Below are positions 1-64,000 of a DNA stretch of 64,000 nt, piece after piece; within the stretch, counting starts at the first letter, position 1; every line of letters begins with the position of its first letter. This DNA is from Bacteroidales bacterium. Its GTDB lineage: Bacteria; Bacteroidota; Bacteroidia; Bacteroidales; VadinHA17. The stretch is from contig JALONT010000012.1 of the NCBI GenBank assembly GCA_025454795.1, forward strand, positions 6,569 through 70,568, in the 5' to 3' direction. The position numbers and the translations under genes were made by a program. Under the pieces are notes generated by a model. That model searched no databases. It saw only the letters and a list, made by a program, of their open reading frames with translations, and was not told the origin of the DNA.

Positions 1-2349
1 ATGCCCGGAGTCCTGAAAGTAGCAGGCTGGTTTGAACTGCTCTTTGTAAATGTCTTCGGTTTGCCTTACAATACAGGTCTGCTTGTTTTTGTTGTTACAA
101 TTATTGCTTTGCTTGTCCTGGGGATCAGGTATTCACTGAAGAGTAAAAGGGTAATCCTGAATTACGTAATGACCTCTCTTACAGTTATCATGATCGGATA
201 TTCCTCCTATGCCATGATTATGATCAGGTCATCTGCCAGACCTCCAATGAATCAGAATAATCCTTCTGATATCTTTTCGCTCTCTTATTACATAAACATG
301 CAGCAATATGGCAGTTCTCCAAAGTTTTTCGGGAATTATTACAGCGCACCGGTCATTAGTGTAAAAAGAGTTATTGCAGGTTATAATAAAATTGACGGAA
401 AGTACAAACCATATTATCACCCTGAATATAAATACAATAAGGATTTTGTTACAATATTTCCCAGAATGTTCAGCTCTGATCCGGAACATGTTGCAGCGTA
501 TAATTACTGGGGAAAGATTAAAGGGAAAAGATACAACTCCGGTTCAGGTGATGCAAAGGAAACTATTGTATGTCCTACCTTCGGAGAGAACCTTCGTTTC
601 TTTTTCAGGTATCAGACAGGATTTATGTATCTGCGCTATTTTATGTGGAATTTTGCCGGACGGCAGAATGATATCCAGGCTAATGGAAACAATATCAACG
701 GTAACTGGATCAGCGGTATAAAATTCATTGATGAAGCACGTCTGGGTGACCTCGATAATTTACCACAGGACCTGAAGAATAATCCTGCAAACAATAAATA
801 TTACCTTTTTCCGCTGCTGGTTGGGATCGCCGGTCTGCTATGGCAGTATAAGAAAGACAGAAACGGACTTGTGCTGGTATTTGCATTTTTCATTATGACA
901 GGAATTGCAATAATTCTCTATCTGAATCAGAATCCGAATCAGCCAAGGGAGCGTGACTATGCTTATGCCGGGTCATTCTATGCATTTGCGATCTGGATCG
1001 GAATGGGTTTTATGTATGCTTATGAACTTTTACAGAAATATTTGAATCATAAAATATCTGCAGTTATTACACTCGTTGTCCTGGTTACTGCCTGCCCTGC
1101 TCTGATGGCTGTGGAAAATTGGGATGACCATAACCGGTCAGGTCGCTACACGGCACGAGACATAGGGGCTAATTACCTTGAATCCTGTGCTCCCAATGCC
1201 GTTATTTTTACTTACGGTGATAATGATTCCTTCCCGGTCTGGTATGTTCAGGATGTTGAAGAGGTCAGAACCGACATAAGAGTAGCTAACCTGAGTTATA
1301 TCCAGGCAGGGTGGTATATCGAAATGATGAGACAGAAAGCATTTAACTCTGATCCTATTCCGCTCAGCCTTCCGCCTGAAAAATATATTGAAGGTGTCAG
1401 AACCCAGATCCCGGTTAACAAAAGGGTGGACAAGCCGGTAAATCTGAAAGAAATTGTAAGGTTTGTCGCGTTCGACGATAAGAAGTATATGATAGATTAC
1501 AGCGGCAGGGGTGATTACCTTAATTATCTGCCTACGAACAAATTTCTTATCGATGTCGATTCAGCCACAGTCCTTTCCAACGGTACTGTTAAGAATTATT
1601 TCAGTGACAGGCTGGTCTCTCCAATGTTATGGGAATATACTGATGAAGATGCTTTTAAGGGAGATCTTGCAATAATGGACCTCCTCACTACAAATAAGTG
1701 GGAACGTCCCGTCTATATATCAACTACTGTCCCCTCGAGTCAGTATAAAGGGCTTGAAAAATTTTTTATTCAGGAGGGAATGGCTTACAGGATTGCCCCT
1801 GTAAGGACAGATGAACCTGACCAGGGAGAGTACGGAATGATCGACCCTGATGTGATGTTTGATAACATGATGAATAAATTCAAATGGGGAAATGCTGATG
1901 ATCCTTCTGTATATCTCGATGAAAACAACCGTAGAATGTTCAGTAACTTCAGACGCCTTTTCGGGAATCTTGGAAATGCACTCCTTGAGAAAGGGGATAC
2001 TCTTAAAGCAGTTGAAGCCGTCAGCAGAGGACTGGAGATTGTCCCGGGAAATAAAATTCCACATGACTATTTTTCAATTGGTTCAGCTGAAGTGCTTATC
2101 CGGGCCGGTAAGAAAGTGGAGGGTGAGCAGCTCCTGAATAAAATAATTGATTACTCAAAAGAATATCTTGAATATTCTGTCAGTTTAAGATCAGGAGAAA
2201 GGTTTGGTCTTGATTATCCATCCGGAATCAACATGCAGACACTTCTTGATATATATAACTTTTCAATGAGTACAAAAGATGAAAAGCTGACAGCGATTGT
2301 AGAACCTCTGATAAATAAATACTACGAAAAGCTCTATTCGGTTAAATAG
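1..2349 (+). CDS. DUF2723-type (GT-C-fold, TMEM260-like) integral membrane glycosyltransferase-like protein; the ORF touches the window edge, so the N-terminus may lie upstream
   Basis: 782-aa ORF with many hydrophobic helices in the first ~400 aa. The motif IRSSARPPMNQNNP...YINMQQYG matches what I recall for Bacteroidota DUF2723 proteins. Long soluble helical C-terminal half. Confidence 0.65.
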   Translation: MPGVLKVAGWFELLFVNVFGLPYNTGLLVFVVTIIALLVLGIRYSLKSKRVILNYVMTSLTVIMIGYSSYAMIMIRSSARPPMNQNNPSDIFSLSYYINMQQYGSSPKFFGNYYSAPVISVKRVIAGYNKIDGKYKPYYHPEYKYNKDFVTIFPRMFSSDPEHVAAYNYWGKIKGKRYNSGSGDAKETIVCPTFGENLRFFFRYQTGFMYLRYFMWNFAGRQNDIQANGNNINGNWISGIKFIDEARLGDLDNLPQDLKNNPANNKYYLFPLLVGIAGLLWQYKKDRNGLVLVFAFFIMTGIAIILYLNQNPNQPRERDYAYAGSFYAFAIWIGMGFMYAYELLQKYLNHKISAVITLVVLVTACPALMAVENWDDHNRSGRYTARDIGANYLESCAPNAVIFTYGDNDSFPVWYVQDVEEVRTDIRVANLSYIQAGWYIEMMRQKAFNSDPIPLSLPPEKYIEGVRTQIPVNKRVDKPVNLKEIVRFVAFDDKKYMIDYSGRGDYLNYLPTNKFLIDVDSATVLSNGTVKNYFSDRLVSPMLWEYTDEDAFKGDLAIMDLLTTNKWERPVYISTTVPSSQYKGLEKFFIQEGMAYRIAPVRTDEPDQGEYGMIDPDVMFDNMMNKFKWGNADDPSVYLDENNRRMFSNFRRLFGNLGNALLEKGDTLKAVEAVSRGLEIVPGNKIPHDYFSIGSAEVLIRAGKKVEGEQLLNKIIDYSKEYLEYSVSLRSGERFGLDYPSGINMQTLLDIYNFSMSTKDEKLTAIVEPLINKYYEKLYSVK

Positions 2350-2355
2350 ATAAAT

Positions 2356-2970
2356 ATGAGGCTTTTCAGGCCATCAGCTATTGTACGCTGGCTTTACCCT
2401 GAAGCTCTATTCAGGTTAAAAACAAAGGAAAAGATCCTTTGTCTGACCTTTGATGATGGACCTGATCCGGGATCGACTCCTTATCTGCTGGAGACACTTG
2501 AGAGGCATGATATAAAAACTGTTTTTTTCTGCAGCGGAAAAGCAGCTGAGAAGTACCCGGAACTTATTGATAAGATAACAAGCAAAGGTCATATCATTGG
2601 TAATCATGGTTATAACCACTTAAACGGCTTGAAAACACCTGCCGGAAAGTATTGTGAAGATGTGCATTTTGCTTCCGGTCTTACATCTGACAAACTATTT
2701 CGTCCCCCCTATGGCCGTTTAAGTATCAGACAATATAACAGACTCCGTAAATCTTATTGCATCGTTTTATGGGATATCATGCCCTATGATTTTGATACTG
2801 GATACGGAATGGAAAAGTCACTGCGAACACTTATCAGGATGATAAGGCCGGGTTCAGTGATCGTTCTGCACGATACTCCTGCGTCAGCTTCACCGGAATT
2901 TCTCAGAGAGTTTCTGGATCTGGCACTAAGTAAAAATTACAGATTTGGCCTTCCGGATTTCCGTCGATAA
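2356..2970 (+). CDS. polysaccharide deacetylase (NodB / CE4 family)
   Basis: NodB motifs LTFDDGPDP and GNHGYNH; ATG start 6 nt after the upstream stop. Confidence 0.85.
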   Translation: MRLFRPSAIVRWLYPEALFRLKTKEKILCLTFDDGPDPGSTPYLLETLERHDIKTVFFCSGKAAEKYPELIDKITSKGHIIGNHGYNHLNGLKTPAGKYCEDVHFASGLTSDKLFRPPYGRLSIRQYNRLRKSYCIVLWDIMPYDFDTGYGMEKSLRTLIRMIRPGSVIVLHDTPASASPEFLREFLDLALSKNYRFGLPDFRR

Positions 2971-3013
2971 AATTTTCGCTTATCTTCAGGATTCAGTTAT
3001 CAGATTGAAATAT

Positions 3014-3021
3014 TACATTTG
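3014..3021 (+). promoter_or_regulatory. Bacteroidota sigma-A -7 box (TACATTTG, consensus TAnnTTTG) for purD
   Basis: Exact TAnnTTTG match 22 nt upstream of the ATG at 3043. It supports that ATG over the TTG at 3019 used by the ORF track. Confidence 0.45.
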
Positions 3022-3042
3022 GGATACTTAAATTCTTTAAAA

Positions 3043-4311
3043 ATGAATATTCTTATCCTGGGTTCAGGAGGCAGGGAACATGCACTCGCCTGGAAACTTG
3101 CCCGGAGCAGAAAGATCAGCAGGATCTTTATCGGACCCGGAAATGCAGGAACATCCTCGGTAGGGACTAACCTGGTGATTGACCCTGAAGATTTTAAAGG
3201 GGTAAAGAAAGCTGTTATTGAGAACAGCATCAATATGGTGGTGGTTGGTCCGGAGGCTCCCCTTGTTGAAGGTATCCATGATTTTTTTCTCAGCGATGAA
3301 CATCTTAAGAACATTCCTGTGATAGGTCCGAAAAAATCTGCCGCCAGACTCGAAGGGAGCAAGGATTTTGCAAAGGTGTTTCTTTCCCGGCATAAAATTC
3401 CAACCGCAGCTTATAAAAGTTTTGACGCTGGAACACTGAAAGAAGTTGTTCCGTTTCTGAGAACTCTCAAGCCTCCCTATGTTATTAAAGCTGATGGTCT
3501 TGCTGCGGGCAAAGGAGTAGTTATTATTGATAATATTTCTGAAGCCGGGAAGGAAGTAAGGGATATGCTTGGCGGAAAATTCGGAGATGCAGGGAAGAAA
3601 GTCGTTATAGAACAATTCCTTAAAGGCATTGAATTATCAGTATTCGTAATAACTGACGGCAAATCATATAAGCTGCTGCCTGAAGCTAAAGATTATAAGA
3701 GGATAGGAGCAGGAGATACCGGACTTAATACCGGAGGAATGGGTGCTGTATCTCCAGTCCCGTTCGCCAGTCCGGAATTTATGAAAAAGGTGAGGGAAAG
3801 AATAATCGATCCAACGATGAAAGGATTGTCAGATGATGGCATCATCTATAAGGGATTTCTTTTCTTCGGTTTAATAAACGTAGAGGGTGATCCTTTTGTA
3901 ATTGAATACAATGCCCGCCTCGGCGATCCTGAGTCTGAAGTAATCATCCCAAGGATAAAATCGGATCTCTTTGAGCTCATTGAAGGAGTAGCGATGGAGA
4001 ACCTTTCTGAAAGGAACTTTGAAACAGACAGCGGATTTGTAACGACGGTTATGCTGGTATCCGGAGGTTATCCGGAACACTATGAAAAGGGAAAGGAAAT
4101 CCACGGGCTTGAGCAAACAAAGGAATGCGTAGTCTTTCATTCCGGAACAAAAATATCGGATAATAAGGTAGTTACTTCAGGAGGCCGGGTGCTTGCTGTG
4201 AGCTCCATGGGAACAACAATGAAAGAATCACTAAACGGCTCATACGCGAATGCCCGTCTTTTATCATTCGAGAAAATGTATTTCAGACCTGATATAGGAT
4301 TTGATTTATAA
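3043..4311 (+). CDS. purD: phosphoribosylamine--glycine ligase
   Basis: MNILILGSGGREHALAWKL N-terminus, ATP-grasp core, and full-length collinearity with PurD (~422 aa). Confidence 0.95.
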   Translation: MNILILGSGGREHALAWKLARSRKISRIFIGPGNAGTSSVGTNLVIDPEDFKGVKKAVIENSINMVVVGPEAPLVEGIHDFFLSDEHLKNIPVIGPKKSAARLEGSKDFAKVFLSRHKIPTAAYKSFDAGTLKEVVPFLRTLKPPYVIKADGLAAGKGVVIIDNISEAGKEVRDMLGGKFGDAGKKVVIEQFLKGIELSVFVITDGKSYKLLPEAKDYKRIGAGDTGLNTGGMGAVSPVPFASPEFMKKVRERIIDPTMKGLSDDGIIYKGFLFFGLINVEGDPFVIEYNARLGDPESEVIIPRIKSDLFELIEGVAMENLSERNFETDSGFVTTVMLVSGGYPEHYEKGKEIHGLEQTKECVVFHSGTKISDNKVVTSGGRVLAVSSMGTTMKESLNGSYANARLLSFEKMYFRPDIGFDL

Positions 4312-4315
4312 GATA

Positions 4316-5308
4316 ATGTTAAGATTATTCAAAGGAACCGGCCCGGGTGTTATTTTACTTATTGTAGTTCTCCTGGGTGGATTATGGGCAAGTGCTTTTA
4401 TGGATCCTCAGATGCCGGGGCAGGAACCTTTTGAGACCAGCCCGATGCCGTTATATGGAATAGTTCAGTCAATTATCGGAAACCATCCCTTGTCAGGAGT
4501 GATTTTCACATTCCTGATTCTGTCTGTCATGCTTTTTCTTCTGGTTAATTTCAACACAATTGTCTTTTTTATCAATGAAAGAACATTTCTGCCGGCAGTC
4601 ATCTATCTGTTATTCAGCGCTATCTTTCCCGAGATGCAGGTTCTGAATCCGGTCCTTCCTGCTGCACTGTTTCTTTTACTGGCTTTTATCAGGATAATGG
4701 ATGCCTACAGAAAACCTGGTATTGCCTTTAACTTTTTTGATGCAGCCCTGCTCATAAGCATCGGAAGTCTCTTTTATGCTAACCTGATCTGGTTCGGATT
4801 GCTGGTTATTATAGGGATTGCCTTACTTAGGACAGGAAACATAAAAGAAATAGCAGTTTGCTTAACCGGACTGGCTGTACCCTATATTCTTACATTCGGC
4901 CTCTATTATGTACTGGGCAAGGATATCGGAACTTTTTTGACTGATATACGTGATAATCTTTTTGGAGAGAATGCCGGCTACGCTTTCACACGACTTTCCG
5001 TTATTATTCTTATATTACTGGGACTGATAATTCTCACCAGCATTGTTTACCTTATGATGCAGTTGAATTCAAAAAAAATAAAAACAAGAAAAACCTTTTA
5101 CCTGCTTCTATGGAGTTTTGTCATTCCACTGATATTATATTTGGTCTTATCATCTGTCTCCGTTGAATTAATATGGATAACAGGTATCCCGGCAGCTTAT
5201 TTTCTGGCCCATTATTTTGTATTTGAAAGGAAGAAACTTGTTCCGGAGATAATGTTTACCGGACTCCTGGTTTTAATACTGCTTCTGCAGCTGCTTACAA
5301 TAATCTGA
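4316..5308 (+). CDS. multi-pass integral membrane protein of unknown function
   Basis: About 9-10 hydrophobic segments and no catalytic motif that I recognise. The first ATG is at 4316; the track start at 4301 is TTG and overlaps purD. Confidence 0.55.
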   Translation: MLRLFKGTGPGVILLIVVLLGGLWASAFMDPQMPGQEPFETSPMPLYGIVQSIIGNHPLSGVIFTFLILSVMLFLLVNFNTIVFFINERTFLPAVIYLLFSAIFPEMQVLNPVLPAALFLLLAFIRIMDAYRKPGIAFNFFDAALLISIGSLFYANLIWFGLLVIIGIALLRTGNIKEIAVCLTGLAVPYILTFGLYYVLGKDIGTFLTDIRDNLFGENAGYAFTRLSVIILILLGLIILTSIVYLMMQLNSKKIKTRKTFYLLLWSFVIPLILYLVLSSVSVELIWITGIPAAYFLAHYFVFERKKLVPEIMFTGLLVLILLLQLLTII

Positions 5309-5313
5309 TGAGA

Positions 5314-5745
5314 TTATTTTACCATTGATACCACGCCAACACCTGACCCCTGCTGTCCGTCAACGAAATCATAGTTAAGCTGGTAGATGCCACTTTTATT
5401 GCATATGAAATCGACATAAGGGTATGTCTTTCCGGTTTTTTGATCGAATGAAGACAAGACCAGTTTATTGGCATTATCTTTTATGCTGAGGATAAGCTTA
5501 CCTTTTGAATCTTCTGCGTTGCAAAGGGAAAACCTGTACTTTGTGTTTTTCCAGAGTGACATTTGAGCCTTATATCTCAGTTCGCCGGCAGAAGGAGCCT
5601 TGCCAAGCTGAACTCTGAAGTCCTTCAGATATTTTGAACCTGGTCCTGCCGTTGTAAGGCAGTTGCTTACAAGTGGATCTGAGGTCTGTCCTTTTACAAG
5701 GATACCTGCTGCAAGCAAAAACAAGATGATAAAATATTTTTTCAT
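5314..5745 (-). CDS. small secreted protein, unknown function (signal peptide, beta-rich)
   Basis: MKKYFIILFLLAAGILVKGQ signal peptide. Sits 1 nt downstream of the preceding gene in a four-gene same-strand block. Confidence 0.5.
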   Translation of the reverse strand: MKKYFIILFLLAAGILVKGQTSDPLVSNCLTTAGPGSKYLKDFRVQLGKAPSAGELRYKAQMSLWKNTKYRFSLCNAEDSKGKLILSIKDNANKLVLSSFDQKTGKTYPYVDFICNKSGIYQLNYDFVDGQQGSGVGVVSMVK

Positions 5746-5746
5746 A

Positions 5747-6661
5747 CTAATTATTTAAAATTAGTTTGTCTCTGATACTTTTTGTTACTTCAATGATGCT
5801 GGCAATCTGTGCATCAGTCATTTCAACTACACTGGTTTCGGTTTGTCTGATCACAAGTCCGCCATTTTCTTCAACACTTTCGGGTTCCCCGAGAGTATAA
5901 GTAATCCTGACGTCCCTGTATGTTTCCTTGATTGCCTGCAGGTTCCGGCAAAGGGAACTGAATTCTGTGTCCCGGTCGCAATAAGGTGCTGCAAGCATAA
6001 TAAGATCATTCAGGATAATTTTTTGTTCTCCTATACGGTCTTTAAGCATCGGATCAGGATACTCCTTCATAACCTGTGTGGCAAGATACTGGCCTTCAAT
6101 CCAGACTCCTATAATCATAAGTGAGGAGAGCTGGCCGCGATCATTGTCGCGAAGGTATTTATCGATCTGTGTATAAGAGTCAATTGACAGAAATAAGAGA
6201 GAATCGAGATTTGATTTATTGAGGGAAAGTCTTTTAATTGTCTCAAAATCAAAGAACTGACCTACCCTGATCCCTTCAGCAAGTTTTCTTATGGAAGATA
6301 AAATATCGATGGAAGTTCCGGTTTTTTCATACATATTCAGATATCCCAGATCAGCCCCGAGTACTCCAAGTGAAAATGCTTTGTCAAAGGCAGTAGTCTG
6401 CTTATTTGCATCAATTGAAGAGGCAAGATACTCTGGAGAATAGGGTACCGCCATAACCTGAAGGAGATTTGCTATTTCGACAGGAGAGGCTATATTTTTT
6501 GAAATCTCCTCAATGGCCTCAGTGCTAAGTTTCTCGGCTTCACTTGCAGGAATCGAATCAGCTTCGGGGAATACAAATTCAGACCCCTTGTTTGATGCGT
6601 TCCTGCATGAGAAACTCATAAACATGATAATAAACAAGACAAAAAAGAATCTTCCCTTCAT
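5747..6661 (-). CDS. putative lipoprotein, unknown function (helical)
   Basis: N-terminal hydrophobic segment ending in FSC (lipobox-like). Sits 16 nt downstream of the ABC gene. Confidence 0.5.
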   Translation of the reverse strand: MKGRFFFVLFIIMFMSFSCRNASNKGSEFVFPEADSIPASEAEKLSTEAIEEISKNIASPVEIANLLQVMAVPYSPEYLASSIDANKQTTAFDKAFSLGVLGADLGYLNMYEKTGTSIDILSSIRKLAEGIRVGQFFDFETIKRLSLNKSNLDSLLFLSIDSYTQIDKYLRDNDRGQLSSLMIIGVWIEGQYLATQVMKEYPDPMLKDRIGEQKIILNDLIMLAAPYCDRDTEFSSLCRNLQAIKETYRDVRITYTLGEPESVEENGGLVIRQTETSVVEMTDAQIASIIEVTKSIRDKLILNN

Positions 6662-6677
6662 AAGGATGATACATTGA

Positions 6678-9600
6678 TTAATACAAAAATATAAAAAAAC
6701 AGATTACTAAGCTATTAAATATGCCCTTTCGGATTTTAAATTTTTCCATGAACCTGACAACTTTAGCCAGGAGCTCATAGTACAGTATCAGGTAGAGCAA
6801 TATTGTACTTATCATAACAAGGACAATGTTGAATGTAAAAGCATCGGTCCTGATCCCGAAGAAATATTTAACCGGTGCATAAAAATGAGCTCTGAACCCT
6901 AAGAATCCCCTCTTATTAGGGTCAAGATAGATCGGGTCAATGTTCTGAACAATCGAATTCTTGTAAAGAAGGAGTTTTTTCCGCTCGTAGTATTTTGTAA
7001 CAATCTCTTCGAGCTTGTAATTATAGTAATCATTCTTCCACTGATCCAACTTCTTACTATTCACATTGTAAAACATATCTCTTCTGTTTTCAGCAGAATT
7101 AGATATCGTGCTGAAAACTTCATCCATTTTCTTCAGATAAGCGGTGACGGAATCAGCAATGCCTGGATTGAATTCATAAGGTGTCAGATAATTAATATAC
7201 CTGAACTCAGGTACACCGTAACACCCCGATATTTTAGTAAGTTCATTTACAAGCAATGGAAGTTTGCTGAACTTGCGGGTCTGCTTGCTCAGTAACAGTT
7301 CTTCCCTGGCACCATAGTTCTTTGGATTGCTCCTGTATTCATAAAGACATGAATCAAGTGCTTTATTCAATTCAGGGATCCTGTATACCTTGTTGAAATC
7401 AGCCTCACTGATCTTTTTCTGAAGAAGGTAATATGTTTCTTTCTCCTGATTATATTCTATTTTACTATATTTGTTATCTTTGAATTGGGCAACCATAAGT
7501 GCTTCATAAGTCCATCTTGTCGGCATCAGTTCTGCAATAAGAGGAACCTTATCTACATTTCCGATCTTCCTGTTCAGCTTGTCGAAAGGGAACATAGCAC
7601 CGCTGAGCACCATCATCGGAATTATCAGCAGTGGGATTACAATATAGATGGTAATAGCAGAATTAAATGAAGCCGAAATGTTAAGTCCCAGCATGTTAGC
7701 ACAGAATGACGTCGTAAAAAGTGCAATCCAGTAATAAAAAAACATTCCTTTAATACCAAGAATAGGATTGGCAATAATAAGGAACAACAAAGTCTGAAGG
7801 GCTGAGATTAAGATCATTATCGAGATCTTGGCTGACAGGTAGCTTGTGCGGCTCAGGTTAAGAAAACGTTCCCTTTTAAGGATCTTCCTGTCACGGAAGA
7901 TCTCTTCAGCGCTTATTGTAAGCCCGATGAAAAGAGCCACAATGAGACTCATGAAAATATAAATCGGGATATTCTCATTTTCCGAAAAAATATAGATGTT
8001 TGAATCAGGGTCAGGGATGTACCTGATAATGAAAGAAAGTACAAATCCAAGGACGGGAGCTTCAAGTAGAGTAAGTCCAATATATTGCCTGTTCGAGAGC
8101 TTGCTTTTTAAGTCTCTTGTGAGATAGATTAAAAACTGCTTCCATAATCCGGGTCTCTGAAGATTCTTATGCGGAGGCTCTTTAACATCGGGAATCCTTG
8201 ATAAGGGATGCTTCTGCTTAAAAGTATTAGCCCATTCTTCAGGTTTGACTTTCCGTTTATCTGTATATTTTCCGAACTCATCCACAACATGCGTTTCGAG
8301 GATATTGAAGATCGTCTCAGTATTTACGTTCCCGCATGAAGGACACTCTCCTACGGTGGAATTAATCTGTGCATCAAGGGTTTTAAAATAGATAACCGCA
8401 TCAACAGGATTGCCATAATACGCCATACATCCTTTCTGGTCAAGAATAATGATCTTATCGAACATCTTGAATATTTCGGATGATGGCTGGTGGACAACTG
8501 TGAACAATAGTTTTCCCTTCAGAGTAAGATCCCTGAGGAGGTCCATAAGAATTTCTGAATCCCTTGAAGAGAGTCCCGATGTCGGCTCATCAAGAAAAAG
8601 AACCGAGGGTTCCCTGATAAGTTCAAGAGCAATATTGAGCCTCTTCCTCTGACCTCCGCTGATCACCTTATTGAAGGGAGTACCAACCTTCAGATCCCTT
8701 TTTTCAAGCAGACCCAGGTTCAGGAGGGTATTATCGACTAATGAGGTCAGATCCTCTTTTGATCTTTCTTTAAAGCATTGGCAAGCAGCAAAATACAGGT
8801 TCTCAAAAACCGACAGGTCCTCAATCAGCAGATCATCCTGGGGGACATATCCCAAAACTCCTTCCAGTGCCTTATTGTCATTAATGATATCAAGCCCGTT
8901 TATTCTGACGGATCCGTTTACAGGTTTTTCTATTCCGCTTAATAGATTTAAAAGGGTTGTTTTTCCGGAACCGCTTGCACCAAGAATTCCGACAAGTCTC
9001 CCTTCATCAATCGAAAAGCTGATATCGTCAATTGCATGATGTCCTTCGATGAAATCGTAAGTCAGGTTTTCAACTGTAAACGAAAGTTTATGAATAATGA
9101 TGTCGGAAAGAAAATTCGAACTTATGTCGCTGTAATAAATAGCATGACCCTGCGAGGATCTCAACGATCCTCCTTTTGCAAAGGAATAAACCTGCCCGGA
9201 ACTTATTGGAAGACCGTTCAGATAAAGTTGCTCCTCTGAGATATATTTAAAAAAATAAAGATCAACACTGGCAATTCTTAAGAAATAGATATTAGTGTCC
9301 TGATATCCAATGAGCATCCTCTTGCAGATATCGCACTCTTCATTTCCCGGGCTCATGACAAGAATAGCCGGATTTTTAAGCTTCTCAGGGTCATCATTTT
9401 TAACGAATTGCTCGGTAGCTGCAAATTCTTCGGGAGATATTTTAAAGACTTCCGCAACGGTATTGATAATATTCATCCTCTGCGGTGTGAACCTGCGTTC
9501 AGCATTTAATAGTTCATAAAGGCGCATAAGCACAACCACCTTTTGTTCCTGGTTCAGAGTACGGTTTATCTTCTTGCAGATACCTAGCACCTTTACGGAG

Positions 9601-9821
9601 TCTCTTACAGAGGGGGTAGCAGGTTCTGCTTCCGCAGACTTTTCCTTAACCGAACCTGCTTGCTCATCGAAAAGAGCAAGATACTCCCTTCCACTTTCCC
9701 GGGTCAGTTGTTTTGTCAGAAACATTGAAATATACTCACGCTCACTTATTATCATACCCCCGTCCTGCTTGACTATAAGCGCAAATAATTCCATTAGTGC
9801 CTTCAGGATCTCCTCACTCAT
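6678..9821 (-). CDS. fused ABC transporter (ABCG-like: ATPase followed by an ABC-2 permease) with a ~270-aa N-terminal extension (TerB-like helical module plus possible FHA-like segment)
   Basis: Walker A GASGSGKTTLLNLLSG, signature ISGGQRKRLNIALEL, Walker B LFLDEPTSGL, then about 6 TM helices. The N-terminal 270 aa precede the ATPase. Confidence 0.85.
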   Translation of the reverse strand: MSEEILKALMELFALIVKQDGGMIISEREYISMFLTKQLTRESGREYLALFDEQAGSVKEKSAEAEPATPSVRDSVKVLGICKKINRTLNQEQKVVVLMRLYELLNAERRFTPQRMNIINTVAEVFKISPEEFAATEQFVKNDDPEKLKNPAILVMSPGNEECDICKRMLIGYQDTNIYFLRIASVDLYFFKYISEEQLYLNGLPISSGQVYSFAKGGSLRSSQGHAIYYSDISSNFLSDIIIHKLSFTVENLTYDFIEGHHAIDDISFSIDEGRLVGILGASGSGKTTLLNLLSGIEKPVNGSVRINGLDIINDNKALEGVLGYVPQDDLLIEDLSVFENLYFAACQCFKERSKEDLTSLVDNTLLNLGLLEKRDLKVGTPFNKVISGGQRKRLNIALELIREPSVLFLDEPTSGLSSRDSEILMDLLRDLTLKGKLLFTVVHQPSSEIFKMFDKIIILDQKGCMAYYGNPVDAVIYFKTLDAQINSTVGECPSCGNVNTETIFNILETHVVDEFGKYTDKRKVKPEEWANTFKQKHPLSRIPDVKEPPHKNLQRPGLWKQFLIYLTRDLKSKLSNRQYIGLTLLEAPVLGFVLSFIIRYIPDPDSNIYIFSENENIPIYIFMSLIVALFIGLTISAEEIFRDRKILKRERFLNLSRTSYLSAKISIMILISALQTLLFLIIANPILGIKGMFFYYWIALFTTSFCANMLGLNISASFNSAITIYIVIPLLIIPMMVLSGAMFPFDKLNRKIGNVDKVPLIAELMPTRWTYEALMVAQFKDNKYSKIEYNQEKETYYLLQKKISEADFNKVYRIPELNKALDSCLYEYRSNPKNYGAREELLLSKQTRKFSKLPLLVNELTKISGCYGVPEFRYINYLTPYEFNPGIADSVTAYLKKMDEVFSTISNSAENRRDMFYNVNSKKLDQWKNDYYNYKLEEIVTKYYERKKLLLYKNSIVQNIDPIYLDPNKRGFLGFRAHFYAPVKYFFGIRTDAFTFNIVLVMISTILLYLILYYELLAKVVRFMEKFKIRKGIFNSLVICFFIFLY

Positions 9822-9867
9822 AAATGAATTGTGATATTATCGATTTCAGAAAAACTAAGTTATAAAA

Positions 9868-10953
9868 CTATTTCTTTATAATCGTAGATTTTACAATTTT
9901 TCTTTGAATCCAGCCGGGACCAATAGATGCACCGATTATCAGGTAAGGATAATAGCTGATAATTCTCCAGATAATAGCAATAGCAAGTGCAATACTTCCT
10001 ATATATGCCGGATCTGCGGGGATAGTATCTGAAATATAACGTCCGAGAATTATCTCTGCAAAGCCACTGCCTCCCGGGGTAGGGCTTATGATCATCATGA
10101 TCCAGGTTACCAGTTGTCTGGCAAATATCAGGAAATGGTCTTTCACCGCAAAGAATGCAAGAAGAATAGCATTTACAACCCAGTACCTCGATGTCCATGA
10201 AAGAAAAGTTGCTATAATTGCCTTTACCCAGAATGAAAAGGGTTGTTCTTTTAATTCAAATGAGCTTTCCACAATATCATCACCTGCTTTTACCGCCGCA
10301 TCCTTCCATCTTCTTAGAAAAGGAAGCCTGAAAAAATATATAATTGTTTTTCTGATGCCGTCCGGATTAAGAAAAAGTCCATATCCTACCAGTAACACCC
10401 ACATCAGAATAATTGTATATCCTATTAATGCGACTATTACAAGGTTATTCAATAAGTCGATACCTGTCCCCTGCAATGAAGTAGTAAAAAGAATATCACT
10501 GCCTACGATCATGAGTATCAGAGGGAACATAATTACAAAATAGAGCTCATCAAGGAATGATGTCGCAAGAACCACAGCCGTACTTCTTCCTACACTTAAT
10601 CCCTCCTTATGCAGAAAAACTACTGCAACTGCAGTACCTCCGACAGTTGACGGAGTTATAGCTGAAGTGAATTCCCAGAGCATTATTACTCTGAATGACT
10701 GTTTCCAGCTAAGATTATTTTCAGTCAGTATCCTGATCCTTATCATATAACCTAAATCACGACCTATCATGAAGCACCAGGCAATAAACAACCAAAAAAC
10801 AGAATTCCACGTAAAATTCAATGTGCTTAAGGCATCACTATTAATCTCTCTGAGAATAAACCAGGCAACCACAACTAGTCCGATCAGAACAGGGATGATG
10901 ATCCTGACAGGCTTCAGTCTGCTTACAAGTTTATAATGGCTGTCGGTTGTCAT
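9868..10953 (-). CDS. lysylphosphatidylglycerol-synthase-TM-like / flippase-like (UPF0104) membrane protein
   Basis: 361 aa with about 8 TM helices. The C-terminal PTPGGSGFAEI motif is typical for the LPG_synthase_TM family. Confidence 0.65.
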   Translation of the reverse strand: MTTDSHYKLVSRLKPVRIIIPVLIGLVVVAWFILREINSDALSTLNFTWNSVFWLFIAWCFMIGRDLGYMIRIRILTENNLSWKQSFRVIMLWEFTSAITPSTVGGTAVAVVFLHKEGLSVGRSTAVVLATSFLDELYFVIMFPLILMIVGSDILFTTSLQGTGIDLLNNLVIVALIGYTIILMWVLLVGYGLFLNPDGIRKTIIYFFRLPFLRRWKDAAVKAGDDIVESSFELKEQPFSFWVKAIIATFLSWTSRYWVVNAILLAFFAVKDHFLIFARQLVTWIMMIISPTPGGSGFAEIILGRYISDTIPADPAYIGSIALAIAIIWRIISYYPYLIIGASIGPGWIQRKIVKSTIIKK

Positions 10954-11612
10954 TGACCAGAATTATTGTTGCTTATTCCGTGAATGTGTTTTTAATCCGG
11001 ACAGGCTTGTAATCCTTGACTCTGAATGGAAAAGAAAACGATTGTATAATGACCATCATCAGAGTCACATAATTAATCATATAAGACGAAAATTTTATGA
11101 TCAGTGAGAACAGTTCTCTAAACTTAACCTGATAAAGATGAGACAATTTTAATTAAATCCAAAATGCTGTTAAAAACTGTACATCCGGCTAATATGGAAT
11201 TTCAATCTGTTGTTAACGGATTTCCTTCTTTTTACCATGACTATTCAATCAAATTTAATGTAATCCCTGAATTTTTATCAATACCAGGAAACCATTGGTC
11301 AAAAAAAGGATTTCTCAAAAATGGTTATAAATCTGATTCAATAAACTTATTAATATGCATATAATCATCGTTTTGTAATTCCGGAAACTGCAAAACAACT
11401 CTGATTTTATTCGGAATTTTAGTCAATTCTATGATTCTTTTGACTAATAGCCTTCTTATTCATGTAAACAGTTTAATCCTGTAAATATTCATCAAAATTA
11501 CATAGACCAACCAGAGGTAAATCCATCCCATATTCCCACTAATAGGGCATTTGCGATTTGACGTGAATATTCTTTAGCATTACCTTTATATAATTGATTA
11601 TTTAATAAAATA

Positions 11613-12191
11613 ATGGAAAATATTACAGTTTTAAAAAACCCCGGAGTTAGTATGAACAAAACTTACGGGATAAATGTTGATAAGGAAAAATCATCTAAAG
11701 TGAAGACTGGTTTTAATCCTGCCATCAGAACTTTGATGGCAGAAGGAGGTTTAAGCTTTTACCGTTACCTTACAAGTATCAATCTGTCAAGAGAATCTGA
11801 TATCCTGGTACTCCCTTCAAATCACCATTATTATTATGATGGAAAAGAGTTGAAGGATGTCAGGATTCTAATAAATCTTAAAAAGCTGAATCTGATAAAA
11901 CATCTGGATATGTTTTTAAATACTCTTGTTCGTATTTTACCCCCGGAGACCAATTTCATAGGATGTTTTTCAGACAGTAATACTCTGAAGAGGAATGGTT
12001 TTCCATTTTATCACCCATCGAGGTTATTCAACAGGCTCAATAATTTTCTCGATTTCAGGACAGATCAGATCATGAATAAAAATGAAGTTTCAGAACTTTT
12101 AAAAAGAAACGGTTTCAGAACAATTGATATGAAAGAAATGAATGGACTTACATATTTTTATTCCCGGAAGGTCATCAACCAGTTTAATTAA
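11613..12191 (+). CDS. hypothetical protein (orphan ORF in an AT-rich island)
   Basis: 192-aa ORF and the only long ORF in a ~1.5-kb AT-rich stretch. No motif I can name with certainty. Confidence 0.4.
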   Translation: MENITVLKNPGVSMNKTYGINVDKEKSSKVKTGFNPAIRTLMAEGGLSFYRYLTSINLSRESDILVLPSNHHYYYDGKELKDVRILINLKKLNLIKHLDMFLNTLVRILPPETNFIGCFSDSNTLKRNGFPFYHPSRLFNRLNNFLDFRTDQIMNKNEVSELLKRNGFRTIDMKEMNGLTYFYSRKVINQFN

Positions 12192-12472
12192 AAGCAAAAC
12201 GATTATCGTCACCCAATAACAGCTGAAATATCATTCTTTTTGGCAAATAACAGCAAAAAGTGATGAAAGTACTTTATCAGATTAAGTCAGAGGCAACCGG
12301 TCCGGTTTTAATAAGACACAGAAAGATCGCCAAGGCATTACGCTGGTGGTTACGTGAGAATGGATTTCCCTTCGAGTATAACTATTTTTTTGGGTATGCT
12401 CATTAGACGGTGTCTGATACAATAATAAATAGTTTATAATTTTCTGTTCATTTTGATTGCATATGGTTATGT

Positions 12473-12946
12473 TTGCTTCAATATTCACAGCTTGCCGGCC
12501 GGATAGACATTCTTGTAAAAGAATTAAGGAAGTCAGGTTGTCGTCTGGGCCTTTATAACCATGGCGGCTGGGGTGGGCAGCCAAATAATCTGGTTGAAAC
12601 CATTAAAAGAGTAAAATCCGATAATGTAGGTATAGTATATAATTTTCATCATGCACATGAACATTTAGCATTGATGCCAGCCGCATTTAACCTGATGGTA
12701 CCATATCTTTACTGCGTGAATCTGAATGGGATGAATAAGGAAGGCCCTCAGATATTACCCCTTGGGCAGGGAACTGAAGATGTACAAATCCTCAAAATGA
12801 TAGCAGAATCAGGATACAATGGTCCAATAGGTATTATAGGACATGTTATTGAAGAAGATGTTGAAATAGTTCTGAAAAGGAATCTTGAAGGTTTAAAAAA
12901 GCTGTTGCAGGCAACAGGGGATACTGAAGCGTTGAAAACCTATTAA
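12473..12946 (+). pseudogene. 3' fragment of a xylose-isomerase-like TIM-barrel (sugar phosphate isomerase/epimerase) gene; the N-terminal ~120 aa are missing
   Basis: The sequence GIVYNFHHAHEHL...NGPIGIIGHV resembles the C-terminal half of ~280-aa TIM-barrel enzymes. The reading frame opens just after a TAA, has no ATG (the track start is TTG), and has no upstream N-terminal half. Confidence 0.6.
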
Positions 12947-13001
12947 TTGATCAAACCTGGAACTTAAAACAGCATTTGTTTCTTCGGTTGAGTATTCAAT
13001 T

Positions 13002-13037
13002 AAAAAAGACAGCTATGTTTTGGTTTCATAACTGTCT
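13002..13037 (-). terminator. Rho-independent terminator downstream of tRNA-Ala
   Basis: On the minus strand, an 11-bp stem (AGACAGTTATG/CATAGCTGTCT, one mismatch), a 9-nt loop and then TTTTTT. Confidence 0.6.
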
Positions 13038-13048
13038 CATCATTAGAG

Positions 13049-13122
13049 TGGAGATTAGGGGAATCGAACCCCTGGCCTTTAGACTGCCAGTCTAACGCTC
13101 TAGCCAACTGAGCTAAACCCCC
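13049..13122 (-). tRNA. tRNA-Ala (anticodon GGC)
   Basis: Hand-folded cloverleaf: acceptor GGGGGTT/AATCTCC with the G3:U70 alanine identity pair, anticodon loop CTGGCAG, T-arm AGGGG-TTCGATT-CCCCT. CCA is not encoded. Confidence 0.9.
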
Positions 13123-13214
13123 TTTTGTTGCCTTAGCAAATGTAAAAAAAATTATATTAAACAAAACCTTCTCCTTTGAATCTCTGTATGTTTTGTCCAT
13201 ATGGAGCTATTTTG

Positions 13215-13222
13215 TAATTTTG
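13215..13222 (+). promoter_or_regulatory. -7 box TAATTTTG (TAnnTTTG) for the TonB-like gene
   Basis: Exact consensus match 7 nt before the ATG at 13230, giving a near-leaderless arrangement. Confidence 0.4.
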
Positions 13223-13229
13223 CCCGGCA

Positions 13230-14018
13230 ATGGAAGAAAAATATAACATCATACCTGAATTTGATGATATTCTTTTTGAGTCGCGGAACAAAGAGTACGG
13301 TGCATACCAGCTGAGGAAAAGATATAACCGTGTTCTATTAGCAGGACTACTGGTTGCCATTGGTATCGGATGTTCTGCTGTTATTCTGCCTTTCATAATA
13401 AACCCTCAGGAGGATCGTGTTATAAATGGTGGATCCAGGTATGTTCAGATGCAGATGGAGGCTCTTGAACTCCCTCAGGAGGAGATCATCATCCCTCCGT
13501 CACCCCCGCCTCCGCAGTCTGAAAAGATGCAGGAAATAGTAAAATATGTTCCACCTGAAGTTGTGGATACCATAGTCCCTGTAAACAGAACACAAATTAC
13601 AGCTGATGAAGCACTGGTACATTCAGGTGATAGCGAGAGTGACCTGAAAACCCAGGGTTATGGGGATGAGCTTTTATCAGGTGAAGGAGGACCATCCTCC
13701 GATGAACCATTTTTCCTGGTTGAAGTGATGCCATCATTCAGGGGAGGTGATCTGAACAAATTCCGTGAATGGGTGCAAAAAAGGACGAACTACCCGCAGG
13801 AAGCTCAGGACAGAAGGATACAAGGAAGGGTTTTTCTGACGTTTATTATAGAACCTGATGGCTCTGTGACCAATGTTACAGTAGTCAGGAGCGTTGATCC
13901 GCTTATTGATAGTGAAGCCGTCAAAGCTATCCAGAGCTCCCCGAAATGGAGTCCGGGACTTCAGAGGGGCCAGCCGGTAAGAGTGAGATATTCAATGTGG
14001 CTGAGTTTTGTAATTTAG
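13230..14018 (+). CDS. energy transducer TonB family protein
   Basis: N-terminal TM anchor, Pro-rich spacer PPSPPPPQ, and a C-terminal TonB domain (RIQGRVFLTFIIEPDGSVTNVTVVRS...). Confidence 0.85.
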   Translation: MEEKYNIIPEFDDILFESRNKEYGAYQLRKRYNRVLLAGLLVAIGIGCSAVILPFIINPQEDRVINGGSRYVQMQMEALELPQEEIIIPPSPPPPQSEKMQEIVKYVPPEVVDTIVPVNRTQITADEALVHSGDSESDLKTQGYGDELLSGEGGPSSDEPFFLVEVMPSFRGGDLNKFREWVQKRTNYPQEAQDRRIQGRVFLTFIIEPDGSVTNVTVVRSVDPLIDSEAVKAIQSSPKWSPGLQRGQPVRVRYSMWLSFVI

Positions 14019-14102
14019 TACCTTCAATATGCAACAAAAGAGCAGGTTGTAAATATTTGATATTTCAATGTTTTTCATATCTTTAACAACGGTAAAAAAT
14101 AG

Positions 14103-15281
14103 ATGTATATGAAAAAAAGTTTACTCATTTCTTTTGCGATAATGATCATCCTCTCCGGATGCGGATCATCAAAAAAGCAGCTTGAAAGAGGCAATTATGA
14201 TGCTGCAATAGTATCCGCAGTTAAACAGCTGCGAAAAAATTCAGACGACGCCAAGCAAATTGCAACCCTGGAACGTTCATATAGAATAGTGAATGATCAG
14301 GACAATGAAAGGATCAGGTTCCTCAAACTTGAGGGTAGACCACAGAACTGGGATGAGATCTACCTGATTTACAAGAGAATGAATGAAAGGCAGGCTCTTG
14401 TAAAAACTGTACTGCCACTGAATGACGGAGGAAGATCCATCGATTTCCCCTATGTGGATTATTTGACTGAAATGATAGCTGCCAAACGCAAATCAGCTGA
14501 CTATTACTTTGCACATGGAAATGAACTGATGAAGAGCGGTCTTAAGGATTCTTACAGGCAGGCATATTATGAATATGTCAGAGCAAAAGAATATGTGGGT
14601 GATTATGAAGGGATCGACAACAAAATCCAGGAAGCCAGATACCTTGGCATGAGCCGGGTATTTGTGGATCTGCAGAATACTACAATGACAATATTTCCCC
14701 AGGATTTTGAAGAAAACCTCCTTGCCGTTGACCTTCAGGCCCTTAATAGCGAATGGGTTGAATTCCACACTCTTAACCTGGACAAAAATACCCAGTATGA
14801 CTATTTCATCAATGTAAATGTCAGGAATATTGCCGTTAGTCCTGATCAGACGGCTCAAAGAGATTCGGTAGTTAAAAGAGAGGTTGAAGATGGATTTACT
14901 TATAAACTTGACAACAGGGGTAATGTAATGAGAGATACCTCCGGAAATGACATCAGGATCAAGAAGTATAAAACCCTCCAATGTGCACTCATTTCAACGC
15001 TTCAGACCAAATCCTGCCAGATCGATGGTGATATCGAAGTCATCCAGATGAATCCCAACAAGGTACTTAAGAAAGATCCTATGGGAGCACAGTCGACATT
15101 TGAACATGTTTCAGCAAGAGCTCTCGGTGATATCGGGGCACTTAACGTTTCCCAGCTCGAAAGGACCAAAATACAAACAATACCATTCCCTTCCGATATA
15201 GAAATGGTTGTCCGCTGCTCAGAAAATCTCAAAAATGCAATCCGGGGATCAATTCAGTCAAACAGGAGGCTTATAAATTAG
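14103..15281 (+). CDS. lipoprotein of unknown function
   Basis: Signal peptide with lipobox ILSGCGSS. The start is at 14103 or at MKKSLL (14109). Confidence 0.55.
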   Translation: MYMKKSLLISFAIMIILSGCGSSKKQLERGNYDAAIVSAVKQLRKNSDDAKQIATLERSYRIVNDQDNERIRFLKLEGRPQNWDEIYLIYKRMNERQALVKTVLPLNDGGRSIDFPYVDYLTEMIAAKRKSADYYFAHGNELMKSGLKDSYRQAYYEYVRAKEYVGDYEGIDNKIQEARYLGMSRVFVDLQNTTMTIFPQDFEENLLAVDLQALNSEWVEFHTLNLDKNTQYDYFINVNVRNIAVSPDQTAQRDSVVKREVEDGFTYKLDNRGNVMRDTSGNDIRIKKYKTLQCALISTLQTKSCQIDGDIEVIQMNPNKVLKKDPMGAQSTFEHVSARALGDIGALNVSQLERTKIQTIPFPSDIEMVVRCSENLKNAIRGSIQSNRRLIN

Positions 15282-15306
15282 CAGTTCCTCCACACAATAT
15301 TATTAT

Positions 15307-15343
15307 ATGCCGCAAATAAGTATTTTTGCGGCATAACTTTTTT
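15307..15343 (+). terminator. Rho-independent terminator after the lipoprotein gene
   Basis: Perfect 10-bp stem ATGCCGCAAA/TTTGCGGCAT with an 8-nt loop, followed by AACTTTTTT. A TAnnTTTG match (TATTTTTG, 15321-15328) lies inside it and could serve hflX. Confidence 0.7.
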
Positions 15344-15348
15344 ATTAT

Positions 15349-16554
15349 ATGATTGAAACAGGCATTCCGGTCGAAAGGGCAATACTTATCGGTATAAACT
15401 ACCCGGGTCAGGATGAACGTGAGACTGAAGAATATATTGACGAACTATCCTTTCTTGCGGATACTGCCGGTGCAAAACCAGTCAGTAGATTTATCCAGAA
15501 GCTCGAAATACCTAATCCACGTACTTTTGTCGGATCAGGTAAAATTGATGAGATAGCAAGGTATGTCGCAGAGAACAAAATTGATATTGCAATTTTCGAT
15601 GATGAGCTTTCCCCAGGCCAGATCAGAAATATCGAAGAAGCACTTGGTTGCAGGATTCTCGACAGGACAAACCTGATCCTCGATATATTTGCACGGCGAG
15701 CCCGGACATCACACGCCAGGACACAGGTGGAGCTTGCACAATACAAGTATCTTTTACCCCGGCTTACAGGTATGTGGACTCACCTTGAAAGACAAAGGGG
15801 CGGTATCGGACTCAGGGGTCCGGGAGAAACTGAGATTGAAACTGACCGAAGGATCATCAGGGATAAAATAGCCCTTCTTAAAACTCAGCTTAAGAAGATC
15901 GATATGCAGATGAGCACACAACGGAAAAACCGCGGGAAAATGGTAAGGGTAGCTCTGGTTGGTTATACCAATGTAGGTAAATCAACTATAATGAATCTAT
16001 TGAGTAAATCGGATCTTTTTGCTGAGAACAAGCTCTTTGCAACACTCGATACTACCGTCCGCAAAGTCGTTATTGGCAACCTGCCTTTTCTACTTTCAGA
16101 TACGGTTGGATTTATTCGCAAACTTCCCCATGACCTTGTCGAATCATTCAAGTCCACCCTCGATGAGGTAAGGGAATCTGACCTTCTTGTCCATGTTGTT
16201 GATATCTCGCATCCCGGGTTCGAAGAGCAGATAAAGGTTGTGAATGAAACATTGCGTGATCTTGAATCTTTTAATAAACCATCCGTTATGGTCTTCAATA
16301 AGATTGACGTTTTCTCTTATATTGTCAAAGATGAAGATGATCTGACACCTGTCTTAAAAGAAAATTATTCCATTCAGGAGCTGAAAAAGACATGGATGTC
16401 AAATAATAAAGACCATCCGACAGTCTTCATTTCAGCAAAAACCAAAGAGAATATTGAAGAACTCCGGAAGATACTTTATGAGGAAGTAAAACGGTTCCAC
16501 ATTAAAAGGTATCCTTATAATGATTTTCTGTTTGAAGTTAATCCTGAAACCTAA
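15349..16554 (+). CDS. hflX: GTPase HflX
   Basis: HflX N-terminal domain, G1 GYTNVGKST, G3 DTVGF, NKID. Confidence 0.95.
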   Translation: MIETGIPVERAILIGINYPGQDERETEEYIDELSFLADTAGAKPVSRFIQKLEIPNPRTFVGSGKIDEIARYVAENKIDIAIFDDELSPGQIRNIEEALGCRILDRTNLILDIFARRARTSHARTQVELAQYKYLLPRLTGMWTHLERQRGGIGLRGPGETEIETDRRIIRDKIALLKTQLKKIDMQMSTQRKNRGKMVRVALVGYTNVGKSTIMNLLSKSDLFAENKLFATLDTTVRKVVIGNLPFLLSDTVGFIRKLPHDLVESFKSTLDEVRESDLLVHVVDISHPGFEEQIKVVNETLRDLESFNKPSVMVFNKIDVFSYIVKDEDDLTPVLKENYSIQELKKTWMSNNKDHPTVFISAKTKENIEELRKILYEEVKRFHIKRYPYNDFLFEVNPET

Positions 16555-16555
16555 A

Positions 16556-16661
16556 TCTCTGTGTATCTCTGTGACTTCTTAGTGTAACTCTGTGTGAGTT
16601 CTTCAACGTTTTATTACACAGAGAGCCACAGAGAAGGCACAGAGAGTTACACAGAGAAGAA
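16556..16661. repeat. inverted heptamer-array cassette: 3x CTCTGTG, 22-nt centre between core heptamers, 4x CACAGAG; fills the whole hflX/asd convergent spacer
   Basis: CTCTGTG at 16557, 16567 and 16588. CACAGAG at 16617, 16627, 16638 and 16650. Positions 16580-16597 pair with 16637-16654 (about 16/18). Confidence 0.8.
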
Positions 16662-17651
16662 CTAATAAATTCTATTCGTTAACATATACTCTGCAATCTG
16701 AATTGCATTGGTTGCAGCACCCTTGCGGATATTATCGGATACAATCCAGAGATTCAGACACTTCTCCCTCGACAGGTCCCTTCTTATCCTGCCTACAAAA
16801 ACCTCATCCCTGTTATGTGAGAGAATCGGCATCGGGTATTTATTTTCAGAAGGTGAGTCATAAACGACATTCCCGGGGAACTGACTGATCAGGGACTTTA
16901 CATCATCAATATTGAATTCTTTCTCAAATTCAATATTTACAGCTTCAGAATGTCCGCCGACAACAGGTATTCTGACAACTGTAGCAGTTACCATAATGGC
17001 CTGATCTTCAAGTATCTTACGTGTTTCATCGATAAGCTTCTGTTCTTCAGTGGTATAACCATCAGGCTGGAATGATCCGCCGTGTGGAAAACAGTTCATG
17101 TCAATCGGATGTGCATAAGCCATTTCCCCTTTAACGCCATGTCTCTCATTCTCCATCTGAGCGACAGCTTTTACACCCGTTCCGGTAACCGACTGGTATG
17201 TTGCAACAACAAGCCTTTTAATCTTATATTTCCTGTGAAGCGGGGCCAGAGCCATCACCATCTGAATTGTCGAACAATTAGGATTTGCTATTATCCTGTC
17301 ACCTTTTTTCAGAACATGGCTGTTTATTTCAGGAACTATGAGTGGCACATTTTTGTCCATACGCCATGCGGAGGAATTATCTATTACAACAGTTCCGTTC
17401 TTTGCAAAAGCAGGAGCCCATTCTTTCGAAACAGATGTTCCGGCGGAAAAAATGGCAAACTCGGGTTTTGCATCGACAGCTTCCTGTATACTTACAACCT
17501 TAACCGGTTTACCTTTGAAAATAATTTCCTTACCAACTGATTTCTCCGAAGCGGCAGGAATTAGTTCTGTAACAGGAAAATTTCTTTCTTCAAGGACTTT
17601 CATCATTGTCCGGCCAACCATTCCGGTTGCTCCAACAACAGCTGTCTTCAT
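16662..17651 (-). CDS. asd: aspartate-semialdehyde dehydrogenase
   Basis: VGATGMVG NAD(P) motif and active-site NPNCSTIQ; 329 aa. Confidence 0.95.
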   Translation of the reverse strand: MKTAVVGATGMVGRTMMKVLEERNFPVTELIPAASEKSVGKEIIFKGKPVKVVSIQEAVDAKPEFAIFSAGTSVSKEWAPAFAKNGTVVIDNSSAWRMDKNVPLIVPEINSHVLKKGDRIIANPNCSTIQMVMALAPLHRKYKIKRLVVATYQSVTGTGVKAVAQMENERHGVKGEMAYAHPIDMNCFPHGGSFQPDGYTTEEQKLIDETRKILEDQAIMVTATVVRIPVVGGHSEAVNIEFEKEFNIDDVKSLISQFPGNVVYDSPSENKYPMPILSHNRDEVFVGRIRRDLSREKCLNLWIVSDNIRKGAATNAIQIAEYMLTNRIY

Positions 17652-17743
17652 AATTTTAGATTTGAATAGTTTAAGTTAATGACTATATTTACTGTAAGTT
17701 AAAAACGGTCAAAATTAACTTTTTTTTCAATCCGTCCCGCTGC

Positions 17744-20362
17744 ATGAAAAAAGTTATTTTGCTGGCTGCGCTGATGCCATTTATGGCATCCGGCCAGATA
17801 ATTGAAAATTTCGAATCCGGTAATCTTAATAATTGGATTCAGAGCATTCCAGGACACTGGCAGGCAGATACTGCAGTCAGTCTTAACGGACGTTTTTCAC
17901 TGCATCATGTTTTTGATAATCAGTCAGGCGGTACAGATTGTGCCGGAGTGCCACTGACTGATCTGCATCCCGGGGAGGGAGCAACCCGATGGTCATTCCT
18001 GATAAGACATGGCTGTGATCCCTCGTCATCAAACAACTGGGCCCTGTTCCTTATGTCTGACCTTGATCCTGTTTCTTTTAGCGGAGGATCCCCTGTTAAT
18101 GGTTATACTCTGGGCGTAAATCTTACAGGTTATGATGACACGCTAAGACTCTGGAAAATTAAAAACGGGTCTCCTGTTAAAGTGGTGACATGTCCCTTAA
18201 ACTGGCAGACCCGTATAGGAACAGGTGATGCCGTAAAAATAATTACAGACAGAAGTGAATCAGGTATCTGGACCATTTCGGTTTATGATACCGGGAATAA
18301 TCTTATTTCAGCGGCAACAGGAAATGACAGTGAATTGTTCTCCTCATCCTGGCTCATCCTGAATTACCGTTACACCTCCACCCGCGACATGCTCCTGTGG
18401 TTTGATGATCTGGTGATTGAAGGTGTTTATTATGAAGATAAGTTACCTCCTGAAGTGATTGACTGCCGGATACATGGGAAGAATTCAGCAGAGATATTCT
18501 TTAATGAAGAGCCATCAGAAGCAATAGTGCAGATATCAAATTTCTCTGTCAACGGGAACATGATACCTGAAAGAATTGAAAAGATAAGTCCGTTAAATAT
18601 CAGGTTGATTTTCGAAAATCATTTTAATAACAAAGTAACTAATTATCTGTTATTCAGACATCTATGTGACAATAACGGGAATTGTGAAAGTAATGTCGAA
18701 ATAAAATTTATACCTGTCTGGGCAGAACCCGGCGATGTTATAATTTCTGAAATAATGGCAGATCCGTTTCCTGAGGTTGAACTCCCGGGTAAAGAATATC
18801 TTGAAATATTAAACAGGACACAGTTCTCTTTTGATCTGAAAAAGTGGATACTGGCATCGGAGAACCAGAGTTCTGTTTTCCCTTCTTTGACAATTAATCC
18901 TGGTCAGTTTTTAATTATCTGCCCTGTTGCAGATACATCATTTTTCTCAGGTTATGGTAAGGTTTCCGGATTAAAATCTTTTCCGGCGCTTACCGATGAG
19001 GGCAGGATGATTTATCTGACTGACTCTCTGGGAGATCTGATACATGGATTGGAATATTCTTCAGACTGGTATGGAGATAATCTGAAAGAGACAGGCGGAT
19101 GGTCTCTTGAAATGATCGATCCAAATTATCCTTTTTTCATGGAGAGTAACTGGGCTGCTTCATTATCAAGAACGGGAGGCACGCCCGGAAAATCAAATTC
19201 AGTCTTGTCGACAGAACAGGACAATGTATTTTCAGGGATCATGAATGTATTTCCGGAAGACAGTGTCACGATCATCCTCATATTATCAGAACCGGTAATA
19301 GGCTTTACAGAATATACTGACAGAATTTCAATAGGAGAGGAGCGGATCAGTTCAGTCAGCTCAATAGATCCTTTGTACAGACAGTTCAGCATTTCGACTG
19401 TCAGTCCTTTGAAGCGTGATGTCGTATATTCACTTCTGATATCAGGAGATGTGACAGATTTTGCAGGAAACTCAATCTTAAGAAATAGCTTCAGATTTGG
19501 AATGCCGGCAACAACCGTAAAAGGTGATGTGGTATTTAACGAGCTGCTGTTCAATCCGTTCCCTGATGATCCGGATTATGTTGAGCTTTTTAACTGTTCG
19601 GACAAAGTCATCGATGCTTCCCGTATTTACCTCGCATCAGTTGATCCGCGAACCGGCAGTACTTCTGAAGCAAAAAAGATTACAAATGAACACAGGTGCA
19701 TTATCCCAGGTTCATTTTATGTTGTTACCACTGACCCTGGCAAAGTCATAAGCAGGTATACAGCATCAGACCCTGAGGCTATCTTCATCACTGCGTCTCT
19801 CCCTTCAATGCCTGATGACAGGGGGCATCTGCTCCTTCTGAACAGAGAACTTGATATTATCGATGAAGTCTTATATGACGACGATATGCATTTTCCCCTG
19901 CTTGCTGATAAAGAAGGTATCTCACTCGAAAAGGTCAGGCCGGCGATCTCATCGAATGAAAAAAGCAACTGGCATACTGCTTCTGAATCTTCCGGATGGG
20001 GAACTCCCGGAACAGAAAATTCTGTTTTCAGCTCCATTGCACAGGTCAATGACCTGATATTACTTTCTTCAGGGAAGATATCTCCTGATAATGATGGTTA
20101 TGAGGATGTTCTTGTCATCGACATAAACCTTACAGTCACTGGTAATGTTGTTTCAGTTACAGTTTTTGACGAATCAGGAAATTATATACGGAAGCTGGCC
20201 GAGAATCATTTTGCAGGGAGCAACGCTTCATTTATCTGGGATGGTACAGCAGCTGACGGTTCCCTGGTAAACAGGGGCATTTATATTCTTTTTATAGAGA
20301 TGTATAACGACCACGGCCAAACAAAAAGATGGAAGAAAGTTTGTGCAGTAATTAGAGAATAG
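17744..20362 (+). CDS. secreted lamin-tail-domain (LTD) containing protein with an Ig-like C-terminal domain
   Basis: Signal peptide and two LTD-like segments (ISEIMADPFP..., VFNELLFNPFPDDPDYVELFN). The C-terminal ISPDNDGYEDVLVI... resembles FlgD-Ig / CHU_C-type sorting domains. Confidence 0.65.
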   Translation: MKKVILLAALMPFMASGQIIENFESGNLNNWIQSIPGHWQADTAVSLNGRFSLHHVFDNQSGGTDCAGVPLTDLHPGEGATRWSFLIRHGCDPSSSNNWALFLMSDLDPVSFSGGSPVNGYTLGVNLTGYDDTLRLWKIKNGSPVKVVTCPLNWQTRIGTGDAVKIITDRSESGIWTISVYDTGNNLISAATGNDSELFSSSWLILNYRYTSTRDMLLWFDDLVIEGVYYEDKLPPEVIDCRIHGKNSAEIFFNEEPSEAIVQISNFSVNGNMIPERIEKISPLNIRLIFENHFNNKVTNYLLFRHLCDNNGNCESNVEIKFIPVWAEPGDVIISEIMADPFPEVELPGKEYLEILNRTQFSFDLKKWILASENQSSVFPSLTINPGQFLIICPVADTSFFSGYGKVSGLKSFPALTDEGRMIYLTDSLGDLIHGLEYSSDWYGDNLKETGGWSLEMIDPNYPFFMESNWAASLSRTGGTPGKSNSVLSTEQDNVFSGIMNVFPEDSVTIILILSEPVIGFTEYTDRISIGEERISSVSSIDPLYRQFSISTVSPLKRDVVYSLLISGDVTDFAGNSILRNSFRFGMPATTVKGDVVFNELLFNPFPDDPDYVELFNCSDKVIDASRIYLASVDPRTGSTSEAKKITNEHRCIIPGSFYVVTTDPGKVISRYTASDPEAIFITASLPSMPDDRGHLLLLNRELDIIDEVLYDDDMHFPLLADKEGISLEKVRPAISSNEKSNWHTASESSGWGTPGTENSVFSSIAQVNDLILLSSGKISPDNDGYEDVLVIDINLTVTGNVVSVTVFDESGNYIRKLAENHFAGSNASFIWDGTAADGSLVNRGIYILFIEMYNDHGQTKRWKKVCAVIRE

Positions 20363-20368
20363 TTTTTC

Positions 20369-20849
20369 TACCACAAAGGATCACAAAGGATAACTCAAAG
20401 AAGCACAAAGGAAAAATCAAAAAACCTTGACATATGAATAATGAAGAAATTTTCAAGAAAATATTGGACTGTTCTTTTTTGGTTCATACTGCGTTAGGAC
20501 CTGGGTTGCTAGAAAGTGCTTATACTGAATGCTTGAATTATGAACTTCTGCAATCAGGGTTGAGAGTAGAAAAACAAAAACCATTACCTCTGATTTATAA
20601 AGAAGTGAATCTTGAAGCAGGTTACCGGATAGATTTGTTAGTTGAGGGTTCAATTGTTATTGAAATCAAATTCGTAGAGGCCTTAGCAGATATCCATATG
20701 GCTCAAATACTTACTTATATGAAACTGACAAAATGCAGATTAGGTTTACTGGCAAACTTCAATGTTCTACACTTTAAATCCGGATTTAAAAGGGTAATTA
20801 TTTAATCCTTTGTGTCCCTTCGTGATGTACTTAGTGTCCCTTTGTGGTA
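20369..20849. mobile_element. candidate miniature cassette: GxxExxY gene bracketed by 44-bp imperfect terminal inverted repeats built from CACAAAGG / CCTTTGTG octamers
   Basis: The left repeat (20369-20412) and the reverse complement of the right repeat (20806-20849) have equal length and match at 33/44 positions. The outer 11 nt (TACCACAAAGG) and inner 9 nt (CACAAAGGA) are identical. The cassette occupies the whole convergent spacer. Confidence 0.4.
20434..20805 (+). CDS. GxxExxY protein (PD-(D/E)XK nuclease-fold family)
   Basis: GPGLLESAYTECL contains the eponymous G-x-x-E-x-x-Y, followed by a D...E-x-K-like core (RIDLLVEGSIVIEIK). 123 aa, the typical size. Confidence 0.85.
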   Translation: MNNEEIFKKILDCSFLVHTALGPGLLESAYTECLNYELLQSGLRVEKQKPLPLIYKEVNLEAGYRIDLLVEGSIVIEIKFVEALADIHMAQILTYMKLTKCRLGLLANFNVLHFKSGFKRVII

Positions 20850-20855
20850 AAAAAA

Positions 20856-21671
20856 TCAAAGTGACGATATCATCTCAGTCATGATAGTTGTCATCCGATC
20901 TTCGCTTTTAGCGGCCTCATCAAGAACAGACTGATGAGTTGTGTATTCGATTTTCCCTTCAATTCCAAGATCAGTTATGATACTTACTGCGAAACATGGA
21001 AGGTTCATGTGTCGTGCAATAATCACCTCAGGAGTTGTCGACATTCCTACCGCATCAGCGCCAATGATCCTGAAATATTTGTATTCGGCCGGAGTCTCGA
21101 ATGTAGGACCGCTTGTTGAAAGATAAACCCCTTTATGAACCCTGATCTTATTCTCCTGTGCAATCAACAATGCTTTTTTGATCAGATACCTGTCATATGT
21201 TTCACCCATATCCGGAAACCGGGCTCCGATACGGGCATCGTTAGGGCCGATAAGCGGATTTGGCAGCAGGTTTATATGATCTGTTATTATCATGATATCG
21301 CCTATCTGGAAAGAAGGATTAACACCGCCTGCCGCATTCGAAAGAAAGAGGCATTTTATTCCAAGGTATTTGAGTACTCTCACGGGTAATGCAACCTGCT
21401 CCGGACCATACCCTTCATAGTAATGAAACCGACCCTTCATAGCTACAATTTTCTTTCTTCCGAAATCGCCATAGATCAGCTTTCCGGCATGTCCCTCCAC
21501 AGTTGAGACCGGGAAATTGGGTATATCCTTATAATCGATCTCAATGCTGTTTTCAATTTTTGAAGTCAGTCCTCCAAGACCGGTACCAAGTATTATTCCT
21601 GCATCAGGATTGGTTATTCCTTTTGCTTTAAGAAACTCTGTTGTTTCGTTTATTTTTTCTAACATAGTCAA
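20856..21671 (-). CDS. purine nucleoside phosphorylase (trimeric PNP/MTAP family)
   Basis: GTGLGGL and VGMSTTPEVIIARH motifs. The start is at 21671 or 21665 and overlaps the lpxK 3' end. Confidence 0.9.
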   Translation of the reverse strand: MTMLEKINETTEFLKAKGITNPDAGIILGTGLGGLTSKIENSIEIDYKDIPNFPVSTVEGHAGKLIYGDFGRKKIVAMKGRFHYYEGYGPEQVALPVRVLKYLGIKCLFLSNAAGGVNPSFQIGDIMIITDHINLLPNPLIGPNDARIGARFPDMGETYDRYLIKKALLIAQENKIRVHKGVYLSTSGPTFETPAEYKYFRIIGADAVGMSTTPEVIIARHMNLPCFAVSIITDLGIEGKIEYTTHQSVLDEAAKSEDRMTTIMTEMISSL

Positions 21672-22722
21672 CTATCAGATTATCAAACTCATCTTGATCG
21701 TCATTCAGAAATTTTGTCCCAACAGGGATATAGTAAAACGACGATTTTACTGGTTCTGCAAAATTAGTAAATTCCTGCAACCTGACTGCATCTTTTTCAG
21801 TGGTAATGACATACTTCTGTTGTGATCTGAGACTGGCCCATGCATCACTGATCTTATTAACATCATTCAAAGTGAAGAGATGATGATCACCAAACTGAAG
21901 ATGAATGATTTCATTGAAACTTTTTCCAAGGTATTCATAAAAAGGTTTTGGATTGGCAATTCCTGTTACCAGCACAATTCCACACGAGCTACTGTCATCC
22001 GGGAATGATGGGGTTGCTTCCTGAAGGTGATTTCCAAAGACCGGAACAGGATCTTTGTAGGTTATTGATGTAAAATAAAGGTTCTGGTAAGGAGCCTTAT
22101 GGATCTCCTTTACAATCAGTCTTCGCTGTATAGGAGAAATTTTTTCCGGCGATTTGGTTACAAGAATAATATCAGCCCTATCCATATTATTGATGCTTTC
22201 CCTGAGGTTCCCGTAAGGAAGGAGATGATCTCGTATCATCAGCCTGTCAAAATCTGAAAGAAGTATTGAAAAGCCTGGAGTTATTTTTCGGTGCTGAAAT
22301 CCATCATCCAGAATGATAACTTCCGTTTCGGGTTTTTCTTTCAATATCTTTTCTATACCGCGAACCCTGTTCCGGTCCACAGCAACGGTAATATCAGGGA
22401 GCTTCCTGAATATCTGCATCGGCTCATCGCCGATGTCGCTAACTTTGGAATTCGCATCAGCGAACATGAAACCGGATGATTTTCTTTTATATCCCCTGCT
22501 CAGGATCACCACACTGAAACTTCTTTTCAGCAGTTCGGCAAGATATTCAGTATGAGGTGTTTTGCCTGTTCCCCCGATTGTCAGATTCCCAACACATATC
22601 AGAGGGATGCTGAATTCCTGCGATTTAAGGATCTCCGCGTTATAGAGGAAATTCCTTATGGATGTGACCAATCCATAAAGAAGTGAGAACGGGTAAAGAA
22701 GAATACTCCTCTGATATGACAT
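21628..22722 (-). CDS. lpxK: tetraacyldisaccharide 4'-kinase
   Basis: P-loop GNLTIGGTGKTP; 364 aa. Confidence 0.9.
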   Translation of the reverse strand: MSYQRSILLYPFSLLYGLVTSIRNFLYNAEILKSQEFSIPLICVGNLTIGGTGKTPHTEYLAELLKRSFSVVILSRGYKRKSSGFMFADANSKVSDIGDEPMQIFRKLPDITVAVDRNRVRGIEKILKEKPETEVIILDDGFQHRKITPGFSILLSDFDRLMIRDHLLPYGNLRESINNMDRADIILVTKSPEKISPIQRRLIVKEIHKAPYQNLYFTSITYKDPVPVFGNHLQEATPSFPDDSSSCGIVLVTGIANPKPFYEYLGKSFNEIIHLQFGDHHLFTLNDVNKISDAWASLRSQQKYVITTEKDAVRLQEFTNFAEPVKSSFYYIPVGTKFLNDDQDEFDNLIVDYVRKNKRNNRVS

Positions 22723-22725
22723 ATA

Positions 22726-24498
22726 TTAATGGATCTCAATAAAATATGGTAAACGTGCCTGGATTCCCGACAAATCCCTGATCTCAAGAAGTTCATTATA
22801 AATTCTCAATGATTCCCCAAGCTCCTTTTTAAGAAGGTTTAAGCGTACTTCGCCAGTGAGTTGATTCAGCAGTTTCATATAAGGATCCTCAACAACAGGA
22901 AGTTCTCTTATGGAATAAGTTTCAAGACCTGCAAGTTCAGCAGCCCCTTTTACAGCATCTTTTAAGCCCCCAAGTTCGTCAACCAGGCCGATCTTCCGGG
23001 CACTTTTTCCACTCCATACACGACCCTGTCCGATACTGTCAACTGATTCAACAGACATTTTTCTTCCTGCAGCAACTTTGCTGACAAAATCACTGTAAGC
23101 CTTTTCAATACGGATCTGCATGACTTCTTTTTCATAAACGCTCATCGATCTGTATATTGATGGGAAATCTGAGTTTTGGTTTGTATTTACGGTTTCGGTG
23201 GAGATTCCAAGTTTCTGTTCCATAAGTTTTCCGGTATTCGGAATCAGGCCAAAAACCCCGATAGATCCTGAAATTGTTGTCGGATCTGCATAGATCTTTG
23301 TGCCTGGCGCTGAGATATAATAGCCACCTGAAGCAGCATAATTGCCCATGGATATTACAACAGGTTTGGCTCTGGCAGCAAGCTCCATCTCTCTCCAGAT
23401 AATGTCGGAAGCTGTATTAATACCACCCGGAGAATTCACCCGCATAACAATAGCTTTGACTGTAGTGTCGAGCCGCTCTTTTCTGATGATATCAGAATAG
23501 TTATTCCCTCCGATATTATAATCAGTCCCTTTACCCATTACTATTGTACCGGAAGCATAAATCACAGCAATTCTGTTTTTTGCAGAAAAACTCTTTCCCG
23601 GATCCGGCACTTTAGTGTATTTAGACATTGAAACGAGATTGATCTTATCCCTGGTTGTAAGTCCCGACAAAATTTTCAGGGTATCGTTCAGCTGATCACG
23701 GAAAAGCAAACCATCAACAAGCTTGCTTTCAAAAGCTCCGGTTGCTATATTCCCGGCAAGTTTGTCAGCCAGCTGGTTAAGCTGTTCCTGCGGTATCCCT
23801 CTTGATTCAGAGATCTTTTCGACGATATGGTTCCAGATTGAACCCACATAATCAGTGATCTGTGCTTTGTTTTCATCACTCAGTTTCTCAAGGATATAGG
23901 GTTCAACTGCTCCTTTAAATTTCCCGTGACGGGTAACCTGCACCTCAATACCAAGCTTTTCGAGAGCTTTTTTATAAAACATCACTTCTCCGCTTAAGCC
24001 TTTGAAATCAACCATCGAGGACGGGTGGATGTATATCTCATCAGCGATTGTAGAAAGATAATAACCTTCCTGCTGAAGCACATAATCAGAATATGAGATT
24101 ATGAATTTACCACTCTCCACCCTGAATTTATTCAGTGCATTCCTTATCTCTTCTGTCGTTGCCCATCCAGAGGGAAGAAGCCCGTTCTCTATCAGAATTC
24201 CTTTTATTTTCGGATCTGAAGCAGCTTTTTCCAGATTGAGGAGTATTTCATTGAGGCCCGGGTTAGGGGAAAAAGTCATGTTAATGATGTCAAGGCCGGC
24301 TAAAGGATTTGTATCGCCACGATCAGGAATAGGTACACCGGCTTTCAGCACCAATATTGAATTTTGACTGATCGAAGCAGGTTTATCACCCGACGCGACC
24401 ATTATGCTGAGGCTTGCCAGCATAATGAAGAAGAGGGTGAATGACGCAATAATGATTCCGGTTATGGTAGCTAATGTGTAGATCAGGAAATTTTTCAT
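22726..24498 (-). CDS. sppA: signal peptide peptidase SppA, 67K type
   Basis: N-terminal TM anchor, duplicated ClpP/crotonase-like halves, and GNYAASGGYYIS serine motif. Confidence 0.9.
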   Translation of the reverse strand: MKNFLIYTLATITGIIIASFTLFFIMLASLSIMVASGDKPASISQNSILVLKAGVPIPDRGDTNPLAGLDIINMTFSPNPGLNEILLNLEKAASDPKIKGILIENGLLPSGWATTEEIRNALNKFRVESGKFIISYSDYVLQQEGYYLSTIADEIYIHPSSMVDFKGLSGEVMFYKKALEKLGIEVQVTRHGKFKGAVEPYILEKLSDENKAQITDYVGSIWNHIVEKISESRGIPQEQLNQLADKLAGNIATGAFESKLVDGLLFRDQLNDTLKILSGLTTRDKINLVSMSKYTKVPDPGKSFSAKNRIAVIYASGTIVMGKGTDYNIGGNNYSDIIRKERLDTTVKAIVMRVNSPGGINTASDIIWREMELAARAKPVVISMGNYAASGGYYISAPGTKIYADPTTISGSIGVFGLIPNTGKLMEQKLGISTETVNTNQNSDFPSIYRSMSVYEKEVMQIRIEKAYSDFVSKVAAGRKMSVESVDSIGQGRVWSGKSARKIGLVDELGGLKDAVKGAAELAGLETYSIRELPVVEDPYMKLLNQLTGEVRLNLLKKELGESLRIYNELLEIRDLSGIQARLPYFIEIH

Positions 24499-24574
24499 TT
24501 TTGAAATAGCTTATGAAATGGGTTTTAAATATATAAAAAAGCCGATGATTATTTTAAGATGTTGTATGATTTAA

Positions 24575-24582
24575 TACATTTG
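24575..24582 (+). promoter_or_regulatory. -7 box TACATTTG (TAnnTTTG) for folK
   Basis: Exact consensus 18 nt before the ATG at 24601. It lies inside the longer track ORF, which argues for the 24601 start. Confidence 0.45.
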
Positions 24583-24600
24583 ATCCGGGGTAGATTACTT

Positions 24601-25104
24601 ATGAAGAGGGTATTTCTGGGAATCGGGTCAAATCTTGGCAAAAGAAAGAACAATATTCTGGAGGCCGTTGAAAGGATAAGGGAATTAGTTGGACCTGTCA
24701 TTAATTCTTCTTCTATATATGAAACAGAGCCATGGGGGTTCAGGAGCAAGAAATATTTTCTGAATATGGTTATTGAAGTGGAAACAAAACTTAAACCTTC
24801 AGGGCTCCTGGGAAGATTACTGATGATCGAATCTCTTCTTGGAAGAGTCAGAGAAGGGAAGAAGTATACATCAAGGATTATTGATCTTGATATTCTGCTG
24901 TACAATGATAAGGTGCTGGAGAGTAGTGCCCTGGTTATTCCTCATCCCATGATCCGGGAAAGGAAGTTTGTCCTGGTTCCGTTATGTGAAATTGCACCCG
25001 ATATTGTTCATCCAGTAATGAAAAAAACGATTAGCGAATTGCTGAAGGATTGCCAGGATAAAAGCAAGATCAGACCGCACGACCTTACGACCGCAAGACC
25101 TTAA
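24601..25104 (+). CDS. folK: 2-amino-4-hydroxy-6-hydroxymethyldihydropteridine diphosphokinase (HPPK)
   Basis: MKRVFLGIGSNLG start, ETEPWG, IDLDILLY, and PHPMIRERKFVLVPL. The last ~11 codons and the stop lie in the octamer array. Confidence 0.9.
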   Translation: MKRVFLGIGSNLGKRKNNILEAVERIRELVGPVINSSSIYETEPWGFRSKKYFLNMVIEVETKLKPSGLLGRLLMIESLLGRVREGKKYTSRIIDLDILLYNDKVLESSALVIPHPMIRERKFVLVPLCEIAPDIVHPVMKKTISELLKDCQDKSKIRPHDLTTARP

Positions 25105-25235
25105 GACCGCAAGACCGCAAGACTGCAAGACTGCAAGACCGCAAGACTGCAAGACTGCAAGACCGCAAGACTGCAAGACCGCAAGACCTTAAGACCGCAC
25201 GACCGCAAGACCTTAAGACCGCACGACCGCACGAC
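25073..25235. repeat. tandem array of 20 in-phase 8-bp units (GACCGCAA and variants GACTGCAA / GACCTTAA / GACCGCAC / GACCTTAC)
   Basis: Hand-parsed units start at 25073 and recur every 8 nt without any indel. A degenerate 21st unit (GACAATTA) contains the radC stop. The array fills the folK/radC convergent spacer. Confidence 0.95.
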
Positions 25236-25237
25236 AA

Positions 25238-25921
25238 TTAAAGTACTCCGTTATCCGCAAAACTATAGTAATCTTTCTCTGAGATTATGAGATGATCAAG
25301 AAGTTGAATATCCATAAGATTTCCGGCCTCTTTTATCTTCCGGGTGATATTTGTATCCGATTCACTCGGATTCAGGTTCCCTGAAGGGTGGTTATGACAG
25401 ACTATGATGCCTGAAGCAAGATATTCGATGGCTTTCTTCATTACTATTCTCACATCAGTAACCGTCCCGCTGACCCCTCCCTGACTCAGTTTCATCCTGT
25501 TTATCACCTTATTGGATCTGTTGAGAAAAAGTATCCAGAACTCTTCATGCAGAAGGTCGGAGAGGAGCGGCTTGAAGATATCTGCAACATCCTTTGAGCA
25601 GCGGATCTGAAGTACATCTTCAGCTTCCGCAAGTTTTCGTCTTCTTCCCAGCTCCAGTGCAGCAGCAATTGTTACAGCCCTTGCAGGTCCTATCCCGTGT
25701 AATTTTCTCAGATCTGAAAGGGCAAGCTTCCCAAGAGTATTAAGGTTATTATTTACCATGTTCAGCAATTCTCTTCCAAGATCGACAGCCGATTTATTCT
25801 TAGTGCCTGAACTGATAAGTATGGCAAGTAGTTCGGCATCACTCAGACTGGCAGTACCTTTCTGAATAAGCTTTTCCCTGGGTCTGTCCTCAGCAGCCCA
25901 GTCAGTGATTTTTAGCGACAT
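25238..25921 (-). CDS. radC: RadC-family JAB/MPN-domain protein (UPF0758)
   Basis: HhH N-terminal region and JAMM motif HNHPSG...SESD. Confidence 0.9.
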   Translation of the reverse strand: MSLKITDWAAEDRPREKLIQKGTASLSDAELLAILISSGTKNKSAVDLGRELLNMVNNNLNTLGKLALSDLRKLHGIGPARAVTIAAALELGRRRKLAEAEDVLQIRCSKDVADIFKPLLSDLLHEEFWILFLNRSNKVINRMKLSQGGVSGTVTDVRIVMKKAIEYLASGIIVCHNHPSGNLNPSESDTNITRKIKEAGNLMDIQLLDHLIISEKDYYSFADNGVL

Positions 25922-25968
25922 ACAGCGAATATTGATATTCCGTATGCAAGATAAGAAAACGGCAGGAA

Positions 25969-25996
25969 ATAAAAAAGGGACTGAAAACAGCCCCTT
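25969..25996 (-). terminator. Rho-independent terminator of rpsT
   Basis: On the minus strand, AAGGGGCTG-TTTT-CAGTCCCTT (one mismatch) followed by a T-run. Confidence 0.6.
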
Positions 25997-26021
25997 AAAA
26001 TATTATTATGAATAAAAAATA

Positions 26022-26276
26022 CTACTTAAGATTTTTTACATGCTTTTCTACCGATGATTTCAGGTTTGAAGCTTTGTTGCTGTGAATGATGTTCTTCTTT
26101 GCAAGTCTGTCAAGCATTGAATTCATTTTAGGAAGAAGCTCTGCAGCCTCTTTTTTACTTGTTATGGACCGGATTTCCTTCAGGGCATTACGCATTGTTT
26201 TTGCATGATACTTGTTGCTCTCATTTTTACCAACGGTCTGCCTGATCCTTTTTTCTGATGACTTATGATTTGCCAT
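26022..26276 (-). CDS. rpsT: 30S ribosomal protein S20
   Basis: MANHKSSEKRIRQ N-terminus; 84 aa and basic. Confidence 0.95.
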   Translation of the reverse strand: MANHKSSEKRIRQTVGKNESNKYHAKTMRNALKEIRSITSKKEAAELLPKMNSMLDRLAKKNIIHSNKASNLKSSVEKHVKNLK

Positions 26277-26307
26277 TATTTTATATTATTTGTCTTTTTT
26301 ATGGGTG

Positions 26308-26315
26308 CAAAGATA
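26308..26315 (-). promoter_or_regulatory. -7 box TATCTTTG (TAnnTTTG) for rpsT
   Basis: Exact consensus on the minus strand, 31 nt upstream of the rpsT ATG. Confidence 0.45.
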
Positions 26316-26464
26316 ATCATATTTTTTTATCTGACAAAAACCCTTATTGTCTTAACTACAACAATTTAAAATTAACCCGCCTTCATTGATGGGAATTGCA
26401 ACTGATGATGATATAAAGATTACTTTTAAAGTTGTTTATTAAGAATATTAAGTACAGTATCTGT

Positions 26465-26501
26465 ATAAAAACTCAATAGGGGCTGATTCAAAAGCCCCTA
26501 T
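26465..26501 (-). terminator. probable Rho-independent terminator ending the DUF5684-gene transcript
   Basis: Perfect 9-bp stem ATAGGGGCT/AGCCCCTAT with an 8-nt loop, followed on the minus strand by TGAGTTTTTA. Confidence 0.55.
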
Positions 26502-26648
26502 TTCTTTGATTGCCCTAAAGGGGACTTATTGATATACAACTACTTAGATTACCCCTTTTAGAGCCTGTCCCGCTTCGGCGGGAGGGAAGGGGGCAAGTCT
26601 GAGGCTTTTGAGATGGCCTCATCCTGGTAATTAATTTGTATGAATAAT

Positions 26649-27008
26649 TTAAGCCTGGGTCTCTTTTGGCTTACCAGCGGGTCCGATATATTTTGAATCA
26701 CCCAGACCAAGAATCGGAAAGAAAATAAATGAGAGAAGAATCAGTCCGATTGTAAATCCTGCACTATGACCAAAACTTTTTGACAGCAAGTTGATCATCC
26801 AGATTATAATTACGAAGTTCACAACAGGAATTAGCATCAACAATAGCCACCACCACGGCTTACCGACTATCTCCAGCAGAATTATTATGTTGTAGATTGG
26901 AATAAGACATGCCCAACCAGGTTTCTGAGCTTTGGTGAAAATTTTCCACATTGAAACAATCATCAGAACAAAGAGAGCCACGTTGATACCGATAAGAGAT
27001 CCATTCAT
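26649..27008 (-). CDS. small membrane protein, DUF5684-like
   Basis: KAQKPGWACLIPIYNIIILLEIVGKPWWW matches my memory of the DUF5684 signature; 3-4 TM helices. Confidence 0.65.
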   Translation of the reverse strand: MNGSLIGINVALFVLMIVSMWKIFTKAQKPGWACLIPIYNIIILLEIVGKPWWWLLLMLIPVVNFVIIIWMINLLSKSFGHSAGFTIGLILLSFIFFPILGLGDSKYIGPAGKPKETQA

Positions 27009-27139
27009 GTCATTAAAATATTAGAAAGTCCTACTCATAAGGCTTTTCAGTTACGCCCCGTTTTTATGGTGGTCACTGGTCTCCACCCAAATTCAAATTT
27101 AAACTATTCTAAGAAAAAAACAATTATATCTCAATTAAA

Positions 27140-29356
27140 CTATTTCATTACACCTTTTGCCAGTAATAATTCAATCCTGTCAACCTTTTCCTGAAGCGTC
27201 TGAAGTTGTGATTTGAGATTATCGTTTTCTGATTTATAGGATCCGATCTGCTGTTGCTGTTCTTTAAAAGCTTGCAACAATATTACCGATATTTTGCTAT
27301 AGTCGATTGATAAAAATCCCCGACCATCCTTCTGGACAAGTTCCGGAAGTACTTCCTGTACCTCCTGTGCAATTACTCCGATCTGACGACCCTCAGGATG
27401 TGTATTTTTATCTTTGAAATAAAAATACACAGGGTTGATCTTTTCAATCAGTACGGTTCCATTTGATATGGACACAATATTTTCTTTTAATCTGAAATCA
27501 GAATTTTGGGCTAGGATGCCTGCAATCGTCATATTACCATTTTTATAAAGAGTGAGAGCATTTGATGCATCTCCTCCGTTTCCATTTCCAGCAACAAATA
27601 ATGGATCAGAAGGTACCCAGGAAAATGATGAAGTACAAGTTGTGTCGTTATAACTTCCAATAGCAACTGAAGCATAAGATTTGGCATTTGTATTCCAGCC
27701 CATTGCAGTAGAAGACCCTCCGTTTGCTTTAGTTCCAAATCCCGTTGCTAATGCAAAATCTCTGGTTGCAGATGAATGGTAACCCATGGCTATTGAGCCA
27801 TATGCTTTTGCATATGCATTATAACCCATTGCTATTGAATAGCTTCCGGATGCAGAAGACCATATTCCCATGGCAAGAGAGGATGTACCACTTGCAATAC
27901 AGGAACGACCTATAGAAATCGCTTCAGTGCCCGTAGCATAAGTATGAAGCCCCATTGCAGTCGAAAATTCACCGACTGCATTTGTATAATAACCTATTGC
28001 TGTTGAAAAATCTCCTATGGCTGAATCAGCTATCCCAATGCTAAATGACCCCTTGCCAATGGATTTGGATCCTTGTCCGATTGCAAAAGAGTAATTACCC
28101 GAAGCCGTGGCAACATCTGTGGCATAACCCGAATTATCAACTCCTGCACTACCCAATGCGAAACTTCGATATCCACTGGCAATAGCACCTCTGCCAAAGG
28201 CATAACTTTCTTCGTTTACTGCCCTTGCACTTTCGCCAAATGCAAAAGAATTTATTTTGTTTGCAACCGCATTCTTCCCTATTGCTGTTGAATAGTCTCC
28301 CCTTGCAATCGCTTTATACCCCATTGCCTGTGAATATTTACCTTTTGCTTTTGATTCAAAACCCGAAGCAAATGAGTTTACTCCCACACTGTCTTTATTC
28401 TCAATTAGTACCTTCCCTGTCATGAAAGCATTTTTTTGCGGGTACCAGAGTATCCTGTTCTGTGATGGTTTGATAATACCTGTGGTATCAATTGCAACAT
28501 TAAAAAAGTTCTGAATTCCATTTTTTGACATATCATAGCTGCCCACAGCAAAGCCTCCCTTTTTGCCTTTTGTCAAAGGATTATTGTCAATATAAATCCT
28601 TACACTGTCTTCACTCACATCAAGATAATTCTGAACAAGTCCCTTTGACATATCATAACCTCCAACCGCAAAACCACCTTTTTTTGCTTTGGTCAATGGA
28701 TTGCTGTCAAGATACATCCTGATGCTGTCCTTCGAAACCACCAGATATTTCTGTGATTCAGCTTTCCCTTCGCCAAAGCTACCCACAGCAAAGCCACCTT
28801 TTTTCCCTTTCGCTCCATCTGCGACATATACTCTTACTCCTTCAGGATAAACAGCAAAAACAGTCTGTCCAATCTTGTTTCTCACCTCGAATAATGCCGA
28901 ATCAACCGATGATTCTGATCCCCTGATGCCAAGTCTTTCTATCGGTCCCTCTACATCTTTTGCGACAAGTGAATATGGAACTGATAAAATCGGGGCAGTA
29001 CCCATTTCTGTTACTGTTCCGACAGGGTATTCAACAGTCGTTTTCAGGTAAAGAGGCTGTGCTTTCCAGTCGATCAGATCGAATGATGCAACGCCTGAAA
29101 CATATGTACCCGAACCCACAGCAAAGGAGACAAGTCCAAACTGGTTTGATGTAACATTATGATATTCTTCCCAGAGTACTATCCCGCCAGTAAGAGCTGT
29201 TTTTATTGCAACTGTCACCTTAAGCGGCTTATCCTTGAGAACTTCACCTGCAGTGTTTCGGACAATAGCCTGATAGTTAAAGCCCTGAGGGATCTGAGAA
29301 GACAAAAGATAAAAGACAAAAGATAAAAGTACCGAGAGGAGGAATTTCTTTTTCAT
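27140..29356 (-). CDS. surface protein with YadA-head-like (Hep_Hag) repeats and a C-terminal tail-fibre intramolecular chaperone (peptidase S74) domain
   Basis: Signal peptide. Three ~38-aa tandem repeats (KKGGFAVG...NPLTK). Many SxAxG / YSxAMG head-type repeats. C-terminal SDFRLKENI...GVIAQEVQEVLPELV...IDYSKI followed by a coiled coil. Confidence 0.75.
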   Translation of the reverse strand: MKKKFLLSVLLSFVFYLLSSQIPQGFNYQAIVRNTAGEVLKDKPLKVTVAIKTALTGGIVLWEEYHNVTSNQFGLVSFAVGSGTYVSGVASFDLIDWKAQPLYLKTTVEYPVGTVTEMGTAPILSVPYSLVAKDVEGPIERLGIRGSESSVDSALFEVRNKIGQTVFAVYPEGVRVYVADGAKGKKGGFAVGSFGEGKAESQKYLVVSKDSIRMYLDSNPLTKAKKGGFAVGGYDMSKGLVQNYLDVSEDSVRIYIDNNPLTKGKKGGFAVGSYDMSKNGIQNFFNVAIDTTGIIKPSQNRILWYPQKNAFMTGKVLIENKDSVGVNSFASGFESKAKGKYSQAMGYKAIARGDYSTAIGKNAVANKINSFAFGESARAVNEESYAFGRGAIASGYRSFALGSAGVDNSGYATDVATASGNYSFAIGQGSKSIGKGSFSIGIADSAIGDFSTAIGYYTNAVGEFSTAMGLHTYATGTEAISIGRSCIASGTSSLAMGIWSSASGSYSIAMGYNAYAKAYGSIAMGYHSSATRDFALATGFGTKANGGSSTAMGWNTNAKSYASVAIGSYNDTTCTSSFSWVPSDPLFVAGNGNGGDASNALTLYKNGNMTIAGILAQNSDFRLKENIVSISNGTVLIEKINPVYFYFKDKNTHPEGRQIGVIAQEVQEVLPELVQKDGRGFLSIDYSKISVILLQAFKEQQQQIGSYKSENDNLKSQLQTLQEKVDRIELLLAKGVMK

Positions 29357-29740
29357 ACCAATAGGTTTTAGAACTTTGGAAACGAGATAATTATATGAAA
29401 GTTAGGACTAAAAGTAATACAAGTCAACTTTTTTTGACGAATACAAGAATATTGAGGAGATGAGAACTGAATCTACGGATAATCCTAAGTTATAAGTAGA
29501 TATCTTTCAGTAGAACCTGTAATAAGTTAACATCTAATAAAATGCAGCGTAACTCAACTTTCCACTATGATTTTAAAATATATTATTTAATAAGTTATGC
29601 CTCTTATCACGAAGACTTCTTTAACCTCTACAGTAGATTCAATGCCATCTACAGGCACTTACTCTCTTTTGGTAATACAAGTCTATATGAAAAGGAGAAA
29701 GGGCGGGGGTAAGGATTAAAAAGTGTATAACCAGTTTTGT

Positions 29741-29781
29741 AAAATAAAAAATCCCATTGTATCTGATTCATTTACAACAGG
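29741..29781 (-). terminator. Rho-independent terminator of tRNA-Glu
   Basis: On the minus strand, a CCTGTTGTA / TACAATGGG stem (9 bp including two G:U pairs), an 11-nt loop, then ATTTTTTATTTT. Confidence 0.6.
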
Positions 29782-29793
29782 ATCTGAAAAAAT

Positions 29794-29868
29794 TGGTAGT
29801 CCATAGGGGAATCGAACCCCTGTTACCAGGATGAAAACCTGACGTCCTAGCCACTAGACGAATGGACC
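29794..29868 (-). tRNA. tRNA-Glu (anticodon UUC), CCA encoded
   Basis: Hand-folded: acceptor GGTCCAT/ATGGACT, D-arm GTCT-AGTGGCTA-GGAC, anticodon loop TTTTCAT, T-arm AGGGG-TTCGATT-CCCCT, 3' ACCA. Confidence 0.9.
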
Positions 29869-30020
29869 ATGTAAAGAACTTTAAAATGCGGATGCAAAGA
29901 AAGTATGTTTTTTTTGATATGCAAAACTTTTCGTTGGAAAAACTTGATTCAAACTGTATAATATTACAGTTTATCGCAAAGCTTGATGTACAGCATGAGA
30001 ATATCCTGGATTATTTTAAC

Positions 30021-30090
30021 CCGCACACCGCATGCCGCAGACCGCATGCCGCAGACCGCATGCCGCAGACCGCATGCCGCATACCGAATT
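30021..30090. repeat. heptamer array, 10 in-phase 7-bp units CCGCAYR (14-bp super-unit CCGCATGCCGCAGA)
   Basis: Units parsed by hand from 30021. Read in the sense of the adjacent minus-strand gene, the array is NNTGCGG x9 starting 4 nt after its TGA. Confidence 0.9.
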
Positions 30091-30091
30091 C

Positions 30092-30562
30092 TCAGAAAAC
30101 ATACCTGATAGAAAGGGCGCCGTTGATTCCTCCCCAACCTGTATCCCCAATTAGATTTACCGTGGGCAGCAGATCAAGAGATAAGTTAACAGGGAATTCA
30201 TCAAAAGTATATTCAAGCCCGAGTATACCATCAATACCAAGGACTGATCCCACATAAGTCGCATTAACATTGGGATTTCTTCCGGTATCCCAGAATCCGG
30301 CATGAGCGCCAACACCCCAGAACCAGTTCAATGCCGGGTATTCTCCTGTCCAGTGCTCATTCTCATAAAGACCTGTAATAACAAATCCACCCCAGCTGCT
30401 GGCAAGTGTCCCTTCCAGTGCATTTGTTTTTGAAATGAAATGCTTAAGTGTCAACCCGTAAGGAATCCCTACCCTGAGTCCCAGGCTGGTCCTGTAATCC
30501 TGTCCGTTTGAAAGAACACTTAGCCCGATAGTTAAAATAAAAAGTAAAATTGTCCTTTTCAT
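30092..30562 (-). CDS. small outer-membrane beta-barrel protein
   Basis: Start at MKRTILLF (ATG at 30562), signal peptide, alternating amphipathic strands rich in G/Y/W, and a C-terminal beta-signal ending ...SIRYVF. Confidence 0.65.
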   Translation of the reverse strand: MKRTILLFILTIGLSVLSNGQDYRTSLGLRVGIPYGLTLKHFISKTNALEGTLASSWGGFVITGLYENEHWTGEYPALNWFWGVGAHAGFWDTGRNPNVNATYVGSVLGIDGILGLEYTFDEFPVNLSLDLLPTVNLIGDTGWGGINGALSIRYVF

Positions 30563-30670
30563 CCGTATATAATTTATTTTTAAAGGTCGGATGGAACCAC
30601 ACATGATTGAAATAGAATTATTTTCATACTTGTTTGTGATTGGTATCAATCATGTGGGTTTCATATCCTT

Positions 30671-32035
30671 TTATTTAATCTTTAATAATCCCTCTGACAG
30701 CGATTTTAAGTTGCATCCGTCATAATCTCCGGAACTCATAAACAGGTAAACCGGATTCCTGAAATTTTGTTGCCTGATAAACGAAAACATTTCATCTGAA
30801 TTGTCATAAACCTTAATATTGCCTTTCCCGAATGCTTTCTTTACATCTTCTGATGACAGGTCCGGAAGTCTTTTTAACCTTAAGGCATGAGGATTAAAGT
30901 ATACAATTGCTGACGTTGCTTTTTCGAGAGTTCCATCATAAAGAGGAAGAAAACCGGGACTCAGGCTTGAATAGGTATGCAACTCCAGGACGGCAACAAT
31001 ATCTCTCCCGGGATACCTGGAAACGATGGCTTCCAAGGTAGCTCTTACTTTTGATGGGGAATGGGCGAAATCGAGATATGCTACTCCGTTTTCATTTTCA
31101 TTTAGCTTCTGAAGCCTTTTGGAAGTACCCTCAAAGCTCCGGACAGCCTGGTAAAAATCATCCTCTGATACTCCCGAAATAATACAGGCTTCCCTGGCGG
31201 CAGAAAGATTCTGCATATTATGCTCTCCGAATATCTTTACCGGGACTACCCGGTTATGTGTTGCAGCAAAGAAACCGGTCTTATTCTGAAAATAACCATG
31301 AACTTTATAAGGGATCTTTCTGATCTTTTTTTCTGTAGCGAGTGCAAGTTTTCTGACTTCAGGATCACCATCAAAAAATATCAGATACCCGCCTTCAGTG
31401 ATCTTTTCGATGAATATCCTGAACTGATCTATGTAATTCTCAAATGTCGGGAATACATTCATGTGATCCCAGGCAATACCATTAAGGATTGCAATATCAG
31501 GCATGTAAAGATGAAACTTGGGTCTCTTGTCGAGGACGGAGGTGAGATATTCATCGCCTTCAAGAACAGCGATCTGAGCATTGTCAGATAGCCCGACCAT
31601 TGTTTCATAGCCGTCGATTGAGGATCCTACCATATAGTCAAACCTTATCCCGAGGAATTTGAAGACATGCATTATAATTGCCGTCGTTGTAGTCTTTCCA
31701 TGGCTTCCGGCAACTACTATCCTCTTTTTATTTTTTGTTTGCTCGTAAATGTATTCAGGGAATGACATTATTCTGATTCCCAGTTCACGGGCCTTTAGAA
31801 GTTCAGGATTATCCTCTTTGGCGTGCATTCCGAGAATAATCGTATCGATATTATTTGAAATACGCGAAACATCCCATCCCTGCGCAGAAGGCAAAAGACC
31901 ATATTGTTCCAGCCTCGATCTTGAAGGTTCGAATATCTCATCATCAGAGCCAGTGACTGTATATCCTTTTTTATGAAGGGCAATTGCAAGGTTATGCATT
32001 ACCGCTCCACCAACAGCTATGAAATGTACCCTCAT
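30671..32035 (-). CDS. mpl: Mur-ligase family enzyme, Mpl-type (UDP-N-acetylmuramate:L-alanyl-gamma-D-glutamyl-meso-DAP ligase)
   Basis: MRVHFIAVGGAVMHNLA Rossmann N-terminus, GSHGKTTTT P-loop, and collinearity with E. coli Mpl. Confidence 0.75.
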   Translation of the reverse strand: MRVHFIAVGGAVMHNLAIALHKKGYTVTGSDDEIFEPSRSRLEQYGLLPSAQGWDVSRISNNIDTIILGMHAKEDNPELLKARELGIRIMSFPEYIYEQTKNKKRIVVAGSHGKTTTTAIIMHVFKFLGIRFDYMVGSSIDGYETMVGLSDNAQIAVLEGDEYLTSVLDKRPKFHLYMPDIAILNGIAWDHMNVFPTFENYIDQFRIFIEKITEGGYLIFFDGDPEVRKLALATEKKIRKIPYKVHGYFQNKTGFFAATHNRVVPVKIFGEHNMQNLSAAREACIISGVSEDDFYQAVRSFEGTSKRLQKLNENENGVAYLDFAHSPSKVRATLEAIVSRYPGRDIVAVLELHTYSSLSPGFLPLYDGTLEKATSAIVYFNPHALRLKRLPDLSSEDVKKAFGKGNIKVYDNSDEMFSFIRQQNFRNPVYLFMSSGDYDGCNLKSLSEGLLKIK

Positions 32036-32041
32036 GAAATA

Positions 32042-33928
32042 CTATTTAACGATACTTTTCGGCCAGTCTGAAATATTTTTAGCTGATACAACACTATTCT
32101 CAATAGCTCCATCCGGAAGAAGAAGTACAGTAAGATTTGCAGTGGAATTTGCCGGAACGACAACTTCGAAACCAACCATTGTGGTTCCCGGGTTTGCTGC
32201 ATCATAGCTGTTAGGCGAAACGGTGTTCCAGATTTTCAAAGAGATTGTTCCGGGTTCTACAACTTTCAGGATAAGTTTTTTATTGTTTTTGAAAAGTTCA
32301 GCACTGTTGTTTCCTGTAATTGTTACCAAAGCAGATGTTACCATATTCCATCTGATAGTTGTTTCAGATGTTAGCGTTTCCACCTCATCACGGACCATTA
32401 CGTACTGTTTGTCAACGATGGCTATCCCCCTTACTGTTTTTTTAAGCTGCCCGTCATATAGGGTGGACAGATCAGTAACGGCAGTAAGCATATCAGTCTG
32501 ATCATAATATCCTGTTATGCTGGCTTTTCCGGAAACCCTCTGATACTGACCATTAACTGTTAATGTATTATGAGCCAGGTTATTATATCTGAAGACGTCC
32601 CATCTTTCCGAATACTGCGCCATGTTCCAAAGGTCAACACCTGCCTGTTCCAGTGAATTGTAGTCCTGCGACCCGAAATCCATTGCCCAGCGTTCTCCGT
32701 TTGCGTCCATAACAAATGATCCGACATCCATGTGTGCATGATTTGCAGATGGAGATCCTGCTTTCAGTCCGACATATATTGCATTCTTATCTGCCCACGA
32801 TGTACGCATCAGGGCAACAGGATTTTTTCCCTGGCCGACCCAGATTCTTTCAGGGGGAGCTGAAATCTCGTTAATAGTAAGTCCCTCACACCAGATCAAG
32901 AGTGCAGGTAAAAGCCGGTCATCCGGAAGCGATTTATTTAAAAGCTGATATTTGTCTGACCATAATATTGATGGATCATCAAGTATATTACCAAACCAGA
33001 ACATCGCAGGATCCATATTGGCACTTGTTCCACAATCGGAATAATTAAAGGGAACTCCTGTGGGACCAGTCATATTTTCAAGATACCGTGCTGTCTTTAA
33101 AAATCCCTCTGTTATTCCCAGGTCATATTTATCTCCGAATGCTTTTTCCATTGCACTGATGAACATTACATGAAAGCTGGTTCCGTAACCCCAGTATCCA
33201 AAACCTTCAGGATAAGCACCGTCAGGATCATAATCTCCCATAGGAAGTTTGATTGAGGTGACAGCCCGGTCAATTATCTGCAGCGCCAACTCTTTTTCAT
33301 CTTCATAAACAGCCAGTGCCCCGAAAGTCATTCCTGCATTACACACCTGGTTCCAGTTATTTGTTCGGGTTGTCCACCCATTGTTGGCCGGAAGAAGAGA
33401 AGGTTTTAATCCCTTTTCCACAATAGCTGTCTTGATAATATTCCGTGATTCTTCTGATAATTTATCGTATAGCCAGTCGTACCCGATTGCAGCGGCCATT
33501 GTCATTTCAGCGACATCAAGAAAATGTGAAGGATTCCAGTCGCTGAAGGCAGAAACTGCAAGCATCTCCTGCTCAGCCCTTTCCAGGTATCTGACATCAG
33601 AGGTCATTCGCCATGCATACGACAGGTAAAATATCCTTCTGAGAGCTTCCCTTGATTTGCTGAGAAGTCTTCTTCCTGTGAGTACCCTTTCCACAGGAGG
33701 CTCTTTAACAATTTTATTACATTCATAAATTATAAAACTGCTTACAGATCCCCATTTATTTTCAGATGAAAGAGTTTTCCTGACAGCTGCCTCTTCTCCT
33801 TCAAGCAGGAGGATCCTGGGATGTTGTGGAGGTATCTCCGCTATAACAGGATTTTTAGTTTTTTCACAGGAAAAGGAAGAGATTAAAATAAATGTCACTC
33901 CAAATAAAAGAATAAAATATCTATTCAT
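32042..33928 (-). CDS. heparinase II/III family protein (secreted)
   Basis: Signal peptide, an alpha/alpha toroid-like N-terminal half, and NHAHMDVGSFVMDANGERWAMDFG typical for heparinase II/III-like proteins. Confidence 0.8.
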   Translation of the reverse strand: MNRYFILLFGVTFILISSFSCEKTKNPVIAEIPPQHPRILLLEGEEAAVRKTLSSENKWGSVSSFIIYECNKIVKEPPVERVLTGRRLLSKSREALRRIFYLSYAWRMTSDVRYLERAEQEMLAVSAFSDWNPSHFLDVAEMTMAAAIGYDWLYDKLSEESRNIIKTAIVEKGLKPSLLPANNGWTTRTNNWNQVCNAGMTFGALAVYEDEKELALQIIDRAVTSIKLPMGDYDPDGAYPEGFGYWGYGTSFHVMFISAMEKAFGDKYDLGITEGFLKTARYLENMTGPTGVPFNYSDCGTSANMDPAMFWFGNILDDPSILWSDKYQLLNKSLPDDRLLPALLIWCEGLTINEISAPPERIWVGQGKNPVALMRTSWADKNAIYVGLKAGSPSANHAHMDVGSFVMDANGERWAMDFGSQDYNSLEQAGVDLWNMAQYSERWDVFRYNNLAHNTLTVNGQYQRVSGKASITGYYDQTDMLTAVTDLSTLYDGQLKKTVRGIAIVDKQYVMVRDEVETLTSETTIRWNMVTSALVTITGNNSAELFKNNKKLILKVVEPGTISLKIWNTVSPNSYDAANPGTTMVGFEVVVPANSTANLTVLLLPDGAIENSVVSAKNISDWPKSIVK

Positions 33929-33998
33929 AAAGGATATTTTGATTTGATCTGCAAATTAATACAAATATTCAAACAATCCGGCTGATCTTTTAAACTCT

Positions 33999-34006
33999 TA
34001 TATTTG
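33999..34006 (+). promoter_or_regulatory. -7 box TATATTTG (TAnnTTTG) for the PLD-family gene
   Basis: Exact consensus 28 nt before the ATG at 34035. Confidence 0.4.
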
Positions 34007-34034
34007 TACCAGGGAAATAGTCCAGGAGATCAAT

Positions 34035-35222
34035 ATGAAAATCCGGTCGGACCAATATGAATACAGAAACGGGCATCAGGTGGAGCTGCTTCAGAGCGGT
34101 GAATCCTTTTTTGCATCTGTTGAAAAAGTCATTGATGAGGCAGAACATTTTATTCATTTTCAGACATATATAGTCGATGAGGATAAAACAGGTATAAGAA
34201 TCATTAATGCGCTTATACGGGCAGCAAAAAGAGGTGTCAGAACATATCTTCTGCTCGATGCCTTTGGTACCGGCTATCTTTCCAAATCCTTCATCGACAG
34301 CATTGAGAATTCCGGAATTCTTTTCCGTTTCTTTTCTCCGACTTTTACTACAAAAGGATTCCAGCTTAGCTTAAGGCTACATTCCAAAGTGATAATGGCC
34401 GATGGAATAGTCGCAATAATTGGCGGAATGAATTTTGCAAACCGATACCATGGCACTACCGGAAAGAAAGAGTGGCTAGACTTTGCTGTTAAGGTAAGAG
34501 GCCCGGAATGTGCTTATATACTTGATATTCTTAAGAAGCTCTGGAATAAAACCTTCATACCCAAAAATGAACGGTCACTTGAAAAGATCCTCAGACCGGT
34601 TTCCTATACTGATAATGTGAAGCTGAAAGTCCTTCAGAATAACTGGTACAGGAATAAGATCGAGATACTTAAAAGCTATCGTAATGCTTTTAAATCTTCT
34701 CAAAGCAGAATGATAATTTTTGCAAGTTATTTCCTCCCCGGGAGGAATGAGCGAAAACTTCTCAGAAACGCAAGCCTTCGTGGTGTTGATATTACAATTG
34801 TCCTGGCAGCACAATCAGATGCCCCTATGTTTGAGAGGGCTACCCATTTTCTTTATGATTTCATTTTGAGGAACAACATTAAGATATTTGAATACCTGCC
34901 TTCAAACCTTCATGCCAAGGTTGCAACCGTTGATGGAAAATGGAGTACCATTGGCAGCTATAATATGAACCACCTGAGCGATTATGCAAGTGTCGAAATT
35001 AATGTGGGGATACTTGATGAAGGCTTTACCCTTCAGTTTGAAGAAAGATTAAAGAACATAATAAGGAATGATTGCCGGCAGGTAACTTTTGATGAATTTA
35101 ACAGGCGCCGGACCTTGTTCTCCAGGTTCAGGGGCTGGTACTCATACCAGATGATAAGGCTGATGATGAGGATCATGTACCAGATGACATCGAAGAAGAA
35201 AAAATCTTATCAGGCTTTTTGA
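34035..35222 (+). CDS. phospholipase D / cardiolipin synthase family protein (ClsB-like)
   Basis: Two HKD motifs: HSKVIMADGIVAIIGGMN and HAKVATVDGKWSTIGSYN. Confidence 0.85.
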   Translation: MKIRSDQYEYRNGHQVELLQSGESFFASVEKVIDEAEHFIHFQTYIVDEDKTGIRIINALIRAAKRGVRTYLLLDAFGTGYLSKSFIDSIENSGILFRFFSPTFTTKGFQLSLRLHSKVIMADGIVAIIGGMNFANRYHGTTGKKEWLDFAVKVRGPECAYILDILKKLWNKTFIPKNERSLEKILRPVSYTDNVKLKVLQNNWYRNKIEILKSYRNAFKSSQSRMIIFASYFLPGRNERKLLRNASLRGVDITIVLAAQSDAPMFERATHFLYDFILRNNIKIFEYLPSNLHAKVATVDGKWSTIGSYNMNHLSDYASVEINVGILDEGFTLQFEERLKNIIRNDCRQVTFDEFNRRRTLFSRFRGWYSYQMIRLMMRIMYQMTSKKKKSYQAF

Positions 35223-35238
35223 ATTATAACCATTTACG

Positions 35239-36081
35239 ATGAAACTACATCTATTTAATATTGCCAATTTTAAAGTCGATGGAGGCGCTTTGTTCGGAGT
35301 TATCCCCAAGGCACTCTGGTCAAGGGCTTATCCCTCCGATGAAAATAACCTGGTTGTACTTACACTACGTTCCCTCGTTGTGGAAACAGATGGTCGTGTA
35401 ATCCTGGTCGATTCCGGCTGGGGAGACAAACAGGACGAGAAGTTTTTCCGTTACATTTACCAGCATAATGGAGAAGGACTTGTTAATGGCCTTAAGGTAA
35501 GAGGATATAATCCCGGAGATATTACGGATGTGGTACTGACCCATCTTCATGCCGACCATTGCGGAGGCTGCGTAAAGAAGAAACCAGAAAGCACCGGTTT
35601 TGAACTGGTATTCCCGGAAGCGGAATATCATGTAAGCAGATCTCAATGGGAATGGGCTTCGAAGAATAATCTCAGGGAAGAAGATGCTTTTCTTGAAGAG
35701 AATTATCTGCCCATTGGACAGAGCGGCAGACTTAACCTGGTAGATGAGGAGGATGAACTATTCCCGGGATTCTCGGTCAGGATCTGTTACGGGCATACAC
35801 CGGGGATGATGATCCCGGTGATAAAATACAAGGACAAAACACTGGTATATACAGGGGATCTCATCCCGACTGTTGCACACCTGCCTCTTATCTGGAACAT
35901 GAGCTACGATATTGAATCTCTTAAAACAATTGAAGAAAAAAAGAAGTTGCTCGACGAGGCACTTGAGAACAACTATACCCTTGTATTCCAGCATGATGTG
36001 CACATCGAGTGCTGTACACTCAGGATGACCCCAAAAGGTATCCGGGTCAATGAGAAGTTTAATTTTTCAGAGATAATTTAA
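35239..36081 (+). CDS. MBL-fold metallo-hydrolase
   Basis: THLHADHCGG metal-binding motif; 280 aa. Confidence 0.85.
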   Translation: MKLHLFNIANFKVDGGALFGVIPKALWSRAYPSDENNLVVLTLRSLVVETDGRVILVDSGWGDKQDEKFFRYIYQHNGEGLVNGLKVRGYNPGDITDVVLTHLHADHCGGCVKKKPESTGFELVFPEAEYHVSRSQWEWASKNNLREEDAFLEENYLPIGQSGRLNLVDEEDELFPGFSVRICYGHTPGMMIPVIKYKDKTLVYTGDLIPTVAHLPLIWNMSYDIESLKTIEEKKKLLDEALENNYTLVFQHDVHIECCTLRMTPKGIRVNEKFNFSEII

Positions 36082-36118
36082 TTGAAGAATTCATTGTTAA
36101 TTAATTAACACATACGCC

Positions 36119-37729
36119 ATGGCAGAATTCATTTATGAAAAACCTTTTCAGATAGAAAAGGATACAACAGAATACAGGTTACTTACAAAGGATTTTGTAA
36201 AACTGGTTGAAACTGATGGAAGAAAAATTCTGAGAGTGGATCCCCGGGGACTTGAGCTCCTTGCTAAAACAGCAGTTTCAGATCTCTCTTTTTTCCTGAG
36301 GAGATCCCATCTTGAAAAGCTTGCTGCTATTCTTGACGATCCTGAAGCAACTGATAATGACCGGTTTGTTGCATATGTAATGATCCGCAATTCTGTAATC
36401 TCTGCCAAAGAGGACCTTCCCTGGTGCCAGGATACCGGAACTGCTATTGTGATTGGCAAAAAGGGGGAAGATGTACAGACCGGAGTTAATGATGCATTGT
36501 ATTTATCAAAAGGTATTTATGAGACATTTAAGGATAAGAACCTGAGATATTCACAGGTTGTCCCTCTTACAATGTTTGAGGAAAAGAATTCGGGAACAAA
36601 CCTGCCGGCCCAGATTGACATATATTCAGTCGAGGGTAACTCTTACGAGTTTTTATTTATTACCAAGGGCGGTGGATCAGCCAATAAGACTTTTCTTTAT
36701 CAGCAGACAAAATCTTTGCTTAACGAAGAATCACTTGTTAAATTCGTGAAAGAAAAGATAAAAGAGCTTGGCACTTCAGCTTGTCCTCCATATCATCTGG
36801 CACTGGTCATAGGCGGAACATCGGCTGAAGCAACACTTAAAACTGTCAAGGAGGCATCAGCCGGATACCTAGATCATCTTCCGACTACAGGCAGGGAGAG
36901 CGGTCGTGCTTTCCGCGACCTTGAATGGGAGAAGAAAATTGAAAAGATATGCCATGAATATGGTGTTGGTGCCCAGTTCGGAGGGAAGTATTTTGTCCAT
37001 GACGTAAAAGTGATCCGTCTCCCGCGTCATGCAGCTTCCTGCCCGGTAGGAATTGGTGTCAGCTGCAGTGCCGACAGGAACATTAAGGCTAAGATCACAG
37101 GTGACGGTATTTATCTTGAGGAGCTTGAAAGAGATCCGGCACGTTTTCTTCCGGTAAAAGCACCTGAGCTTGAAAAGCCGGTAGAGGTGGATCTTGACAG
37201 ACCCATGAATGAGGTGCTGGCACAACTTACCAGGTACCCCGTTAAAACAAGGTTGAACCTGAAAGGTACACTTATCGTTGCCCGGGATATTGCGCATGCA
37301 CGCATTAAAAAGGTGATTGATGAAGGGAAACCCATGCCTGAATATTTTAAGAACCACCCTGTTTATTATGCCGGGCCTGCCAAGACACCTGCCGGAATGG
37401 CTTCAGGAAGTTTTGGGCCTACTACTGCAGGAAGAATGGATACGTATGTTGATCTTTTCCAGAGTCTCGGAGGTTCGTTGATAATGGTTGCCAAAGGAAA
37501 TCGAAACAGAGCAGTTATCGATGCCTGCAAAAAATACGGTGGATTTTATCTCGGGTCAATCGGAGGACCTGCTGCGATCCTTGCTGCTGAGAATATCAAA
37601 TCGGTGGAGATGGTTGATTTTGAGGACCTTGGAATGGAGGCAATAAGAAAGATTAAAGTCGAGAATATGGCTGCCTTTATAATTACCGATGATAAGGGAA
37701 ATGATTTCTTTGATGAATACAATAAATGA
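36119..37729 (+). CDS. class I (Fe-S) fumarate hydratase, fused alpha/beta
   Basis: About 536 aa with CQDTGTA, GGGSANK and C-terminal beta-domain motifs of FumA/FumB-type enzymes. Confidence 0.9.
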
Positions 37730-37773
37730 TTAACTTCGGTATACTTGAGCCTGTTCACTATAAGGGATAGACA

Positions 37774-37921
37774 GATTGCTTCGCTTCGCTCGCAATGACG
37801 GTGGTTTTTAATTTACCTTGTACTATCTCAACCACTGGATAGAATAAAATTTAGTGTCATTGCGAGCGAAGCGACCCTAGTTTAGAAATTCAACTGTCAT
37901 TGCGATCGAAGCGAAGCAATT
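37774..37921. repeat. inverted-repeat cassette of the GTCATTGCGAGCGAAGCGAAGCAATC family (three copies)
   Basis: Copy 1 (37774-37799) is in reverse orientation. Copy 2 (37856-37875) is truncated. Copy 3 (37896-37921) matches copy 1 with one mismatch in the first 25 nt. The cassette lies in the fumarase/hydrolase convergent spacer. Confidence 0.85.
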
Positions 37922-37942
37922 CTTTGAACAAATCCGGAAACG

Positions 37943-39373
37943 TCAGTAAAGTTCCTCGATTAAAAATATCACATGTCTGTCCAGCGCGGACCAGTATTTT
38001 ATAGAATTCTTCCTTACCAGTTCCCAGTAAATATTACTGTCGAGGCCATGGACGAAATTAATTTCCTTAAGCTCGGAAATTATTCTTCCTGCAATTTCCG
38101 GCTTCAGTGTCAGCCGTATTTTCCTGTTCATATAAGTGAATTCAGCAGAAGCAGTTGCGACAGTGTCATTTCTGACAGTCAGGAGACCATGTCCTGGAGT
38201 GGCACCCGTGCTTACCTGAATCCCGTCATTCATGCAGCTGAGGGGAGGCAATGAACCGGCAAATGAGGTTGTTGAGAATTCATCGACACCGGTGTTAAAA
38301 TACTCCCTGGCCCTGATCCCCATTTTTACACCAACAATTGCAAATACACCAAGGTGACGATGAAGTTCATTTGCAAGTACCCCGGATGTCCACTCATCAA
38401 CCCCGAACTTTAAAATAATTTCATTTACTGAGGATTGTATATCATCAAAATAAAATTCAGGATCAACGGGCATCTCTTTGATTACCTGGTTCTTTGAGAC
38501 GGTTTCGCATTTAAGCATTCTGACCAAACCACCCATGAGCATCTCTTTTTGCGATGGAAAGCTCTCTGAATTTATTCCTGAAGTATCAGTTTTAAAGTAT
38601 TCCGGATACTGCAAAAAGAGTGCTAATGTTTCATCGGTAGCGAAATATAAAAAATCGTGTCCCTTAGCAACCTCTGAGCTGAAAAATCCGTAAAACTTTT
38701 CTCCGTATTTTGTGCTTATCCCCCTAATCTCTTCAACCAGGGCTTCGTTGAAAAGCTTTTCCTGTCCAAACCCTCTGACAGTTTTGACCGGGATCTCTCC
38801 TTTTAAAACATTTAATGAAGAGGTTGGGTCGATATTATAGTTAAATCCTTTGGTGTCGGATAGCCCGTTTGAACTCCAGATTATCTCCTTTACCTGTTGC
38901 CTGAACAGAGGAATGTTTTTCCTTGCAAATTCAGCGGTTGACATTCCTCCCAGACATAAAAAGCTTATCCGGGTTTTCTCATGCGAAAGGAGATCATCTA
39001 TTAAAGTAAAGCAATCAGGTGCCTTCTCAGGATTTATGCCGGTCTCATCACCCCATATAGCCTTCATGGGAATAGTAAATTCAGGTGATTTAAATGCTGA
39101 ATTTCTGTTGATCCCTACCGGAATGCCCTCATGATAGAATGAGTTCAGAAGACTCTTAATTTTGATGTATGCTTTTTCCCGGTTAAGAGCCCCCGGAGAA
39201 ACAGTTACTGCAAGAACCCTGATGTCTGGTGAAGCGAGAAGCATCGTTATTGCTCTCATGTCATCTATTCCGCCGTCAGTGTCAACTATAACATAATGAG
39301 ACGGTTTCCACGGATGAGAATATGCCAGGATATTAAGAATCAGTCCCAAAATGAGCAATAATGATCGTTTCAT
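37943..39373 (-). CDS. secreted fusion protein: inosine-uridine-preferring nucleoside hydrolase-like N-terminal domain plus FmdE-like C-terminal domain
   Basis: Signal peptide, then IVDTDGGIDDMRAI (nucleoside hydrolase Asp cluster). The C-terminal HLGVFAIVGVKMG...SCMNDGIQVSTGATPGHG resembles FmdE family motifs. Confidence 0.65.
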   Translation of the reverse strand: MKRSLLLILGLILNILAYSHPWKPSHYVIVDTDGGIDDMRAITMLLASPDIRVLAVTVSPGALNREKAYIKIKSLLNSFYHEGIPVGINRNSAFKSPEFTIPMKAIWGDETGINPEKAPDCFTLIDDLLSHEKTRISFLCLGGMSTAEFARKNIPLFRQQVKEIIWSSNGLSDTKGFNYNIDPTSSLNVLKGEIPVKTVRGFGQEKLFNEALVEEIRGISTKYGEKFYGFFSSEVAKGHDFLYFATDETLALFLQYPEYFKTDTSGINSESFPSQKEMLMGGLVRMLKCETVSKNQVIKEMPVDPEFYFDDIQSSVNEIILKFGVDEWTSGVLANELHRHLGVFAIVGVKMGIRAREYFNTGVDEFSTTSFAGSLPPLSCMNDGIQVSTGATPGHGLLTVRNDTVATASAEFTYMNRKIRLTLKPEIAGRIISELKEINFVHGLDSNIYWELVRKNSIKYWSALDRHVIFLIEELY

Positions 39374-39526
39374 CTTTAAATTGTTAATTGCTAAAAAACA
39401 TTAGTGTCCACTAAGAATTATATAACGTTCTTTGAAATCATGAGTACATCGAGATTGTAAAGCTTATTTGACAGGTGTAGATTTGAAATAAAATCACAAT
39501 TAAGTTTTGATCATTATAAAATTGTT

Positions 39527-39655
39527 TTCAATTACCGTTGGCTTTAGCCAACGGTATAACAGCCTAACAATAAAGGACTTTAGTCCTTATTTTAGGGCTA
39601 AAGCCCGTACCTGGGAAGTCTCTTCATCCGTTGGCTAAAGCCAACGGTAATTGAA
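39527..39655. repeat. 129-bp hairpin-rich element bounded by perfect 28-bp terminal inverted repeats (TTCAATTACCGTTGGCTTTAGCCAACGG)
   Basis: Left repeat 39527-39554; right repeat 39628-39655 is its exact reverse complement. Each repeat is itself a hairpin. Two internal hairpins (AAGGAC-TTTA-GTCCTT and GGGC-TAAA-GCCC) share the CTTTAG/CTAAAG core. Confidence 0.85.
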
Positions 39656-39898
39656 TTAAAACACTAAAATTATGCATATTTTAAGCATAACACAATTTAA
39701 CAAAATATTTCAAACTAGCTACTTACAAACCAAGATTACCAAGATGTCAAAGGACTAAACTGTATACAGTTGAGAATCAATGATATTTAAATGGACATTA
39801 ATTGCTAAATATAATAATTATTAGAATTATTAACCTTAAAATCGAAATACTATTGCATTGGGAATATTTTTTTATCTTCATCCGGTCAATAAATAGAA

Positions 39899-41419
39899 AT
39901 GAAAAAATTCCTGATATTGTTTGTTCCCGGATTGATAACAGGGATTTTATTGATAATTGGAGGGGGGATGGTCATCACTAAAACTTCAACAAACAAATTC
40001 TGCGTTTCATGTCACATTCATACGGCGGCTGATGCTTCCTGGAAAAGATCGGTACATTATGAAACACAGTCAGGATACCGGGTTGCATGTGTGGAGTGTC
40101 ATCTTCCTCCCACAGGAGATGCTTACCTCTGGGAAAAAGGTAAGACAGGTCTCAGGGATATCTGGAGTTACTGGACAAAAGATTCGGCATCTTTTAACTG
40201 GGAAGATCGCAGTAGACTTGAAATTGCCCGTGGATATGTTTACGAAGGCAGTTGCATAAAATGCCATGAGAATCTTTTTCCGGTAAAGCTGACAAAAAAG
40301 GGTGAAGATGCTCACCTCTATTATAAACAGTCGAAGAAGACGCCTGATCTTCATTGTATTAACTGCCATCTTAATGCCGGACATTATATGGAAGGTTATA
40401 CACATGGAAGCAATAAGACTTTTGGATCTGTCTCTTCAGCTCCAAAAGAAATTTTTAAAGAACCTGCAAAAGTGAATGGATTTGAATCATTCACCGAACA
40501 GATACCTCATTCTCCTGTATCATTCAGGATGGTAGCAATTCCAGGCGGGAAGTTTCTGATGGGAAGTCCTGAAGAAGAACCATTCCGTAAAGCTGATGAA
40601 GGACCTGTAAGGGAAGTTGAAATATCTCGGTTTTTCATGGCCGAGGTCGAAGTGACCTGGGATGAATATCTGGCGTTTTATGCTCAGACTGCTGCTGAAG
40701 GGAGGTCAACTGATACAGAAGGAGTAAGATCAAAAACAACTTCTGATATAGACGCTATATCAGGCGCGACACCTCCTTACGGGCAACCTGACCAGGGATG
40801 GGGAATGGATCAGAGACCTGCAATATCATTAAGCTATCATGCAGCACAAACATACTGCAGGTGGCTATCATCTGTAACCGGAAGATCTTACCGGCTGCCT
40901 GCGGAGGCGGAATGGGAATATGCATGCAGGGCAGGAACAACAACTCCCTATTCCTTTAAAGGTGATCCGGAAAAATTTCAAAAAACCGGATTTAAAGCAA
41001 AGCTGTCAAAGGATGATACTGCTGTAATTAATTCATATATAATATATAAGGCTAACAGTTCAGGCAAAACACAAACTTCTGAAATGGTAAAATCCAATCC
41101 GTTCGGATTGAAGAACATGACAGGCAATGTAGCTGAATTCTGCCTTGACTGGTACCAGCCTGATGCATACTCACAATATCCTGAAGGTGTTGTTAAAGAT
41201 CCACGCGGACCGGAAACCGGGGAAGAGCATGTGATTCGCGGAGGATCATACAGGAACTTTGCCGGATCTTTACGCAGTGCAGCCCGTGGTTATACACGGA
41301 CAGAAGAATGGCTGAAGACTGATCCTCAGATCCCCAAAAGCATTTGGTGGTATTCCGATTGTTTCTATGTGGGATTCAGAGTTGTGTGTGAATTTGACGA
41401 AACGACCGGGAAATTGTAA
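39899..41419 (+). CDS. membrane-anchored NapC/NirT/NrfH-type tetrahaem cytochrome c fused to an FGE-fold (SUMF1/EgtB/PvdO family) domain
   Basis: One N-terminal TM helix. Four CxxCH sites (CVSCH, CVECH, CIKCH, CINCH). Then IPGGKFLMGSP...WEYACRAG...RGGSY, typical of the FGE fold. Confidence 0.8.
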   Translation: MKKFLILFVPGLITGILLIIGGGMVITKTSTNKFCVSCHIHTAADASWKRSVHYETQSGYRVACVECHLPPTGDAYLWEKGKTGLRDIWSYWTKDSASFNWEDRSRLEIARGYVYEGSCIKCHENLFPVKLTKKGEDAHLYYKQSKKTPDLHCINCHLNAGHYMEGYTHGSNKTFGSVSSAPKEIFKEPAKVNGFESFTEQIPHSPVSFRMVAIPGGKFLMGSPEEEPFRKADEGPVREVEISRFFMAEVEVTWDEYLAFYAQTAAEGRSTDTEGVRSKTTSDIDAISGATPPYGQPDQGWGMDQRPAISLSYHAAQTYCRWLSSVTGRSYRLPAEAEWEYACRAGTTTPYSFKGDPEKFQKTGFKAKLSKDDTAVINSYIIYKANSSGKTQTSEMVKSNPFGLKNMTGNVAEFCLDWYQPDAYSQYPEGVVKDPRGPETGEEHVIRGGSYRNFAGSLRSAARGYTRTEEWLKTDPQIPKSIWWYSDCFYVGFRVVCEFDETTGKL

Positions 41420-41445
41420 TTTTAAATTCTTAAAACCAACTTAAT

Positions 41446-42804
41446 ATGAAGAAAGCCAGTATCTCAAGGCGTAATTTTTTAGGTAAAGCTGCCACTGTGG
41501 GGGCAGCAGGAATAGTTGTTCCTTCATTATTATCTGGCTGTGATCGTTATAATAAGAAACGGGTCAAAGCTATATCGTGGCTCGACCAGGCTCCTGACGG
41601 ACCAGTTCTTAAGGCAGGTGTTATAGGCTGTGGAGGTCGTGGTACAGGAGCTGCCATTAACTTTCTGAATGCAGGGCCAAAACTTCAGATTACAGCTCTG
41701 GGAGACACATTCAAGGACCGTATTGAGAATTGCAGGGCAAAGATATTAAAGGAAAAAGGACAGGAAGTTCTTGAAGAAATGTGCTTTATAGGTTTCGATG
41801 CTTACCAGAAAGTGATTAACTCCGGGGTCGACATTATTATTAATGCCACCCCGCCATTCTTTCGCCCCGAAATTATTGCTGCAGCTGTTGCAGCCCGTAA
41901 GCATGTTTTTGCTGAAAAACCTGTGTGCGTTGATCCTGTTGGTGCAAGGTCAATAATGGCAACTGCATTAAAAGCCAAAGAATTGGGATTGACAATTGTT
42001 ACGGGGACCCAGCGCCGTCATCAGCGCGATTATGTGGCTAACTATCAGAACGTTCAGGCTGGTGCAATAGGCGATATAGTTGGCGGAACTGTTTGGTGGA
42101 ATGGTGGAAAACTATGGCATCGGGATAATAATCCTGAATGGAGTGAAATGGAATGGATGATCCGCGACTGGGTCAACTGGTGCTGGCTCTCAGGCGATCA
42201 TATTGTAGAACAGCATGTCCATAATCTTGATGTACTGAACTGGTTTACAGGTTCACATCCGGTAAAAGCAGTTGGCATGGGATCAAGGCAGAGGCGTGTT
42301 ACCGGTGATCAGTTTGATAGTTTCAGTGTCGATTTTGTATTTGAGGACGGAAGACATTTCCATAGCATGTGCAGACAGATAAATGGTTGTGCTAATAATG
42401 TTTCGGAAAGACTCCAGGGAGCTGCCGGCTCAACAAACTGCCAGAATTCAATCCTTGACCTTGCAGGAACAGAAATATGGAAATATGAGTACCCGAAGGA
42501 TGAAAAAGGTATTGAAAACAAAGCATTAATGAAGGCTGCCATGGACCAGGAGCATATCGACTTTATTAACTCAGTAAGGAATAATCTGGCTTTCAATGAA
42601 CTTGAGAACACAGCAATCTCAACTTTGGTAGCTATCATGGGTCGTGTTTCAGCTTATACAGGTAAAGAAGTAACCTGGGATGAGATGATGAACTCTGATC
42701 TCAGACTTGGTCCTAAAGTTTTTGAATTTGGTCCGGTTGATGTTCCAAAAGAGGTGCCAATAGCAGGTCTTGCTTATGTACCTCAGGAAAATAACAAGAA
42801 ATAA
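41446..42804 (+). CDS. Tat-exported Gfo/Idh/MocA family oxidoreductase (probable lipoprotein)
   Basis: Twin-arginine motif SRRNFLGKAA followed by LLSGC, a Rossmann GVIGCGGRG motif, and a Gfo/Idh/MocA C-terminal domain. Confidence 0.85.
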   Translation: MKKASISRRNFLGKAATVGAAGIVVPSLLSGCDRYNKKRVKAISWLDQAPDGPVLKAGVIGCGGRGTGAAINFLNAGPKLQITALGDTFKDRIENCRAKILKEKGQEVLEEMCFIGFDAYQKVINSGVDIIINATPPFFRPEIIAAAVAARKHVFAEKPVCVDPVGARSIMATALKAKELGLTIVTGTQRRHQRDYVANYQNVQAGAIGDIVGGTVWWNGGKLWHRDNNPEWSEMEWMIRDWVNWCWLSGDHIVEQHVHNLDVLNWFTGSHPVKAVGMGSRQRRVTGDQFDSFSVDFVFEDGRHFHSMCRQINGCANNVSERLQGAAGSTNCQNSILDLAGTEIWKYEYPKDEKGIENKALMKAAMDQEHIDFINSVRNNLAFNELENTAISTLVAIMGRVSAYTGKEVTWDEMMNSDLRLGPKVFEFGPVDVPKEVPIAGLAYVPQENNKK

Positions 42805-42819
42805 TCTAATAATTCCTTT

Positions 42820-43764
42820 ATGAATAGTTCCCGGAGAGACTTCATAAGAAAAGCCACGGCAACAGGAGCCGCTATCATAGCTGCTCCTGCTGTATTCGGT
42901 TCTGAAGAACTGGCAAAAAGACGCAGATCAGCCGAACCTGTGGTTCCTTTTAAGCTTAAATATGCACCCAGCCTTGGAATGTTCAGGGAGCATGCAGGTA
43001 CAGATCCTGTCGATAACATTAAATTCTGTTACGATCAGGGATTCAGGGCAATGTTTGATAACGGCTTTCCTAAACGACCAGTAGATGAGCAGGATAAAAT
43101 AGCTAATGAGATGCAGAAGCTGGGGATGCTGCTGGGTCCTTATGTTCTCTATGCTGATTTTTCAGTAACCTCTTTCGTCCTGAATAAACCGGAGGTCAGG
43201 GAAATGCTTATAAACAAAATGAAGGAGGGGGTTGAAGTAGTTAAAAGGACAGGGGCTAAGTGGGCTCTGATGGTTCCCGGACGATATGATGAAAAACTTC
43301 ACCGGGATTTTCAGACTGCAAATGTCATCGACAACCTTCGTTATTGCTGCGAAATTGCTGAGCCGGAAGGTCTTACAATTGTTCTCGAACCGCTAAATAC
43401 CCTCAGAAATCACCCTGGATTATTTCTGACAGGAATTCCGCAGGCATATTCAATATGTCGTGCCGTAAACAGTACTTCCTGCAAAATAGTCAATGATATT
43501 TATCACCAGCAGATCACTGAAGGCAACCTGATCCCAAACATTGAAGCAGCATGGGATGAGATTGCAGCTTTCCATTGCGGAGATAACCCCGGCCGGAATG
43601 AACCCTATACCGGAGAGATTAATTTTAAAAATGTATTCAAATACATTTACAGCCGTAAATATGAGGGCGTTATCTGCATGGAGCATGGTAAAAGCTTAAA
43701 AGGGAAAGAAGGCGAACTTAAACTACTGGAAGCTTATCGCGAAGCTGATAGCTTTGAAGTATAA
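42820..43764 (+). CDS. Tat-exported hydroxypyruvate-isomerase-like (Hyi family) xylose-isomerase-fold TIM barrel
   Basis: SRRDFIRKATATGAA Tat motif. LEPLN...NDIYHQQITEGNL...GDNPGRNEPYTGEINF...CMEH matches the Hyi-family pattern. Confidence 0.8.
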   Translation: MNSSRRDFIRKATATGAAIIAAPAVFGSEELAKRRRSAEPVVPFKLKYAPSLGMFREHAGTDPVDNIKFCYDQGFRAMFDNGFPKRPVDEQDKIANEMQKLGMLLGPYVLYADFSVTSFVLNKPEVREMLINKMKEGVEVVKRTGAKWALMVPGRYDEKLHRDFQTANVIDNLRYCCEIAEPEGLTIVLEPLNTLRNHPGLFLTGIPQAYSICRAVNSTSCKIVNDIYHQQITEGNLIPNIEAAWDEIAAFHCGDNPGRNEPYTGEINFKNVFKYIYSRKYEGVICMEHGKSLKGKEGELKLLEAYREADSFEV

Positions 43765-43772
43765 TAATCATC

Positions 43773-43801
43773 AAAAGAGACTGAAAATAAGCCTCTTTTT
43801 T
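43773..43801 (+). terminator. weak/possible intrinsic terminator between the Hyi-like and lactonase genes
   Basis: AAAAGAGAC / GCCTCTTTT stem (one mismatch), a 9-nt loop, then a T-run. Confidence 0.4.
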
Positions 43802-43808
43802 ATCTGAT

Positions 43809-44939
43809 ATGTATAAATCAATGAAAAAATATTCAGTTTTGGTATATTCACTATTATTCTTTACCGGGCTTTTCTCTACCGGTTGCAGGGAAAATTCAAT
43901 TTTTTTTGCCGGCGGATTCTCAAACGAGGGCGAAAAGGGATTCTCAGTTTTTAAGTTCGACAACCGGAATGGAATCGCTGAGAAAATATCAGATTGGGAT
44001 GCAGGAACCAAACCAGCTTTTTTCTGTTATAACAGCAAGCGTAATCTGATCTACATCCTAAATGAAGTTATGGAATTCAGGGGAACCCCAGGTAGCGGAC
44101 TTACTACATTGGAATACGATCCCCTTAATAACCTTATAAAAAAAAGAAATGAAATTTTAGTCCCATACGGAGGATCGTGCCATATTTCATTGTCAGCAGA
44201 TAAACAATTTTTATTTTTTGCAAATTATGCTACGGGTTCTGTTGCAGTCGTCGGCCTGGATGAAAATGGGATTCCTGAAAGAGTTACCGATTCTATATTA
44301 TACGCAACGGAAGCCCAGGATGTTTCACATCCCCATATGATATTACAAGATCCCTCAGGTAAACATATATACCTGACCGACCTGGGTCTCGACAGGATCG
44401 TTAAATATGATCTTGATACCAGCACCGGGAAGCTGATTCAATCTGAGAATGGTATTATTGAGCTATCTGAAGGCTCTGGTCCCCGTCATTTTGTGTTTAA
44501 TCCGGATGGTTCACAGCTTTATGTTATCAATGAACTGGGATCAACACTAATGGTATTTAATGTTGTTGAAAATGGTGTTCTGAAACTGGTTCAGACATTG
44601 CCAACAGTTAAGCCGGGATTTGAGGGCAAAAATTTTTGTGCTGATATCCATATCGGAACAAATAACAAATTCCTTTACGGGTCGAACAGAGGCGAGAATT
44701 CAATTGTTGTCTTCAGGATTGAAGGTGACGGAACATTAACTCTTGCAGGAAGTGTATCGTGTGGAGGCGACTGGCCAAGGAATTTTATAATAGATCCGTC
44801 TGGTAAATTCCTTCTCGTGGGAAATCAGAGATCAGATAATATTTCTGTATTAAGGATCAACCGTAAGACGGGTATTCCAGGAAAACCTGTAAGCAATACT
44901 TCCCTTAAGGCACCCGGCTGTATCAGATTCTGGGAATAG
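43809..44939 (+). CDS. lactonase family lipoprotein (7-bladed beta-propeller, 6-phosphogluconolactonase/cycloisomerase-like)
   Basis: Lipobox FSTGC. Repeated blade motifs and GSGPRHFVFNPDG / NRGENSIVVF, typical of the PF10282-type lactonases as I recall them. Confidence 0.75.
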   Translation: MYKSMKKYSVLVYSLLFFTGLFSTGCRENSIFFAGGFSNEGEKGFSVFKFDNRNGIAEKISDWDAGTKPAFFCYNSKRNLIYILNEVMEFRGTPGSGLTTLEYDPLNNLIKKRNEILVPYGGSCHISLSADKQFLFFANYATGSVAVVGLDENGIPERVTDSILYATEAQDVSHPHMILQDPSGKHIYLTDLGLDRIVKYDLDTSTGKLIQSENGIIELSEGSGPRHFVFNPDGSQLYVINELGSTLMVFNVVENGVLKLVQTLPTVKPGFEGKNFCADIHIGTNNKFLYGSNRGENSIVVFRIEGDGTLTLAGSVSCGGDWPRNFIIDPSGKFLLVGNQRSDNISVLRINRKTGIPGKPVSNTSLKAPGCIRFWE

Positions 44940-44949
44940 AATTTCTGAA

Positions 44950-46515
44950 ATGATCATGAAACGTGGAGATTTAATCGCTGATTTACAGCGCAACAAAAAC
45001 ACCGGATGTGATATAATAGTGATCGGAGGCGGGGCCAGCGGATTAGGTATTGCCCTGGATGCAGCAACAAGAGGTTACAAAACACTTTTACTTGAACAAT
45101 ATGACTTTGCAAAAGGGACTTCATCACGAAGTACAAAGCTGGTTCACGGAGGAGTTCGCTATCTTGCACAGGGCGATATCCTTCTGGTAACGGAAGCATT
45201 GCATGAACGGGGAAGGATTTTAAAGAATGCCCCTCATCTTACAGCAAACCAGGAGTTTATCATTCCTGTCTATTCTCTGTGGGATGTGATTTTATATACG
45301 GTTGGATTAACTTTTTATGATCTTCTTGCCGGAAGGCTGAGTCTGGGCAGATCATATTTCATCAGCCGTTCCAGGGCCATTGCACGGCTGCCTCTTCTCA
45401 GAAAAGAAGGGCTGAAAGGTGGAATTGTTTACCGGGATGGACAGTTTGATGATTCCAGACTGGCGATTGCCCTCGCCAAAACCTGTGTGGACAAAGGCGG
45501 GACCGTACTTAATTATTTCAAAGTCATTGGTTTTCTGAAGAATGGAGATGGGAGAATAACAGGTGTCACTGCAAAAGATCAGCAGATAGGAGAGGAAATA
45601 ACACTAAATTCAAAACTGGTGATTAATGCTACAGGCGTTTTTGCAGATGAGATCCACCGGATGGATGATCCCGGTTCAAAACCAACTATCCGTCCAAGCC
45701 AGGGAGTTCATGTGGTACTGGATAGCTCTTTTCTTCAGAGCAGTTCAGCAATAATGATCCCTAAAACTGATGATGGCAGGGTACTGTTCGCAATCCCATG
45801 GTATGGGAAAATCGTTGTCGGAACAACTGATACACCCCTTGATGAAATAACACCCGAACCTAAAGCACTCGATACTGAAATAGATTTCATCCTGAAAACT
45901 GCAGGCAAATATCTTACAAGGGCTCCCTCAAGGAAAGATGTTCTGTGTATCTTTGCAGGACTAAGGCCTCTGGCGGCGGATCCTGATAACCCTTTGTCAA
46001 CGAAAGAGGTATCACGAAGACACAAGATCACCCTTTCAAAATCAGGCCTTTTATCAATTATTGGCGGGAAATGGACGTCATACCGCCGGATGGCTGAAGA
46101 GACTATCGAAAAAGGGATAAATGCAGGGATCCTTGAGAAGAGAAAATGCATTACAAAAGATCTCAGGTTAATTTCAAACGAAGCAGCGCTAAGATCGGAC
46201 CGTCTGAAGATCTATGGCGATAATGCAGACGAAATTGAAGAGCTGATAGAGGAACAACCATCACTCGGAGAGCCTCTTCACATTTCTCTCCCTTATACAA
46301 GAGCTGAAATAATCTGGATCTGCAGGAACGAAATGCCTTTAACCCTCGAGGATATACTGGCAAGAAGGACGAGGGCATTGTTTCTCGATACGAAGGCAAG
46401 CATTGAAATTGCACCTGCTGTTGCATCCATTATGACAAAGGAACTTGGATTAAGCACCAGCTGGGAAAAAGAACAAATTGAAACTTATAATCAACTGGTA
46501 TTAAATTATTTATAA
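44950..46515 (+). CDS. glpD: FAD-dependent glycerol-3-phosphate dehydrogenase
   Basis: DIIVIGGGASGLGIALDAATRG FAD motif and GTSSRSTKLVHGGVRYL; 521 aa. Confidence 0.9.
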   Translation: MIMKRGDLIADLQRNKNTGCDIIVIGGGASGLGIALDAATRGYKTLLLEQYDFAKGTSSRSTKLVHGGVRYLAQGDILLVTEALHERGRILKNAPHLTANQEFIIPVYSLWDVILYTVGLTFYDLLAGRLSLGRSYFISRSRAIARLPLLRKEGLKGGIVYRDGQFDDSRLAIALAKTCVDKGGTVLNYFKVIGFLKNGDGRITGVTAKDQQIGEEITLNSKLVINATGVFADEIHRMDDPGSKPTIRPSQGVHVVLDSSFLQSSSAIMIPKTDDGRVLFAIPWYGKIVVGTTDTPLDEITPEPKALDTEIDFILKTAGKYLTRAPSRKDVLCIFAGLRPLAADPDNPLSTKEVSRRHKITLSKSGLLSIIGGKWTSYRRMAEETIEKGINAGILEKRKCITKDLRLISNEAALRSDRLKIYGDNADEIEELIEEQPSLGEPLHISLPYTRAEIIWICRNEMPLTLEDILARRTRALFLDTKASIEIAPAVASIMTKELGLSTSWEKEQIETYNQLVLNYL

Positions 46516-46545
46516 ATACGGGTCTATTATTTTATTCTCACAGAC

Positions 46546-48039
46546 ATGAAAAAATTCATTCTTTCACTTGACCAGGGAACTACCAGTTCAAGAGCAATAA
46601 TATTTGACAGGAAAGGATTGCCGGTTTCAACAGCACAAAAAGAATTCACACAGTATTATCCTGAACCTGGCCGTGTTGAGCACAATCCGGAAGAGATATG
46701 GTCAACTCAGGCCGGAGTCGCCACGGAAGCAATCACCAAAGCAGGACTGGAAAGCGTAAACATTGCTGCAATCGGCATTACCAACCAGAGAGAGACGACA
46801 GTAGTCTGGAACAGAAAGACAGGCAAGCCGGTTTATAATGCTATTGTCTGGCAGGACAGGCGAACTGCTGACTTTTGCGACCGCCTGAAAAACGAGGGTT
46901 ATGATCAGATAATACTAGAAAAGACAGGACTTATAGTAGATGCATATTTCTCCGCTACAAAGGTCAGATGGATACTCGATAATGTAAGTGGCGCCAGTGA
47001 GATGGCAAACAGGGGAGAGCTTGCGTTAGGGACAATTGATTCATGGCTGGTGTGGAATCTTACTCGCGGGAAGCTTCATGTTACTGATGTTTCGAATGCA
47101 TCCCGGACAATGATATTTAATATCCATAGTTTAAAATGGGATGATGAGCTGCTTAAAATATTTGATATTCCGGCAAGTATGCTGCCCGAGGTAAAATCAT
47201 CAAGTGAAACATACGGGGAAGCTTCGGGGATTTTTTCAACACCCATTCCTGTTGCCGGTATTGCAGGCGACCAGCAGGCAGCTCTCTTCGGCCAGATGTG
47301 TGTCGACCCCGGGATGGTGAAAACCACTTATGGAACAGGCTGTTTTATGATGATGAACATAGGGACAAAACCTATTAAATCAAAAAACAGGTTGTTGACA
47401 ACCATAGCATGGAAGATTGGGAACAAAACTGATTACGCACTTGAAGGCAGCATTTTTATAGGCGGAGCAGTTGTCCAGTGGCTGCGCGACAGTCTTGGAA
47501 TTATTAAAAAATCAGCTGATGTTGAGAAGCTTGCAGCAAAAGTTAAGGACAGTGAAGGAGTCTATTTTGTTCCCGCTTTTGCGGGACTGGGAGCGCCCTA
47601 CTGGAATCAGCATGCAAGAGGATCAATAACAGGGATCACACGAGGATCAATGTCAGCACATATCGCCAGGGCGGCCCTCGACAGTATTGCTTACCAGACC
47701 CTTGAGGTACTGCTGGCAATGAATAAAGATTCAGGAATTGAAATTAAAGAACTCAGGGTTGACGGAGGTGCAACATTAAATAATAGCCTGATGCAGTTTC
47801 AGACCGATCTCCTGCAGGCAAATGTTGTGCGCCCGAGGATAACCGAAACAACGGCTCTCGGTGCTGCCTATCTGGCAGGACTTGCTGTAAACTACTGGGC
47901 TGACCTTAATGAGATAAGACAGCAATGGCAGGTTGACCGGACTTTCATACCTGGCATAAAACCTGAAGAAACTCATTCTCTGATAAAAGGCTGGCAGCGT
48001 GCAGTAAAAGCTGCAACAACATGGGCTGATGATAAATAA
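46546..48039 (+). CDS. glpK: glycerol kinase
   Basis: [26 protein letters not shown], and full-length FGGY kinase collinearity. Confidence 0.95.
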
Positions 48040-48132
48040 GGGGATGAAAGGCTCAAGACTCATAACTCACGGCAATCCAATAATCAAAAACCAGAAGTCG
48101 GAAGTCAAAAGAAAACTCTAAACTTTTAAAAT

Positions 48133-48846
48133 ATGAACCAGTTTTTTGCAGAATTTTTCGGTACAGCCATGATCATTGTTTTAGGTGGAGGAGTAGTATC
48201 CATTGTTCTTCTCAGTAAGACCAAAGGCAACAACAGCGGATGGATCGTCATCACATTCGGATGGGCAGTCGGAGTATTTACCGGAGTGCTGATAGCGGCA
48301 CCTGTAAGCGGCGCTCATCTGAATCCGGCCGTAACCCTTGACCTCGTGCTTGCACATAAATTTTCACCATCGCTTATGCCTTTATATATAAGTGCATAAC
48401 TTCTTGGTGCAATGTTCGGAGCCGGACTGGTATGGCGTGCCTATAAAAAGCACTTTGATGCAACGGATGATGCAGATGCAAAGCTTGCAGTTTTCTGTAC
48501 TACACCGAATATCAGGAGCTACTGGTATAATGTTGTAACAGAAATAATCGGAACCTACGTTCTTGCGCTGGCTGTTCTTTATATGGCAGCACCGGAAGTT
48601 GGACTTGGTGCACTAAATGCACTTCCTGTGGCTATCGTTGTTCTTGGTATAGGACTTTCATTGGGAGGACCTACCGGGTACGCAATAAATCCGGCACGTG
48701 ATCCTGGGCCACGTCTCATGCACTTTTTCCTGCCTTTACCACGCAAAAGAGACAGTGACTGGAAATACTCATGGGTGCCAATCCTCGGTCCAATGGTCGG
48801 AGCATCGCTGGCAGCTGTTATGTTCGTTTTGTTCGGTGGAGTATAA
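48133..48846 (+). pseudogene. glpF: glycerol uptake facilitator (MIP/aquaporin) interrupted by one in-frame TAA
   Basis: ORFs 48133-48399 and 48412-48846 are in the same frame. NPAVT lies in the first half and NPARD in the second. The TAA at 48397-48399 sits where aquaporins carry the conserved Gln (YISA*LLGAMFGAGLV versus ..SQVAGAF.. in E. coli GlpF). Confidence 0.85.
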
Positions 48847-48876
48847 TACCGGCAATGTAACTATTAAAGACGATCC

Positions 48877-49398
48877 TTACTGACAATCATGGGCAACCCT
48901 GATAATTGGTTTCACATCATAGCCATTGTCTGTTGCCTTTTTGAGCAGCATATTATAGGTCGATTCTTCCATCTTCTTTTCCCTGCAAAGAATCCACAGG
49001 TATTTCATTGTGGGATCACCAACAAGAGCATATCTGTAATCTTTGTCCAGGTCAAGAATCCAGTAATCACCCCTGAAGGGCCAGAAGAACTGAACCTTCA
49101 GCTTTGCCGGGACATTTTTATCAGGAATCCATGCGACAGCTTTTGCCGAACTCTTTTTCCCCGGATTGTTAATGTTTTGCCCCTGGTTCAGAACTGTTAT
49201 TTTTCCGTCTTCACGTAAAGTATAGGTGGCGGTTATGCATTTCAGATTCCGTTCAAAGGAGTTGGGCAATCTGGCAATCTCGTACCAGGTTCCGGCATAT
49301 CTTTTCAGGTCAATAGATAAAACAACGTTTGGAACATTTTGTGAATTTACTGCTGAGAATAACATAGATAAAAAGATTATGAGTATTGTTTTTTTCAT
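48877..49398 (-). CDS. blc: bacterial lipocalin (Blc-like)
   Basis: Signal peptide plus the lipocalin signature GTWYEIARLPNSFE. Confidence 0.85.
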   Translation of the reverse strand: MKKTILIIFLSMLFSAVNSQNVPNVVLSIDLKRYAGTWYEIARLPNSFERNLKCITATYTLREDGKITVLNQGQNINNPGKKSSAKAVAWIPDKNVPAKLKVQFFWPFRGDYWILDLDKDYRYALVGDPTMKYLWILCREKKMEESTYNMLLKKATDNGYDVKPIIRVAHDCQ

Positions 49399-49491
49399 AT
49401 TACCATATATATAATTTAAAACAATACCAAAAGTACTACTTTATGAAGAAATACAGAACCCTGACCTGATATGACTCTGCCTTTTCTTAAC

Positions 49492-50505
49492 TTAAAGAAC
49501 CTCAGTCAGTTTTACGGGGCGATTTTCCAGGAGTGATTTCTTTGCTGCCAATGCAACAGCAACAGCAACTAATCCGTCATTGCCGGATTCTGAAAGGGGC
49601 AGATCTTTAATGACTGCATTACAAAACATTTTCATTTCAGTGGTAAATGCCTCAATATACCTGTCCATGAAGAAATTCAACGGCAGTGATCTGTGCACAC
49701 CATCACTGGCAAAATAGAAGTGATTATCAGGGAAATTATTGTCAGCACATAGCATACCTTTCGAACCAAATATTTCAACTCTCTGGTCGTATCCGTATAC
49801 TGCCTTCCGGCTGTTGTCGATGACTCCGATTGCCCCATTGGTAAAGGTGAGCAAAATTACTGCTGTGTCTACATCACCTGCTTTGCCGATTTCAGGATCA
49901 ACCAGCACTGCAGCTTTTGTGAATACCTCAGTAACTTCGCTTCCGGTAATATATCTGGCCATATCAAAATCGTGTATGGTCATGTCCATGAACATACCCC
50001 CCGATGCTTCAATATATCCGGGATGAGGAGGAGTCGGATCACGTGAAGTGATCTTTAGAATGTGAGGATCGCCAATTTTTCCTTCAGCAACCAGCTGCTT
50101 GATCTTCAGAAAATTAGGATCAAAACGACGATTAAATCCTATCATCAGCTTAACACCTGCCTTTTCAACAGCCTTTAATGATCCTTTGATGACATCAAGA
50201 GAAAGGGCAATAGGTTTTTCACAAAAAATATGTTTTCCGACGTTGGCTGCATCTATAATATATTGTGCATGCGTATCTGTCGGAGAACAGATAGCAACGG
50301 CATCAACTTCGGGAAGATTGAATACGTCTTTATAGTTGCTGAATACCTTATTTATTCCGAAATTCTTCGCTACTTCTTTTGCACTAACAAGATTAGTGTC
50401 AGCAATTGCAACTAATTCAGCTTGAGGAACACTCTGAACCATTGTTGCAATATGGACCTTGCCAATTCTTCCGGTACCTATTACTCCAAGTTTTAGTTTT
50501 TTCAT
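49492..50505 (-). CDS. iolG: inositol 2-dehydrogenase (Gfo/Idh/MocA, cytoplasmic)
   Basis: Start at MKKLKLGVIGTGRIG. CEKP and GFNRRFDPNF motifs. Sits within the iol gene context. Confidence 0.85.
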   Translation of the reverse strand: MKKLKLGVIGTGRIGKVHIATMVQSVPQAELVAIADTNLVSAKEVAKNFGINKVFSNYKDVFNLPEVDAVAICSPTDTHAQYIIDAANVGKHIFCEKPIALSLDVIKGSLKAVEKAGVKLMIGFNRRFDPNFLKIKQLVAEGKIGDPHILKITSRDPTPPHPGYIEASGGMFMDMTIHDFDMARYITGSEVTEVFTKAAVLVDPEIGKAGDVDTAVILLTFTNGAIGVIDNSRKAVYGYDQRVEIFGSKGMLCADNNFPDNHFYFASDGVHRSLPLNFFMDRYIEAFTTEMKMFCNAVIKDLPLSESGNDGLVAVAVALAAKKSLLENRPVKLTEVL

Positions 50506-50539
50506 TTTATAAATTTTAAGGTTCAATTAGTTATTGATA

Positions 50540-51439
50540 TTATAAGCCAAGAGATTTAATAAACTCCCTGTTGTGTTGTGCACAAACTTTTGGATTTCCC
50601 ATCCCGGGGAGGACATCCTGCTCAACAACTATCCAACCGGAGTACCTCTGTGCTTTGAGCTTCTTGACAATAGCTTTGAAATCGACCGATCCCTTTCCAA
50701 GCTCACAAAAAACGCCATTGGCAACGGATTTAAAATAATCCCATCCTTCAGCCCTGGATTTTTCTGCCGCACCCGGATGGCAATCTTTGAAATGGATATG
50801 CCATATCCTGTTCCTGTGCTCTTTCAGCGCTTCAACAGGATTTCCACCTCCAAACATATAGTGACCCATATCGAGAACAAGACCAACAAGAGAGGGATCA
50901 GTTAGGGAAAGCAGATTGTCAATTTCAGCAGGTGTTTCCACATACCCTGCACAATGATGGTGAAAGACAGTTCGAAGACCTGTTCTGGATTTTACTTCAG
51001 ATGCAACAAGATTTGCTCCTTCAGCAAAAATTTTCCACTCATCTTTGCTGAGTCCCGTTGATGGAGTTACTCTTCCTGCATTCAATGTCCGTTCTTTCAC
51101 GCTTCCGTTTTTATCGGCAAGAACGATAAAAGCATCACTATAACCCGCATCAGCCATCAGCTTTGCAGTTTTTACTGCTGTTTCGGCACCCGCAGCATGT
51201 TTTGACCTGTCCTTCATAAAAACCGGGACAAACGCTCCAACCATTGAAAGTGATCGTTTGTCGAGCTCCTTTTTTAATTTAAAAGGTATTGTCGGCATAA
51301 AACCCCAGTCGCCAAGCTCAGAGCCTTCATAACCGGTTTCCCGGATTTCATCAAGAACCTGTTCAAATCCGGCAGCTTTACCACCCAGATCAAATTCGAG
51401 GACACCCCATGAACAAGGGGCATTGGCAATTTTTATCAT
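50540..51439 (-). CDS. iolE: myo-inosose-2 dehydratase-like TIM barrel
   Basis: FHHH..G..ET..E, D.GH, HIHFKD and YSGWIVVEQD align with my recollection of B. subtilis IolE. The N-terminal half is less similar. Confidence 0.7.
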   Translation of the reverse strand: MIKIANAPCSWGVLEFDLGGKAAGFEQVLDEIRETGYEGSELGDWGFMPTIPFKLKKELDKRSLSMVGAFVPVFMKDRSKHAAGAETAVKTAKLMADAGYSDAFIVLADKNGSVKERTLNAGRVTPSTGLSKDEWKIFAEGANLVASEVKSRTGLRTVFHHHCAGYVETPAEIDNLLSLTDPSLVGLVLDMGHYMFGGGNPVEALKEHRNRIWHIHFKDCHPGAAEKSRAEGWDYFKSVANGVFCELGKGSVDFKAIVKKLKAQRYSGWIVVEQDVLPGMGNPKVCAQHNREFIKSLGL

Positions 51440-51476
51440 AGTAAATTGAAATTAGAAAAACATTTATATTGTTTTA

Positions 51477-52949
51477 TTAAAACTTTCTTGTCCATTCATC
51501 GTGCCAGCGCTCAATGACCACCTTTGTCTGGGTATAAAATTCTACAGCGTGAAAAGATTGTCCATGGAGATCTCCAAAGAAGCTTTCTTTCCAACCGCTG
51601 AAAGGGAAGAATGCCATGGGTGCTGCAATCCCAATGTTCACCCCGATATTGCCTGCCTGAGCATCGTGCCTGAATTTTCTGGCTGCAGCTCCGCTGGTGG
51701 TAAAGATGCTGGCAGCATTACCATGAACGCTATCATTTGTCAATTTTATTGCATCATCCAGTGAATCAACATTATTGATGATAATTACCGGACCGAATAT
51801 TTCTGTTTTGTACAATTCACTTTCAATATCAACACTCCCTAATATTGTTGGGCCAATAAAGTTTCCATCTTCACATCCAGGAACTTTAATATTTCTTCCG
51901 TCGAGTAATAGTTTTGCACCGTCATCAATACCCTTTTGTATCAGTTTTTCAATCCGCTCCTTACTCTCCATAGTAATAACCGGTCCTATTTCCACACCAT
52001 TTGTCATCCCGTTTCCAATTTTCTTTGATTTTGAGGCTTTGATAATTTTTTCAGTAAAGATTTCTCCGGCCTTCCCGACAGTCAGAATAATCGCAACAGC
52101 AAGACATCTCTGTCCTGCACATCCATAAGCACTGTCGGTAATAATTTTAACGGTAGCATCTACATCAGCATCAGGCATTATAACTACCGGATTCTTTGCA
52201 CCTCCCAGAGCCTGAACCCGTTTTCCATGGGCAGTGCCGGTTTTATATATGTATTTTGCTATAGGGGTAGAACCCACAAAACTAACTGCCTTAATATAAG
52301 GATGTTCGAGAATTGCATCGACGGTTGCCTTACCGCCATGAACCATATTCAAAACTCCTGCGGGCAGGTTTAATTCCTCAAATAATTCGAAGACGCGGTT
52401 CATTGTTCGAGGTACTTTCCCTGAAGGCTTTATTATATATGTATTACCGCAGGCAATAGCATAAGGCATGAACCAGAACGGTATCATAACCGGGAAATTG
52501 AATGGAGAGATACTTGCGCCAACGCCCAATGGCTGGCGTATATAATACTCATCAACGCCGACAGCTATATCTTCAGAAAAATCACTCTGCAGAAGTGTCG
52601 GTATACCACAGGCTACCTCAATATTTTCAATGGCACGAGCTAATTCCCCTTTGGATTCTGCAAAAGTCTTGCCACATTCACTGGTACATATTTCAGCGAT
52701 CTCATCTGAGTTTTTTTCCAGGATCTGTTTCATCTTAAAGAGATACTGTACGCGCTGAGTGGGAGGCTTATTACGCCATGACCACCATGCCTGATGAGCA
52801 CTCTCTGCTGCATCATCAATATCCTCTTTTGATCCTGCAGGAACCTTTGCAAGACATTCACCGGTAGCCGGATTTAAAACATCCCGGACTTTTGATTCCT
52901 TGCTATCACACCATTGTCCGTTAATGAAGTTTTTTAAAATTCTTGTCAT
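51477..52949 (-). CDS. iolA: CoA-acylating (methyl)malonate-semialdehyde dehydrogenase
   Basis: ALDH fold with the catalytic Cys context GCAGQRCLA; 490 aa; iol gene context. Confidence 0.9.
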   Translation of the reverse strand: MTRILKNFINGQWCDSKESKVRDVLNPATGECLAKVPAGSKEDIDDAAESAHQAWWSWRNKPPTQRVQYLFKMKQILEKNSDEIAEICTSECGKTFAESKGELARAIENIEVACGIPTLLQSDFSEDIAVGVDEYYIRQPLGVGASISPFNFPVMIPFWFMPYAIACGNTYIIKPSGKVPRTMNRVFELFEELNLPAGVLNMVHGGKATVDAILEHPYIKAVSFVGSTPIAKYIYKTGTAHGKRVQALGGAKNPVVIMPDADVDATVKIITDSAYGCAGQRCLAVAIILTVGKAGEIFTEKIIKASKSKKIGNGMTNGVEIGPVITMESKERIEKLIQKGIDDGAKLLLDGRNIKVPGCEDGNFIGPTILGSVDIESELYKTEIFGPVIIINNVDSLDDAIKLTNDSVHGNAASIFTTSGAAARKFRHDAQAGNIGVNIGIAAPMAFFPFSGWKESFFGDLHGQSFHAVEFYTQTKVVIERWHDEWTRKF

Positions 52950-52981
52950 ATAATTATATTATTTATTGTTATCAGTTTATT

Positions 52982-54841
52982 TTACAGGAAGTACCTCTGT
53001 TTCTTCTTATTCTCGATGTAGCTCTGATAAGCTTTCTTAACTGTATCTTTTTCAGCGACCTCTGCAACAGCTACTTCCCACCAGGCGTATCCCGGAATGC
53101 CTTTATAGAGATCAGTATCAATAGTTATAACAGTTGTCACAGCCTGTTTTTTAGCTTCTGCAAGAGCATTTTTTAAAGACTTAATATCAGTCGCTTTAAT
53201 AACATGTGCTCCAAGACTTTGTGCATTTTGTGCAAAATCGACAGGAAGAGTATCTCCTGTCAGTAATCCGGATTTTTCGTCGCGGTAGCGGTATTTCGTA
53301 CCGAAGCGCTTCGATCCTATCGATTCGGACAATCCTCCAATACTGCCGAATCCATTGTTATTCAGAAGGATAATTATAACTTTAATTCCTTCCTGGATTG
53401 CTGTTACGATTTCATTATTCATCATGAGATAGTTGCCATCACCAACCATGACATAAATCTCACGGTCAGGGCAGGCCATTTTTGCACCAATTCCTGCTGC
53501 ACATTCATATCCCATAGTTGAGTAACCATATTCAAGATGAAAACCTTTTGGATCCAGTGTCCTCCAGAGCTTATGGAGATCTCCGGGTAAACTTCCGGCA
53601 GCGCAAAGCACAACGTCGCGGGGTTCTGCAAACTCATTAACAGCACCAACAACTTCAGCCTGTGAAACCGGGAGATCCCCCGTGACCTTACAGAATTCGC
53701 TGACCTGTTTATCCCAGGTTTTATTTGAATTGGCAGCGCGTGTCATATATTCATCTGAAACCCTGAATCCGGCTAATAAGCTTAAGAGTTCCTCAAGGCA
53801 TACTTTAGCATCACCAGTTACAGGCAGTGCAGAGTGCTTATACGAATCGAATTCAGCAATATTAATGTTAATGAATTTTACATCAGGATTCTGGAAGGCG
53901 GTTTTTGACGCAGTTGTAAAATCGCTGTAACGTGTTCCGATACCGATAATAAGATCAGCCTCTGAAGTAAATTCATTTGCGCCGGGAGTTCCTGTCACAC
54001 CCACAGCCCCAAGGTTTAAATGGTGGTTATAAGGGAGCGAACCTTTCCCTGCAAAGGTCTCAGTAACGGGGATCCCGCATTGTTCAATAAGATTAATCAG
54101 GGCTTCCGTTGCCTGGCTGTATATCACTCCGCCGCCGGCCACAATGACTGGTTTTGTTGAAGATTTGATCATTGCAGCAGCTTTTTCTAAGATGGAAGAA
54201 TCAGGTCTGGGCCTTGCAATCCTCCAAACCCTTTTCAGAAACAGCTCTTCCGGAAAGTTAAAAGCTTCTGCCTGCACATCCTGTGGTAACGCCAGGGTGA
54301 CAGCTCCGGTATCCGAAGGTGATGTAAGTACTCTCATCACCTCAGGAAGAGAAGTAATTATTTGTTCAGGCCGGTTAATCCTGTCCCAGTATTTTGACAC
54401 CGGTTTAAAACAATCATTCACTGAAATATCCTGTGAATCAGATGATTCAAGCTGTTGTAAAACAGGTGCAACATTGCGACGTGCAAAAATATCACCAGGC
54501 ATAAGCAGCACTGGTAACCTGTTGATTGTTGCACAGGCTGCCCCGGTTATCATGTTTGTTGCGCCGGGACCAATTGAGGAGATACATGCAAAAGCACCCA
54601 GGCGGTTCTTCATTTTCGCATAAGCTGTAGCAATATGCACTGAAGCCTGTTCGTTTCTGGTCATATAATAACGGAAATCGGGATTTTCCATCAGTCCTTC
54701 ACCAACTCCGGCCACAATACCATGGCCGAATATTCCCAGGCAGCCGGCAAAAAACTGATTTTCAATACCGTCCCTTTCAACATACTGGTTTTTCAGAAAT
54801 CTGACAATTGCCTGTCCGACAGTAAACCGATTTGTTTGCAT
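52982..54841 (-). CDS. iolD: 3D-(3,5/4)-trihydroxycyclohexane-1,2-dione acylhydrolase (ThDP-dependent)
   Basis: N-terminus FTVGQAIVRFLKNQYVERDG...IFGHG parallels B. subtilis IolD; GDG..LM ThDP motif; 619 aa. Confidence 0.9.
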   Translation of the reverse strand: MQTNRFTVGQAIVRFLKNQYVERDGIENQFFAGCLGIFGHGIVAGVGEGLMENPDFRYYMTRNEQASVHIATAYAKMKNRLGAFACISSIGPGATNMITGAACATINRLPVLLMPGDIFARRNVAPVLQQLESSDSQDISVNDCFKPVSKYWDRINRPEQIITSLPEVMRVLTSPSDTGAVTLALPQDVQAEAFNFPEELFLKRVWRIARPRPDSSILEKAAAMIKSSTKPVIVAGGGVIYSQATEALINLIEQCGIPVTETFAGKGSLPYNHHLNLGAVGVTGTPGANEFTSEADLIIGIGTRYSDFTTASKTAFQNPDVKFININIAEFDSYKHSALPVTGDAKVCLEELLSLLAGFRVSDEYMTRAANSNKTWDKQVSEFCKVTGDLPVSQAEVVGAVNEFAEPRDVVLCAAGSLPGDLHKLWRTLDPKGFHLEYGYSTMGYECAAGIGAKMACPDREIYVMVGDGNYLMMNNEIVTAIQEGIKVIIILLNNNGFGSIGGLSESIGSKRFGTKYRYRDEKSGLLTGDTLPVDFAQNAQSLGAHVIKATDIKSLKNALAEAKKQAVTTVITIDTDLYKGIPGYAWWEVAVAEVAEKDTVKKAYQSYIENKKKQRYFL

Positions 54842-54863
54842 AATCTTTAGTCCTTATTAATAA

Positions 54864-55757
54864 TTACTTACCATTCATTTCAATTGTCACAACCGGGATT
54901 CTGGGATCCATCCCTTTCCATGTTCCATAAATCCATTTATGATCAGGATCATCTGTACTTTTCAGGCTCTGGTCACTTCCTGCAAGAAAATTAAGATAAT
55001 AGACATTGTATCCGTGTCCGGCAACAACAGGGTGGTATCCTTCAGGTATCAGAACCACATCATTATTATGTGCTTCAGCTATTTCATCCAGGCTGCGATC
55101 ATCATTATATACCTTCTGAATTGCAAATCCCTGGGGTTTATCGGTCTTATAAAAATAGATCTCTTCCAGGCTTGCTTCAATAAGTTTGCCCGTAACCGGA
55201 TCAGTTTTCCTGGTGTCGTGCTTATGAGCAGGGAATGAGCTCCAGTTTCCTGAAGGCGTATAAACCTCAACACATACCAGACGGCTGCATTCAGATCCCG
55301 GAGGTAATATGCTGTTTATCTGACGACTGGCATTATCTCCACCCCGGAATTCAATGCCCATATTAACAATGTCAGCAGGAGATATCAACCTGGCCGGGAA
55401 ATTCTTTTCCGCAATGCTCCAGCCACAAGCGATATCAAGAAAATCACCGGCAGGAGAAATTTCAAATTCAGTATGAGGAGGAAGATATAATGCATGAGGG
55501 AGTCCGCTGAATACATTTTTTCTTCCATCTGAGGTTACCCAGGTACCAGCAGATGTTTCTGCCAGTAAATTGCCTCCCATCAGCACAAACAGGTATTCAC
55601 ATCCTCCTGTTTTTCCGGTCCATTTTTGTGATGGCTTTATTGTTCTTGCTGTAAAATTCAATAGATTCCAGCCTGCTTCATCTGCAGTTATCTCCTGGTA
55701 GATTTCTTTATCCAAGGATGATCTTACCAGTACCCGGCATTTTTTATCCCTTTTCAT
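54864..55757 (-). CDS. iolB: 5-deoxy-glucuronate isomerase
   Basis: VEVYTPSGNWSSFPAHKHD...GYHPV...YYLNFLAG closely parallels B. subtilis IolB. Confidence 0.9.
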   Translation of the reverse strand: MKRDKKCRVLVRSSLDKEIYQEITADEAGWNLLNFTARTIKPSQKWTGKTGGCEYLFVLMGGNLLAETSAGTWVTSDGRKNVFSGLPHALYLPPHTEFEISPAGDFLDIACGWSIAEKNFPARLISPADIVNMGIEFRGGDNASRQINSILPPGSECSRLVCVEVYTPSGNWSSFPAHKHDTRKTDPVTGKLIEASLEEIYFYKTDKPQGFAIQKVYNDDRSLDEIAEAHNNDVVLIPEGYHPVVAGHGYNVYYLNFLAGSDQSLKSTDDPDHKWIYGTWKGMDPRIPVVTIEMNGK

Positions 55758-55767
55758 GAATTAGTTT

Positions 55768-56841
55768 CTAGATCAGCATCATATCCCTGATCTTTAGAAC
55801 AAGATCAGAGGTTGCCTGACAAAATTGCCTTAAGGTCCTTACTGTAGCTCCGAATTCATCGAACTCCTCTGCTTTCATTCCCTTTTCATCATATGCACGC
55901 CGGAAATCAACAAACTTCTTTTCAAGTTCAGAAATTATCTTCGGATCTACAGGTGTATCCATCCTGTTCTCTACTGTTATATCCGATGCATTGTATCTTT
56001 TCTGCCATAGCCAGGGCGGAGAGATTACAACATTTCCTCCAATGAATTCTGACCAGTGCAGATGATTTCTGAAGGCAGCACTTAATAACCTTAACCGGTA
56101 TCCTCTTTCGCAGTATATCCTGTAAGCTTTCTTCATTACAGCCACACCTGCCCAGTCAAGAATTTCAGGGTTTGCAATGATGTTTTCCTTATCTGCCACC
56201 ACTTTCAGCCAGTCATCGAGCCTTCCTACCATGAGAGTACAGACAGGACCCATCGTGCTGATATCTTTTCCTTCTTTCTCGCGATGTTTTAATCCGCGTT
56301 CCACGGCTTCAGCTACTTCAACAGCCTGAGGGAGAGTAAAGCTTACTGTTGCATTAATGCTTATTCCCATGTATGTCGCCTCTTCTATAGCTTCTATTCC
56401 GGCTTTTGTAGCCGGTATTTTAACAATCATGTTCGGGGCAAGCTCACTGAAATGGACGGCTTGGGCAAGGATTCTTTTGGCATCACGGTAGAGTCTGGGA
56501 TCTGTCTGTATCGACAGCCTTCCATTCCTGCCTTTTTCCCTGTCGAATACAGGCTTAAGAAGCGCTGCTGCCTTAATCGACATTTCCTCGATAAGTTTCC
56601 AGGCAATATCATCTTCGGATGCAGCTGGATTCTCCAGGATGATTTGCGGTATCCGGATTTTCCAGATATCCCATTCCTGTTTAAGAACACTATTGACAAT
56701 CACCGGATTGCAGGTTGCTCCCAAAGCTCCATGCTCTATCGAAGATGTTAACTCTGCTAAAGAGCAGGAATCATTCCACAGAACTGTCGGCGTTGTCTGT
56801 GTCATTTCATGAAGGGTGCTTTTATAAGTTTTGTTTTGCAT
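55768..56841 (-). CDS. transaldolase-family protein (class I aldolase fold)
   Basis: Start at MQNKTYK (ATG at 56841, preceded by GGAGGAG). GATCNP motif. Schiff-base lysine context MIVKIPATKAG. Confidence 0.8.
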   Translation of the reverse strand: MQNKTYKSTLHEMTQTTPTVLWNDSCSLAELTSSIEHGALGATCNPVIVNSVLKQEWDIWKIRIPQIILENPAASEDDIAWKLIEEMSIKAAALLKPVFDREKGRNGRLSIQTDPRLYRDAKRILAQAVHFSELAPNMIVKIPATKAGIEAIEEATYMGISINATVSFTLPQAVEVAEAVERGLKHREKEGKDISTMGPVCTLMVGRLDDWLKVVADKENIIANPEILDWAGVAVMKKAYRIYCERGYRLRLLSAAFRNHLHWSEFIGGNVVISPPWLWQKRYNASDITVENRMDTPVDPKIISELEKKFVDFRRAYDEKGMKAEEFDEFGATVRTLRQFCQATSDLVLKIRDMMLI

Positions 56842-56888
56842 TGATTCTCCTCCCAGGATGTTTTTATTTAAGTTATGATTTTTAAAGA

Positions 56889-58697
56889 TTACCAGAAGAA
56901 ATAATAGAGTGATGCCAGAATTCCACAAATTCCAATAACAGCAATATTGAATGTCATTGAGGTATTGAATAATCCTTTACGGATAATAATTGCCCTGGCA
57001 TCCATCTTCTTTAATTTATTATTCAGTATCAAAATGAGACCGACCAGCATAAACATAAAAACCAGTACATAAACAGCATCAAGCGCCAGGTTTCTTAAGG
57101 GATAAACGAAAAAAGTAGCAATAATTCCTACAAACATGGCTATAGCCATAATTTTCATTCCTAATCCAACAAATTTTCCCCCGGATTCTTTATCAAAAAC
57201 ATTTTCAGTTTTATGTTTTTTATCCAGAAGGCTCATACCGACAAATACAAAAGATAAAATAATGAATACGTAACCAATACGAAGGACAAACGGCATTTCA
57301 GGGAAAAGCATTTTCATCCCCAGTCCAAGTGGTATGGTCAGTAACGCTGTCGCAAGCGCTGCATTAGAAGATGCCTGCCGCCAGAAGAGTCCGCAGAAGA
57401 ATATAAGAAATTCGCCAGGATAAATAAATCCTGTGTATTCCTGGACGTATTGAAATGCCTGGTCGAGAGTTTGCAGATGAGGAGCAATAAAGGTTGATAT
57501 CGACAGGAAAATAAAACCTGCTATAGTACCTGTTCTGACCAATTGTTTTTCTGTCGCATTTTTCTTCAGGAAACTTTTATAAATATCCATGGTAAAAACC
57601 GTGGAAGCACTATTGACAAGGGAACTAATGGAAGAGACTGCCGCAGCAGCTATTGCTGCAAATGAAAGCCCTCTGATCCCGATAGGTATTATGTTTCTAA
57701 TTAGCCACGGATAAGCTTCATCTGATTTCCCCAGTTTTGCACCCAGGGCGAATACTGCAATTCCCGGTATAACAACCAGGAGAGGTATCAGCAATTTCAG
57801 ATATCCCGCAAAAGCTACTCCAAGCTGAGCTTCTTTCAGGTTCTTCGCAGCAAGCCCTTTCTGGATTATAAACTGATTGAATCCCCAGAAACTTAAATTA
57901 GTCAGCCACATAGATCCCAGAATTACCCCTAAACCCGGAAGATCTGAAAAGGCATCCTTTAACCCTCCTTTTCCATCCGGAGCAAACAGGGTATTTTTTT
58001 CAATGATCATATGTAATTTCTGGGGTACTTTGTCCAATAATTCAGCAAAACCGGCAATCACCCCATTGCCGTCACTAAGAGCATTAAGTGCGAAAGCTGT
58101 TGTTATCAGCCCGCCCAGAATTAAAACAGTTACATTTATAACATCTGTCCATGCAACAGCTTTTATCCCACCCCAGAGGGAGTATAATGCAGAAAAAGCT
58201 GAAAACCCGATAACTCCGTAAATCATTGGAACTCCGATAATTCGTTCCATTGCCAGGGCTCCCAGATATATGACCGTAGTCATATTTACAAAAGTATAGA
58301 CCAGTATCCAGAAAACTGCAAAACAGGTACTGACTCTTTTATCATATCGTTGTGAAAGATACTGGGGCATTGTAAAGAACCCCTTTTCAATAAAGACAGG
58401 AAGAAAGAACTTGGCCACAATTATAAGTGAAGCAGCTGCAATCCATTCATAAGCGGCTATGGCTAATCCGATTGCATAACCGGAACCTGACATTGCAATA
58501 AAATGTTCTGCCGATATATTAGCAGCAAGCAGTGTTGATCCTATCGCCCACCAGGGTAATGAACGGCTTGCTAAAAAATAGTCCTGGGATGTTCTCTGGA
58601 CCCCCTTCTTTCTGCGTGATACCCATAATCCAATAATGACAATTATGGAAGCATATCCAAAGAAAACTATCCAGTCGATAGTGGTAAACTGATTCAT
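56889..58697 (-). CDS. sodium:solute symporter (SSS/SGLT family), probable inositol transporter
   Basis: 602 aa with about 14 TM helices, SSS-family layout, and first position in the iol block. Confidence 0.8.
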   Translation of the reverse strand: MNQFTTIDWIVFFGYASIIVIIGLWVSRRKKGVQRTSQDYFLASRSLPWWAIGSTLLAANISAEHFIAMSGSGYAIGLAIAAYEWIAAASLIIVAKFFLPVFIEKGFFTMPQYLSQRYDKRVSTCFAVFWILVYTFVNMTTVIYLGALAMERIIGVPMIYGVIGFSAFSALYSLWGGIKAVAWTDVINVTVLILGGLITTAFALNALSDGNGVIAGFAELLDKVPQKLHMIIEKNTLFAPDGKGGLKDAFSDLPGLGVILGSMWLTNLSFWGFNQFIIQKGLAAKNLKEAQLGVAFAGYLKLLIPLLVVIPGIAVFALGAKLGKSDEAYPWLIRNIIPIGIRGLSFAAIAAAAVSSISSLVNSASTVFTMDIYKSFLKKNATEKQLVRTGTIAGFIFLSISTFIAPHLQTLDQAFQYVQEYTGFIYPGEFLIFFCGLFWRQASSNAALATALLTIPLGLGMKMLFPEMPFVLRIGYVFIILSFVFVGMSLLDKKHKTENVFDKESGGKFVGLGMKIMAIAMFVGIIATFFVYPLRNLALDAVYVLVFMFMLVGLILILNNKLKKMDARAIIIRKGLFNTSMTFNIAVIGICGILASLYYFFW

Positions 58698-58857
58698 GAA
58701 TACTGTTAAAATTTTAGTGAATGATTACAAGGTAAAATTAATTTGAAAAGGGATCACGTTTATACTTTAAATTTATCAATTAGTAATGCTATATTAGCAA
58801 TTCTTGATCAGGTTACCAGAAGTTATGCAAATACTGATATAAATATGCTATTATTTT

Positions 58858-59748
58858 ATGAAACCATTTTATCAGAAGCTTGTAACATTACCAGCTCAAT
58901 CAGTGATCTTTTATAATGAGGAAAAACCCCATTTTACCGTGCCATGGCATTTCCATCCTGAAATCGAAATACTATGTGTTATTAAAGGTTCTGGGATTTG
59001 TTATTCGGGAGATGGAATTCATCCTTTTTCAGAAGGCGAAATAAGTTTATTAGGTGAAAACATACCTCATTGGTGGAAAAGTGACAGTAAATACCTGGAT
59101 CCTGAAAACGAACAAGGAATTAAAGCCCTTATAATACAATTCAAGAAAGAGATTTTTGATGCAAATTTTATTAACCTGCATGAGATGCGCGCAATTAAAG
59201 AACTAATCGGAAAATCTCAGAGAGGCATTCAGTTTATGGGGAAAAACAGAAAAATTCTTGGTGATCAGATAATGAAAATATTCAGGTTAAAGGGTGTAAA
59301 AAGAATTACGGAGCTGATAATTCTCCTGGACATGATGGCAAAAGTCAGAGAATATAAATACCATTCGAGTGTTGGTTATTCAAGGATAATCAGTTCATAT
59401 GATTTCTTCCGTTTTAATTCGGTTCATGAATATGTAATACGGAATTTTACCAAACCAATAACACTTCAGGAAATTTCAGAAAAAGCAAATATTTGTCCAA
59501 CTGCCTTTTGCAGATATTTTAAAAAACATACCGGGAGGACCTTTGTTTCTTTTCTCAATGAGATCAGAATAGGGTATGCATGTAAACTTTTAATTGAAGA
59601 AGCGCGTCCTGTAAACCTGGCCTGTATTGAGAGCGGCTTTAATAATCTGGCTCATTTCAACAAAATATTCAAACGGACATTCAATTTAAGTCCGACCGAA
59701 TACATTAAAGCACATGGCCTTTATGGAGTTCCGCTCAAAGAATATTAA
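58858..59748 (+). CDS. AraC-family transcriptional regulator with N-terminal cupin domain
   Basis: C-terminal double HTH (ISEKANICPTAFCRYFKKHTG...NNLAHFNKIFKRTFNLSPTEY). Divergent from the iol block. Confidence 0.85.
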   Translation: MKPFYQKLVTLPAQSVIFYNEEKPHFTVPWHFHPEIEILCVIKGSGICYSGDGIHPFSEGEISLLGENIPHWWKSDSKYLDPENEQGIKALIIQFKKEIFDANFINLHEMRAIKELIGKSQRGIQFMGKNRKILGDQIMKIFRLKGVKRITELIILLDMMAKVREYKYHSSVGYSRIISSYDFFRFNSVHEYVIRNFTKPITLQEISEKANICPTAFCRYFKKHTGRTFVSFLNEIRIGYACKLLIEEARPVNLACIESGFNNLAHFNKIFKRTFNLSPTEYIKAHGLYGVPLKEY

Positions 59749-59795
59749 AAACACTGCCAAGCTGACATCTCATCCTGGAGGAGAGAAAAAATTTC

Positions 59796-59809
59796 TGCAT
59801 TTAAATGCA
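59796..59809. promoter_or_regulatory. perfect 14-bp palindrome TGCATTTAAATGCA upstream of the glucarate-cluster transporter (candidate operator)
   Basis: Perfect dyad symmetry about 90 nt upstream of the ATG at 59900. No binding protein can be assigned from sequence. Confidence 0.3.
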
Positions 59810-59899
59810 ATTACCTTAACAGAATGAATCTGAGATTCAATTATTTTGTAAATAGCATAGCGATTGGAAGATAGATTAACACTCCACATAAAATTAAAA

Positions 59900-61237
59900 A
59901 TGAACACTACAAGCCAGTCAATAGAGGAACCAAAGAAAAGTAATTTCCGTTGGGTCATAGTAAGTTTACTTTTCTTTGTGACGGCAATAAATTATGCAGA
60001 CCGTACAGTACTTTCAATTGCAGGGCCGGCATTATCCAAGAGCCTGCATCTGAATTCGGTGTCAATGGGATATATTTTTTCGGCATTTGGCTGGTCATAT
60101 GTTCTTGCCCAGCTTCCAGGAGGATGGCTCCTGGACCGTTTTGGGTCAAGGAAAATATATGCTATCAGTCTTTTTGTATGGTCTTTCTTTACATTTATTA
60201 CAGGATTTACAGGTTTCTTTGCTGGTTTTTCGGCCGTTGTTGTGCTATTTATCTTAAGGTTCCTTCTGGGTGTTGCAGAAGCTCCGGCTTTTCCGGCAAA
60301 CAGCAGAATTTCCGTGGCCTGGTTCCCTACAAAAGAAACCGGTACTGCAGCAGCTTTATTCAATTCATCACAATATTTTGCAACAGTGCTCTTTGCTCCT
60401 TTATTAGGATTTATAGTTCATACTTATGGGTGGAAGTATTCTTTTATGTTTATGGGGATAGTAGGATTTGTTTTTCTGATCTTCTGGCTGAAGTATGTGC
60501 ATGCTCCAAAGAAATCCCCGTACATTAATCAAGCCGAGCTGGACTATATTACAAAAGGTGGGGCTCTTGTAGAGATGGACCTTGCAGTGAAAAGCAATAG
60601 AAACGATGCCCCCAGATGGAAATTCCTGAAGCAACTTTTAAAGAACCGTATGTTTATAGGCGTTTATATTGCCCAATATTGTATAAATGCAATTACCCAT
60701 TTTTTCATTACCTGGTTTCCGGTTTATCTGGTTCAGGACCGGGGAATGACCATTCTTAAAGCCGGGTTTGTTGCTGTATTACCAGCAATTGTTGGTTTTG
60801 TCGGAGGGAACCTTGGCGGTATATTCTCAGATTCTCTGTTGAAAAAAGGCTATTCTCTTTCTGTTGCCAGAAAAGTGCCGATTGTTATCGGGATGCTGTT
60901 ATGCATGAGTATGACTTTATGCAATTATACGAATGTTGAATGGATGGTGGTTGCTCTTATGGCATTGTCGTACTTTGGTAAAGGTATCGGAGCCCTTGGC
61001 TGGGCAGTCAATGCCGATACGGCACCAAGAGAAATCACAGGTCTGAGCGGATCTCTTTTTAACACCTTTAGCAATCTTTCAAGCATCGTCACACCAATCG
61101 TAATCGGTTATATAATAGGAGCTACAGGTTCCTTTAACTGGGCATTGATTTTTGTCAGTTTTCATGCATTCCTGGCTATTGTCAGCTATGTTTTTATTGT
61201 AGGAGAAATCCAGCGTTTCGAACTTAAGAAAATATAA
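59900..61237 (+). CDS. MFS transporter, anion:cation symporter (ACS) type (GudP/GarP-like)
   Basis: 12 TM helices and an ADRTVLS... motif region, in a glucarate context. The first plausible ATG gives MNTTSQS. Confidence 0.8.
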   Translation: MNTTSQSIEEPKKSNFRWVIVSLLFFVTAINYADRTVLSIAGPALSKSLHLNSVSMGYIFSAFGWSYVLAQLPGGWLLDRFGSRKIYAISLFVWSFFTFITGFTGFFAGFSAVVVLFILRFLLGVAEAPAFPANSRISVAWFPTKETGTAAALFNSSQYFATVLFAPLLGFIVHTYGWKYSFMFMGIVGFVFLIFWLKYVHAPKKSPYINQAELDYITKGGALVEMDLAVKSNRNDAPRWKFLKQLLKNRMFIGVYIAQYCINAITHFFITWFPVYLVQDRGMTILKAGFVAVLPAIVGFVGGNLGGIFSDSLLKKGYSLSVARKVPIVIGMLLCMSMTLCNYTNVEWMVVALMALSYFGKGIGALGWAVNADTAPREITGLSGSLFNTFSNLSSIVTPIVIGYIIGATGSFNWALIFVSFHAFLAIVSYVFIVGEIQRFELKKI

Positions 61238-61276
61238 TCTCATACAAAACTAAAACTCAAATAAGGAGGACATATT

Positions 61277-62164
61277 ATGTATAAAATCGGATTTATTGGT
61301 TTGGGGATAATGGGAAAACCCATGAGTAAAAATCTTATTAAAGCGGGATACAAACTGGTTGTACTTGATTTAAACCAGGGCGCCATGAACGAACTTGTAT
61401 CAATGGGTGCAGAGAAAGCAGCAACTCCCAAAATAATTGCAAATAATTGTGAATTCATAATTACTATGTTGCCTAATTCTCCGCAAGTTAAGGAAGTCGT
61501 ACTTGGTAAAAACGGGTTGATAGAAGGATTAAAAACCGGTTCTGTCTTTATTGATATGAGCTCTATATCACCTATCGTAAGCAGGGAATTATCCAGAAAA
61601 GTTGAAGAAAAGGGTGTGGAAATGCTGGATGCTCCCGTAAGTGGCGGCGAACCAAAAGCAATAGACGGAACACTCTCGGTTATGGTGGGTGGTAAAAAAG
61701 ATGTTTTTGACAGAAGCTTTTCCATCCTGAAAGCCATGGCTGCATCCGTAGTGCATACTGGTGGTATTGGTGCAGGAAATGTTACCAAACTCGCCAATCA
61801 GATTATTGTAGCACTGAATATAGCAGCAATGTCTGAGGCGCTGGTTCTGGCTACTAAAGCCGGTGTTGAACCCGAACTTGTTTATCAGGCGATACGGGGA
61901 GGACTTGCCGGAAGCACAGTATTGGATGCAAAAGCGCCATTGGTGATGGATAGAAAGTTTAATCCAGGATTCAGGATAAATCTGCATATCAAAGACCTGA
62001 GTAATGCGTTGGATACATCACACGAAATCGGCGTCCCATTGCCACTTACATCAGCAGTAATGGAAATTATGCAGGCACTTAAGGTGGATGGACTGGGAGA
62101 AAAAGACCATGGAAGCCTGATACAGTACTATGAAAAATTAGCGAAGATTGTAGTAAAGAGATGA
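61277..62164 (+). CDS. garR: 2-hydroxy-3-oxopropionate (tartronate semialdehyde) reductase
   Basis: IGFIGLGIMGKPM, DAPVSGGEPKA and GAGNVTKLANQ; near-collinear with E. coli GarR. Confidence 0.85.
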   Translation: MYKIGFIGLGIMGKPMSKNLIKAGYKLVVLDLNQGAMNELVSMGAEKAATPKIIANNCEFIITMLPNSPQVKEVVLGKNGLIEGLKTGSVFIDMSSISPIVSRELSRKVEEKGVEMLDAPVSGGEPKAIDGTLSVMVGGKKDVFDRSFSILKAMAASVVHTGGIGAGNVTKLANQIIVALNIAAMSEALVLATKAGVEPELVYQAIRGGLAGSTVLDAKAPLVMDRKFNPGFRINLHIKDLSNALDTSHEIGVPLPLTSAVMEIMQALKVDGLGEKDHGSLIQYYEKLAKIVVKR

Positions 62165-62171
62165 TCAGAAA

Positions 62172-62290
62172 TCGGTATGCGGCATGCGGCACGCGGTTCA
62201 CGGCACAAGGCACTCGGCACACGGAAAAAGAAACACGAAACCCAGGCACCAAGCACCGAGCGCCAAGCAACAAGGACCCAACACCAGAAT
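62172..62290. repeat. 7-bp periodic tract (TATGCGG CATGCGG CACGCGG TTCACGG CACAAGG CACTCGG CACACGG, decaying into A/C-rich heptamers)
   Basis: Units parsed by hand from 62176. The first 18 nt (62172-62189) are the exact reverse complement of 30070-30087. Confidence 0.8.
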
Positions 62291-62317
62291 TAATTAGATG
62301 ATAACCCATTATAATGA

Positions 62318-63670
62318 TTGAATATGAATCCTGAAGATTTCAAAGGAGCACCCATCGTAACTGAAATGTCGGTAATTCCGGTTGCGGGTTACGACAGTAT
62401 GTTGCTTAATCTCAGCGGTGCCCACAGCCCCTTTTTTACACGAAACGTTGTTATTCTGAAAGATAGCGCAGGAGACACCGGTGTCAGCGAAGTTCCTGGC
62501 GGAGAGCTTATCCGGCAGGTGCTGGAAGAATCAAAGACTCTTGTAATCAACAAGCCAATAGGTTCTTATAATAATATCCTAAACGAAGTCCGGCAGAGGT
62601 ACAACGACAGGGATTCAGGAGGACGTGGCTTACAGACCTTCGATTTACGCATTACCATTCATGCAATAACAGCATTAGAAGCTTCATTACTGGATCTTCT
62701 CGGCCAGTTTCTTGGTGTTCCTGTTGCTGCATTGCTTGGCACAGGCCAGCAGCGGCAAAAGATGGAAATGCTTGGCTATCTGTTTTATGTTGGCGACCGG
62801 GGGAAAACAGATTTGCCATATTTCAGTGCTTCAAATCAAAAGGATGACTGGTTGAGATTGAGGAGCGAAAGTGCTCTGACCCCGGAAGCAATTGTCCGGC
62901 TGGCAGAAGCAACTCATCAGCGCTATGGCTTTAAAGACTTTAAACTAAAAGGCGGGGTAATGAGCGGCAGCGAAGAAATGAAAGCAATGGTTGCACTTGC
63001 CAACCGCTTCCCGGATGCCAGGATGACTATAGATCCCAATGGCGCATGGTCGCTTGATGAAGCTATACAATTATGTAAGAATAAACATGATGTACTTGCA
63101 TATGTTGAGGACCCCTGTGGTGCAGAAAAGGGCTACTCAGGACGTGAAATAATGGCAGAATTCAGGAGGGCAACAGGATTGCCGACAGCCACAAATATGA
63201 TAGCTACCGATTGGCGTCAGCTGGGACATTCAATTCAGTTGCATGCGGTGGACATTCCCCTGGCCGATCCGCATTTCTGGACAATGCAGGGTGCAGTAAG
63301 AGTTGCACAGATCTGTCACGAATGGGGATTAACATGGGGTTCACATTCCAATAATCATTTTGATATATCGCTTGCAATGATTGTCCATACCGGGGCTGCA
63401 GCTCCCGGCAAAATTACTGCTTTGGACACACACTGGATCTGGCAGGAAGGACGGGAACGCTTAACCAGGGAGCCTCTTAAAATTACTGGAGGAATGATCT
63501 CTGTGCCTGACAAGCCAGGTCTGGGAATTGAAATTGATATGGATCAAATTGAAAAAGCAAATAAACTGTACATGGAAAAAGGACTTGGGGCAAGAGACGA
63601 TGCTGTGGCAATGCGATATCTGATACCGGGATGGAAGTTTGACAATAAACGCCCTTCTCTTGTTCGTTAG
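62318..63670 (+). CDS. gudD: glucarate dehydratase (enolase superfamily)
   Basis: [32 protein letters not shown] closely parallels the E. coli GudD N-terminus. Confidence 0.9.
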
Positions 63671-63714
63671 TGCAGAGCTTAGATAACTTCACTTATATAA
63701 GGGAAAAATAAAAT

Positions 63715-64000
63715 GCAAAAGAAAACAGAATTTAAACCCAAAGGAATAATCCCGGCAGTAATAACTCCACTCACCAATGATGGTAAGTTTAACGAGAAAG
63801 CCATGCGCAAATTGTTGAATTATCTGATTGACGGGGGAGTGCATGGCTTGTTTGTTGTTGGTACAACAGGCGAATTTTACGGGCTGACACCTGAAGAAAA
63901 AATGGAGATATACCAGGTTGCTATGGATGAGACTAAAGGAAAGGTACCTGTTTATGCCGGAACAAATGGTATTACGACCCGGGAAACAGTTATGCTGACC
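63715..64000 (+). CDS. DapA/DHDPS-family class I aldolase/dehydratase (possibly 5-dehydro-4-deoxyglucarate dehydratase or KDG aldolase), 3'-truncated by the window
   Basis: My own translation from the ATG at 63715 gives MQKKTEFKPKGIIPAVITPLTNDG...GLFVVGTTGEF, the DapA-family N-terminal signature. It is not in the ORF track because no stop falls within the window. Confidence 0.7.

What the first reader, a model, noticed from the sequence alone, without database searches (positions are those of the whole stretch)
20363..20855. GxxExxY (PD-(D/E)XK) gene carried in a 481-bp cassette with 44-bp octamer-built terminal inverted repeats
Seen directly:
- The 372-bp ORF is the only content of the convergent spacer between the LTD gene (stop at 20362) and pnp (stop at 20856).
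- It is flanked by TACCACAAAGGATCACAAAGGATAACTCAAAGAAGCACAAAGGA (20369-20412) and by a sequence of equal length at 20806-20849 in reverse-complement orientation.
- By my manual alignment the two match at 33/44 positions, with identical outer 11 nt and inner 9 nt.
- A T-run and an A-run extend the complementarity outward.
- Each arm is itself made of three to four CACAAAGG-type octamers.

Inference: this could be a miniature selfish or homing element built around a nuclease-fold gene. Alternatively it could be an RNA whose 5' and 3' ends pair into a long processing stem, analogous to the stems flanking rRNA intervening-sequence ORFs. I am not aware of a described mobility mechanism for GxxExxY genes.
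Basis: partly seen in the sequence, partly recalled or inferred. Interest (0 to 1): 0.6.

Follow-up and report, generated by a model that had tools for sequence, protein, structure and literature searches.

The report
Nuclease gene framed by heptamer arrays
A small nuclease gene of unknown function sits between two mirror-image arrays of a conserved 7-base motif; almost every relative of this gene in several bacterial phyla is framed the same way, which suggests an undescribed kind of selfish gene cassette with its own repeat family.

Summary
Window 20369-20412 and 20806-20849 match as inverted repeats at 33/44 positions (shuffles 24.8±1.1, maximum 28). All five CACAAAGG sites in the 64 kb lie in these arms.

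Each arm holds four CACNAAG heptamers spaced 10/12/10 nt, ending in ACCAC plus a T-run or A-run. The ORF is a GxxExxY protein (PF13366/TIGR04256). Its predicted fold is a minimal RecB/Cas4-like PD-(D/E)XK nuclease.

The frame is family-wide. 49 of 50 distinct relatives carry CRCNRAG arrays. These come from Bacteroidota, Nostoc and Sphingomonas (left arm only seen); a Gemmatirosa copy has them too.

The orthologous pnp|LTD spacer is polymorphic:
- empty;
- filled with the cassette;
- holding only arm-end remnants;
- holding gene-less hairpins;
- holding other small genes with their own array-built inverted repeats.

Gene-less units include internal-deletion derivatives. One Gemmatirosa palindrome has at least 39 copies on each of two ~1-Mb replicons.

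Where both neighbours share one orientation, the cassette lies in sense orientation at all 17 independent sites (17:0).

The arms are not terminators. They show no covariation beyond the motif and no G·U bias, so a selected RNA stem is not supported.

Best reading: an old, vertically inherited copy of a promoterless selfish cassette whose arms are protein-recognition arrays. It resembles REPIN–RAYT systems and rRNA intervening-sequence ORFs. The mechanism is inferred, and I found no description in the literature.

The parts
20363..20369 (+). Outer T-run (TTTTTCT) directly after the LTD stop codon. It is part of the conserved left terminus, T-run + ACCAC.
   Evidence: the same T-run precedes ACCAC in most cassettes
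20370..20412 (+). Left arm. Terminal ACCAC, then four heptamers CACAAAG / CACAAAG / CTCAAAG / CACAAAG starting at 20372, 20382, 20394 and 20404 (spacing 10/12/10).
20413..20433 (+). A-rich 21-nt leader between the left arm and the ATG.
   Evidence: from the end of the innermost heptamer to the ATG is 14-28 nt in the Bacteroidales cassettes
20434..20805 (+). GxxExxY gene (123 aa + TAA). PF13366 / TIGR04256. Carries G24-x-x-E27-x-x-Y30, D67, E77-x-K79 and Q91-x3-Y95.
20806..20848 (+). Right arm, beginning at the base after the stop codon. Four heptamers CTTTGTG / CTTCGTG / CTTAGTG / CTTTGTG starting at 20808, 20818, 20830 and 20840 (spacing 10/12/10), then terminal GTGGT.
20849..20855 (+). Outer A-run (AAAAAAA), abutting the pnp stop codon (TCA at 20856-20858 on +).
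16557..16656 (.). Related gene-less palindrome in the hflX/asd convergent spacer: four CTCTGTG-type heptamers (10/12/10), a 22-nt centre, then four CACAGAG heptamers. The architecture is the same but the heptamer variant differs and the arm order is reversed.
   Evidence: the CACAGAG variant frames the B. finegoldii GxxExxY gene

Best explanation
Window 20363-20855 is one copy of a widespread two-part module.

Part one is a promoterless gene for a minimal RecB/Cas4-like PD-(D/E)XK nuclease (GxxExxY). Part two is a pair of inverted arrays of a conserved heptamer: CRCNRAG, here CACNAAG, four per arm, one per helical turn, with T-run + ACCAC termini.

I read the module as a selfish cassette that settles in sense orientation inside host transcription units and is expressed by read-through. 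The arms are sequence-specific recognition arrays that define the element's ends. The protein that reads them is most likely the encoded nuclease itself, acting on DNA. The arms are not a selected RNA stem and not terminators.

Gene-less palindromes are non-autonomous derivatives. In some genomes they multiply like REPINs.

At this particular locus the cassette is an old resident. It was already in the pnp|LTD spacer of the common ancestor of this Bacteroidales group. It has been inherited vertically under purifying selection, and in many relatives it has been lost, reduced to end remnants, or replaced.

Shown here: the anatomy, the family-wide association, the polymorphism, the deletion derivatives, the orientation rule and the pattern of constraint.

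Inferred, not shown: that the nuclease binds or cuts the arrays, and how copies are made.
For: 1. Specific association.
- 49 of 50 distinct GxxExxY genes fetched have 4-17 CRCNRAG heptamers within 130-150 nt of the gene. About 0.5 would be expected by chance from the motif's degeneracy (my arithmetic, not a tool result).
- These come from Bacteroidota, Nostoc and Sphingomonas (left arm only); a Gemmatirosa copy lies between two complete palindromes. A Treponema copy has a simple 11-bp inverted repeat instead.
- The window holds only two such arrays in 64 kb.

2. Fixed geometry.
- Spacing is 10/12/10 in both arms.
- The right arm abuts the stop codon in every Bacteroidales cassette.
- From the end of the innermost left heptamer to the ATG is 14-28 nt.

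3. Pattern of constraint among 17 orthologous cassettes.
- Four-fold degenerate sites are saturated (pairwise identity 0.35).
- CAC and AAG of several heptamers, above all the one nearest the gene on the left and the right-arm units, are invariant in a motif-blind MAFFT alignment; position N and the spacers drift.

4. No pairing signal beyond the motif.
- Within-cassette versus between-cassette complementarity is 0.44 vs 0.53 at N, and 0.435 vs 0.396 in spacers (p=0.15).
- The RNAalifold covariation term is -0.49 kcal/mol.
- Sense-strand G·U versus A·C mismatches are 6:7 in the cores and 18:20 at N plus spacers.

5. Signs of a mobile element.
- The orthologous spacer is empty (at most about 30 nt), filled, or holds only 'TTTTACCACAAAG' or 'CCTTTGTGGTAAAAAAA' end remnants, or gene-less hairpins.
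- Gene-less units in L005 and L006 keep the first ~30-55 nt and the last ~20 nt of the ORF.
- One palindrome type lies nested in the loop of another.
- A Gemmatirosa palindrome has at least 39 places on each of two ~1-Mb replicons, where the best-matching replicon has three GxxExxY matches.
- The prevailing heptamer variant differs between protein clades.

6. Orientation rule.
- Of 23 independent sites, 17 are '++', 0 are '--', 2 are convergent and 2 divergent. A one-sided binomial probability for 17:0 is 2^-17.
- Sites lie between housekeeping genes: trpE|trpG, fabD|fabG, radA|FAD-dependent protein.
- No sigma-70-type promoter match occurs in 20200-21000.

7. The protein looks like an active nuclease.
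- E27, D67 and K79 are invariant; E77, Q91 and Y95 are at least 90% conserved across 80 diverse members.
- The AlphaFold2 model has pLDDT 95.
- The nearest solved folds are Cas4 SSO0001, lambda exonuclease, LHK-Exo and ACE1.

8. Long residence at this site.
- GxxExxY distances track pnp distances (r=0.67) and LTD distances (r=0.84).
- One identical protein found on 20 contigs lies at this site in all 10 places shown.
Against: - No binding or cleavage by the protein is shown.
- A 123-aa hydrolytic nuclease has no known strand-transfer activity, so a copying mechanism is missing.
- No target-site duplication was seen.
- No pair of near-identical cassettes at different sites was found, so recent mobility is unproven in this lineage.
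- In this Bacteroidales group the module behaves like a stable single-copy gene. That would also fit a host-beneficial function.
- PF05635 proteins are not nucleases, yet they are framed by arrays in the same way. The frame may therefore serve something other than nuclease recognition.
- The arms do pair in the RNA minimum-free-energy fold (z=-2.1).
- Strict sense orientation is also what an RNA-level function would need.
- The high-copy evidence comes from one genome (Gemmatirosa), and the tool capped the count.
- The heptamer census used a regular expression, so part of the apparent 'conservation' is built in. The motif-blind alignment is the independent support.
Confidence: 0.5

Rival explanations
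1. RNA-level element, like an rRNA intervening sequence. The cassette is transcribed by read-through. Its two arms pair into a long interrupted stem, which is cut by RNase III or insulates the insert. This would make insertion into operons and untranslated regions harmless and set the level of GxxExxY mRNA.
For: - The RNA minimum-free-energy and centroid folds of 20355-20865 pair the arms (-116.7 vs -105.4 kcal/mol in shuffles, z=-2.1).
- The cassette lies in sense orientation at 17 of 17 co-directional sites and sits between cistrons.
- The hairpin lacks a trailing T-run, so it should not terminate transcription.
- PF05635 ORFs, known from RNase III-excised 23S rRNA intervening sequences (PMC4990558), occupy the same spacer with the same ORF-in-a-frame design.
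- This reading does not exclude the DNA-level one.
Against: - The conserved consensus pairing is only a chain of 3-bp helices (CAC/GUG, AAG/CUU). The alignment fold energy is -14.6 kcal/mol with a covariation term of -0.49.
- N and spacer positions pair no better within a cassette than between cassettes.
- Sense-strand G·U mismatches are not favoured over A·C.
- Sequence, rather than structure, is conserved across phyla.
- High-copy, near-perfect gene-less palindromes and nested palindromes call for a DNA-level copying process.
Confidence: 0.25
2. The arrays are host repeats with a host function, comparable to REP elements (nucleoid protein sites, mRNA stabilisers). The GxxExxY gene is a passenger that lodges in their loops, or a host gene regulated by them. 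The protein does not act on the arrays.
For: - Gene-less palindromes exist independently of the gene (window 16557-16656; Gemmatirosa).
- Different small genes (PF05635, DUF559) sit in other array-built frames.
- This genome is rich in short-period intergenic arrays.
- The cassette is inherited vertically under purifying selection.
Against: - The same CRCNRAG motif and geometry travel with the gene across four phyla with unrelated host factors.
- Each small-gene family seen here has its own array type.
- The gene-less units in L005 and L006 are demonstrably deletion derivatives of gene-bearing cassettes. That reverses the proposed direction of origin.
- The right arm abuts the stop codon with single-base regularity.
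Confidence: 0.15
3. Integron-like cassette. The right-arm/A-T-run/left-arm junction is an attC-like recombination site used by an unlinked site-specific recombinase, and the cassettes are promoterless and oriented.
For: - Head-to-tail cassette arrays occur with GTGGTTAAAA..TTTTACCAC junctions.
- Orientation is strict and the genes are promoterless.
- The window has a solitary palindrome in right-arm-then-left-arm order at 16557-16656.
- Different cassettes occupy one site.
Against: - No integrase or recombinase lies next to any array examined. Neighbours are housekeeping genes: dinB-like, lexA-like, trpE/trpG, fabD/fabG.
- In attC sites the structure is conserved and the sequence is not. Here the reverse holds.
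- Tandem units are mostly duplicates of one unit, or deletion derivatives, rather than diverse genes.
Confidence: 0.05
4. The feature is a chance inverted repeat, or an ordinary bidirectional terminator in a convergent spacer.
For: It lies in a convergent spacer, where terminators are expected.
Against: - 33/44 matches against a shuffle maximum of 28.
- The architecture is conserved in dozens of unrelated loci, mostly not convergent.
- The stem is AT-rich and interrupted, preceded by a T-run and followed by an A-run on both strands.
- No terminator-like hit falls in the arms.
Confidence: 0.01

Closest known systems
REPIN-RAYT systems (REP-associated tyrosine transposases and their palindromic repeat doublets; PMC3116915, PMC3337134)
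   Same: - A small, typically single-copy, vertically inherited gene is flanked by inverted copies of a short repeat.
- Gene-less palindromic doublets of the same repeat are dispersed, in some genomes at high copy (Gemmatirosa, at least 39 per ~1 Mb).
- The repeat variant differs between gene lineages.
- The association persists for a long time.
   Different: - The protein is a PD-(D/E)XK (RecB/Cas4-like) hydrolase, not a Y1 HUH transposase.
- The repeat is an array of 3-4 heptamers at helical spacing rather than a single GTAG-tagged hairpin.
- The gene usually lies inside one split palindrome.
- In the window's lineage the copy number appears to be low.
ORF-bearing intervening sequences of 23S rRNA (Leptospira, Coxiella and others; PF05635 'S23p'; PMC4990558)
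   Same: - Similar size (~430-500 nt), with one ~120-aa ORF framed by terminal inverted repeats.
- Inserted in sense orientation in a host transcript.
- Regarded as a selfish element of unknown mobility.
- PF05635 ORFs in array-built frames occupy the very same pnp|LTD spacer in relatives.
   Different: - Not in rRNA.
- A different protein family.
- The arms are motif arrays with about 25% mismatch, rather than a 28-bp near-perfect stem.
- No evidence for RNase III excision, and no covariation.
Free-standing homing endonuclease genes (for example the phage T4 seg and mob genes) — named from my own knowledge, not tested here
   Same: - A small nuclease gene sits alone between conserved genes, co-oriented with them.
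- It is present or absent at the same site among relatives, with decayed and lost copies as in a homing cycle.
   Different: - Homing genes are not framed by inverted repeats, and each recognises a site near its own insertion point.
- Here proteins 70-80% identical sit at unrelated sites.
- Any target would therefore have to be generic, for example the arrays themselves.
MITEs and foldback-type transposons (long inverted termini built of short tandem units; autonomous and deleted copies) — foldback elements named from my own knowledge
   Same: - Terminal inverted repeats are made of short repeated units.
- Internal-deletion derivatives keep both ends.
- Nested insertions occur.
   Different: - No recognisable transposase.
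- No target-site duplication.
- Strict sense orientation relative to host genes.
Integron gene cassettes
   Same: Promoterless, oriented small ORFs. Head-to-tail arrays separated by imperfect palindromes.
   Different: No integrase or attI nearby. The palindrome is conserved in sequence, not in structure.

Membership tests
GxxExxY protein (TIGR04256) / PDDEXK_3 (PF13366) | Profile match above the curated cut-off | tested here: met
   PF13366: 135.9 bits against a cut-off of 22. TIGR04256: 140.1 bits against a cut-off of 35. Both cover the full length.
GxxExxY protein (TIGR04256) / PDDEXK_3 (PF13366) | GxxExxY motif and PD-(D/E)XK catalytic residues | tested here: met
   G24-L-L-E27-S-A-Y30 and D67 ... 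E77-I-K79. G24, E27, Y30, D67 and K79 are invariant and E77 is at least 90% conserved in 80 diverse members. Q91-x3-Y95 is also at least 90% conserved.
GxxExxY protein (TIGR04256) / PDDEXK_3 (PF13366) | Restriction-endonuclease-like fold | tested here: met
   The AlphaFold2 model has pLDDT 95 and pTM 0.88. The best PDB neighbours are Cas4 SSO0001, lambda exonuclease, LHK-Exo and ACE1, with probability 0.9-0.99. The E-values are weak (about 6e-3) and TM-score is about 0.5. No solved structure was found by sequence.
REPIN-RAYT system | The gene is flanked by inverted copies of a repeat that also occurs as dispersed gene-less palindromes | tested here: met
   Flanking. Gene-less copies: window 16557-16656, L089 and L094, and Gemmatirosa with at least 39 places on each of two replicons. 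Copy number in the window's own genome could not be measured.
REPIN-RAYT system | The associated gene is a Y1 (HUH) IS200/IS605-type transposase | tested here: not met
   The only Pfam/NCBIfam hit is PD-(D/E)XK. The window element is therefore not a member of this system, only an analogue.
REPIN-RAYT system | REP hairpin with a conserved 5' GTAG tetranucleotide | tested here: not met
   The termini are T-run + ACCAC / GTGGT + A-run. The arms are heptamer arrays.
23S rRNA intervening sequence element | Located in helix 9, 25 or 45 of a 23S rRNA gene | tested here: not met
   It lies between two protein-coding genes. There is no rRNA in the window or in the 10 related loci scanned.
23S rRNA intervening sequence element | Terminal complementary sequences form a stable stem that RNase III cleaves | tested here: inconclusive
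   The arms pair in the minimum-free-energy fold (z=-2.1). Only 3-bp core helices are conserved, with no covariation and no G·U bias.
Terminal-inverted-repeat transposon / MITE | Terminal inverted repeats | tested here: met
Terminal-inverted-repeat transposon / MITE | Target-site duplication | tested here: inconclusive
   No direct repeat is visible outside the T-run and A-run in the window or its orthologues. Empty sites are too short and too variable to reconstruct the target.
Terminal-inverted-repeat transposon / MITE | Encoded or trans-acting transposase of a known class | tested here: not met
   The ORF has no transposase domain. No transposase lies next to the arrays examined.
Integron cassette | An integrase with attI adjacent to the array, and attC with conserved structure but variable sequence | tested here: not met
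   The neighbours are dinB-like, lexA-like, trp and fab genes. Sequence is conserved while pairing is not.
Free-standing homing endonuclease gene | The nuclease cleaves the empty allele, and the gene is copied by repair | not testable with these tools
   Only the presence/absence polymorphism and co-divergence with the flanks are seen. These fit either homing with co-conversion or vertical descent with losses.
Intrinsic terminator | G+C-rich stem followed by a T-run | tested here: not met
   The scan finds no site in the arms. On both strands the T-run precedes the palindrome and the A-run follows it.

The most novel reading that the evidence does not exclude
GxxExxY proteins form a very large family of unknown function (16,733 clusters at 50% identity). 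They may be the dedicated nucleases of a previously undescribed class of bacterial intragenomic replicators. These replicators would be palindromes built from helically phased CRCNRAG heptamer arrays: a second, mechanistically independent 'REPIN-RAYT-like' partnership, based on a RecB/Cas4-type hydrolase instead of an HUH transposase.

More broadly, GxxExxY, PF05635 (intervening-sequence/Avd-like) and DUF559 genes may share one design: a ~120-aa ORF, inverted arrays of a family-specific short unit, and sense insertion between cistrons. That design would explain the long-unexplained ORF-bearing intervening sequences of rRNA as one special landing site of a general cassette type.
Probability: 0.35. 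Interest if true: 0.85.

Novelty: new variant of a known kind. Interest (0 to 1): 0.7.

Why it matters
GxxExxY/PDDEXK_3 is one of the large protein families with no assigned function. The only survey that lists it records 'Unknown' and 'multiple transfers' (PMC3424549).

A near-universal, geometrically fixed DNA partner gives the family a concrete and testable hypothesis: recognition of CRCNRAG arrays.

If that holds, it adds a second enzyme class to the few known systems in which a single-copy gene maintains a population of short palindromic repeats in bacterial genomes.

It would also connect three things to one cassette design. First, the origin of ORF-bearing rRNA intervening sequences, which has been debated since 1990. 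Second, repeat elements outside the Proteobacteria. Third, the many 'orphan' ~120-aa genes wedged into housekeeping operons such as trpE|trpG and fabD|fabG.

For annotation, the arrays mark the boundaries of an insertion. They also explain why short intergenic spacers differ so much in length between close relatives.

Tried and rejected
- **Rfam.** No family covers the arms, in the window (gathering and E-value modes) or in 10 related loci.
- **Literature.** Searches for 'GxxExxY', PDDEXK_3/PF13366, IVS/S23p, DUF559/four-helix-bundle terms, the arm sequences themselves, and RAYT/REPIN with Bacteroidetes found no description of the association. One query failed on syntax.
- **First AlphaFold2 model.** It used a shallow alignment and was poor (pLDDT 62). 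Its Foldseek hits were meaningless and were discarded. A diverse alignment fixed this.
- **PDB by sequence.** No hit.
- **Phage or plasmid carriage.** 1 relative in 2.9 million viral contigs, and 8 of 72,556 plasmid records, all large and non-mobilizable. Spread on classical mobile replicons is therefore rejected.
- **Recent transposition.** An identical protein on 20 contigs lay at the same locus in all 10 places shown.
- **Integron idea.** No integrase next to the arrays.
- **Terminator idea.** Rejected.
- **Stem covariation.** Custom within-versus-between test, RNAalifold and the G·U versus A·C count were all negative.
- **Inverted partner for the octamer array at 25072-25235.** None found.
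- **Target-site duplication.** None recognisable.
Full report
**1. The observation**

The spacer between the LTD/CHU_C gene (17744-20362, +) and a purine-nucleoside-phosphorylase-family gene (20856-21671, -) holds one ORF, 20434-20805. The outer 11 nt and inner 9 nt are identical. The repeat finder extends the pair to 66 nt at 71% complementarity, taking in a T-run on the left and an A-run on the right.

This is far beyond chance. The best 44-nt inverted repeat in 200 shuffles averaged 24.8 (sd 1.1, maximum 28). The best in 79 other tiles of the window was 29. All five CACAAAGG sites in the 64 kb lie in the arms.

The unit is better described as a heptamer, CACNAAG. There are four per arm, with start-to-start spacing of 10, 12 and 10 nt. 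That amounts to two 22-nt double units, roughly one heptamer per helical turn.

**2. The gene**

The 123-aa product matches PF13366 (E=1e-39) and TIGR04256 'GxxExxY' (E=3.7e-41) over its whole length. In an alignment of 80 diverse members, G24, E27, Y30, D67 and K79 are invariant, and E77, Q91 and Y95 are at least 90% conserved. Together these are the E / D / ExK / QxxxY set that I know from RecB/Cas4-type nucleases (my own knowledge).

An AlphaFold2 model built on that alignment is confident (pLDDT 95). Its nearest solved folds are Cas4 SSO0001, lambda exonuclease, LHK-Exo and the Argonaute-associated Cas4-like ACE1. Probabilities are 0.9-0.99, but E-values are weak (about 6e-3) and TM-score is about 0.5.

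The family is very large: 16,733 clusters at 50% identity with E≤1e-3. The one survey that lists it gives 'Unknown' as its function (PMC3424549).

**3. The frame is a property of the family**

A scan of one genome per species returned 39 loci. Almost every full-length relative shows the same anatomy:
- a T-run, then ACCAC;
- three or four CRCNRAG heptamers;
- a short A-rich leader;
- the ORF;
- the mirror-image array, starting one or two bases after the stop codon and ending in GTGGT plus an A-run.

Among 50 distinct proteins, 49 have 4-17 heptamers in their flanks.

The prevailing heptamer differs between protein clades, and both arms change together:
- CACAAAG in the large Bacteroidales clade and in Ferruginibacter;
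- CACAGAG in Bacteroides finegoldii;
- CGCAGAG in Nostoc, Chryseolinea and Gemmatirosa;
- CACAGGG/CACTGAG and CGCAAAG in others;
- CGCGAAG in Sphingomonas.

A Treponema copy has only a simple 11-bp inverted repeat. No Rfam family matches the arms, and no paper I could find describes them.

**4. What evolves and what does not**

Seventeen cassettes lie at the same pnp|LTD site in different species or samples. Their four-fold degenerate sites are saturated (pairwise identity 0.35) and third codon positions stand at 0.49. Even so, in a motif-blind MAFFT alignment CAC and AAG of several heptamers stay invariant, most fully the one nearest the gene on the left and the units of the right arm, while N and the spacers drift.

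Complementarity between the two arms of one cassette is no higher than between arms of different cassettes. At N it is 0.44 against 0.53. In spacers it is 0.435 against 0.396 (permutation p=0.15).

RNAalifold keeps only the 3-bp core helices, with a covariation term of -0.49 kcal/mol. The few 'both sides changed' cases are mainly the lineage-wide motif switches.

Mismatches that would be G·U in the sense transcript are no more frequent than those that would be A·C: 6 against 7 in the cores, and 18 against 20 at N plus spacers.

What is conserved is therefore a sequence motif in a fixed phase, present in both orientations. It is not a helix. That is the signature of recognition by a protein.

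The arms can still pair. The RNA minimum-free-energy and centroid folds of the window cassette join them (z=-2.1). An RNA role is not excluded, only unsupported.

**5. Presence and absence at the orthologous site**

A metagenome scan with the pnp protein gave 80 syntenic loci. The spacer is highly variable among them:
- essentially empty, at most about 30 nt;
- filled with the GxxExxY cassette, in about 14 of the 80 loci;
- reduced to the pnp-proximal end 'TTTTACCACAAAG', to the LTD-proximal end 'CCTTTGTGGTAAAAAAA', or to a gene-less hairpin of left and right arms;
- occupied by something else.

The 'something else' is informative:
- PF05635 (23S rRNA intervening-sequence protein / four-helix bundle) ORFs framed by inverted tandem hexamer arrays, (GGTTGA/GGTTAA/GGCTGA)n on one side and its complement on the other;
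- DUF559 (Vsr-like nuclease) ORFs framed by inverted arrays of ~50-nt units, each containing a CCCCTCC-N4-GGAGGGG hairpin;
- ORF6N ORFs with no frame.

Filled loci are scattered over the pnp tree. GxxExxY distances track pnp distances (r=0.67) and LTD distances (r=0.84). One exact protein found on 20 contigs lies at this site in all 10 places shown.

The simplest history is an old insertion, inherited vertically, with many independent losses and replacements. Nothing shows a recent gain at this site.

**6. Signs of element behaviour elsewhere**

In tandem arrays next to some genes, units in L005 and L006 keep the first ~30-55 nt and the last ~20 nt of the ORF between intact arms. This is the way MITEs derive from autonomous elements.

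In Gemmatirosa kalamazoonensis the gene lies between two complete, near-perfect palindromes. One such 101-nt palindrome has at least 39 places on each of two ~1-Mb replicons; the tool capped the count. It has none in any other plasmid record. A protein search found three GxxExxY matches on the first of those replicons.

In a 50-kb sample of that replicon, CACAGAG-type palindromes sit in the loops of CGCAGAG-type palindromes at two sites.

The family is almost absent from viral contigs (1 hit) and from plasmids (8 of 72,556 records, all large and non-mobilizable).

**7. Orientation and landing sites**

I clustered the loci by their neighbouring proteins, which gave 23 independent sites. In 17 of them both neighbours are co-oriented with the GxxExxY gene, and in none are both opposed. 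A one-sided binomial probability for 17:0 is 2^-17. Two sites are convergent, including the window's, and two are divergent with the downstream gene co-oriented.

Sites include trpE|trpG, fabD|fabG, radA|FAD-dependent protein, and the region between dinB-like and lexA-like genes. No integrase or transposase is adjacent.

In several loci the left arm begins 2-8 nt after the upstream stop codon, and the A-run ends about 10-20 nt before the next start codon.

The window has no sigma-70-type promoter match and no terminator-like site in the arms. Bacteroidetes promoters are not covered by that scan. By eye, I see no TAnnTTTG in the purine-rich left arm.

The cassette therefore behaves as a promoterless, non-polar insert that depends on host read-through.

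**8. Most likely mechanism**

Shown:
- a conserved gene-plus-arms module with fixed geometry;
- purifying selection on motif cores in both arms;
- deletion derivatives, nesting and, in one genome, high copy number;
- strict sense orientation;
- long vertical residence at this locus, with repeated loss.

Inferred:
- The arms are arrays of binding sites on one face of the DNA, four per end in mirror orientation. They define the element's ends in the way multi-site transposon ends do.
- Gene-less palindromes are maintained or multiplied in trans.

How copies are made is open. A hydrolytic RecB/Cas4-like enzyme could nick or cut at the arrays or at extruded hairpins and leave copying to host repair. 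That could include conversion of gene-less palindromes into gene-bearing ones, using the ~44-nt arms as homology.

I put 0.5 on this DNA-level selfish-module reading, 0.25 on an RNA-level role like that of an intervening sequence (the two are not exclusive), 0.15 on host repeats with a passenger gene, and less on integron-like recombination.

**9. Comparison with what is known**

The module works most like a REPIN-RAYT partnership and looks most like an ORF-bearing rRNA intervening sequence. It is a member of neither. The enzyme is not an HUH transposase, the repeat is not a GTAG hairpin, and the site is not rRNA (see the membership table).

It shares the 'lone nuclease gene between conserved genes, present or absent among relatives' pattern with free-standing homing endonuclease genes. 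However, near-identical proteins at unrelated sites argue against site-specific homing.

It shares array-built inverted termini and deleted derivatives with foldback elements and MITEs, but has no transposase and no target duplication.

**10. Verdict**

The RNA-stem alternative lacks evolutionary support, and the mechanism remains inferred.

I found no prior description. I rate it a new variant of a known kind (nuclease-associated palindromic repeat elements), with interest 0.7.

Limits:
- The window's own genome could not be surveyed beyond 64 kb.
- High-copy evidence comes from a single genome.
- Part of the heptamer census relies on a regular expression.

Noticed in passing
window 16557-16656: A gene-less palindrome fills the hflX/asd convergent spacer. 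It has four CTCTGTG-type heptamers (10/12/10 spacing), a 22-nt centre, then four CACAGAG heptamers. The architecture matches the GxxExxY arms, but in right-arm-then-left-arm order and with the heptamer variant that frames the Bacteroides finegoldii GxxExxY gene (L120).
   Followed up: partly
L057, L059, L067, L087 (the pnp|LTD spacer of relatives); gene-less forms in L041, L050, L051, L070, L074, L088, L099: PF05635 / TIGR02436 (23S rRNA intervening-sequence protein, four-helix bundle) ORFs of ~118 aa are framed by inverted tandem hexamer arrays, (GGTTGA/GGTTAA/GGCTGA)n ... (TCAACC/TTAACC/TTAGCC)n. At least in L059 the right array starts at the stop codon. Gene-less hexamer hairpins occupy the same spacer in other relatives.
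   Followed up: partly
L064, L119 (ORF-bearing); L043, L046, L053, L065, L111 (gene-less): DUF559 (Vsr-like PD-(D/E)XK) ORFs are framed by inverted arrays of ~50-nt units, each containing a CCCCTCC-N4-GGAGGGG hairpin. This is a third small-gene family with its own array-built inverted repeats at the same site.
   Followed up: partly
L040, L073: ORF6N-domain (KilA-N-like) ORFs occupy the same pnp|LTD spacer, with no recognisable inverted arrays.
   Followed up: no
window 25072-25235: About 20 tandem copies of the octamer AAGACCGC (variants AAGACTGC, AAGACCTT) lie in a convergent spacer. They run in one orientation only, and no inverted partner exists in the window.
   Followed up: partly
window 30021-30086 and 62170-62290: There are further short-period intergenic arrays: (CCGCAGA/CCGCATG)n next to a gene end, and a degenerate GGCAC/CCAAGCA-type array upstream of an ORF starting near 62325. 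This genome is unusually rich in 7-8-nt tandem arrays between genes.
   Followed up: no
window 27024-27091 (-): Rfam DUF805 RNA motif (RF03081): 73.6 bits against a gathering score of 51.1.
   Followed up: no
L124 5475-5672 and 18213-18429 (Gemmatirosa kalamazoonensis plasmid 1): Nested palindromes: a CACAGAG-type element sits in the loop of a CGCAGAG-type element, at two separate sites. The composite may itself be a repeated unit.
   Followed up: partly
L005, L008, L015, L016, L022, L029: One recurrent site for GxxExxY cassettes, and for long tandem arrays of gene-less units, is the divergent region between a dinB-like (IMS family) gene and a lexA-like (HTH_3 + Peptidase_S24) gene. This is an SOS-type locus. 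Whether that is more than coincidence is unknown.
   Followed up: no
proteins P0121, P0122, P0124, P0126, P0128 and others: Some family members are ~270-295 aa long with two matched stretches, meaning two GxxExxY matches in one called protein. This hints that the functional unit is at least a dimer.
   Followed up: no

What the first reader, a model, noticed from the sequence alone, without database searches (positions are those of the whole stretch)
39899..44939. Fully exported redox/sugar gene module: tetrahaem quinol-dehydrogenase-like cytochrome-FGE fusion, Tat Gfo/Idh/MocA, Tat Hyi-type TIM barrel and lipoprotein lactonase
Seen directly:
- Four consecutive same-strand genes are separated by 26, 15 and 44 nt.
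- Every product carries an export or anchor signal: a TM helix, SRRNFL plus LLSGC, SRRDFI, and FSTGC.
- The block continues with only 10-nt and 30-nt gaps into glpD-glpK.

Established knowledge:
- NapC/NirT/NrfH cytochromes shuttle electrons between the menaquinol pool and periplasmic partners.
- Periplasmic Gfo/Idh/MocA enzymes such as Zymomonas GFOR keep NAD(P) tightly bound and need a re-oxidising partner.
- Gfo/Idh/MocA plus xylose-isomerase-fold TIM-barrel pairs carry out 3-keto-glycoside oxidation and elimination chemistry. Examples are the DgpA/B/C-type C-glycoside cleavage and the Bacteroides BT2156-2159-type route.

Inference: this could be a periplasmic sugar, polyol or glycoside oxidation pathway (dehydrogenase to lactone or keto-sugar, then lactonase or isomerase). 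Its electrons would be passed to the respiratory chain through the unusual cytochrome fusion. I cannot tell from sequence whether this exact four-gene architecture has been characterised, and I am not aware that it has.
Basis: partly seen in the sequence, partly recalled or inferred. Interest (0 to 1): 0.7.

Follow-up and report, generated by a model that had tools for sequence, protein, structure and literature searches.

The report
Flavin-tagged cytochrome partner for periplasmic dehydrogenase
The conserved unit is a two-gene pair, not a four-gene pathway: an exported sugar-type dehydrogenase sits beside a membrane cytochrome whose sulfatase-maturase-like domain has lost its catalytic cysteines and carries a perfect site for covalent flavin attachment, so it probably wires periplasmic oxidation to the quinone pool in a way not yet described.

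Summary
Four same-strand genes lie at 39899-44939 with gaps of 26, 15 and 44 nt, and all four domain calls and export signals hold.

- Of 87 related loci with downstream DNA, 75 have the Tat-Gfo/Idh/MocA gene directly after the NapC/NirT-FGE fusion. This holds across Bacteroidota, KSB1, Melioribacteraceae and a Verrucomicrobia-labelled MAG.
- The TIM barrel follows in about half of the loci.
- The lactonase and glpD/glpK appear only in the closest clade.

The FGE-like domain lacks both catalytic cysteines. It carries DAISGAT (residues 285-291), an exact match to the ApbE flavinylation motif, and its Thr is invariant.

Cytochrome-less relatives in Planctomycetota-like contigs also pair with orthologous Gfo genes.
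- 9 of 28 sit beside apbE.
- Two are fused to an unrelated cytochrome c type (PSCyt1).
- 46 generic FGE-like loci have no Gfo neighbour, and one has ApbE.

Best model: substrate, then bound NAD, then covalent FMN on the FGE fold, then four haems, then menaquinone. I found no description of this in the literature I could search. The substrate, the flavinylation itself and the direction of electron flow are untested.

The parts
39899..41419 (+). Fusion protein (506 aa): N-terminal membrane helix, tetrahaem NapC/NirT module, linker, FGE-fold domain
   Evidence: The exact sequence is NCBI MCU0472838.1, named 'SUMF1/EgtB/PvdO family nonheme iron enzyme' from a Bacteroidales MAG.
39908..40390 (+). 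NapC/NirT-type tetrahaem module (residues 4-164). CxxCH motifs are at nt 40001-40015, 40088-40102, 40253-40267 and 40355-40369. Invariant extra histidines are H41, H53, H139 and H162. K80 is invariant and D87 is conserved in at least 90% of sequences.
   Evidence: PF03264 scores 91.7 bits. The best solved relative is NrfH 2j7a (E 0.0039), with K80 and D87 aligned to NrfH K82 and D89.
40529..41398 (+). FGE-fold domain (about residues 211-500) without the two copper-binding catalytic cysteines
   Evidence: PF03781 scores 146.8 bits. T. curvata FGE 'FLCHESYCNRYR' aligns to query 'Y---RNFAGSLR'. The closest solved fold is PvdO 5hha, followed by FGEs.
40751..40771 (+). D285-A-I-S-G-A-T291, an exact match to the ApbE flavinylation motif D-x-x-[S/T]-G-A-[S/T]. 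T291 is the predicted FMN attachment site.
   Evidence: The motif definition is from PMC12052999. G289, T291, P292 and P293 are invariant in 39 diverse sequences. Of 238 family hits, 230 have D-x-x-[ST]-G-[AP]-T. The motif lies in a low-confidence loop (266-300) of an otherwise confident model.
41309..41359 (+). Family-specific invariant C-terminal motif W471...D-P-Q-x-P-K-S-x-W-W...D487, located where FGE has its cysteine loop
   Evidence: The motif is shared with cytochrome-less relatives and is absent from generic FGE-like proteins. Residues 474-480 have pLDDT below 50.
41446..42804 (+). Tat-exported lipoprotein Gfo/Idh/MocA dehydrogenase (452 aa). Features: RR at residues 8-9, lipobox C32, LDxAPDG arm, GCGGRG, EKP, GDHIVEQHVHN and CRQINGC.
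   Evidence: Orthologues pair with the fusion in 83 of 87 loci. It is 44-51% identical to the partners of the cytochrome-less FGE-like proteins.
42820..43764 (+). Tat-exported xylose-isomerase-fold TIM barrel (Hyi/OtnI-like). It is a frequent but not obligatory third gene.
   Evidence: PF01261 scores 99.3 bits; TIGR03234 scores 105.8 against a cut-off of 353. It is present after Gfo in 39 of 82 loci and in L085, and upstream of the pair in L084.
43809..44939 (+). Lipoprotein 7-bladed lactonase. It is a lineage-specific neighbour, not part of the conserved unit.
   Evidence: PF10282 scores 295.7 bits. It is present in only 15 of 82 loci, all with a fusion at least 68% identical to the window's.
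44950..48039 (+). glpD and glpK, cytoplasmic glycerol genes. They are lineage-specific neighbours.

Best explanation
Genes 1 and 2 encode a two-subunit, membrane-anchored periplasmic dehydrogenase that feeds electrons into the menaquinone pool.

Proposed mechanism:
1. The Gfo/Idh/MocA subunit is folded with NAD in the cytoplasm, exported by Tat and lipid-anchored.
2. It oxidises a secondary alcohol of a sugar, glycoside or cyclitol. The substrate is unresolved.
3. Its bound NADH is re-oxidised by an FMN that ApbE attaches covalently to Thr291, on a flexible loop of the FGE-fold domain of the partner.
4. The flavin splits the electron pair and passes single electrons along four c-type haems of the fused NapC/NirT module.
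5. That module reduces menaquinone at an NrfH-like site.

The Tat TIM barrel, where present, would process the keto-sugar product. In this genome's clade the lactonase and the glp genes are add-ons.

Shown:
- the architecture and export signals;
- loss of the FGE catalytic cysteines;
- a perfect and invariant flavinylation motif;
- obligate pairing with Gfo across phyla;
- apbE beside cytochrome-less relatives;
- independent fusions of this domain to two unrelated cytochrome c types.

Inferred: the flavinylation itself, the order of carriers, the direction of electron flow and the substrate class.
For: Pairing:
- 75 of 87 loci have Gfo directly downstream (median gap 85 nt) and 8 more after an insert.
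- The pairing holds in KSB1, Melioribacteraceae and a Verrucomicrobia-labelled MAG.
- Two paralogous fusions in Gaoshiqia each keep their own Gfo.

Flavin site:
- DAISGAT equals the published motif.
- The Thr is invariant.
- The only other match in the window's long ORFs is in cytoplasmic glpK.
- T. curvata FGE has Ala at the position aligned to T291.

ApbE link:
- Cytochrome-less relatives carrying the same C-terminal motif sit next to orthologous Gfo genes in 3 of 3 look-ups, and next to ApbE in 2 of 3.
- In L090 the FGE and apbE genes overlap by 4 nt.
- In the metagenome set, 9 of 28 standalone family loci carry ApbE against 1 of 46 generic FGE-like loci (p 5e-4). Gfo neighbours number 21 of 37 against 0 of 46 (p 5e-10).
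- No other canonical ApbE client lies within 5 kb of those apbE genes.

Haem link: the L115 protein has two PSCyt1 domains plus the FGE-like domain. The L105 protein has one CxxCH in a weak, sub-threshold PSCyt1-like region (19.1 bits against a cut-off of 22) plus the FGE-like domain, with both Gfo and ApbE beside it.

Quinone site: K80 and D87 align with NrfH K82 and D89.

Gfo subunit: it keeps GxGxxG, EKP and the Tat signal.
Against: - No experiment exists.
- No apbE lies in the window or in any of about 95 cytochrome-fusion loci. An apbE elsewhere in these genomes is assumed, not checked.
- The relatives that do sit beside apbE mostly carry a non-canonical site (DAV[ST]RPT) rather than SGAT.
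- The FGE fold has no known flavin pocket, and the closest solved structures are not flavoproteins.
- The model gives low confidence for both key loops and for the haem domain, so no geometry supports the order of carriers.
- The direction of electron flow is argued only from thermodynamics.
- The housekeeping contexts (a class II tRNA synthetase gene, rpoN) fit a catabolic enzyme poorly.
Confidence: 0.55

Rival explanations
1. The FGE-like domain is a redox-inert docking or scaffold domain, as in PorK/GldK or PvdO-like proteins. It merely holds the Gfo subunit next to the haems. The DAISGAT sequence is structural, and electrons pass from the Gfo subunit to the haems or the quinone without a flavin.
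For: FGE folds are repeatedly reused as non-catalytic modules: PorK and GldK hits appear, and the closest fold, PvdO, lacks the FGE cysteines. No apbE lies next to any cytochrome fusion. The standalone relatives mostly deviate from the canonical motif.
Against: An invariant Thr or Ser sits within a motif that exactly matches the ApbE consensus in most fusions. ApbE is specifically enriched beside the cytochrome-less relatives and no alternative client is nearby. Hydride-carrying NADH has no established route to one-electron haems without a flavin or a metal (established biochemistry).
Confidence: 0.15
2. The module runs in reverse as a menaquinol-driven periplasmic reductase: quinol, then haems, then flavin, then Gfo. 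It would reduce a keto-sugar or another periplasmic acceptor, as NapC, NrfH and TorC normally deliver electrons outward.
For: Characterised NapC/NirT members are mostly quinol dehydrogenases; the closest family models are TorC, NrfH and NapC. Gfo/Idh/MocA enzymes include ketoreductases, for example the sugar 3-ketoreductase and 1,5-anhydrofructose reductase hits.
Against: Reducing bound NAD+ (about -320 mV) from menaquinol (about -74 mV) is strongly uphill (established values, not tested here). Periplasmic keto-sugar reduction would cost respiratory electrons with no obvious gain.
Confidence: 0.12
3. One reading: the four exported genes form one fixed catabolic pathway (dehydrogenase, TIM-barrel isomerase or lyase, lactonase) for a particular sugar, polyol or glycoside, co-transcribed with glycerol genes.
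For: The gaps are short and no convincing internal terminator was found. The same order recurs in the nearest relatives. In this clade a secreted nucleoside-hydrolase-like gene lies upstream, and some relatives have a NupG-like transporter inserted. L084 has 3-keto-glycoside-type neighbours.
Against: The lactonase and glpD/glpK are restricted to loci whose fusion is at least 68% identical to the window's. The TIM barrel is absent from the Prolixibacteraceae clade, KSB1 and both Gaoshiqia loci. The Gfo partner stays 44-75% identical across phyla whatever its neighbours, which points to one conserved job independent of the lactonase.
Confidence: 0.1
4. The FGE-like domain is itself the catalyst: a PvdO-like or FGE-like oxidase acting on a periplasmic small molecule or protein side chain and dumping electrons into the haems. 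Gfo would be an auxiliary or unrelated partner.
For: The top NCBIfam hit of the domain is PvdO (dihydropyoverdine dehydrogenase), at 96.6 bits against a cut-off of 500. PvdO is also the best structural match. An invariant family-specific motif replaces the FGE active-site loop.
Against: This does not explain the obligate Gfo pairing across four or more phyla, or the co-duplication of the pair. The PvdO score is far below the family cut-off.
Confidence: 0.08

Closest known systems
NrfH / NapC / CymA / TorC (NapC/NirT family membrane tetrahaem quinol dehydrogenases)
   Same: N-terminal membrane helix, four CxxCH motifs and a PF03264 match. The NrfH quinol-site Lys and Asp are conserved.
   Different: - Scores are far below every equivalog cut-off (torC 73 against 478, NrfH 65 against 134).
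- Haem 1 has CxxCHxH instead of NrfH's CxxCHxM.
- It is fused to an FGE-fold domain rather than docking a reductase.
- It is proposed to reduce quinone rather than oxidise quinol.
ApbE-flavinylated extracytosolic electron-transfer proteins (NqrC/NqrB, RnfG/RnfD, PplA, NosR, PceC, and flavinylated Flavodoxin_4 and FMN_red proteins)
   Same: An exact D-x-x-[S/T]-G-A-[S/T] motif on an extracytosolic domain. There is apbE co-localisation in relatives. The proposed role is to link a two-electron donor to one-electron carriers.
   Different: The carrier fold is FGE/C-type-lectin-like, not FMN_bind or flavodoxin-like. It is not mentioned in the flavinylation surveys or the review that I searched. Many relatives have R-P instead of G-A in the motif.
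Tat-exported Gfo/Idh/MocA enzymes with tightly bound NAD(P): Zymomonas GFOR and Bacteroides BT2158 glycoside 3-dehydrogenase
   Same: Tat signal, Rossmann GxGxxG, EKP, and a periplasmic location with no free NAD(P) pool (PMC8121099 read).
   Different: GFOR and BT2158 are thought to regenerate the cofactor by reducing a second sugar. Here a dedicated cytochrome partner is always encoded next door. The window protein scores 21.8 against a cut-off of 750 for the BT2158 family.
Membrane-bound flavoprotein-cytochrome c sugar dehydrogenases (LacABC lactose/glucoside 3-dehydrogenase; fructose and gluconate dehydrogenases of acetic acid bacteria)
   Same: Periplasmic sugar oxidation handed through a flavin and c-type haems to the quinone pool (knowledge of these systems, and the discussion in PMC8121099).
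   Different: In those systems the flavin (FAD) sits in the catalytic GMC-type subunit. Here the catalytic subunit is NAD-dependent, and the flavin would sit on the cytochrome subunit's FGE-fold domain.
PvdO, PorK/GldK and GldJ (FGE-fold proteins without FGE chemistry)
   Same: FGE fold, periplasmic, and catalytic cysteines absent.
   Different: None of them is fused to haems, carries a flavinylation motif, or pairs with Gfo.

Membership tests
NapC/NirT cytochrome c family (PF03264) | Profile match above the curated cut-off | tested here: met
   91.7 bits against 24.1
NapC/NirT cytochrome c family (PF03264) | N-terminal membrane helix followed by four CxxCH haem sites | tested here: met
   Hydrophobic residues 4-27. 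CxxCH motifs at C35, C64, C119 and C153, all invariant.
NapC/NirT cytochrome c family (PF03264) | Conserved Lys and Asp of the NrfH menaquinol site | tested here: met
   K80 and D87 align to NrfH K82 and D89 in 2j7a. The role of those NrfH residues is recalled from the literature and was not re-read.
NrfH / NapC / TorC equivalogs | Score above the NCBIfam equivalog cut-off | tested here: not met
   torC 73.4 against 478; NrfH 65.4 against 134; napC_nirT 51.5 against 311
Formylglycine-generating enzyme (functional FGE) | FGE-sulfatase fold | tested here: met
   PF03781 at 146.8 bits. Foldseek matches FGEs at E about 1e-15.
Formylglycine-generating enzyme (functional FGE) | Two copper-binding catalytic cysteines | tested here: not met
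   One falls in a 3-residue deletion and the other aligns to Ala. No Cys is invariant in the domain.
ApbE flavinylation substrates | Motif D-x-x-[S/T]-G-A-[S/T] with a terminal Thr or Ser | tested here: met
   DAISGAT at residues 285-291. The Thr is invariant.
ApbE flavinylation substrates | Extracytosolic location of the motif | tested here: met
   The motif follows a single N-terminal helix and c-type haem sites, which mature outside the cytoplasm. This is a topology inference.
ApbE flavinylation substrates | apbE gene co-localised or present in the genome | tested here: inconclusive
   None in the window or in about 95 fusion loci. Present beside 9 of 28 cytochrome-less relatives against 1 of 46 controls. 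Genome-wide presence could not be checked.
ApbE flavinylation substrates | Covalent FMN demonstrated | not testable with these tools
   Needs protein chemistry.
Gfo/Idh/MocA oxidoreductases | Rossmann domain match, GxGxxG and EKP motif | tested here: met
   PF01408 at 48.7 bits against 24. GCGGRG and EKP are invariant.
Tat-exported proteins | Twin-arginine signal | tested here: met
   TIGR01409 scores 19.8 (Gfo) and 20.5 (TIM barrel) against 16.7. RR is invariant.
BT2158-family glycoside 3-dehydrogenase (NF058561) | Score above the equivalog cut-off | tested here: not met
   21.8 bits against 750. True BT2158-like proteins in L084 score 503-514.
Hydroxypyruvate isomerase / 2-oxo-tetronate isomerase | Score above the equivalog cut-off | tested here: not met
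   TIGR03234 at 105.8 against 353; NF043033 at 94.9 against 325. Only the fold-level PF01261 model is met.
6-phosphogluconolactonase (YbhE type) | Score above the equivalog cut-off | tested here: not met
   NF008258 at 167.7 against 370. PF10282 is met at 295.7 bits. The lipoprotein signal also argues against a cytoplasmic Pgl.

The most novel reading that the evidence does not exclude
The FGE fold has been recruited as a new class of ApbE-flavinylated redox domain. It would act as a built-in diaphorase for a Tat-exported, NAD-bound Gfo/Idh/MocA dehydrogenase. In the Bacteroidota and their relatives it is fused to a NapC/NirT tetrahaem quinone reductase. In Planctomycetota-like organisms it stands alone or is fused to PSCyt1 cytochromes. 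That would define a widespread and undescribed family of respiratory periplasmic dehydrogenases. It would also explain how periplasmic NAD-bound dehydrogenases can be re-oxidised without a second sugar substrate.
Probability: 0.5. Interest if true: 0.85.

Novelty: new variant of a known kind. Interest (0 to 1): 0.77.

Why it matters
Periplasmic Gfo/Idh/MocA enzymes are very common in Bacteroidota and Planctomycetota. How their buried NAD(P)H is recycled in a compartment without free nicotinamide cofactors is an acknowledged gap: for BT2158 an unidentified second sugar had to be postulated (PMC8121099). A dedicated flavin-haem partner would be a second, respiration-coupled solution.

It would also add a new fold to the list of ApbE clients and give the huge FGE-sulfatase superfamily a redox role unrelated to sulfatase maturation.

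The family is large. At least 595 GTDB species genomes carry a relative of the fusion, and about 8,000 clusters at 90% identity score well against the query, among candidates capped at 8,000. It is currently annotated only as 'SUMF1/EgtB/PvdO family nonheme iron enzyme' or 'formylglycine-generating enzyme'. That label would mislead sulfatase-maturation and PUL analyses.

The prediction is directly testable with cultured carriers (Maribellus, Gaoshiqia, Draconibacterium, Puteibacter).

Tried and rejected
- Literature searches found nothing describing the pair. I tried combinations of NapC, formylglycine, Gfo/Idh/MocA, cytochrome, glycoside 3-dehydrogenase, ApbE, FGE-sulfatase and flavinylated. 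I also made targeted searches inside two flavinylation surveys, one review and the held (truncated) supplement. Absence holds only within the open-access library.
- The exhaustive representative search with the whole fusion was swamped by giant multi-FGE-domain proteins and yielded only about six full-length fusion clusters. It was still useful, because it revealed the standalone relatives.
- My first strict regular expressions for the family motifs missed variants such as WY/WH endings and R-P in the flavin site. They were relaxed after reading the sequences. The relaxed pattern admits two probable false positives (L129, L154), which only weakens the contrast.
- The sigma-70 promoter scan is uninformative for Bacteroidota. 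One exact Bacteroidota-type TAnnTTTG lies 413 nt upstream of the start codon, and only relaxed matches lie closer.
- The hairpin between the TIM barrel and the lactonase genes is not significant. Rfam gave nothing in the block.
- The AlphaFold model was too poor in the haem module and in both key loops to place T291 relative to the haems.
- GH109-type or BT2158-type identity for the Gfo subunit was considered and rejected on scores.
- A true FGE function, including an anaerobic haem-coupled variant, was considered and rejected because both cysteines are missing.

Full report
**Observation**

The window holds four consecutive + strand ORFs at 39899-41419, 41446-42804, 42820-43764 and 43809-44939. 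They are separated by 26, 15 and 44 nt, and are followed after 10 and 30 nt by glpD and glpK.

- NapC/NirT (residues 4-164, 91.7 bits) plus FGE-sulfatase (211-467, 146.8 bits) in protein 1.
- GFO_IDH_MocA in protein 2.
- AP_endonuc_2 in protein 3.
- Lactonase in protein 4.

The Tat-signal model passes its cut-off in proteins 2 and 3. Protein 1 has a hydrophobic N-terminus and four CxxCH motifs. Proteins 2 and 4 have lipobox cysteines. The exact sequences are in public databases as MCU0472838.1 and MCU0472839.1 from a Bacteroidales MAG. They are named only 'SUMF1/EgtB/PvdO family nonheme iron enzyme' and 'Gfo/Idh/MocA family oxidoreductase'.

**What is conserved**

The fusion is abundant. 7,956 clusters at 90% identity score E <= 1e-10, and the top 120 all have the same architecture. 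A scan of one genome per GTDB species found at least 595 carriers.

I took the best 80 genomic loci plus seven loci fetched through protein look-ups and nine metagenomic fusion loci. I then mapped the window's proteins onto them and clustered all neighbouring ORFs.
- Of 87 loci with usable downstream DNA, 75 have the Gfo orthologue directly after the fusion (median gap 85 nt).
- Eight have it after an insertion. In five this is a NupG-like nucleoside:H+ symporter gene. In two it is a roughly 9-kb block of SusC, SusD, DUF6057 and PD40 genes.
- Four show no Gfo within the DNA held; three of them (L012, L015, L020) carry the SusC-led insertion, and L004 carries two of its other genes.

The pairing persists in KSB1, Melioribacteraceae and a Verrucomicrobia-labelled MAG. 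In Gaoshiqia two paralogous fusions each have their own Gfo.

The other genes are much less constant.
- The TIM barrel follows in 39 of 82 loci.
- The lactonase follows in 15, glpD in 11 and glpK in 14. All of these loci have a fusion at least 68% identical to the window's.
- In Prolixibacteraceae the pair is followed by a class II (Asp/Lys/Asn-type) tRNA synthetase gene and rpoN.

The unit is therefore the two-gene pair, often with the TIM barrel, and not the four-gene block.

**The FGE-like domain is not an FGE**

Aligned to solved FGEs, one catalytic cysteine falls in a three-residue deletion and the other aligns to alanine. No cysteine, histidine or methionine is invariant in the domain. 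The family instead has two private, invariant features:
- A loop reading D-A-I-S-G-A-T-P-P (residues 285-293).
- A C-terminal motif W471...D-P-Q-x-P-K-S-x-W-W...D487, located where FGE has its cysteine loop.

The closest solved fold is PvdO, another periplasmic FGE-fold protein without the cysteines.

**The flavin lead**

The exhaustive representative search also returned short proteins of 317-388 aa. These have a signal peptide, no haem sites and the same C-terminal motif. They come largely from Gemmataceae-type Planctomycetota.

All three that I looked up are next to a Tat-Gfo gene, and two are next to apbE, the FAD:protein FMN transferase. In L090 the FGE-like gene and apbE overlap by 4 nt and the Gfo gene follows. 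The Gfo partners in L088 and L090 are orthologues of the window's, at 44% and 51% identity over the full length with the same signature motifs; the L089 partner belongs to a different Gfo subfamily (GFO_IDH_MocA_C2).

The ApbE recognition motif is D-x-x-[S/T]-G-A-[S/T], with FMN attached to the last residue, and seven residues suffice (review PMC12052999). The window's residues 285-291, DAISGAT, match it exactly.
- Among 238 fusion-family proteins, 126 read DAISGAT, 42 read DAISGPT and the rest are close variants. The terminal Thr is always kept.
- G289, T291, P292 and P293 are invariant in a 39-sequence alignment that goes down to 43% identity.
- In all long open frames of the window, the only other match is in cytoplasmic glpK.

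**A control for the associations**

A metagenome scan seeded with the standalone proteins used generic FGE patterns, so it returned a mixture. I split the 83 loci by whether the FGE-like ORF carries either private motif.

| Group | Loci | Gfo neighbour | ApbE neighbour |
|---|---|---|---|
| Motif-bearing (all) | 37 | 21 | 9 (all standalone) |
| Standalone (subset) | 28 | 14 | 9 |
| Generic FGE-like | 46 | 0 | 1 |

- Gfo neighbours, motif-bearing against generic: Fisher p = 5e-10.
- ApbE neighbours, standalone against generic: p = 5e-4.
- The single generic locus with ApbE is a truncated ORF that is probably a family member.
- No other ORF with a canonical ApbE motif lies within 5 kb of those nine apbE genes. 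The FGE-like protein is therefore the likeliest client.

**Independent cytochrome fusions**

Two of the metagenomic relatives are fused to a different kind of c-type cytochrome.
- L115 has two PSCyt1 domains (92 bits) in front of the FGE-like domain, with Gfo downstream.
- L105 has one CxxCH in a weak, sub-threshold PSCyt1-like region (19.1 bits against a cut-off of 22) in front of the FGE-like domain, with Gfo upstream and apbE downstream.

The same FGE-like subfamily has thus been joined at least twice to unrelated haem c modules. That is what one expects of a domain that exchanges electrons with haem.

**The cytochrome module**

Its best solved relative is the menaquinol dehydrogenase NrfH (2j7a). 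In the alignment, invariant K80 and near-invariant D87 fall on NrfH K82 and D89. I recall these as the quinol-site residues; I did not re-read that paper. Haem 1 has CxxCHxH where NrfH has CxxCHxM. Four further invariant histidines could give bis-His ligation. Scores against the NrfH, NapC and TorC equivalogs are far below their cut-offs, so this is a separate branch of the family.

**Mechanism**

The simplest reading that uses every conserved feature is as follows.
1. The Tat-exported, lipid-anchored Gfo subunit carries NAD from the cytoplasm. It keeps GCGGRG, EKP, a conserved N-terminal LDxAPDG arm and the catalytic GDHIVEQHVHN block.
2. It oxidises a sugar-type secondary alcohol.
3. The bound NADH passes a hydride to FMN tethered at T291.
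4. The flavin releases single electrons into the four haems.
5. The haems reduce menaquinone at the NrfH-like site.

This supplies the two-electron to one-electron converter that a direct NADH-to-haem scheme lacks. The direction follows from the potentials of NAD and menaquinone and is not shown.

The AlphaFold model is confident for the FGE core (pLDDT above 90). It is below 50 exactly at residues 266-300 and 474-480, the two private motifs. That is compatible with cofactor- or partner-dependent loops but is not evidence of geometry.

**Substrate**

The substrate is unresolved.
- The nearest characterised relatives of the Gfo subunit are inositol dehydrogenases, DgpA-type C-glycoside 3-oxidases and levoglucosan dehydrogenase, all at low scores.
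- It is not a BT2158-family member (21.8 bits against a cut-off of 750).
- Context gives mixed hints. L084 places the pair among two BT2158-like genes, a TIM-DUF1080 fusion and an MFS or nucleoside-symporter-like gene. L089 has ThuA next door.
- The window's own clade has a secreted nucleoside-hydrolase-like gene upstream, with an intact DTDGGIDD motif, and sometimes a NupG-like transporter.
- Many loci are in housekeeping surroundings.
- The partner is 44-75% identical across phyla, which suggests one common substrate rather than a PUL-specific one.

**Weak points**

- No apbE lies in the window or beside any cytochrome fusion. Its presence elsewhere in these genomes is assumed and could not be checked.
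- The relatives that do sit beside apbE mostly read DAV[ST]RPT rather than SGAT.
- No FGE-fold flavoprotein is known.
- Everything here is computational.

**Novelty and verdict**

I found no description of the fusion, of the FGE-like/Gfo pair, or of FGE-fold ApbE clients. I checked six literature searches, two flavinylation surveys, one review and one truncated supplement.

The components belong to known kinds: NapC/NirT quinol-quinone modules, ApbE-flavinylated carriers and Tat-exported NAD-bound dehydrogenases. The combination, and the use of the FGE fold as the flavin carrier, is new. I rate it a new variant of a known kind, with an interest of 0.77. I give the full mechanism 0.55 and the narrower claim that genes 1 and 2 work as one unit more than 0.9.

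Noticed in passing
window 48133-48846 (+): The glpF (MIP family) gene is interrupted by an in-frame TAA at 48397-48399 ('...LYISA*LLGAMFG...'). Both NPA motifs are intact either side. It looks like a CAA-to-TAA nonsense change or a sequencing error, so the glycerol facilitator may be a pseudogene here.
   Followed up: partly
window 39527-39655: The 526-nt region upstream of the fusion gene holds two copies of a perfect 22-nt palindrome, TACCGTTGGCT(TT/AA)AGCCAACGGTA, 93 nt apart. Two smaller palindromes (AAGGACTTTAGTCCTT and GGGCTAAAGCCC) lie between them. No copy was expected by chance. The core matches only once, and elsewhere, in the 170 related loci. There is no Rfam match. It could be a window-specific operator, a MITE or a REP-like insertion.
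   Followed up: partly
window 49492-59748: A complete-looking myo-inositol catabolic operon lies on the minus strand: SSF transporter, TAL_FSA aldolase-like, IolB, IolD (TPP enzyme), IolA (Aldedh), IolE (AP_endonuc_2) and a cytoplasmic IolG-like Gfo. A divergent AraC regulator follows. It is not conserved next to the fusion in other loci.
   Followed up: partly
window 37943-39373 (-): A secreted fusion of an inosine-uridine nucleoside hydrolase domain (intact DTDGGIDD) with an FmdE domain is transcribed divergently from the cytochrome gene. The same arrangement is kept in 37 related Bacteroidales loci. Function unknown. It may hint at a nucleoside or ribose link in this clade.
   Followed up: partly
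L008, L009, L016, L018, L025 (between fusion and Gfo); L012, L015, L020, L028, L033, L038: The tight fusion-Gfo junction is a recurrent insertion site. Five loci have one or two NupG-like nucleoside:H+ symporter genes there. Six loci have a SusC-like gene there, five of them followed by SusD, and most also carry DUF6057 and PD40 genes. In L028 and L033 the Gfo gene reappears about 9 kb downstream.
   Followed up: partly
L115 about 5200-6954; L105 1258-2580: These proteins join one or two Planctomycete-type cytochrome c (PSCyt1) domains to the same FGE-like subfamily (the L105 PSCyt1 match is weak, 19.1 bits against a cut-off of 22). Gfo, and in L105 also ApbE, lie beside them. This is an independent cytochrome fusion of the domain.
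   Followed up: yes
L084 1-11230: In a Melioribacteraceae MAG the pair is embedded in a cluster with at least two BT2158-like Gfo genes (503-514 bits), another Gfo, an AP_endonuc_2-DUF1080 (3-keto-disaccharide hydrolase) fusion, a Hyi-like TIM barrel and an MFS or nucleoside-symporter-like transporter.
   Followed up: partly
L054, L057 and other Prolixibacteraceae loci; L090: In Prolixibacteraceae and in the distant standalone locus L090, the pair lies close to a class II (Asp/Lys/Asn-type) tRNA synthetase gene and rpoN. This is either an old conserved neighbourhood or a coincidence. It argues for a housekeeping rather than a PUL-type role.
   Followed up: no
proteins P0121, P0122 and many others: The representative search returned many giant proteins of 1,000-4,400 aa with up to 20 tandem FGE-sulfatase-like stretches (for example P0121, 3008 aa with 17 stretches, and P0122, 4448 aa with 20 stretches). 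I did not examine their role or their relation to this family.
   Followed up: no
L089 149-3906: A standalone FGE-like gene whose site reads DAVAGPT is paired with a different Gfo subfamily (GFO_IDH_MocA_C2 type) and lies next to ThuA, the partner of the ThuB disaccharide 3-dehydrogenase.
   Followed up: no

Follow-up and report, generated by a model that had tools for sequence, protein, structure and literature searches.

The 64,000-nucleotide window analysed here, a stretch of contig JALONT010000012.1 from a Bacteroidales bacterium, carries an open reading frame (39899..41419) for a 506-residue fusion protein in which a NapC/NirT-type cytochrome module is joined to a formylglycine-generating enzyme (FGE)-like domain; this gene and the other features given below with window coordinates lie on the forward strand. 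Two Pfam families match: NapC/NirT (PF03264) over residues 4-164 (5.7e-26; 91.7 bits, cut-off 24.1), and FGE-sulfatase (PF03781) over residues 211-467 (1.2e-42; 146.8 bits, cut-off 23.3). The N-terminal membrane anchor spans approximately residues 4-26 (39908..39976), with the top Kyte-Doolittle 19-mer starting at residue 4 and a helix at residues 2-28 of the AF2 model. Four CxxCH haem c attachment motifs follow within 40001..40369 (40001-40015, 40088-40102, 40253-40267 and 40355-40369; residues 35-39, 64-68, 119-123 and 153-157), all before residue 158, and this pairing of a TM anchor with four such motifs is that of the NapC/NirT cytochrome c family. Residues 195-506 (40481..41416) comprise the FGE-fold domain, recognised by PF03781, the AF2 model and Foldseek, with a subfamily linker (FTEQIP) and a C-terminal extension. 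A preliminary description of this DNA had reported one TM helix with four CxxCH motifs and a complete FGE-like domain; hydrophobicity, motif positions and the two Pfam matches bear out both, and the strings quoted for the domain are found at residues 216-224 (GGKFLMGSP), 339-347 (WEYACRAGT) and 447-465 (RGGSYRNFAGSLRSAARGY).

Three further genes follow: one for a Tat-exported lipoprotein oxidoreductase of the Gfo/Idh/MocA family (hereafter Gfo), the predicted electron donor (41446..42804, 452 aa; PF01408, PF22725 and Tat signal TIGR01409); one for a xylose-isomerase-like TIM barrel (42820..43764, 314 aa; PF01261 and a Tat signal); and one for a lipoprotein 7-bladed beta-propeller lactonase (43809..44939, 376 aa; PF10282 at 6.4e-88, lipobox N-terminus).

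An FGE fold that lacks the catalytic cysteine pair

The fusion is not a chance joining of two domains, since at least two CxxCH motifs occur in only 5 of the 5051 genome ORFs (ORFs of at least 80 aa) and the same NapC-FGE architecture was found again in all 120 homologues among the matches listed. Cultivable carriers include Sunxiuqinia elliptica CGMCC 1.9156, Maribellus luteus XSD2 and a Maribellus sp. In the representative search the useful full-length representatives were P0125, P0126, P0128, P0134 and P0180, the rest being dominated by multi-FGE repeat proteins; P0140, P0156 and P0159 were left out as apparently chimeric or partial gene calls. AF2 models the FGE-like domain mostly at pLDDT above 90, and residues 121-178 of the haem domain and the loop at 268-288, modelled without cofactors, at below 50. 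PvdO is the nearest relative of the domain both by structure (Foldseek, 5hha, 5.3e-18, with FGEs next at about 1e-15) and by NCBIfam (1.3e-27), in keeping with the earlier proposal of a repurposed FGE fold. The C-terminal part carries a subfamily signature, DPQIPKSIWW (41321..41350), of which D475, P476, P479, W483 and W484 are invariant in 233/233 family sequences.

The catalytic segment of FGEs has been replaced. When HMMER aligns the query with the T. curvata enzyme (6s07), GGSFLCHESYCNRYRVAAR of the FGE stands opposite GGSY---RNFAGSLRSAAR of the query, so that the FGE Cys pair is absent and a 3-residue gap appears; alignments to 5nxl and 6muj likewise show no Cys and a 3-residue deletion in this RGGSY...SAARGY segment (41237..41293), and the absence of catalytic Cys first read by eye thus holds on alignment. 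None of the genome's five FGE-fold ORFs has the pair, and the genome encodes a radical-SAM maturase, anSME (499.7 bits; cut-off 349.45), together with 16 sulfatase-family matches. Canonical FGE function is rejected: the fold is present, but the two copper-binding Cys after RGGS are missing. Because the pair is absent and the genome has anSME alongside these 16 matches, the FGE-like domain is not a sulfatase maturase, as the preliminary description, which had pointed to the rest of the genome for sulfatases and their maturase, had thought probable. A haem-linked maturase of another kind, whose FGE-like domain would oxidatively modify a protein substrate (a sulfatase or Gfo) and drain the electrons into the haems and quinone pool rather than to O2, is very improbable; the FGE ancestry of the domain, the sulfatase-family matches and a sulfatase two genes downstream in the metagenomic locus L094 would suit it, but it is hard to reconcile with deletion of the copper-binding Cys pair, with the presence of anSME, and with a sulfatase neighbour at that one annotated locus only, while Gfo is the constant neighbour.

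The fusion protein also scores far below the thresholds of more narrowly defined families, with 51.5 bits against 310.6 for napC_nirT, 65.4 against 134.2 for NrfH and 73.4 against 478.2 for TorC (all NCBIfam), 96.6 against a cut-off of 500 for the PvdO equivalog, and 94.6 against 350 and 40.1 against 458.2 for the GldK/PorK and GldJ equivalogs. For the EgtB, OvoA and SenA sulfoxide synthases, which also have a DinB-type iron domain, the scores are 58.2 against 360, 28.4 against 400 and 59.4 against 420, with matches restricted to the FGE-like part. On these scores we reject membership of the EgtB, OvoA, SenA, GldK and GldJ families. Separate GldK-like and GldJ-like ORFs, named by sequence reading and not by scan, lie elsewhere in the genome.

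Gfo dehydrogenases at related loci

Across 80 related loci, the gene next after the fusion is Gfo in 47 and SusC/D in 24; in all three SusC/D-next loci examined, a Gfo-TIM pair lies 10-18 kb onward on the same strand. Two Gfo genes and then ThuA come after the in-genome paralogue of the fusion (56% identical), and each of the five haem-less family members with flanking sequence has a Tat-Gfo gene downstream. In G388, a distant fused relative, the order is TIM barrel, 3-keto-disaccharide hydrolase, NapC-FGE, Gfo and GH78, and the lactonase is conserved downstream in many related loci. The neighbouring Gfo has DgpA1 as its nearest solved relative (4.2e-10), and its RRxF motif, lipobox Cys32 and GxGxxG motif are invariant in 26 sequences; the solved relatives of the TIM barrel include 3-keto-D-glucoside 4-epimerase (6wn6, 3e-08). 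Genes for a CcsBA-like protein, cytochrome bd and fumarate reductase b558 are present in the genome.

A predicted ApbE flavinylation site

Residues 285-291 of the fusion protein (40751..40771) read D285-A-I-S-G-A-T291, an exact match to D-x-x-[S/T]-G-A-[S/T], which passages of PMC12052999 and PMC8238504 give as the ApbE motif, with the flavin on its last residue; FMN is predicted to be held covalently on Thr291 of the FGE-like domain. The motif lies in the low-confidence loop of the AF2 model. Asp285 is conserved in 232/233 family sequences and Thr/Ser291 in 233/233, counts that overstate the independent support because the sequences are mutually related, and the full canonical motif is present in 180 of the 214 four-haem members. 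Pro replaces the motif Ala in 40/233 members, with R-P in most haem-less ones; the resulting G-P-T and R-P-T variants depart from the ApbE consensus and are not known ApbE motifs. Of the 5051 genome ORFs only 10 contain the motif, including the two NapC-FGE paralogues and two proteins of the NqrB/RnfD family, a known group of ApbE substrates, and with about 5 of the 10 looking like chance the motif by itself is not specific. The preliminary description overlooked both DAISGAT and the conserved Tat-Gfo dehydrogenase partner.

Like a substrate of ApbE, the fusion protein is extracytosolic, its TM anchor being followed by motifs for c-type haem, and its genome has an ApbE gene, in single copy (G000:C11:3007-3843, 265.8 bits). 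In six loci (L085, L086, L088, L092, L093 and L098) ApbE directly adjoins the haem-less FGE-like gene, whereas among about 52 loci of generic FGEs it does so in 2; in L171 it lies two genes away. ApbE is thus at most two genes from the FGE-like gene in 7 of the 12 haem-less loci with the R-P variant. The ApbE gene is adjacent to none of the 90 fused loci searched, this one included, so the fused proteins would need the single housekeeping ApbE. Among the 120 matches listed for query residues 195-506 in longer proteins (887-2530 aa), no fusion to Gfo (PF01408) or ApbE (PF02424) was found, the matches, at 27-38% identity, being multi-FGE, kinase or caspase fusions of a generic kind. The FGE fold is not among the ApbE substrates named in the main texts of PMC8238504, PMC12052999 and a 2024 preprint, and PF03781 is absent from three small supplementary files of Meheust 2021; in the literature searched we found no FGE-fold ApbE substrate, and nothing relevant to a NapC-FGE fusion or to FGE with flavinylation, while the large cluster tables of Meheust 2021 might list the domain.

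The FGE fold could instead be a non-redox adaptor, a docking or lectin-like module (compare PorK/GldK and FGE-like immunity proteins) that keeps Gfo or a glycan near the tetrahaem module, with DAISGAT a structural loop that is not flavinylated. This fold is commonly used to bind proteins, the fold matches of the domain include PorK-PorN ring structures, and the residues that are invariant in the family (Trp, Asp, Glu and Arg) are not classic ligands of cofactors; the off-consensus G-P-T and R-P-T variants point the same way. We nevertheless consider an adaptor unlikely, as it does not account for why Asp285 and Thr/Ser291 are conserved throughout the family while the rest of the loop varies, nor for ApbE genes beside haem-less relatives, and it leaves the hydride from NAD(P)H without a route to the one-electron haems.

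Proposed electron path and comparison with known systems

The reading that we prefer, to which we assign a probability of about one half, begins with the oxidation of a periplasmic sugar or glycoside by Gfo and its bound NAD(P); the electrons would then travel via FMN attached covalently to the FGE fold, and onward via the four haems, to menaquinone. The fusion protein would be a membrane-anchored, periplasm-facing electron-transfer subunit whose NapC/NirT module, with one TM helix and four c-type haems, links to the menaquinone pool and whose FGE-fold domain presents the putative ApbE site in a mobile loop. The presumably co-transcribed Gfo lipoprotein, Tat-exported with its NAD(P) tightly bound, would oxidise the sugar or glycoside; the tethered FMN would re-oxidise the Gfo-bound NAD(P)H and convert two-electron into one-electron transfer, and the haems would pass the electrons to menaquinone and so to fumarate reductase or cytochrome bd. 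The oxidised sugar would be processed by the Tat-TIM barrel and the lactonase, or in the distant relative by the 3-keto-disaccharide hydrolase. The topology, with c-type haems, Tat partners and a periplasmic ApbE, fits this reading. Counting against it, the FGE-like domain has neither a His nor a Cys that is invariant, and we identified no flavin-binding fold in it.

Electrons might also run the other way, with menaquinol oxidised as in NapC/NirT/TorC and the FGE-like (flavin) domain relaying the electrons to a reductase in the periplasm, which could be Gfo acting on a keto-sugar or some other acceptor. NapC/NirT, NrfH, CymA and TorC are quinol dehydrogenases, and proteins of this family classically oxidise quinol and do not reduce quinone, which counts for the reverse direction and against the one we propose; moreover, the best NCBIfam cytochrome match of the fusion protein is TorC, in which the additional C-terminal domain has a docking role for the reductase. 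Passages of PMC8238504 describe flavinylated extracytosolic fumarate and urocanate reductases that take electrons from the membrane. Against this, the lactonase, 3-keto-disaccharide hydrolase and SusC/D blocks in the clusters indicate sugar oxidation and catabolism. Menaquinol is also, by established redox potentials, too weak a reductant for NAD(P)+, and we consider the reverse direction improbable. The preliminary description had suggested a redox module fed by the haems: a redox module beside haems survives in spirit, but from thermodynamics and gene context we infer the opposite direction, in which the domain would feed the haems, from sugar to quinone.

More tentatively, the FGE fold may constitute an unrecognised class of ApbE-flavinylated redox proteins, in which a loop-borne FMN swinging arm takes hydride inside the Gfo active site and hands single electrons to the tetrahaem wire of NapC, or to PSCyt-type cytochromes where the protein is haem-less. 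Such a periplasmic glycoside:menaquinone oxidoreductase would be a new point of entry into respiration. If true, this would be a seventh, structurally unrelated fold among ApbE substrates and a new use of the FGE scaffold; NAD(P)-locked periplasmic dehydrogenases could be recycled without a second sugar substrate, and periplasmic glycoside oxidation would be coupled to energy conservation by fumarate or oxygen respiration. Thousands of database entries called "formylglycine-generating enzyme" or "SUMF1/EgtB/PvdO family nonheme iron enzyme" are probably misnamed, and the proposal might guide work on other orphans with this fold, among them PvdO, NirV and the forms associated with PSCyt.

Among characterised cytochromes, NapC, NrfH, CymA and TorC/DorC share with the fusion protein the N-terminal TM anchor, four CxxCH motifs and a PF03264 match above cut-off. 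TorC also has an extra C-terminal periplasmic domain, but that domain holds a fifth haem whereas the one here is an FGE fold; with four CxxCH motifs only, and no fifth haem in its C-terminal domain, the fusion protein is not a TorC/DorC pentahaem cytochrome. The partner in NapC/NirT systems is a terminal reductase, while the partner predicted here is an NAD(P)-dependent dehydrogenase. FGEs (SUMF1 and the T. curvata and S. coelicolor enzymes) have the same fold (phmmer 1.4e-20 to 6s07) and share the RLPTEAEWEYA and GNVxE motifs, but they keep the catalytic copper-binding Cys pair that the fusion has lost, with a 3-residue deletion, and lack the flavinylation motif and the DPQxPKSxWW insertion. 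PvdO is a periplasmic FGE-fold protein required for oxidation of the pyoverdine chromophore; like the fusion it is periplasmic, has no Cys pair and is tied to an oxidation step (by its NCBIfam name). In alignments the ApbE motif is missing at the homologous place in PvdO as in FGEs, PvdO reading DTRPGRE where the fusion family reads DAISGAT, and unlike the fusion PvdO has neither a cytochrome nor a Gfo neighbour. Known ApbE substrates (NqrC/RnfG FMN_bind, NqrB/RnfD, DUF2271, DUF3570, Flavodoxin_4, FMN_red and the flavocytochrome fumarate/urocanate reductases) resemble the fusion in motif and extracytosolic location and are coupled to membrane electron carriers, as proposed here, with ApbE genes beside relatives of the fusion; the difference lies in the FGE-like carrier fold and its union with a NapC-type tetrahaem module.

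Tat-exported Gfo/Idh/MocA dehydrogenases with locked-in NAD(P) are common in the glycan-utilisation loci of Bacteroidota and Planctomycetota. The Gfo next to the fusion shares Tat export and the Gfo fold with the BT_2158 family (NF058561) but scores 21.8 bits against 750 and is not a member. The periplasmic 3-keto-glycoside systems BT2156-BT2160 of B. thetaiotaomicron, ThuAB and LacABC resemble the fusion clusters in having a Tat-exported dehydrogenase of the Gfo type, beside which lie a TIM barrel, a DUF1080-type 3-keto-disaccharide hydrolase or ThuA. In passages of PMC8121099 (Liu 2021), BT2158, a Tat-Gfo glycoside 3-dehydrogenase, is said to have an unknown oxidant; B. thetaiotaomicron is described as having no cytochrome outlet, and an unidentified second sugar is proposed as oxidant. 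Compared with B. thetaiotaomicron, the fusion locus encodes a predicted cytochrome-flavin outlet alongside its Gfo, which would make the question of how periplasmic NAD(P)H is re-oxidised directly testable.

Fusion of a tetrahaem module to an FGE-like domain

The gene at window 39899-41419(+) is an intact ORF of 506 aa, here called NapC-FGE, with a hydrophobic N-terminal anchor (residues ~4-26), four CxxCH motifs (residues 35-39, 64-68, 119-123 and 153-157), a NapC/NirT match (PF03264, residues 4-164; Pfam, 5.7e-26) and an FGE-sulfatase match (PF03781, residues 211-467; Pfam, 1.2e-42); this confirms the fusion claimed in the preliminary description, all of whose quoted sequence strings are found in the protein. 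Multi-haem ORFs are rare in the window's own genome (G000; 3.29 Mb, 99% complete), where two or more CxxCH motifs occur in just 5 of the 5051 ORFs that reach 80 aa. That the FGE catalytic Cys pair is absent, as had also been claimed, is borne out by HMMER alignments to solved FGEs: the catalytic, copper-binding Cys segment GGSFLCHESYCNRY of T. curvata FGE aligns with GGSY---RNFAGSL, which has no Cys and a 3-residue gap. The best match of the FGE-like domain is PvdO, ahead of true FGEs, both by family (NCBIfam, 1.3e-27) and by fold (Foldseek, 5hha, 5.3e-18), with every NCBIfam equivalog score far under its cut-off.

The Cys pair was found in none of the five FGE-fold ORFs of G000, namely NapC-FGE, a 56%-identical paralogue and three that we read as probable GldK/PorK-like, GldJ-like and short forms. 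The same genome has 16 sulfatase-family matches and encodes a radical-SAM sulfatase maturase (499.7 bits against a curated cut-off of 349.45). Since NapC-FGE has no Cys pair and a radical-SAM sulfatase maturase is encoded elsewhere in G000, we reject a sulfatase-maturase role, in agreement with the preliminary description.

A word-indexed protein search with NapC-FGE returned 7994 proteins at E <= 0.001 among 8000 candidates; the 120 matches listed show 74-88% identity, span 488-533 aa and in every case contain PF03781 and PF03264, under source names of 'formylglycine-generating enzyme' or 'SUMF1/EgtB/PvdO family nonheme iron enzyme'. The family is real, widespread and currently mis-annotated. 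A genome-contig scan gave 351 relatives, and the 80 retained mainly carry the labels Bacteroidales, Rikenellaceae, Prolixibacteraceae and Marinilabiliaceae, a few being assigned to other phyla. Within Bacteroidota the distribution is patchy: an even set of 401 species genomes has matches in five (E <= 1e-60), with the fusion in G000 (two copies), G034 and G388 and haem-less forms, i.e. the FGE-like domain alone, in G298 and G358.

Association with Gfo/Idh/MocA oxidoreductases

NapC-FGE is followed on the same strand by a Tat-signal lipoprotein of the Gfo/Idh/MocA oxidoreductases (Gfo; 452 aa, 26 nt downstream), a Tat-signal xylose-isomerase-like TIM barrel (314 aa, 15 nt after Gfo) and a lipoprotein lactonase (376 aa, 44 nt after the TIM barrel). 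The Tat RRxF, lipobox Cys32 and Rossmann GxGxxG are invariant in 26 aligned Gfo orthologues. The nearest solved relative of the window Gfo is DgpA1, which oxidizes C-glycosides at C3 (4.2e-10), and those of the TIM barrel include 3-keto-D-glucoside 4-epimerase.

A conserved association with Gfo is evident from the gene next after NapC-FGE in 80 related loci: this is Gfo in 47 (27 of which also have a TIM barrel) and a SusC-like gene in 24, the remainder having Gfo further downstream (2), too little sequence (5) or something else (2). In all three SusC-next genomes examined, a same-strand Gfo gene lies 9.6-18 kb beyond, and the regions taken from two of the three have an inserted SusC-SusD(-DUF6057-PD40) block, then Gfo, then the TIM barrel. 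The paralogous operon of G000 (L001, contig C72, 8133-13755, (-)) consists of NapC-FGE (511 aa), Gfo (456 aa), a second Gfo of the GFO_IDH_MocA_C2 type (437 aa) and a ThuA-domain protein (416 aa); MsrAB lies upstream of the operon, whose order recurs in metagenome loci L104 and L105. The order in G034 is NapC-FGE, Tat-Gfo, Tat-TIM. In G388, which shares only its phylum with the window and whose NapC-FGE is 48% identical to the query, it is Tat-TIM, 3-keto-disaccharide hydrolase (PF06439), NapC-FGE, Tat-Gfo, GH78 rhamnosidase, TonB receptor; the hydrolase belongs to the family of BT2157, part of the B. thetaiotaomicron 3-keto-glycoside system. These neighbourhoods point to periplasmic sugar or glycoside oxidation.

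Stand-alone relatives with a signal peptide, from a representative search, are 40-48% identical to the query in an alignment of FGE-like domains (A1) and share with it a linker (YTETIPGT) and the C-terminal insertion DPQxPxSxWW, which FGEs lack; a metagenome scan with them as queries yielded 79 loci. Tat-Gfo directly follows the FGE-like gene in all five haem-less members whose flanks are long enough (L090-L093, L099), with a TIM barrel nearby in four, and the Gfo linkage belongs to the FGE-like domain, not to the cytochrome module. Three haem-less loci, L171 (G298), L172 (G358) and L093, also have YceI, ApbE and a PSCyt1/PSCyt2/PSD1 plus DUF1501 pair, the order in L171 being FGE-like, YceI, ApbE, PSCyt1/2-PSD1 cytochrome, DUF1501. 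Planctomycetes-type genomes contain this uncharacterised pair in abundance, and its presence here hints that the PSCyt cytochrome stands in for the fused NapC module.

Several other features of these regions were recorded. Divergent to NapC-FGE, at window 37943-39373(-), is a secreted 476-aa fusion of inosine-uridine nucleoside hydrolase-like and FmdE domains, kept beside NapC-FGE in most Bacteroidales-type loci (47-67% identity). The intergenic region upstream of NapC-FGE contains, at 39527-39655, an element of ~130 nt whose inverted terminal arms, 39 nt each, both include the hairpin CCGTTGGCnnnnGCCAACGG; the hairpin has 10 copies in G000, several at contig ends and one ~1.2 kb upstream of the C72 paralogue, and the element resembles a dispersed repeat of the REP or MITE type. 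A cluster at 49492-54841(-) (344-aa Gfo/Idh/MocA protein, TIM barrel, aldehyde dehydrogenase, TPP enzyme) is separate from the periplasmic system and is read as probably cytoplasmic and inositol-catabolism-like. At 27140-29356(-) lies an adhesin- or tail-fibre-like protein of 738 aa that combines YadA-head repeats with a Peptidase_S74 (endosialidase chaperone) domain. The sole sulfatase neighbour among the loci annotated, with a Tat signal, follows Gfo in one fused metagenomic locus (L094, 3282-4862(+)).

A candidate flavinylation site

The divergent ApbE flavin transferase gene that adjoins the FGE-like gene at L093 led to the loop that is best conserved in the family, D285-A-I-S-G-A-T291-P-P-Y-G. 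As the text of a 2025 review has it, ApbE recognizes D-x-x-[S/T]-G-A-[S/T], seven residues suffice, and FMN is placed on the last Ser/Thr (PMC12052999); the text of Meheust et al. 2021 gives [S/T]GA[S/T] (PMC8238504). NapC-FGE and its G000 paralogue match the motif exactly. Just 10 of 5051 G000 ORFs contain it: these two, a secreted DUF362 protein, two NqrB/RnfD-family proteins, which are known ApbE substrates, and five others that are probably chance matches; because half are probably chance, the motif by itself is just suggestive. Positional conservation is the stronger argument for a candidate site: Asp285 is D in 232 of 233 family sequences, and residue 291 is T in 228 and S in 5, although these sequences are related, so that motif and neighbour counts are not independent. 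The 214 four-haem members include 180 with the full canonical motif, 26 with G-P-[ST] and 7 with [VI]-G-A-[ST], and 9 of 17 haem-less members have [ST]-R-P-[ST]; the Ala-to-Pro and Gly-to-Arg variants are candidate ApbE sites only. PvdO has DTRPGRE at this position, and no other solved FGE fold aligns to NapC-FGE across the stretch. In the AF2 model the motif, itself within 10-residue blocks averaging pLDDT 40-52, adjoins a disordered loop (268-288, pLDDT <50) of an otherwise confident domain; no recognisable flavin pocket was found in the FGE-like domain.

By tblastn of all related loci with two ApbE queries, an ApbE gene is directly beside the haem-less FGE-like gene at L085, L086, L088, L092, L093 and L098, in only 2 (L113, L116) of ~52 generic FGE loci, and beside NapC-FGE in none of 90 fused loci. 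ApbE is within two genes in 7 of 12 R-P-variant loci (among the other five, the L084 contig is too short to leave space upstream of the gene) and in 0 of 4 haem-less loci without R-P. G000 has a single housekeeping ApbE, near an NqrB-like gene on contig C11. It is reasonable to suppose that the fused G-A-T forms would use the housekeeping ApbE and that the divergent R-P-T forms come with a transferase of their own. Among the matches listed in a search of longer proteins, neither Gfo nor ApbE is fused to the FGE-like domain. The motif-bearing DUF362 protein of G000 (661 aa; L165, G000:C28:94108-96093) has a T9SS C-terminal sorting domain and DALSGAT at residue 48, and may be another unrecognised ApbE substrate.

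A proposed electron outlet and its relation to known systems

Haems, being one-electron carriers, cannot take electrons straight from a hydride donor; the usual converter between the two is a flavin, and we know of no way for a Sec-inserted periplasmic domain to obtain one other than ApbE-type covalent attachment. From its sequence and gene context, NapC-FGE most plausibly serves periplasmic sugar dehydrogenases of the Gfo type as an electron outlet made of haems and a flavin. A Tat-exported Gfo with locked NAD(P) would need an oxidant, a problem stated for the Tat-Gfo BT2158 in the text of Liu et al. 2021 (PMC8121099), where a second sugar is proposed. Electrons would instead pass from the sugar to Gfo-NAD(P)H, then to FMN on T291, and through the four haems to menaquinone, a direction we infer from generally known redox potentials and the catabolic context. 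As electron sinks G000 offers fumarate reductase b558 and cytochrome bd; it also encodes a cytochrome c synthase resembling CcsBA. Oxidation at C3 is suggested by the neighbouring TIM barrel, 3-keto hydrolase and ThuA genes; alternatively, the lactonase suggests oxidation at C1.

Literature searches (NapC/FGE/cytochrome/Gfo; flavinylation/ApbE/formylglycine; Gfo/Tat/cytochrome/quinone) found no paper on the fusion. 'Sulfatase' is absent from the main texts of Meheust 2021, the 2025 ApbE review and a 2024 preprint, although the large Meheust supplementary tables could list PF03781 near apbE; 'FGE' and 'Gfo' are absent from the main texts of the first and last. The ApbE substrate folds that the texts of these three sources describe (PMC8238504, PMC12052999 and the preprint) are other folds, and NapC-FGE would be a new variant, directly testable, among both NapC-type cytochromes and ApbE substrates.
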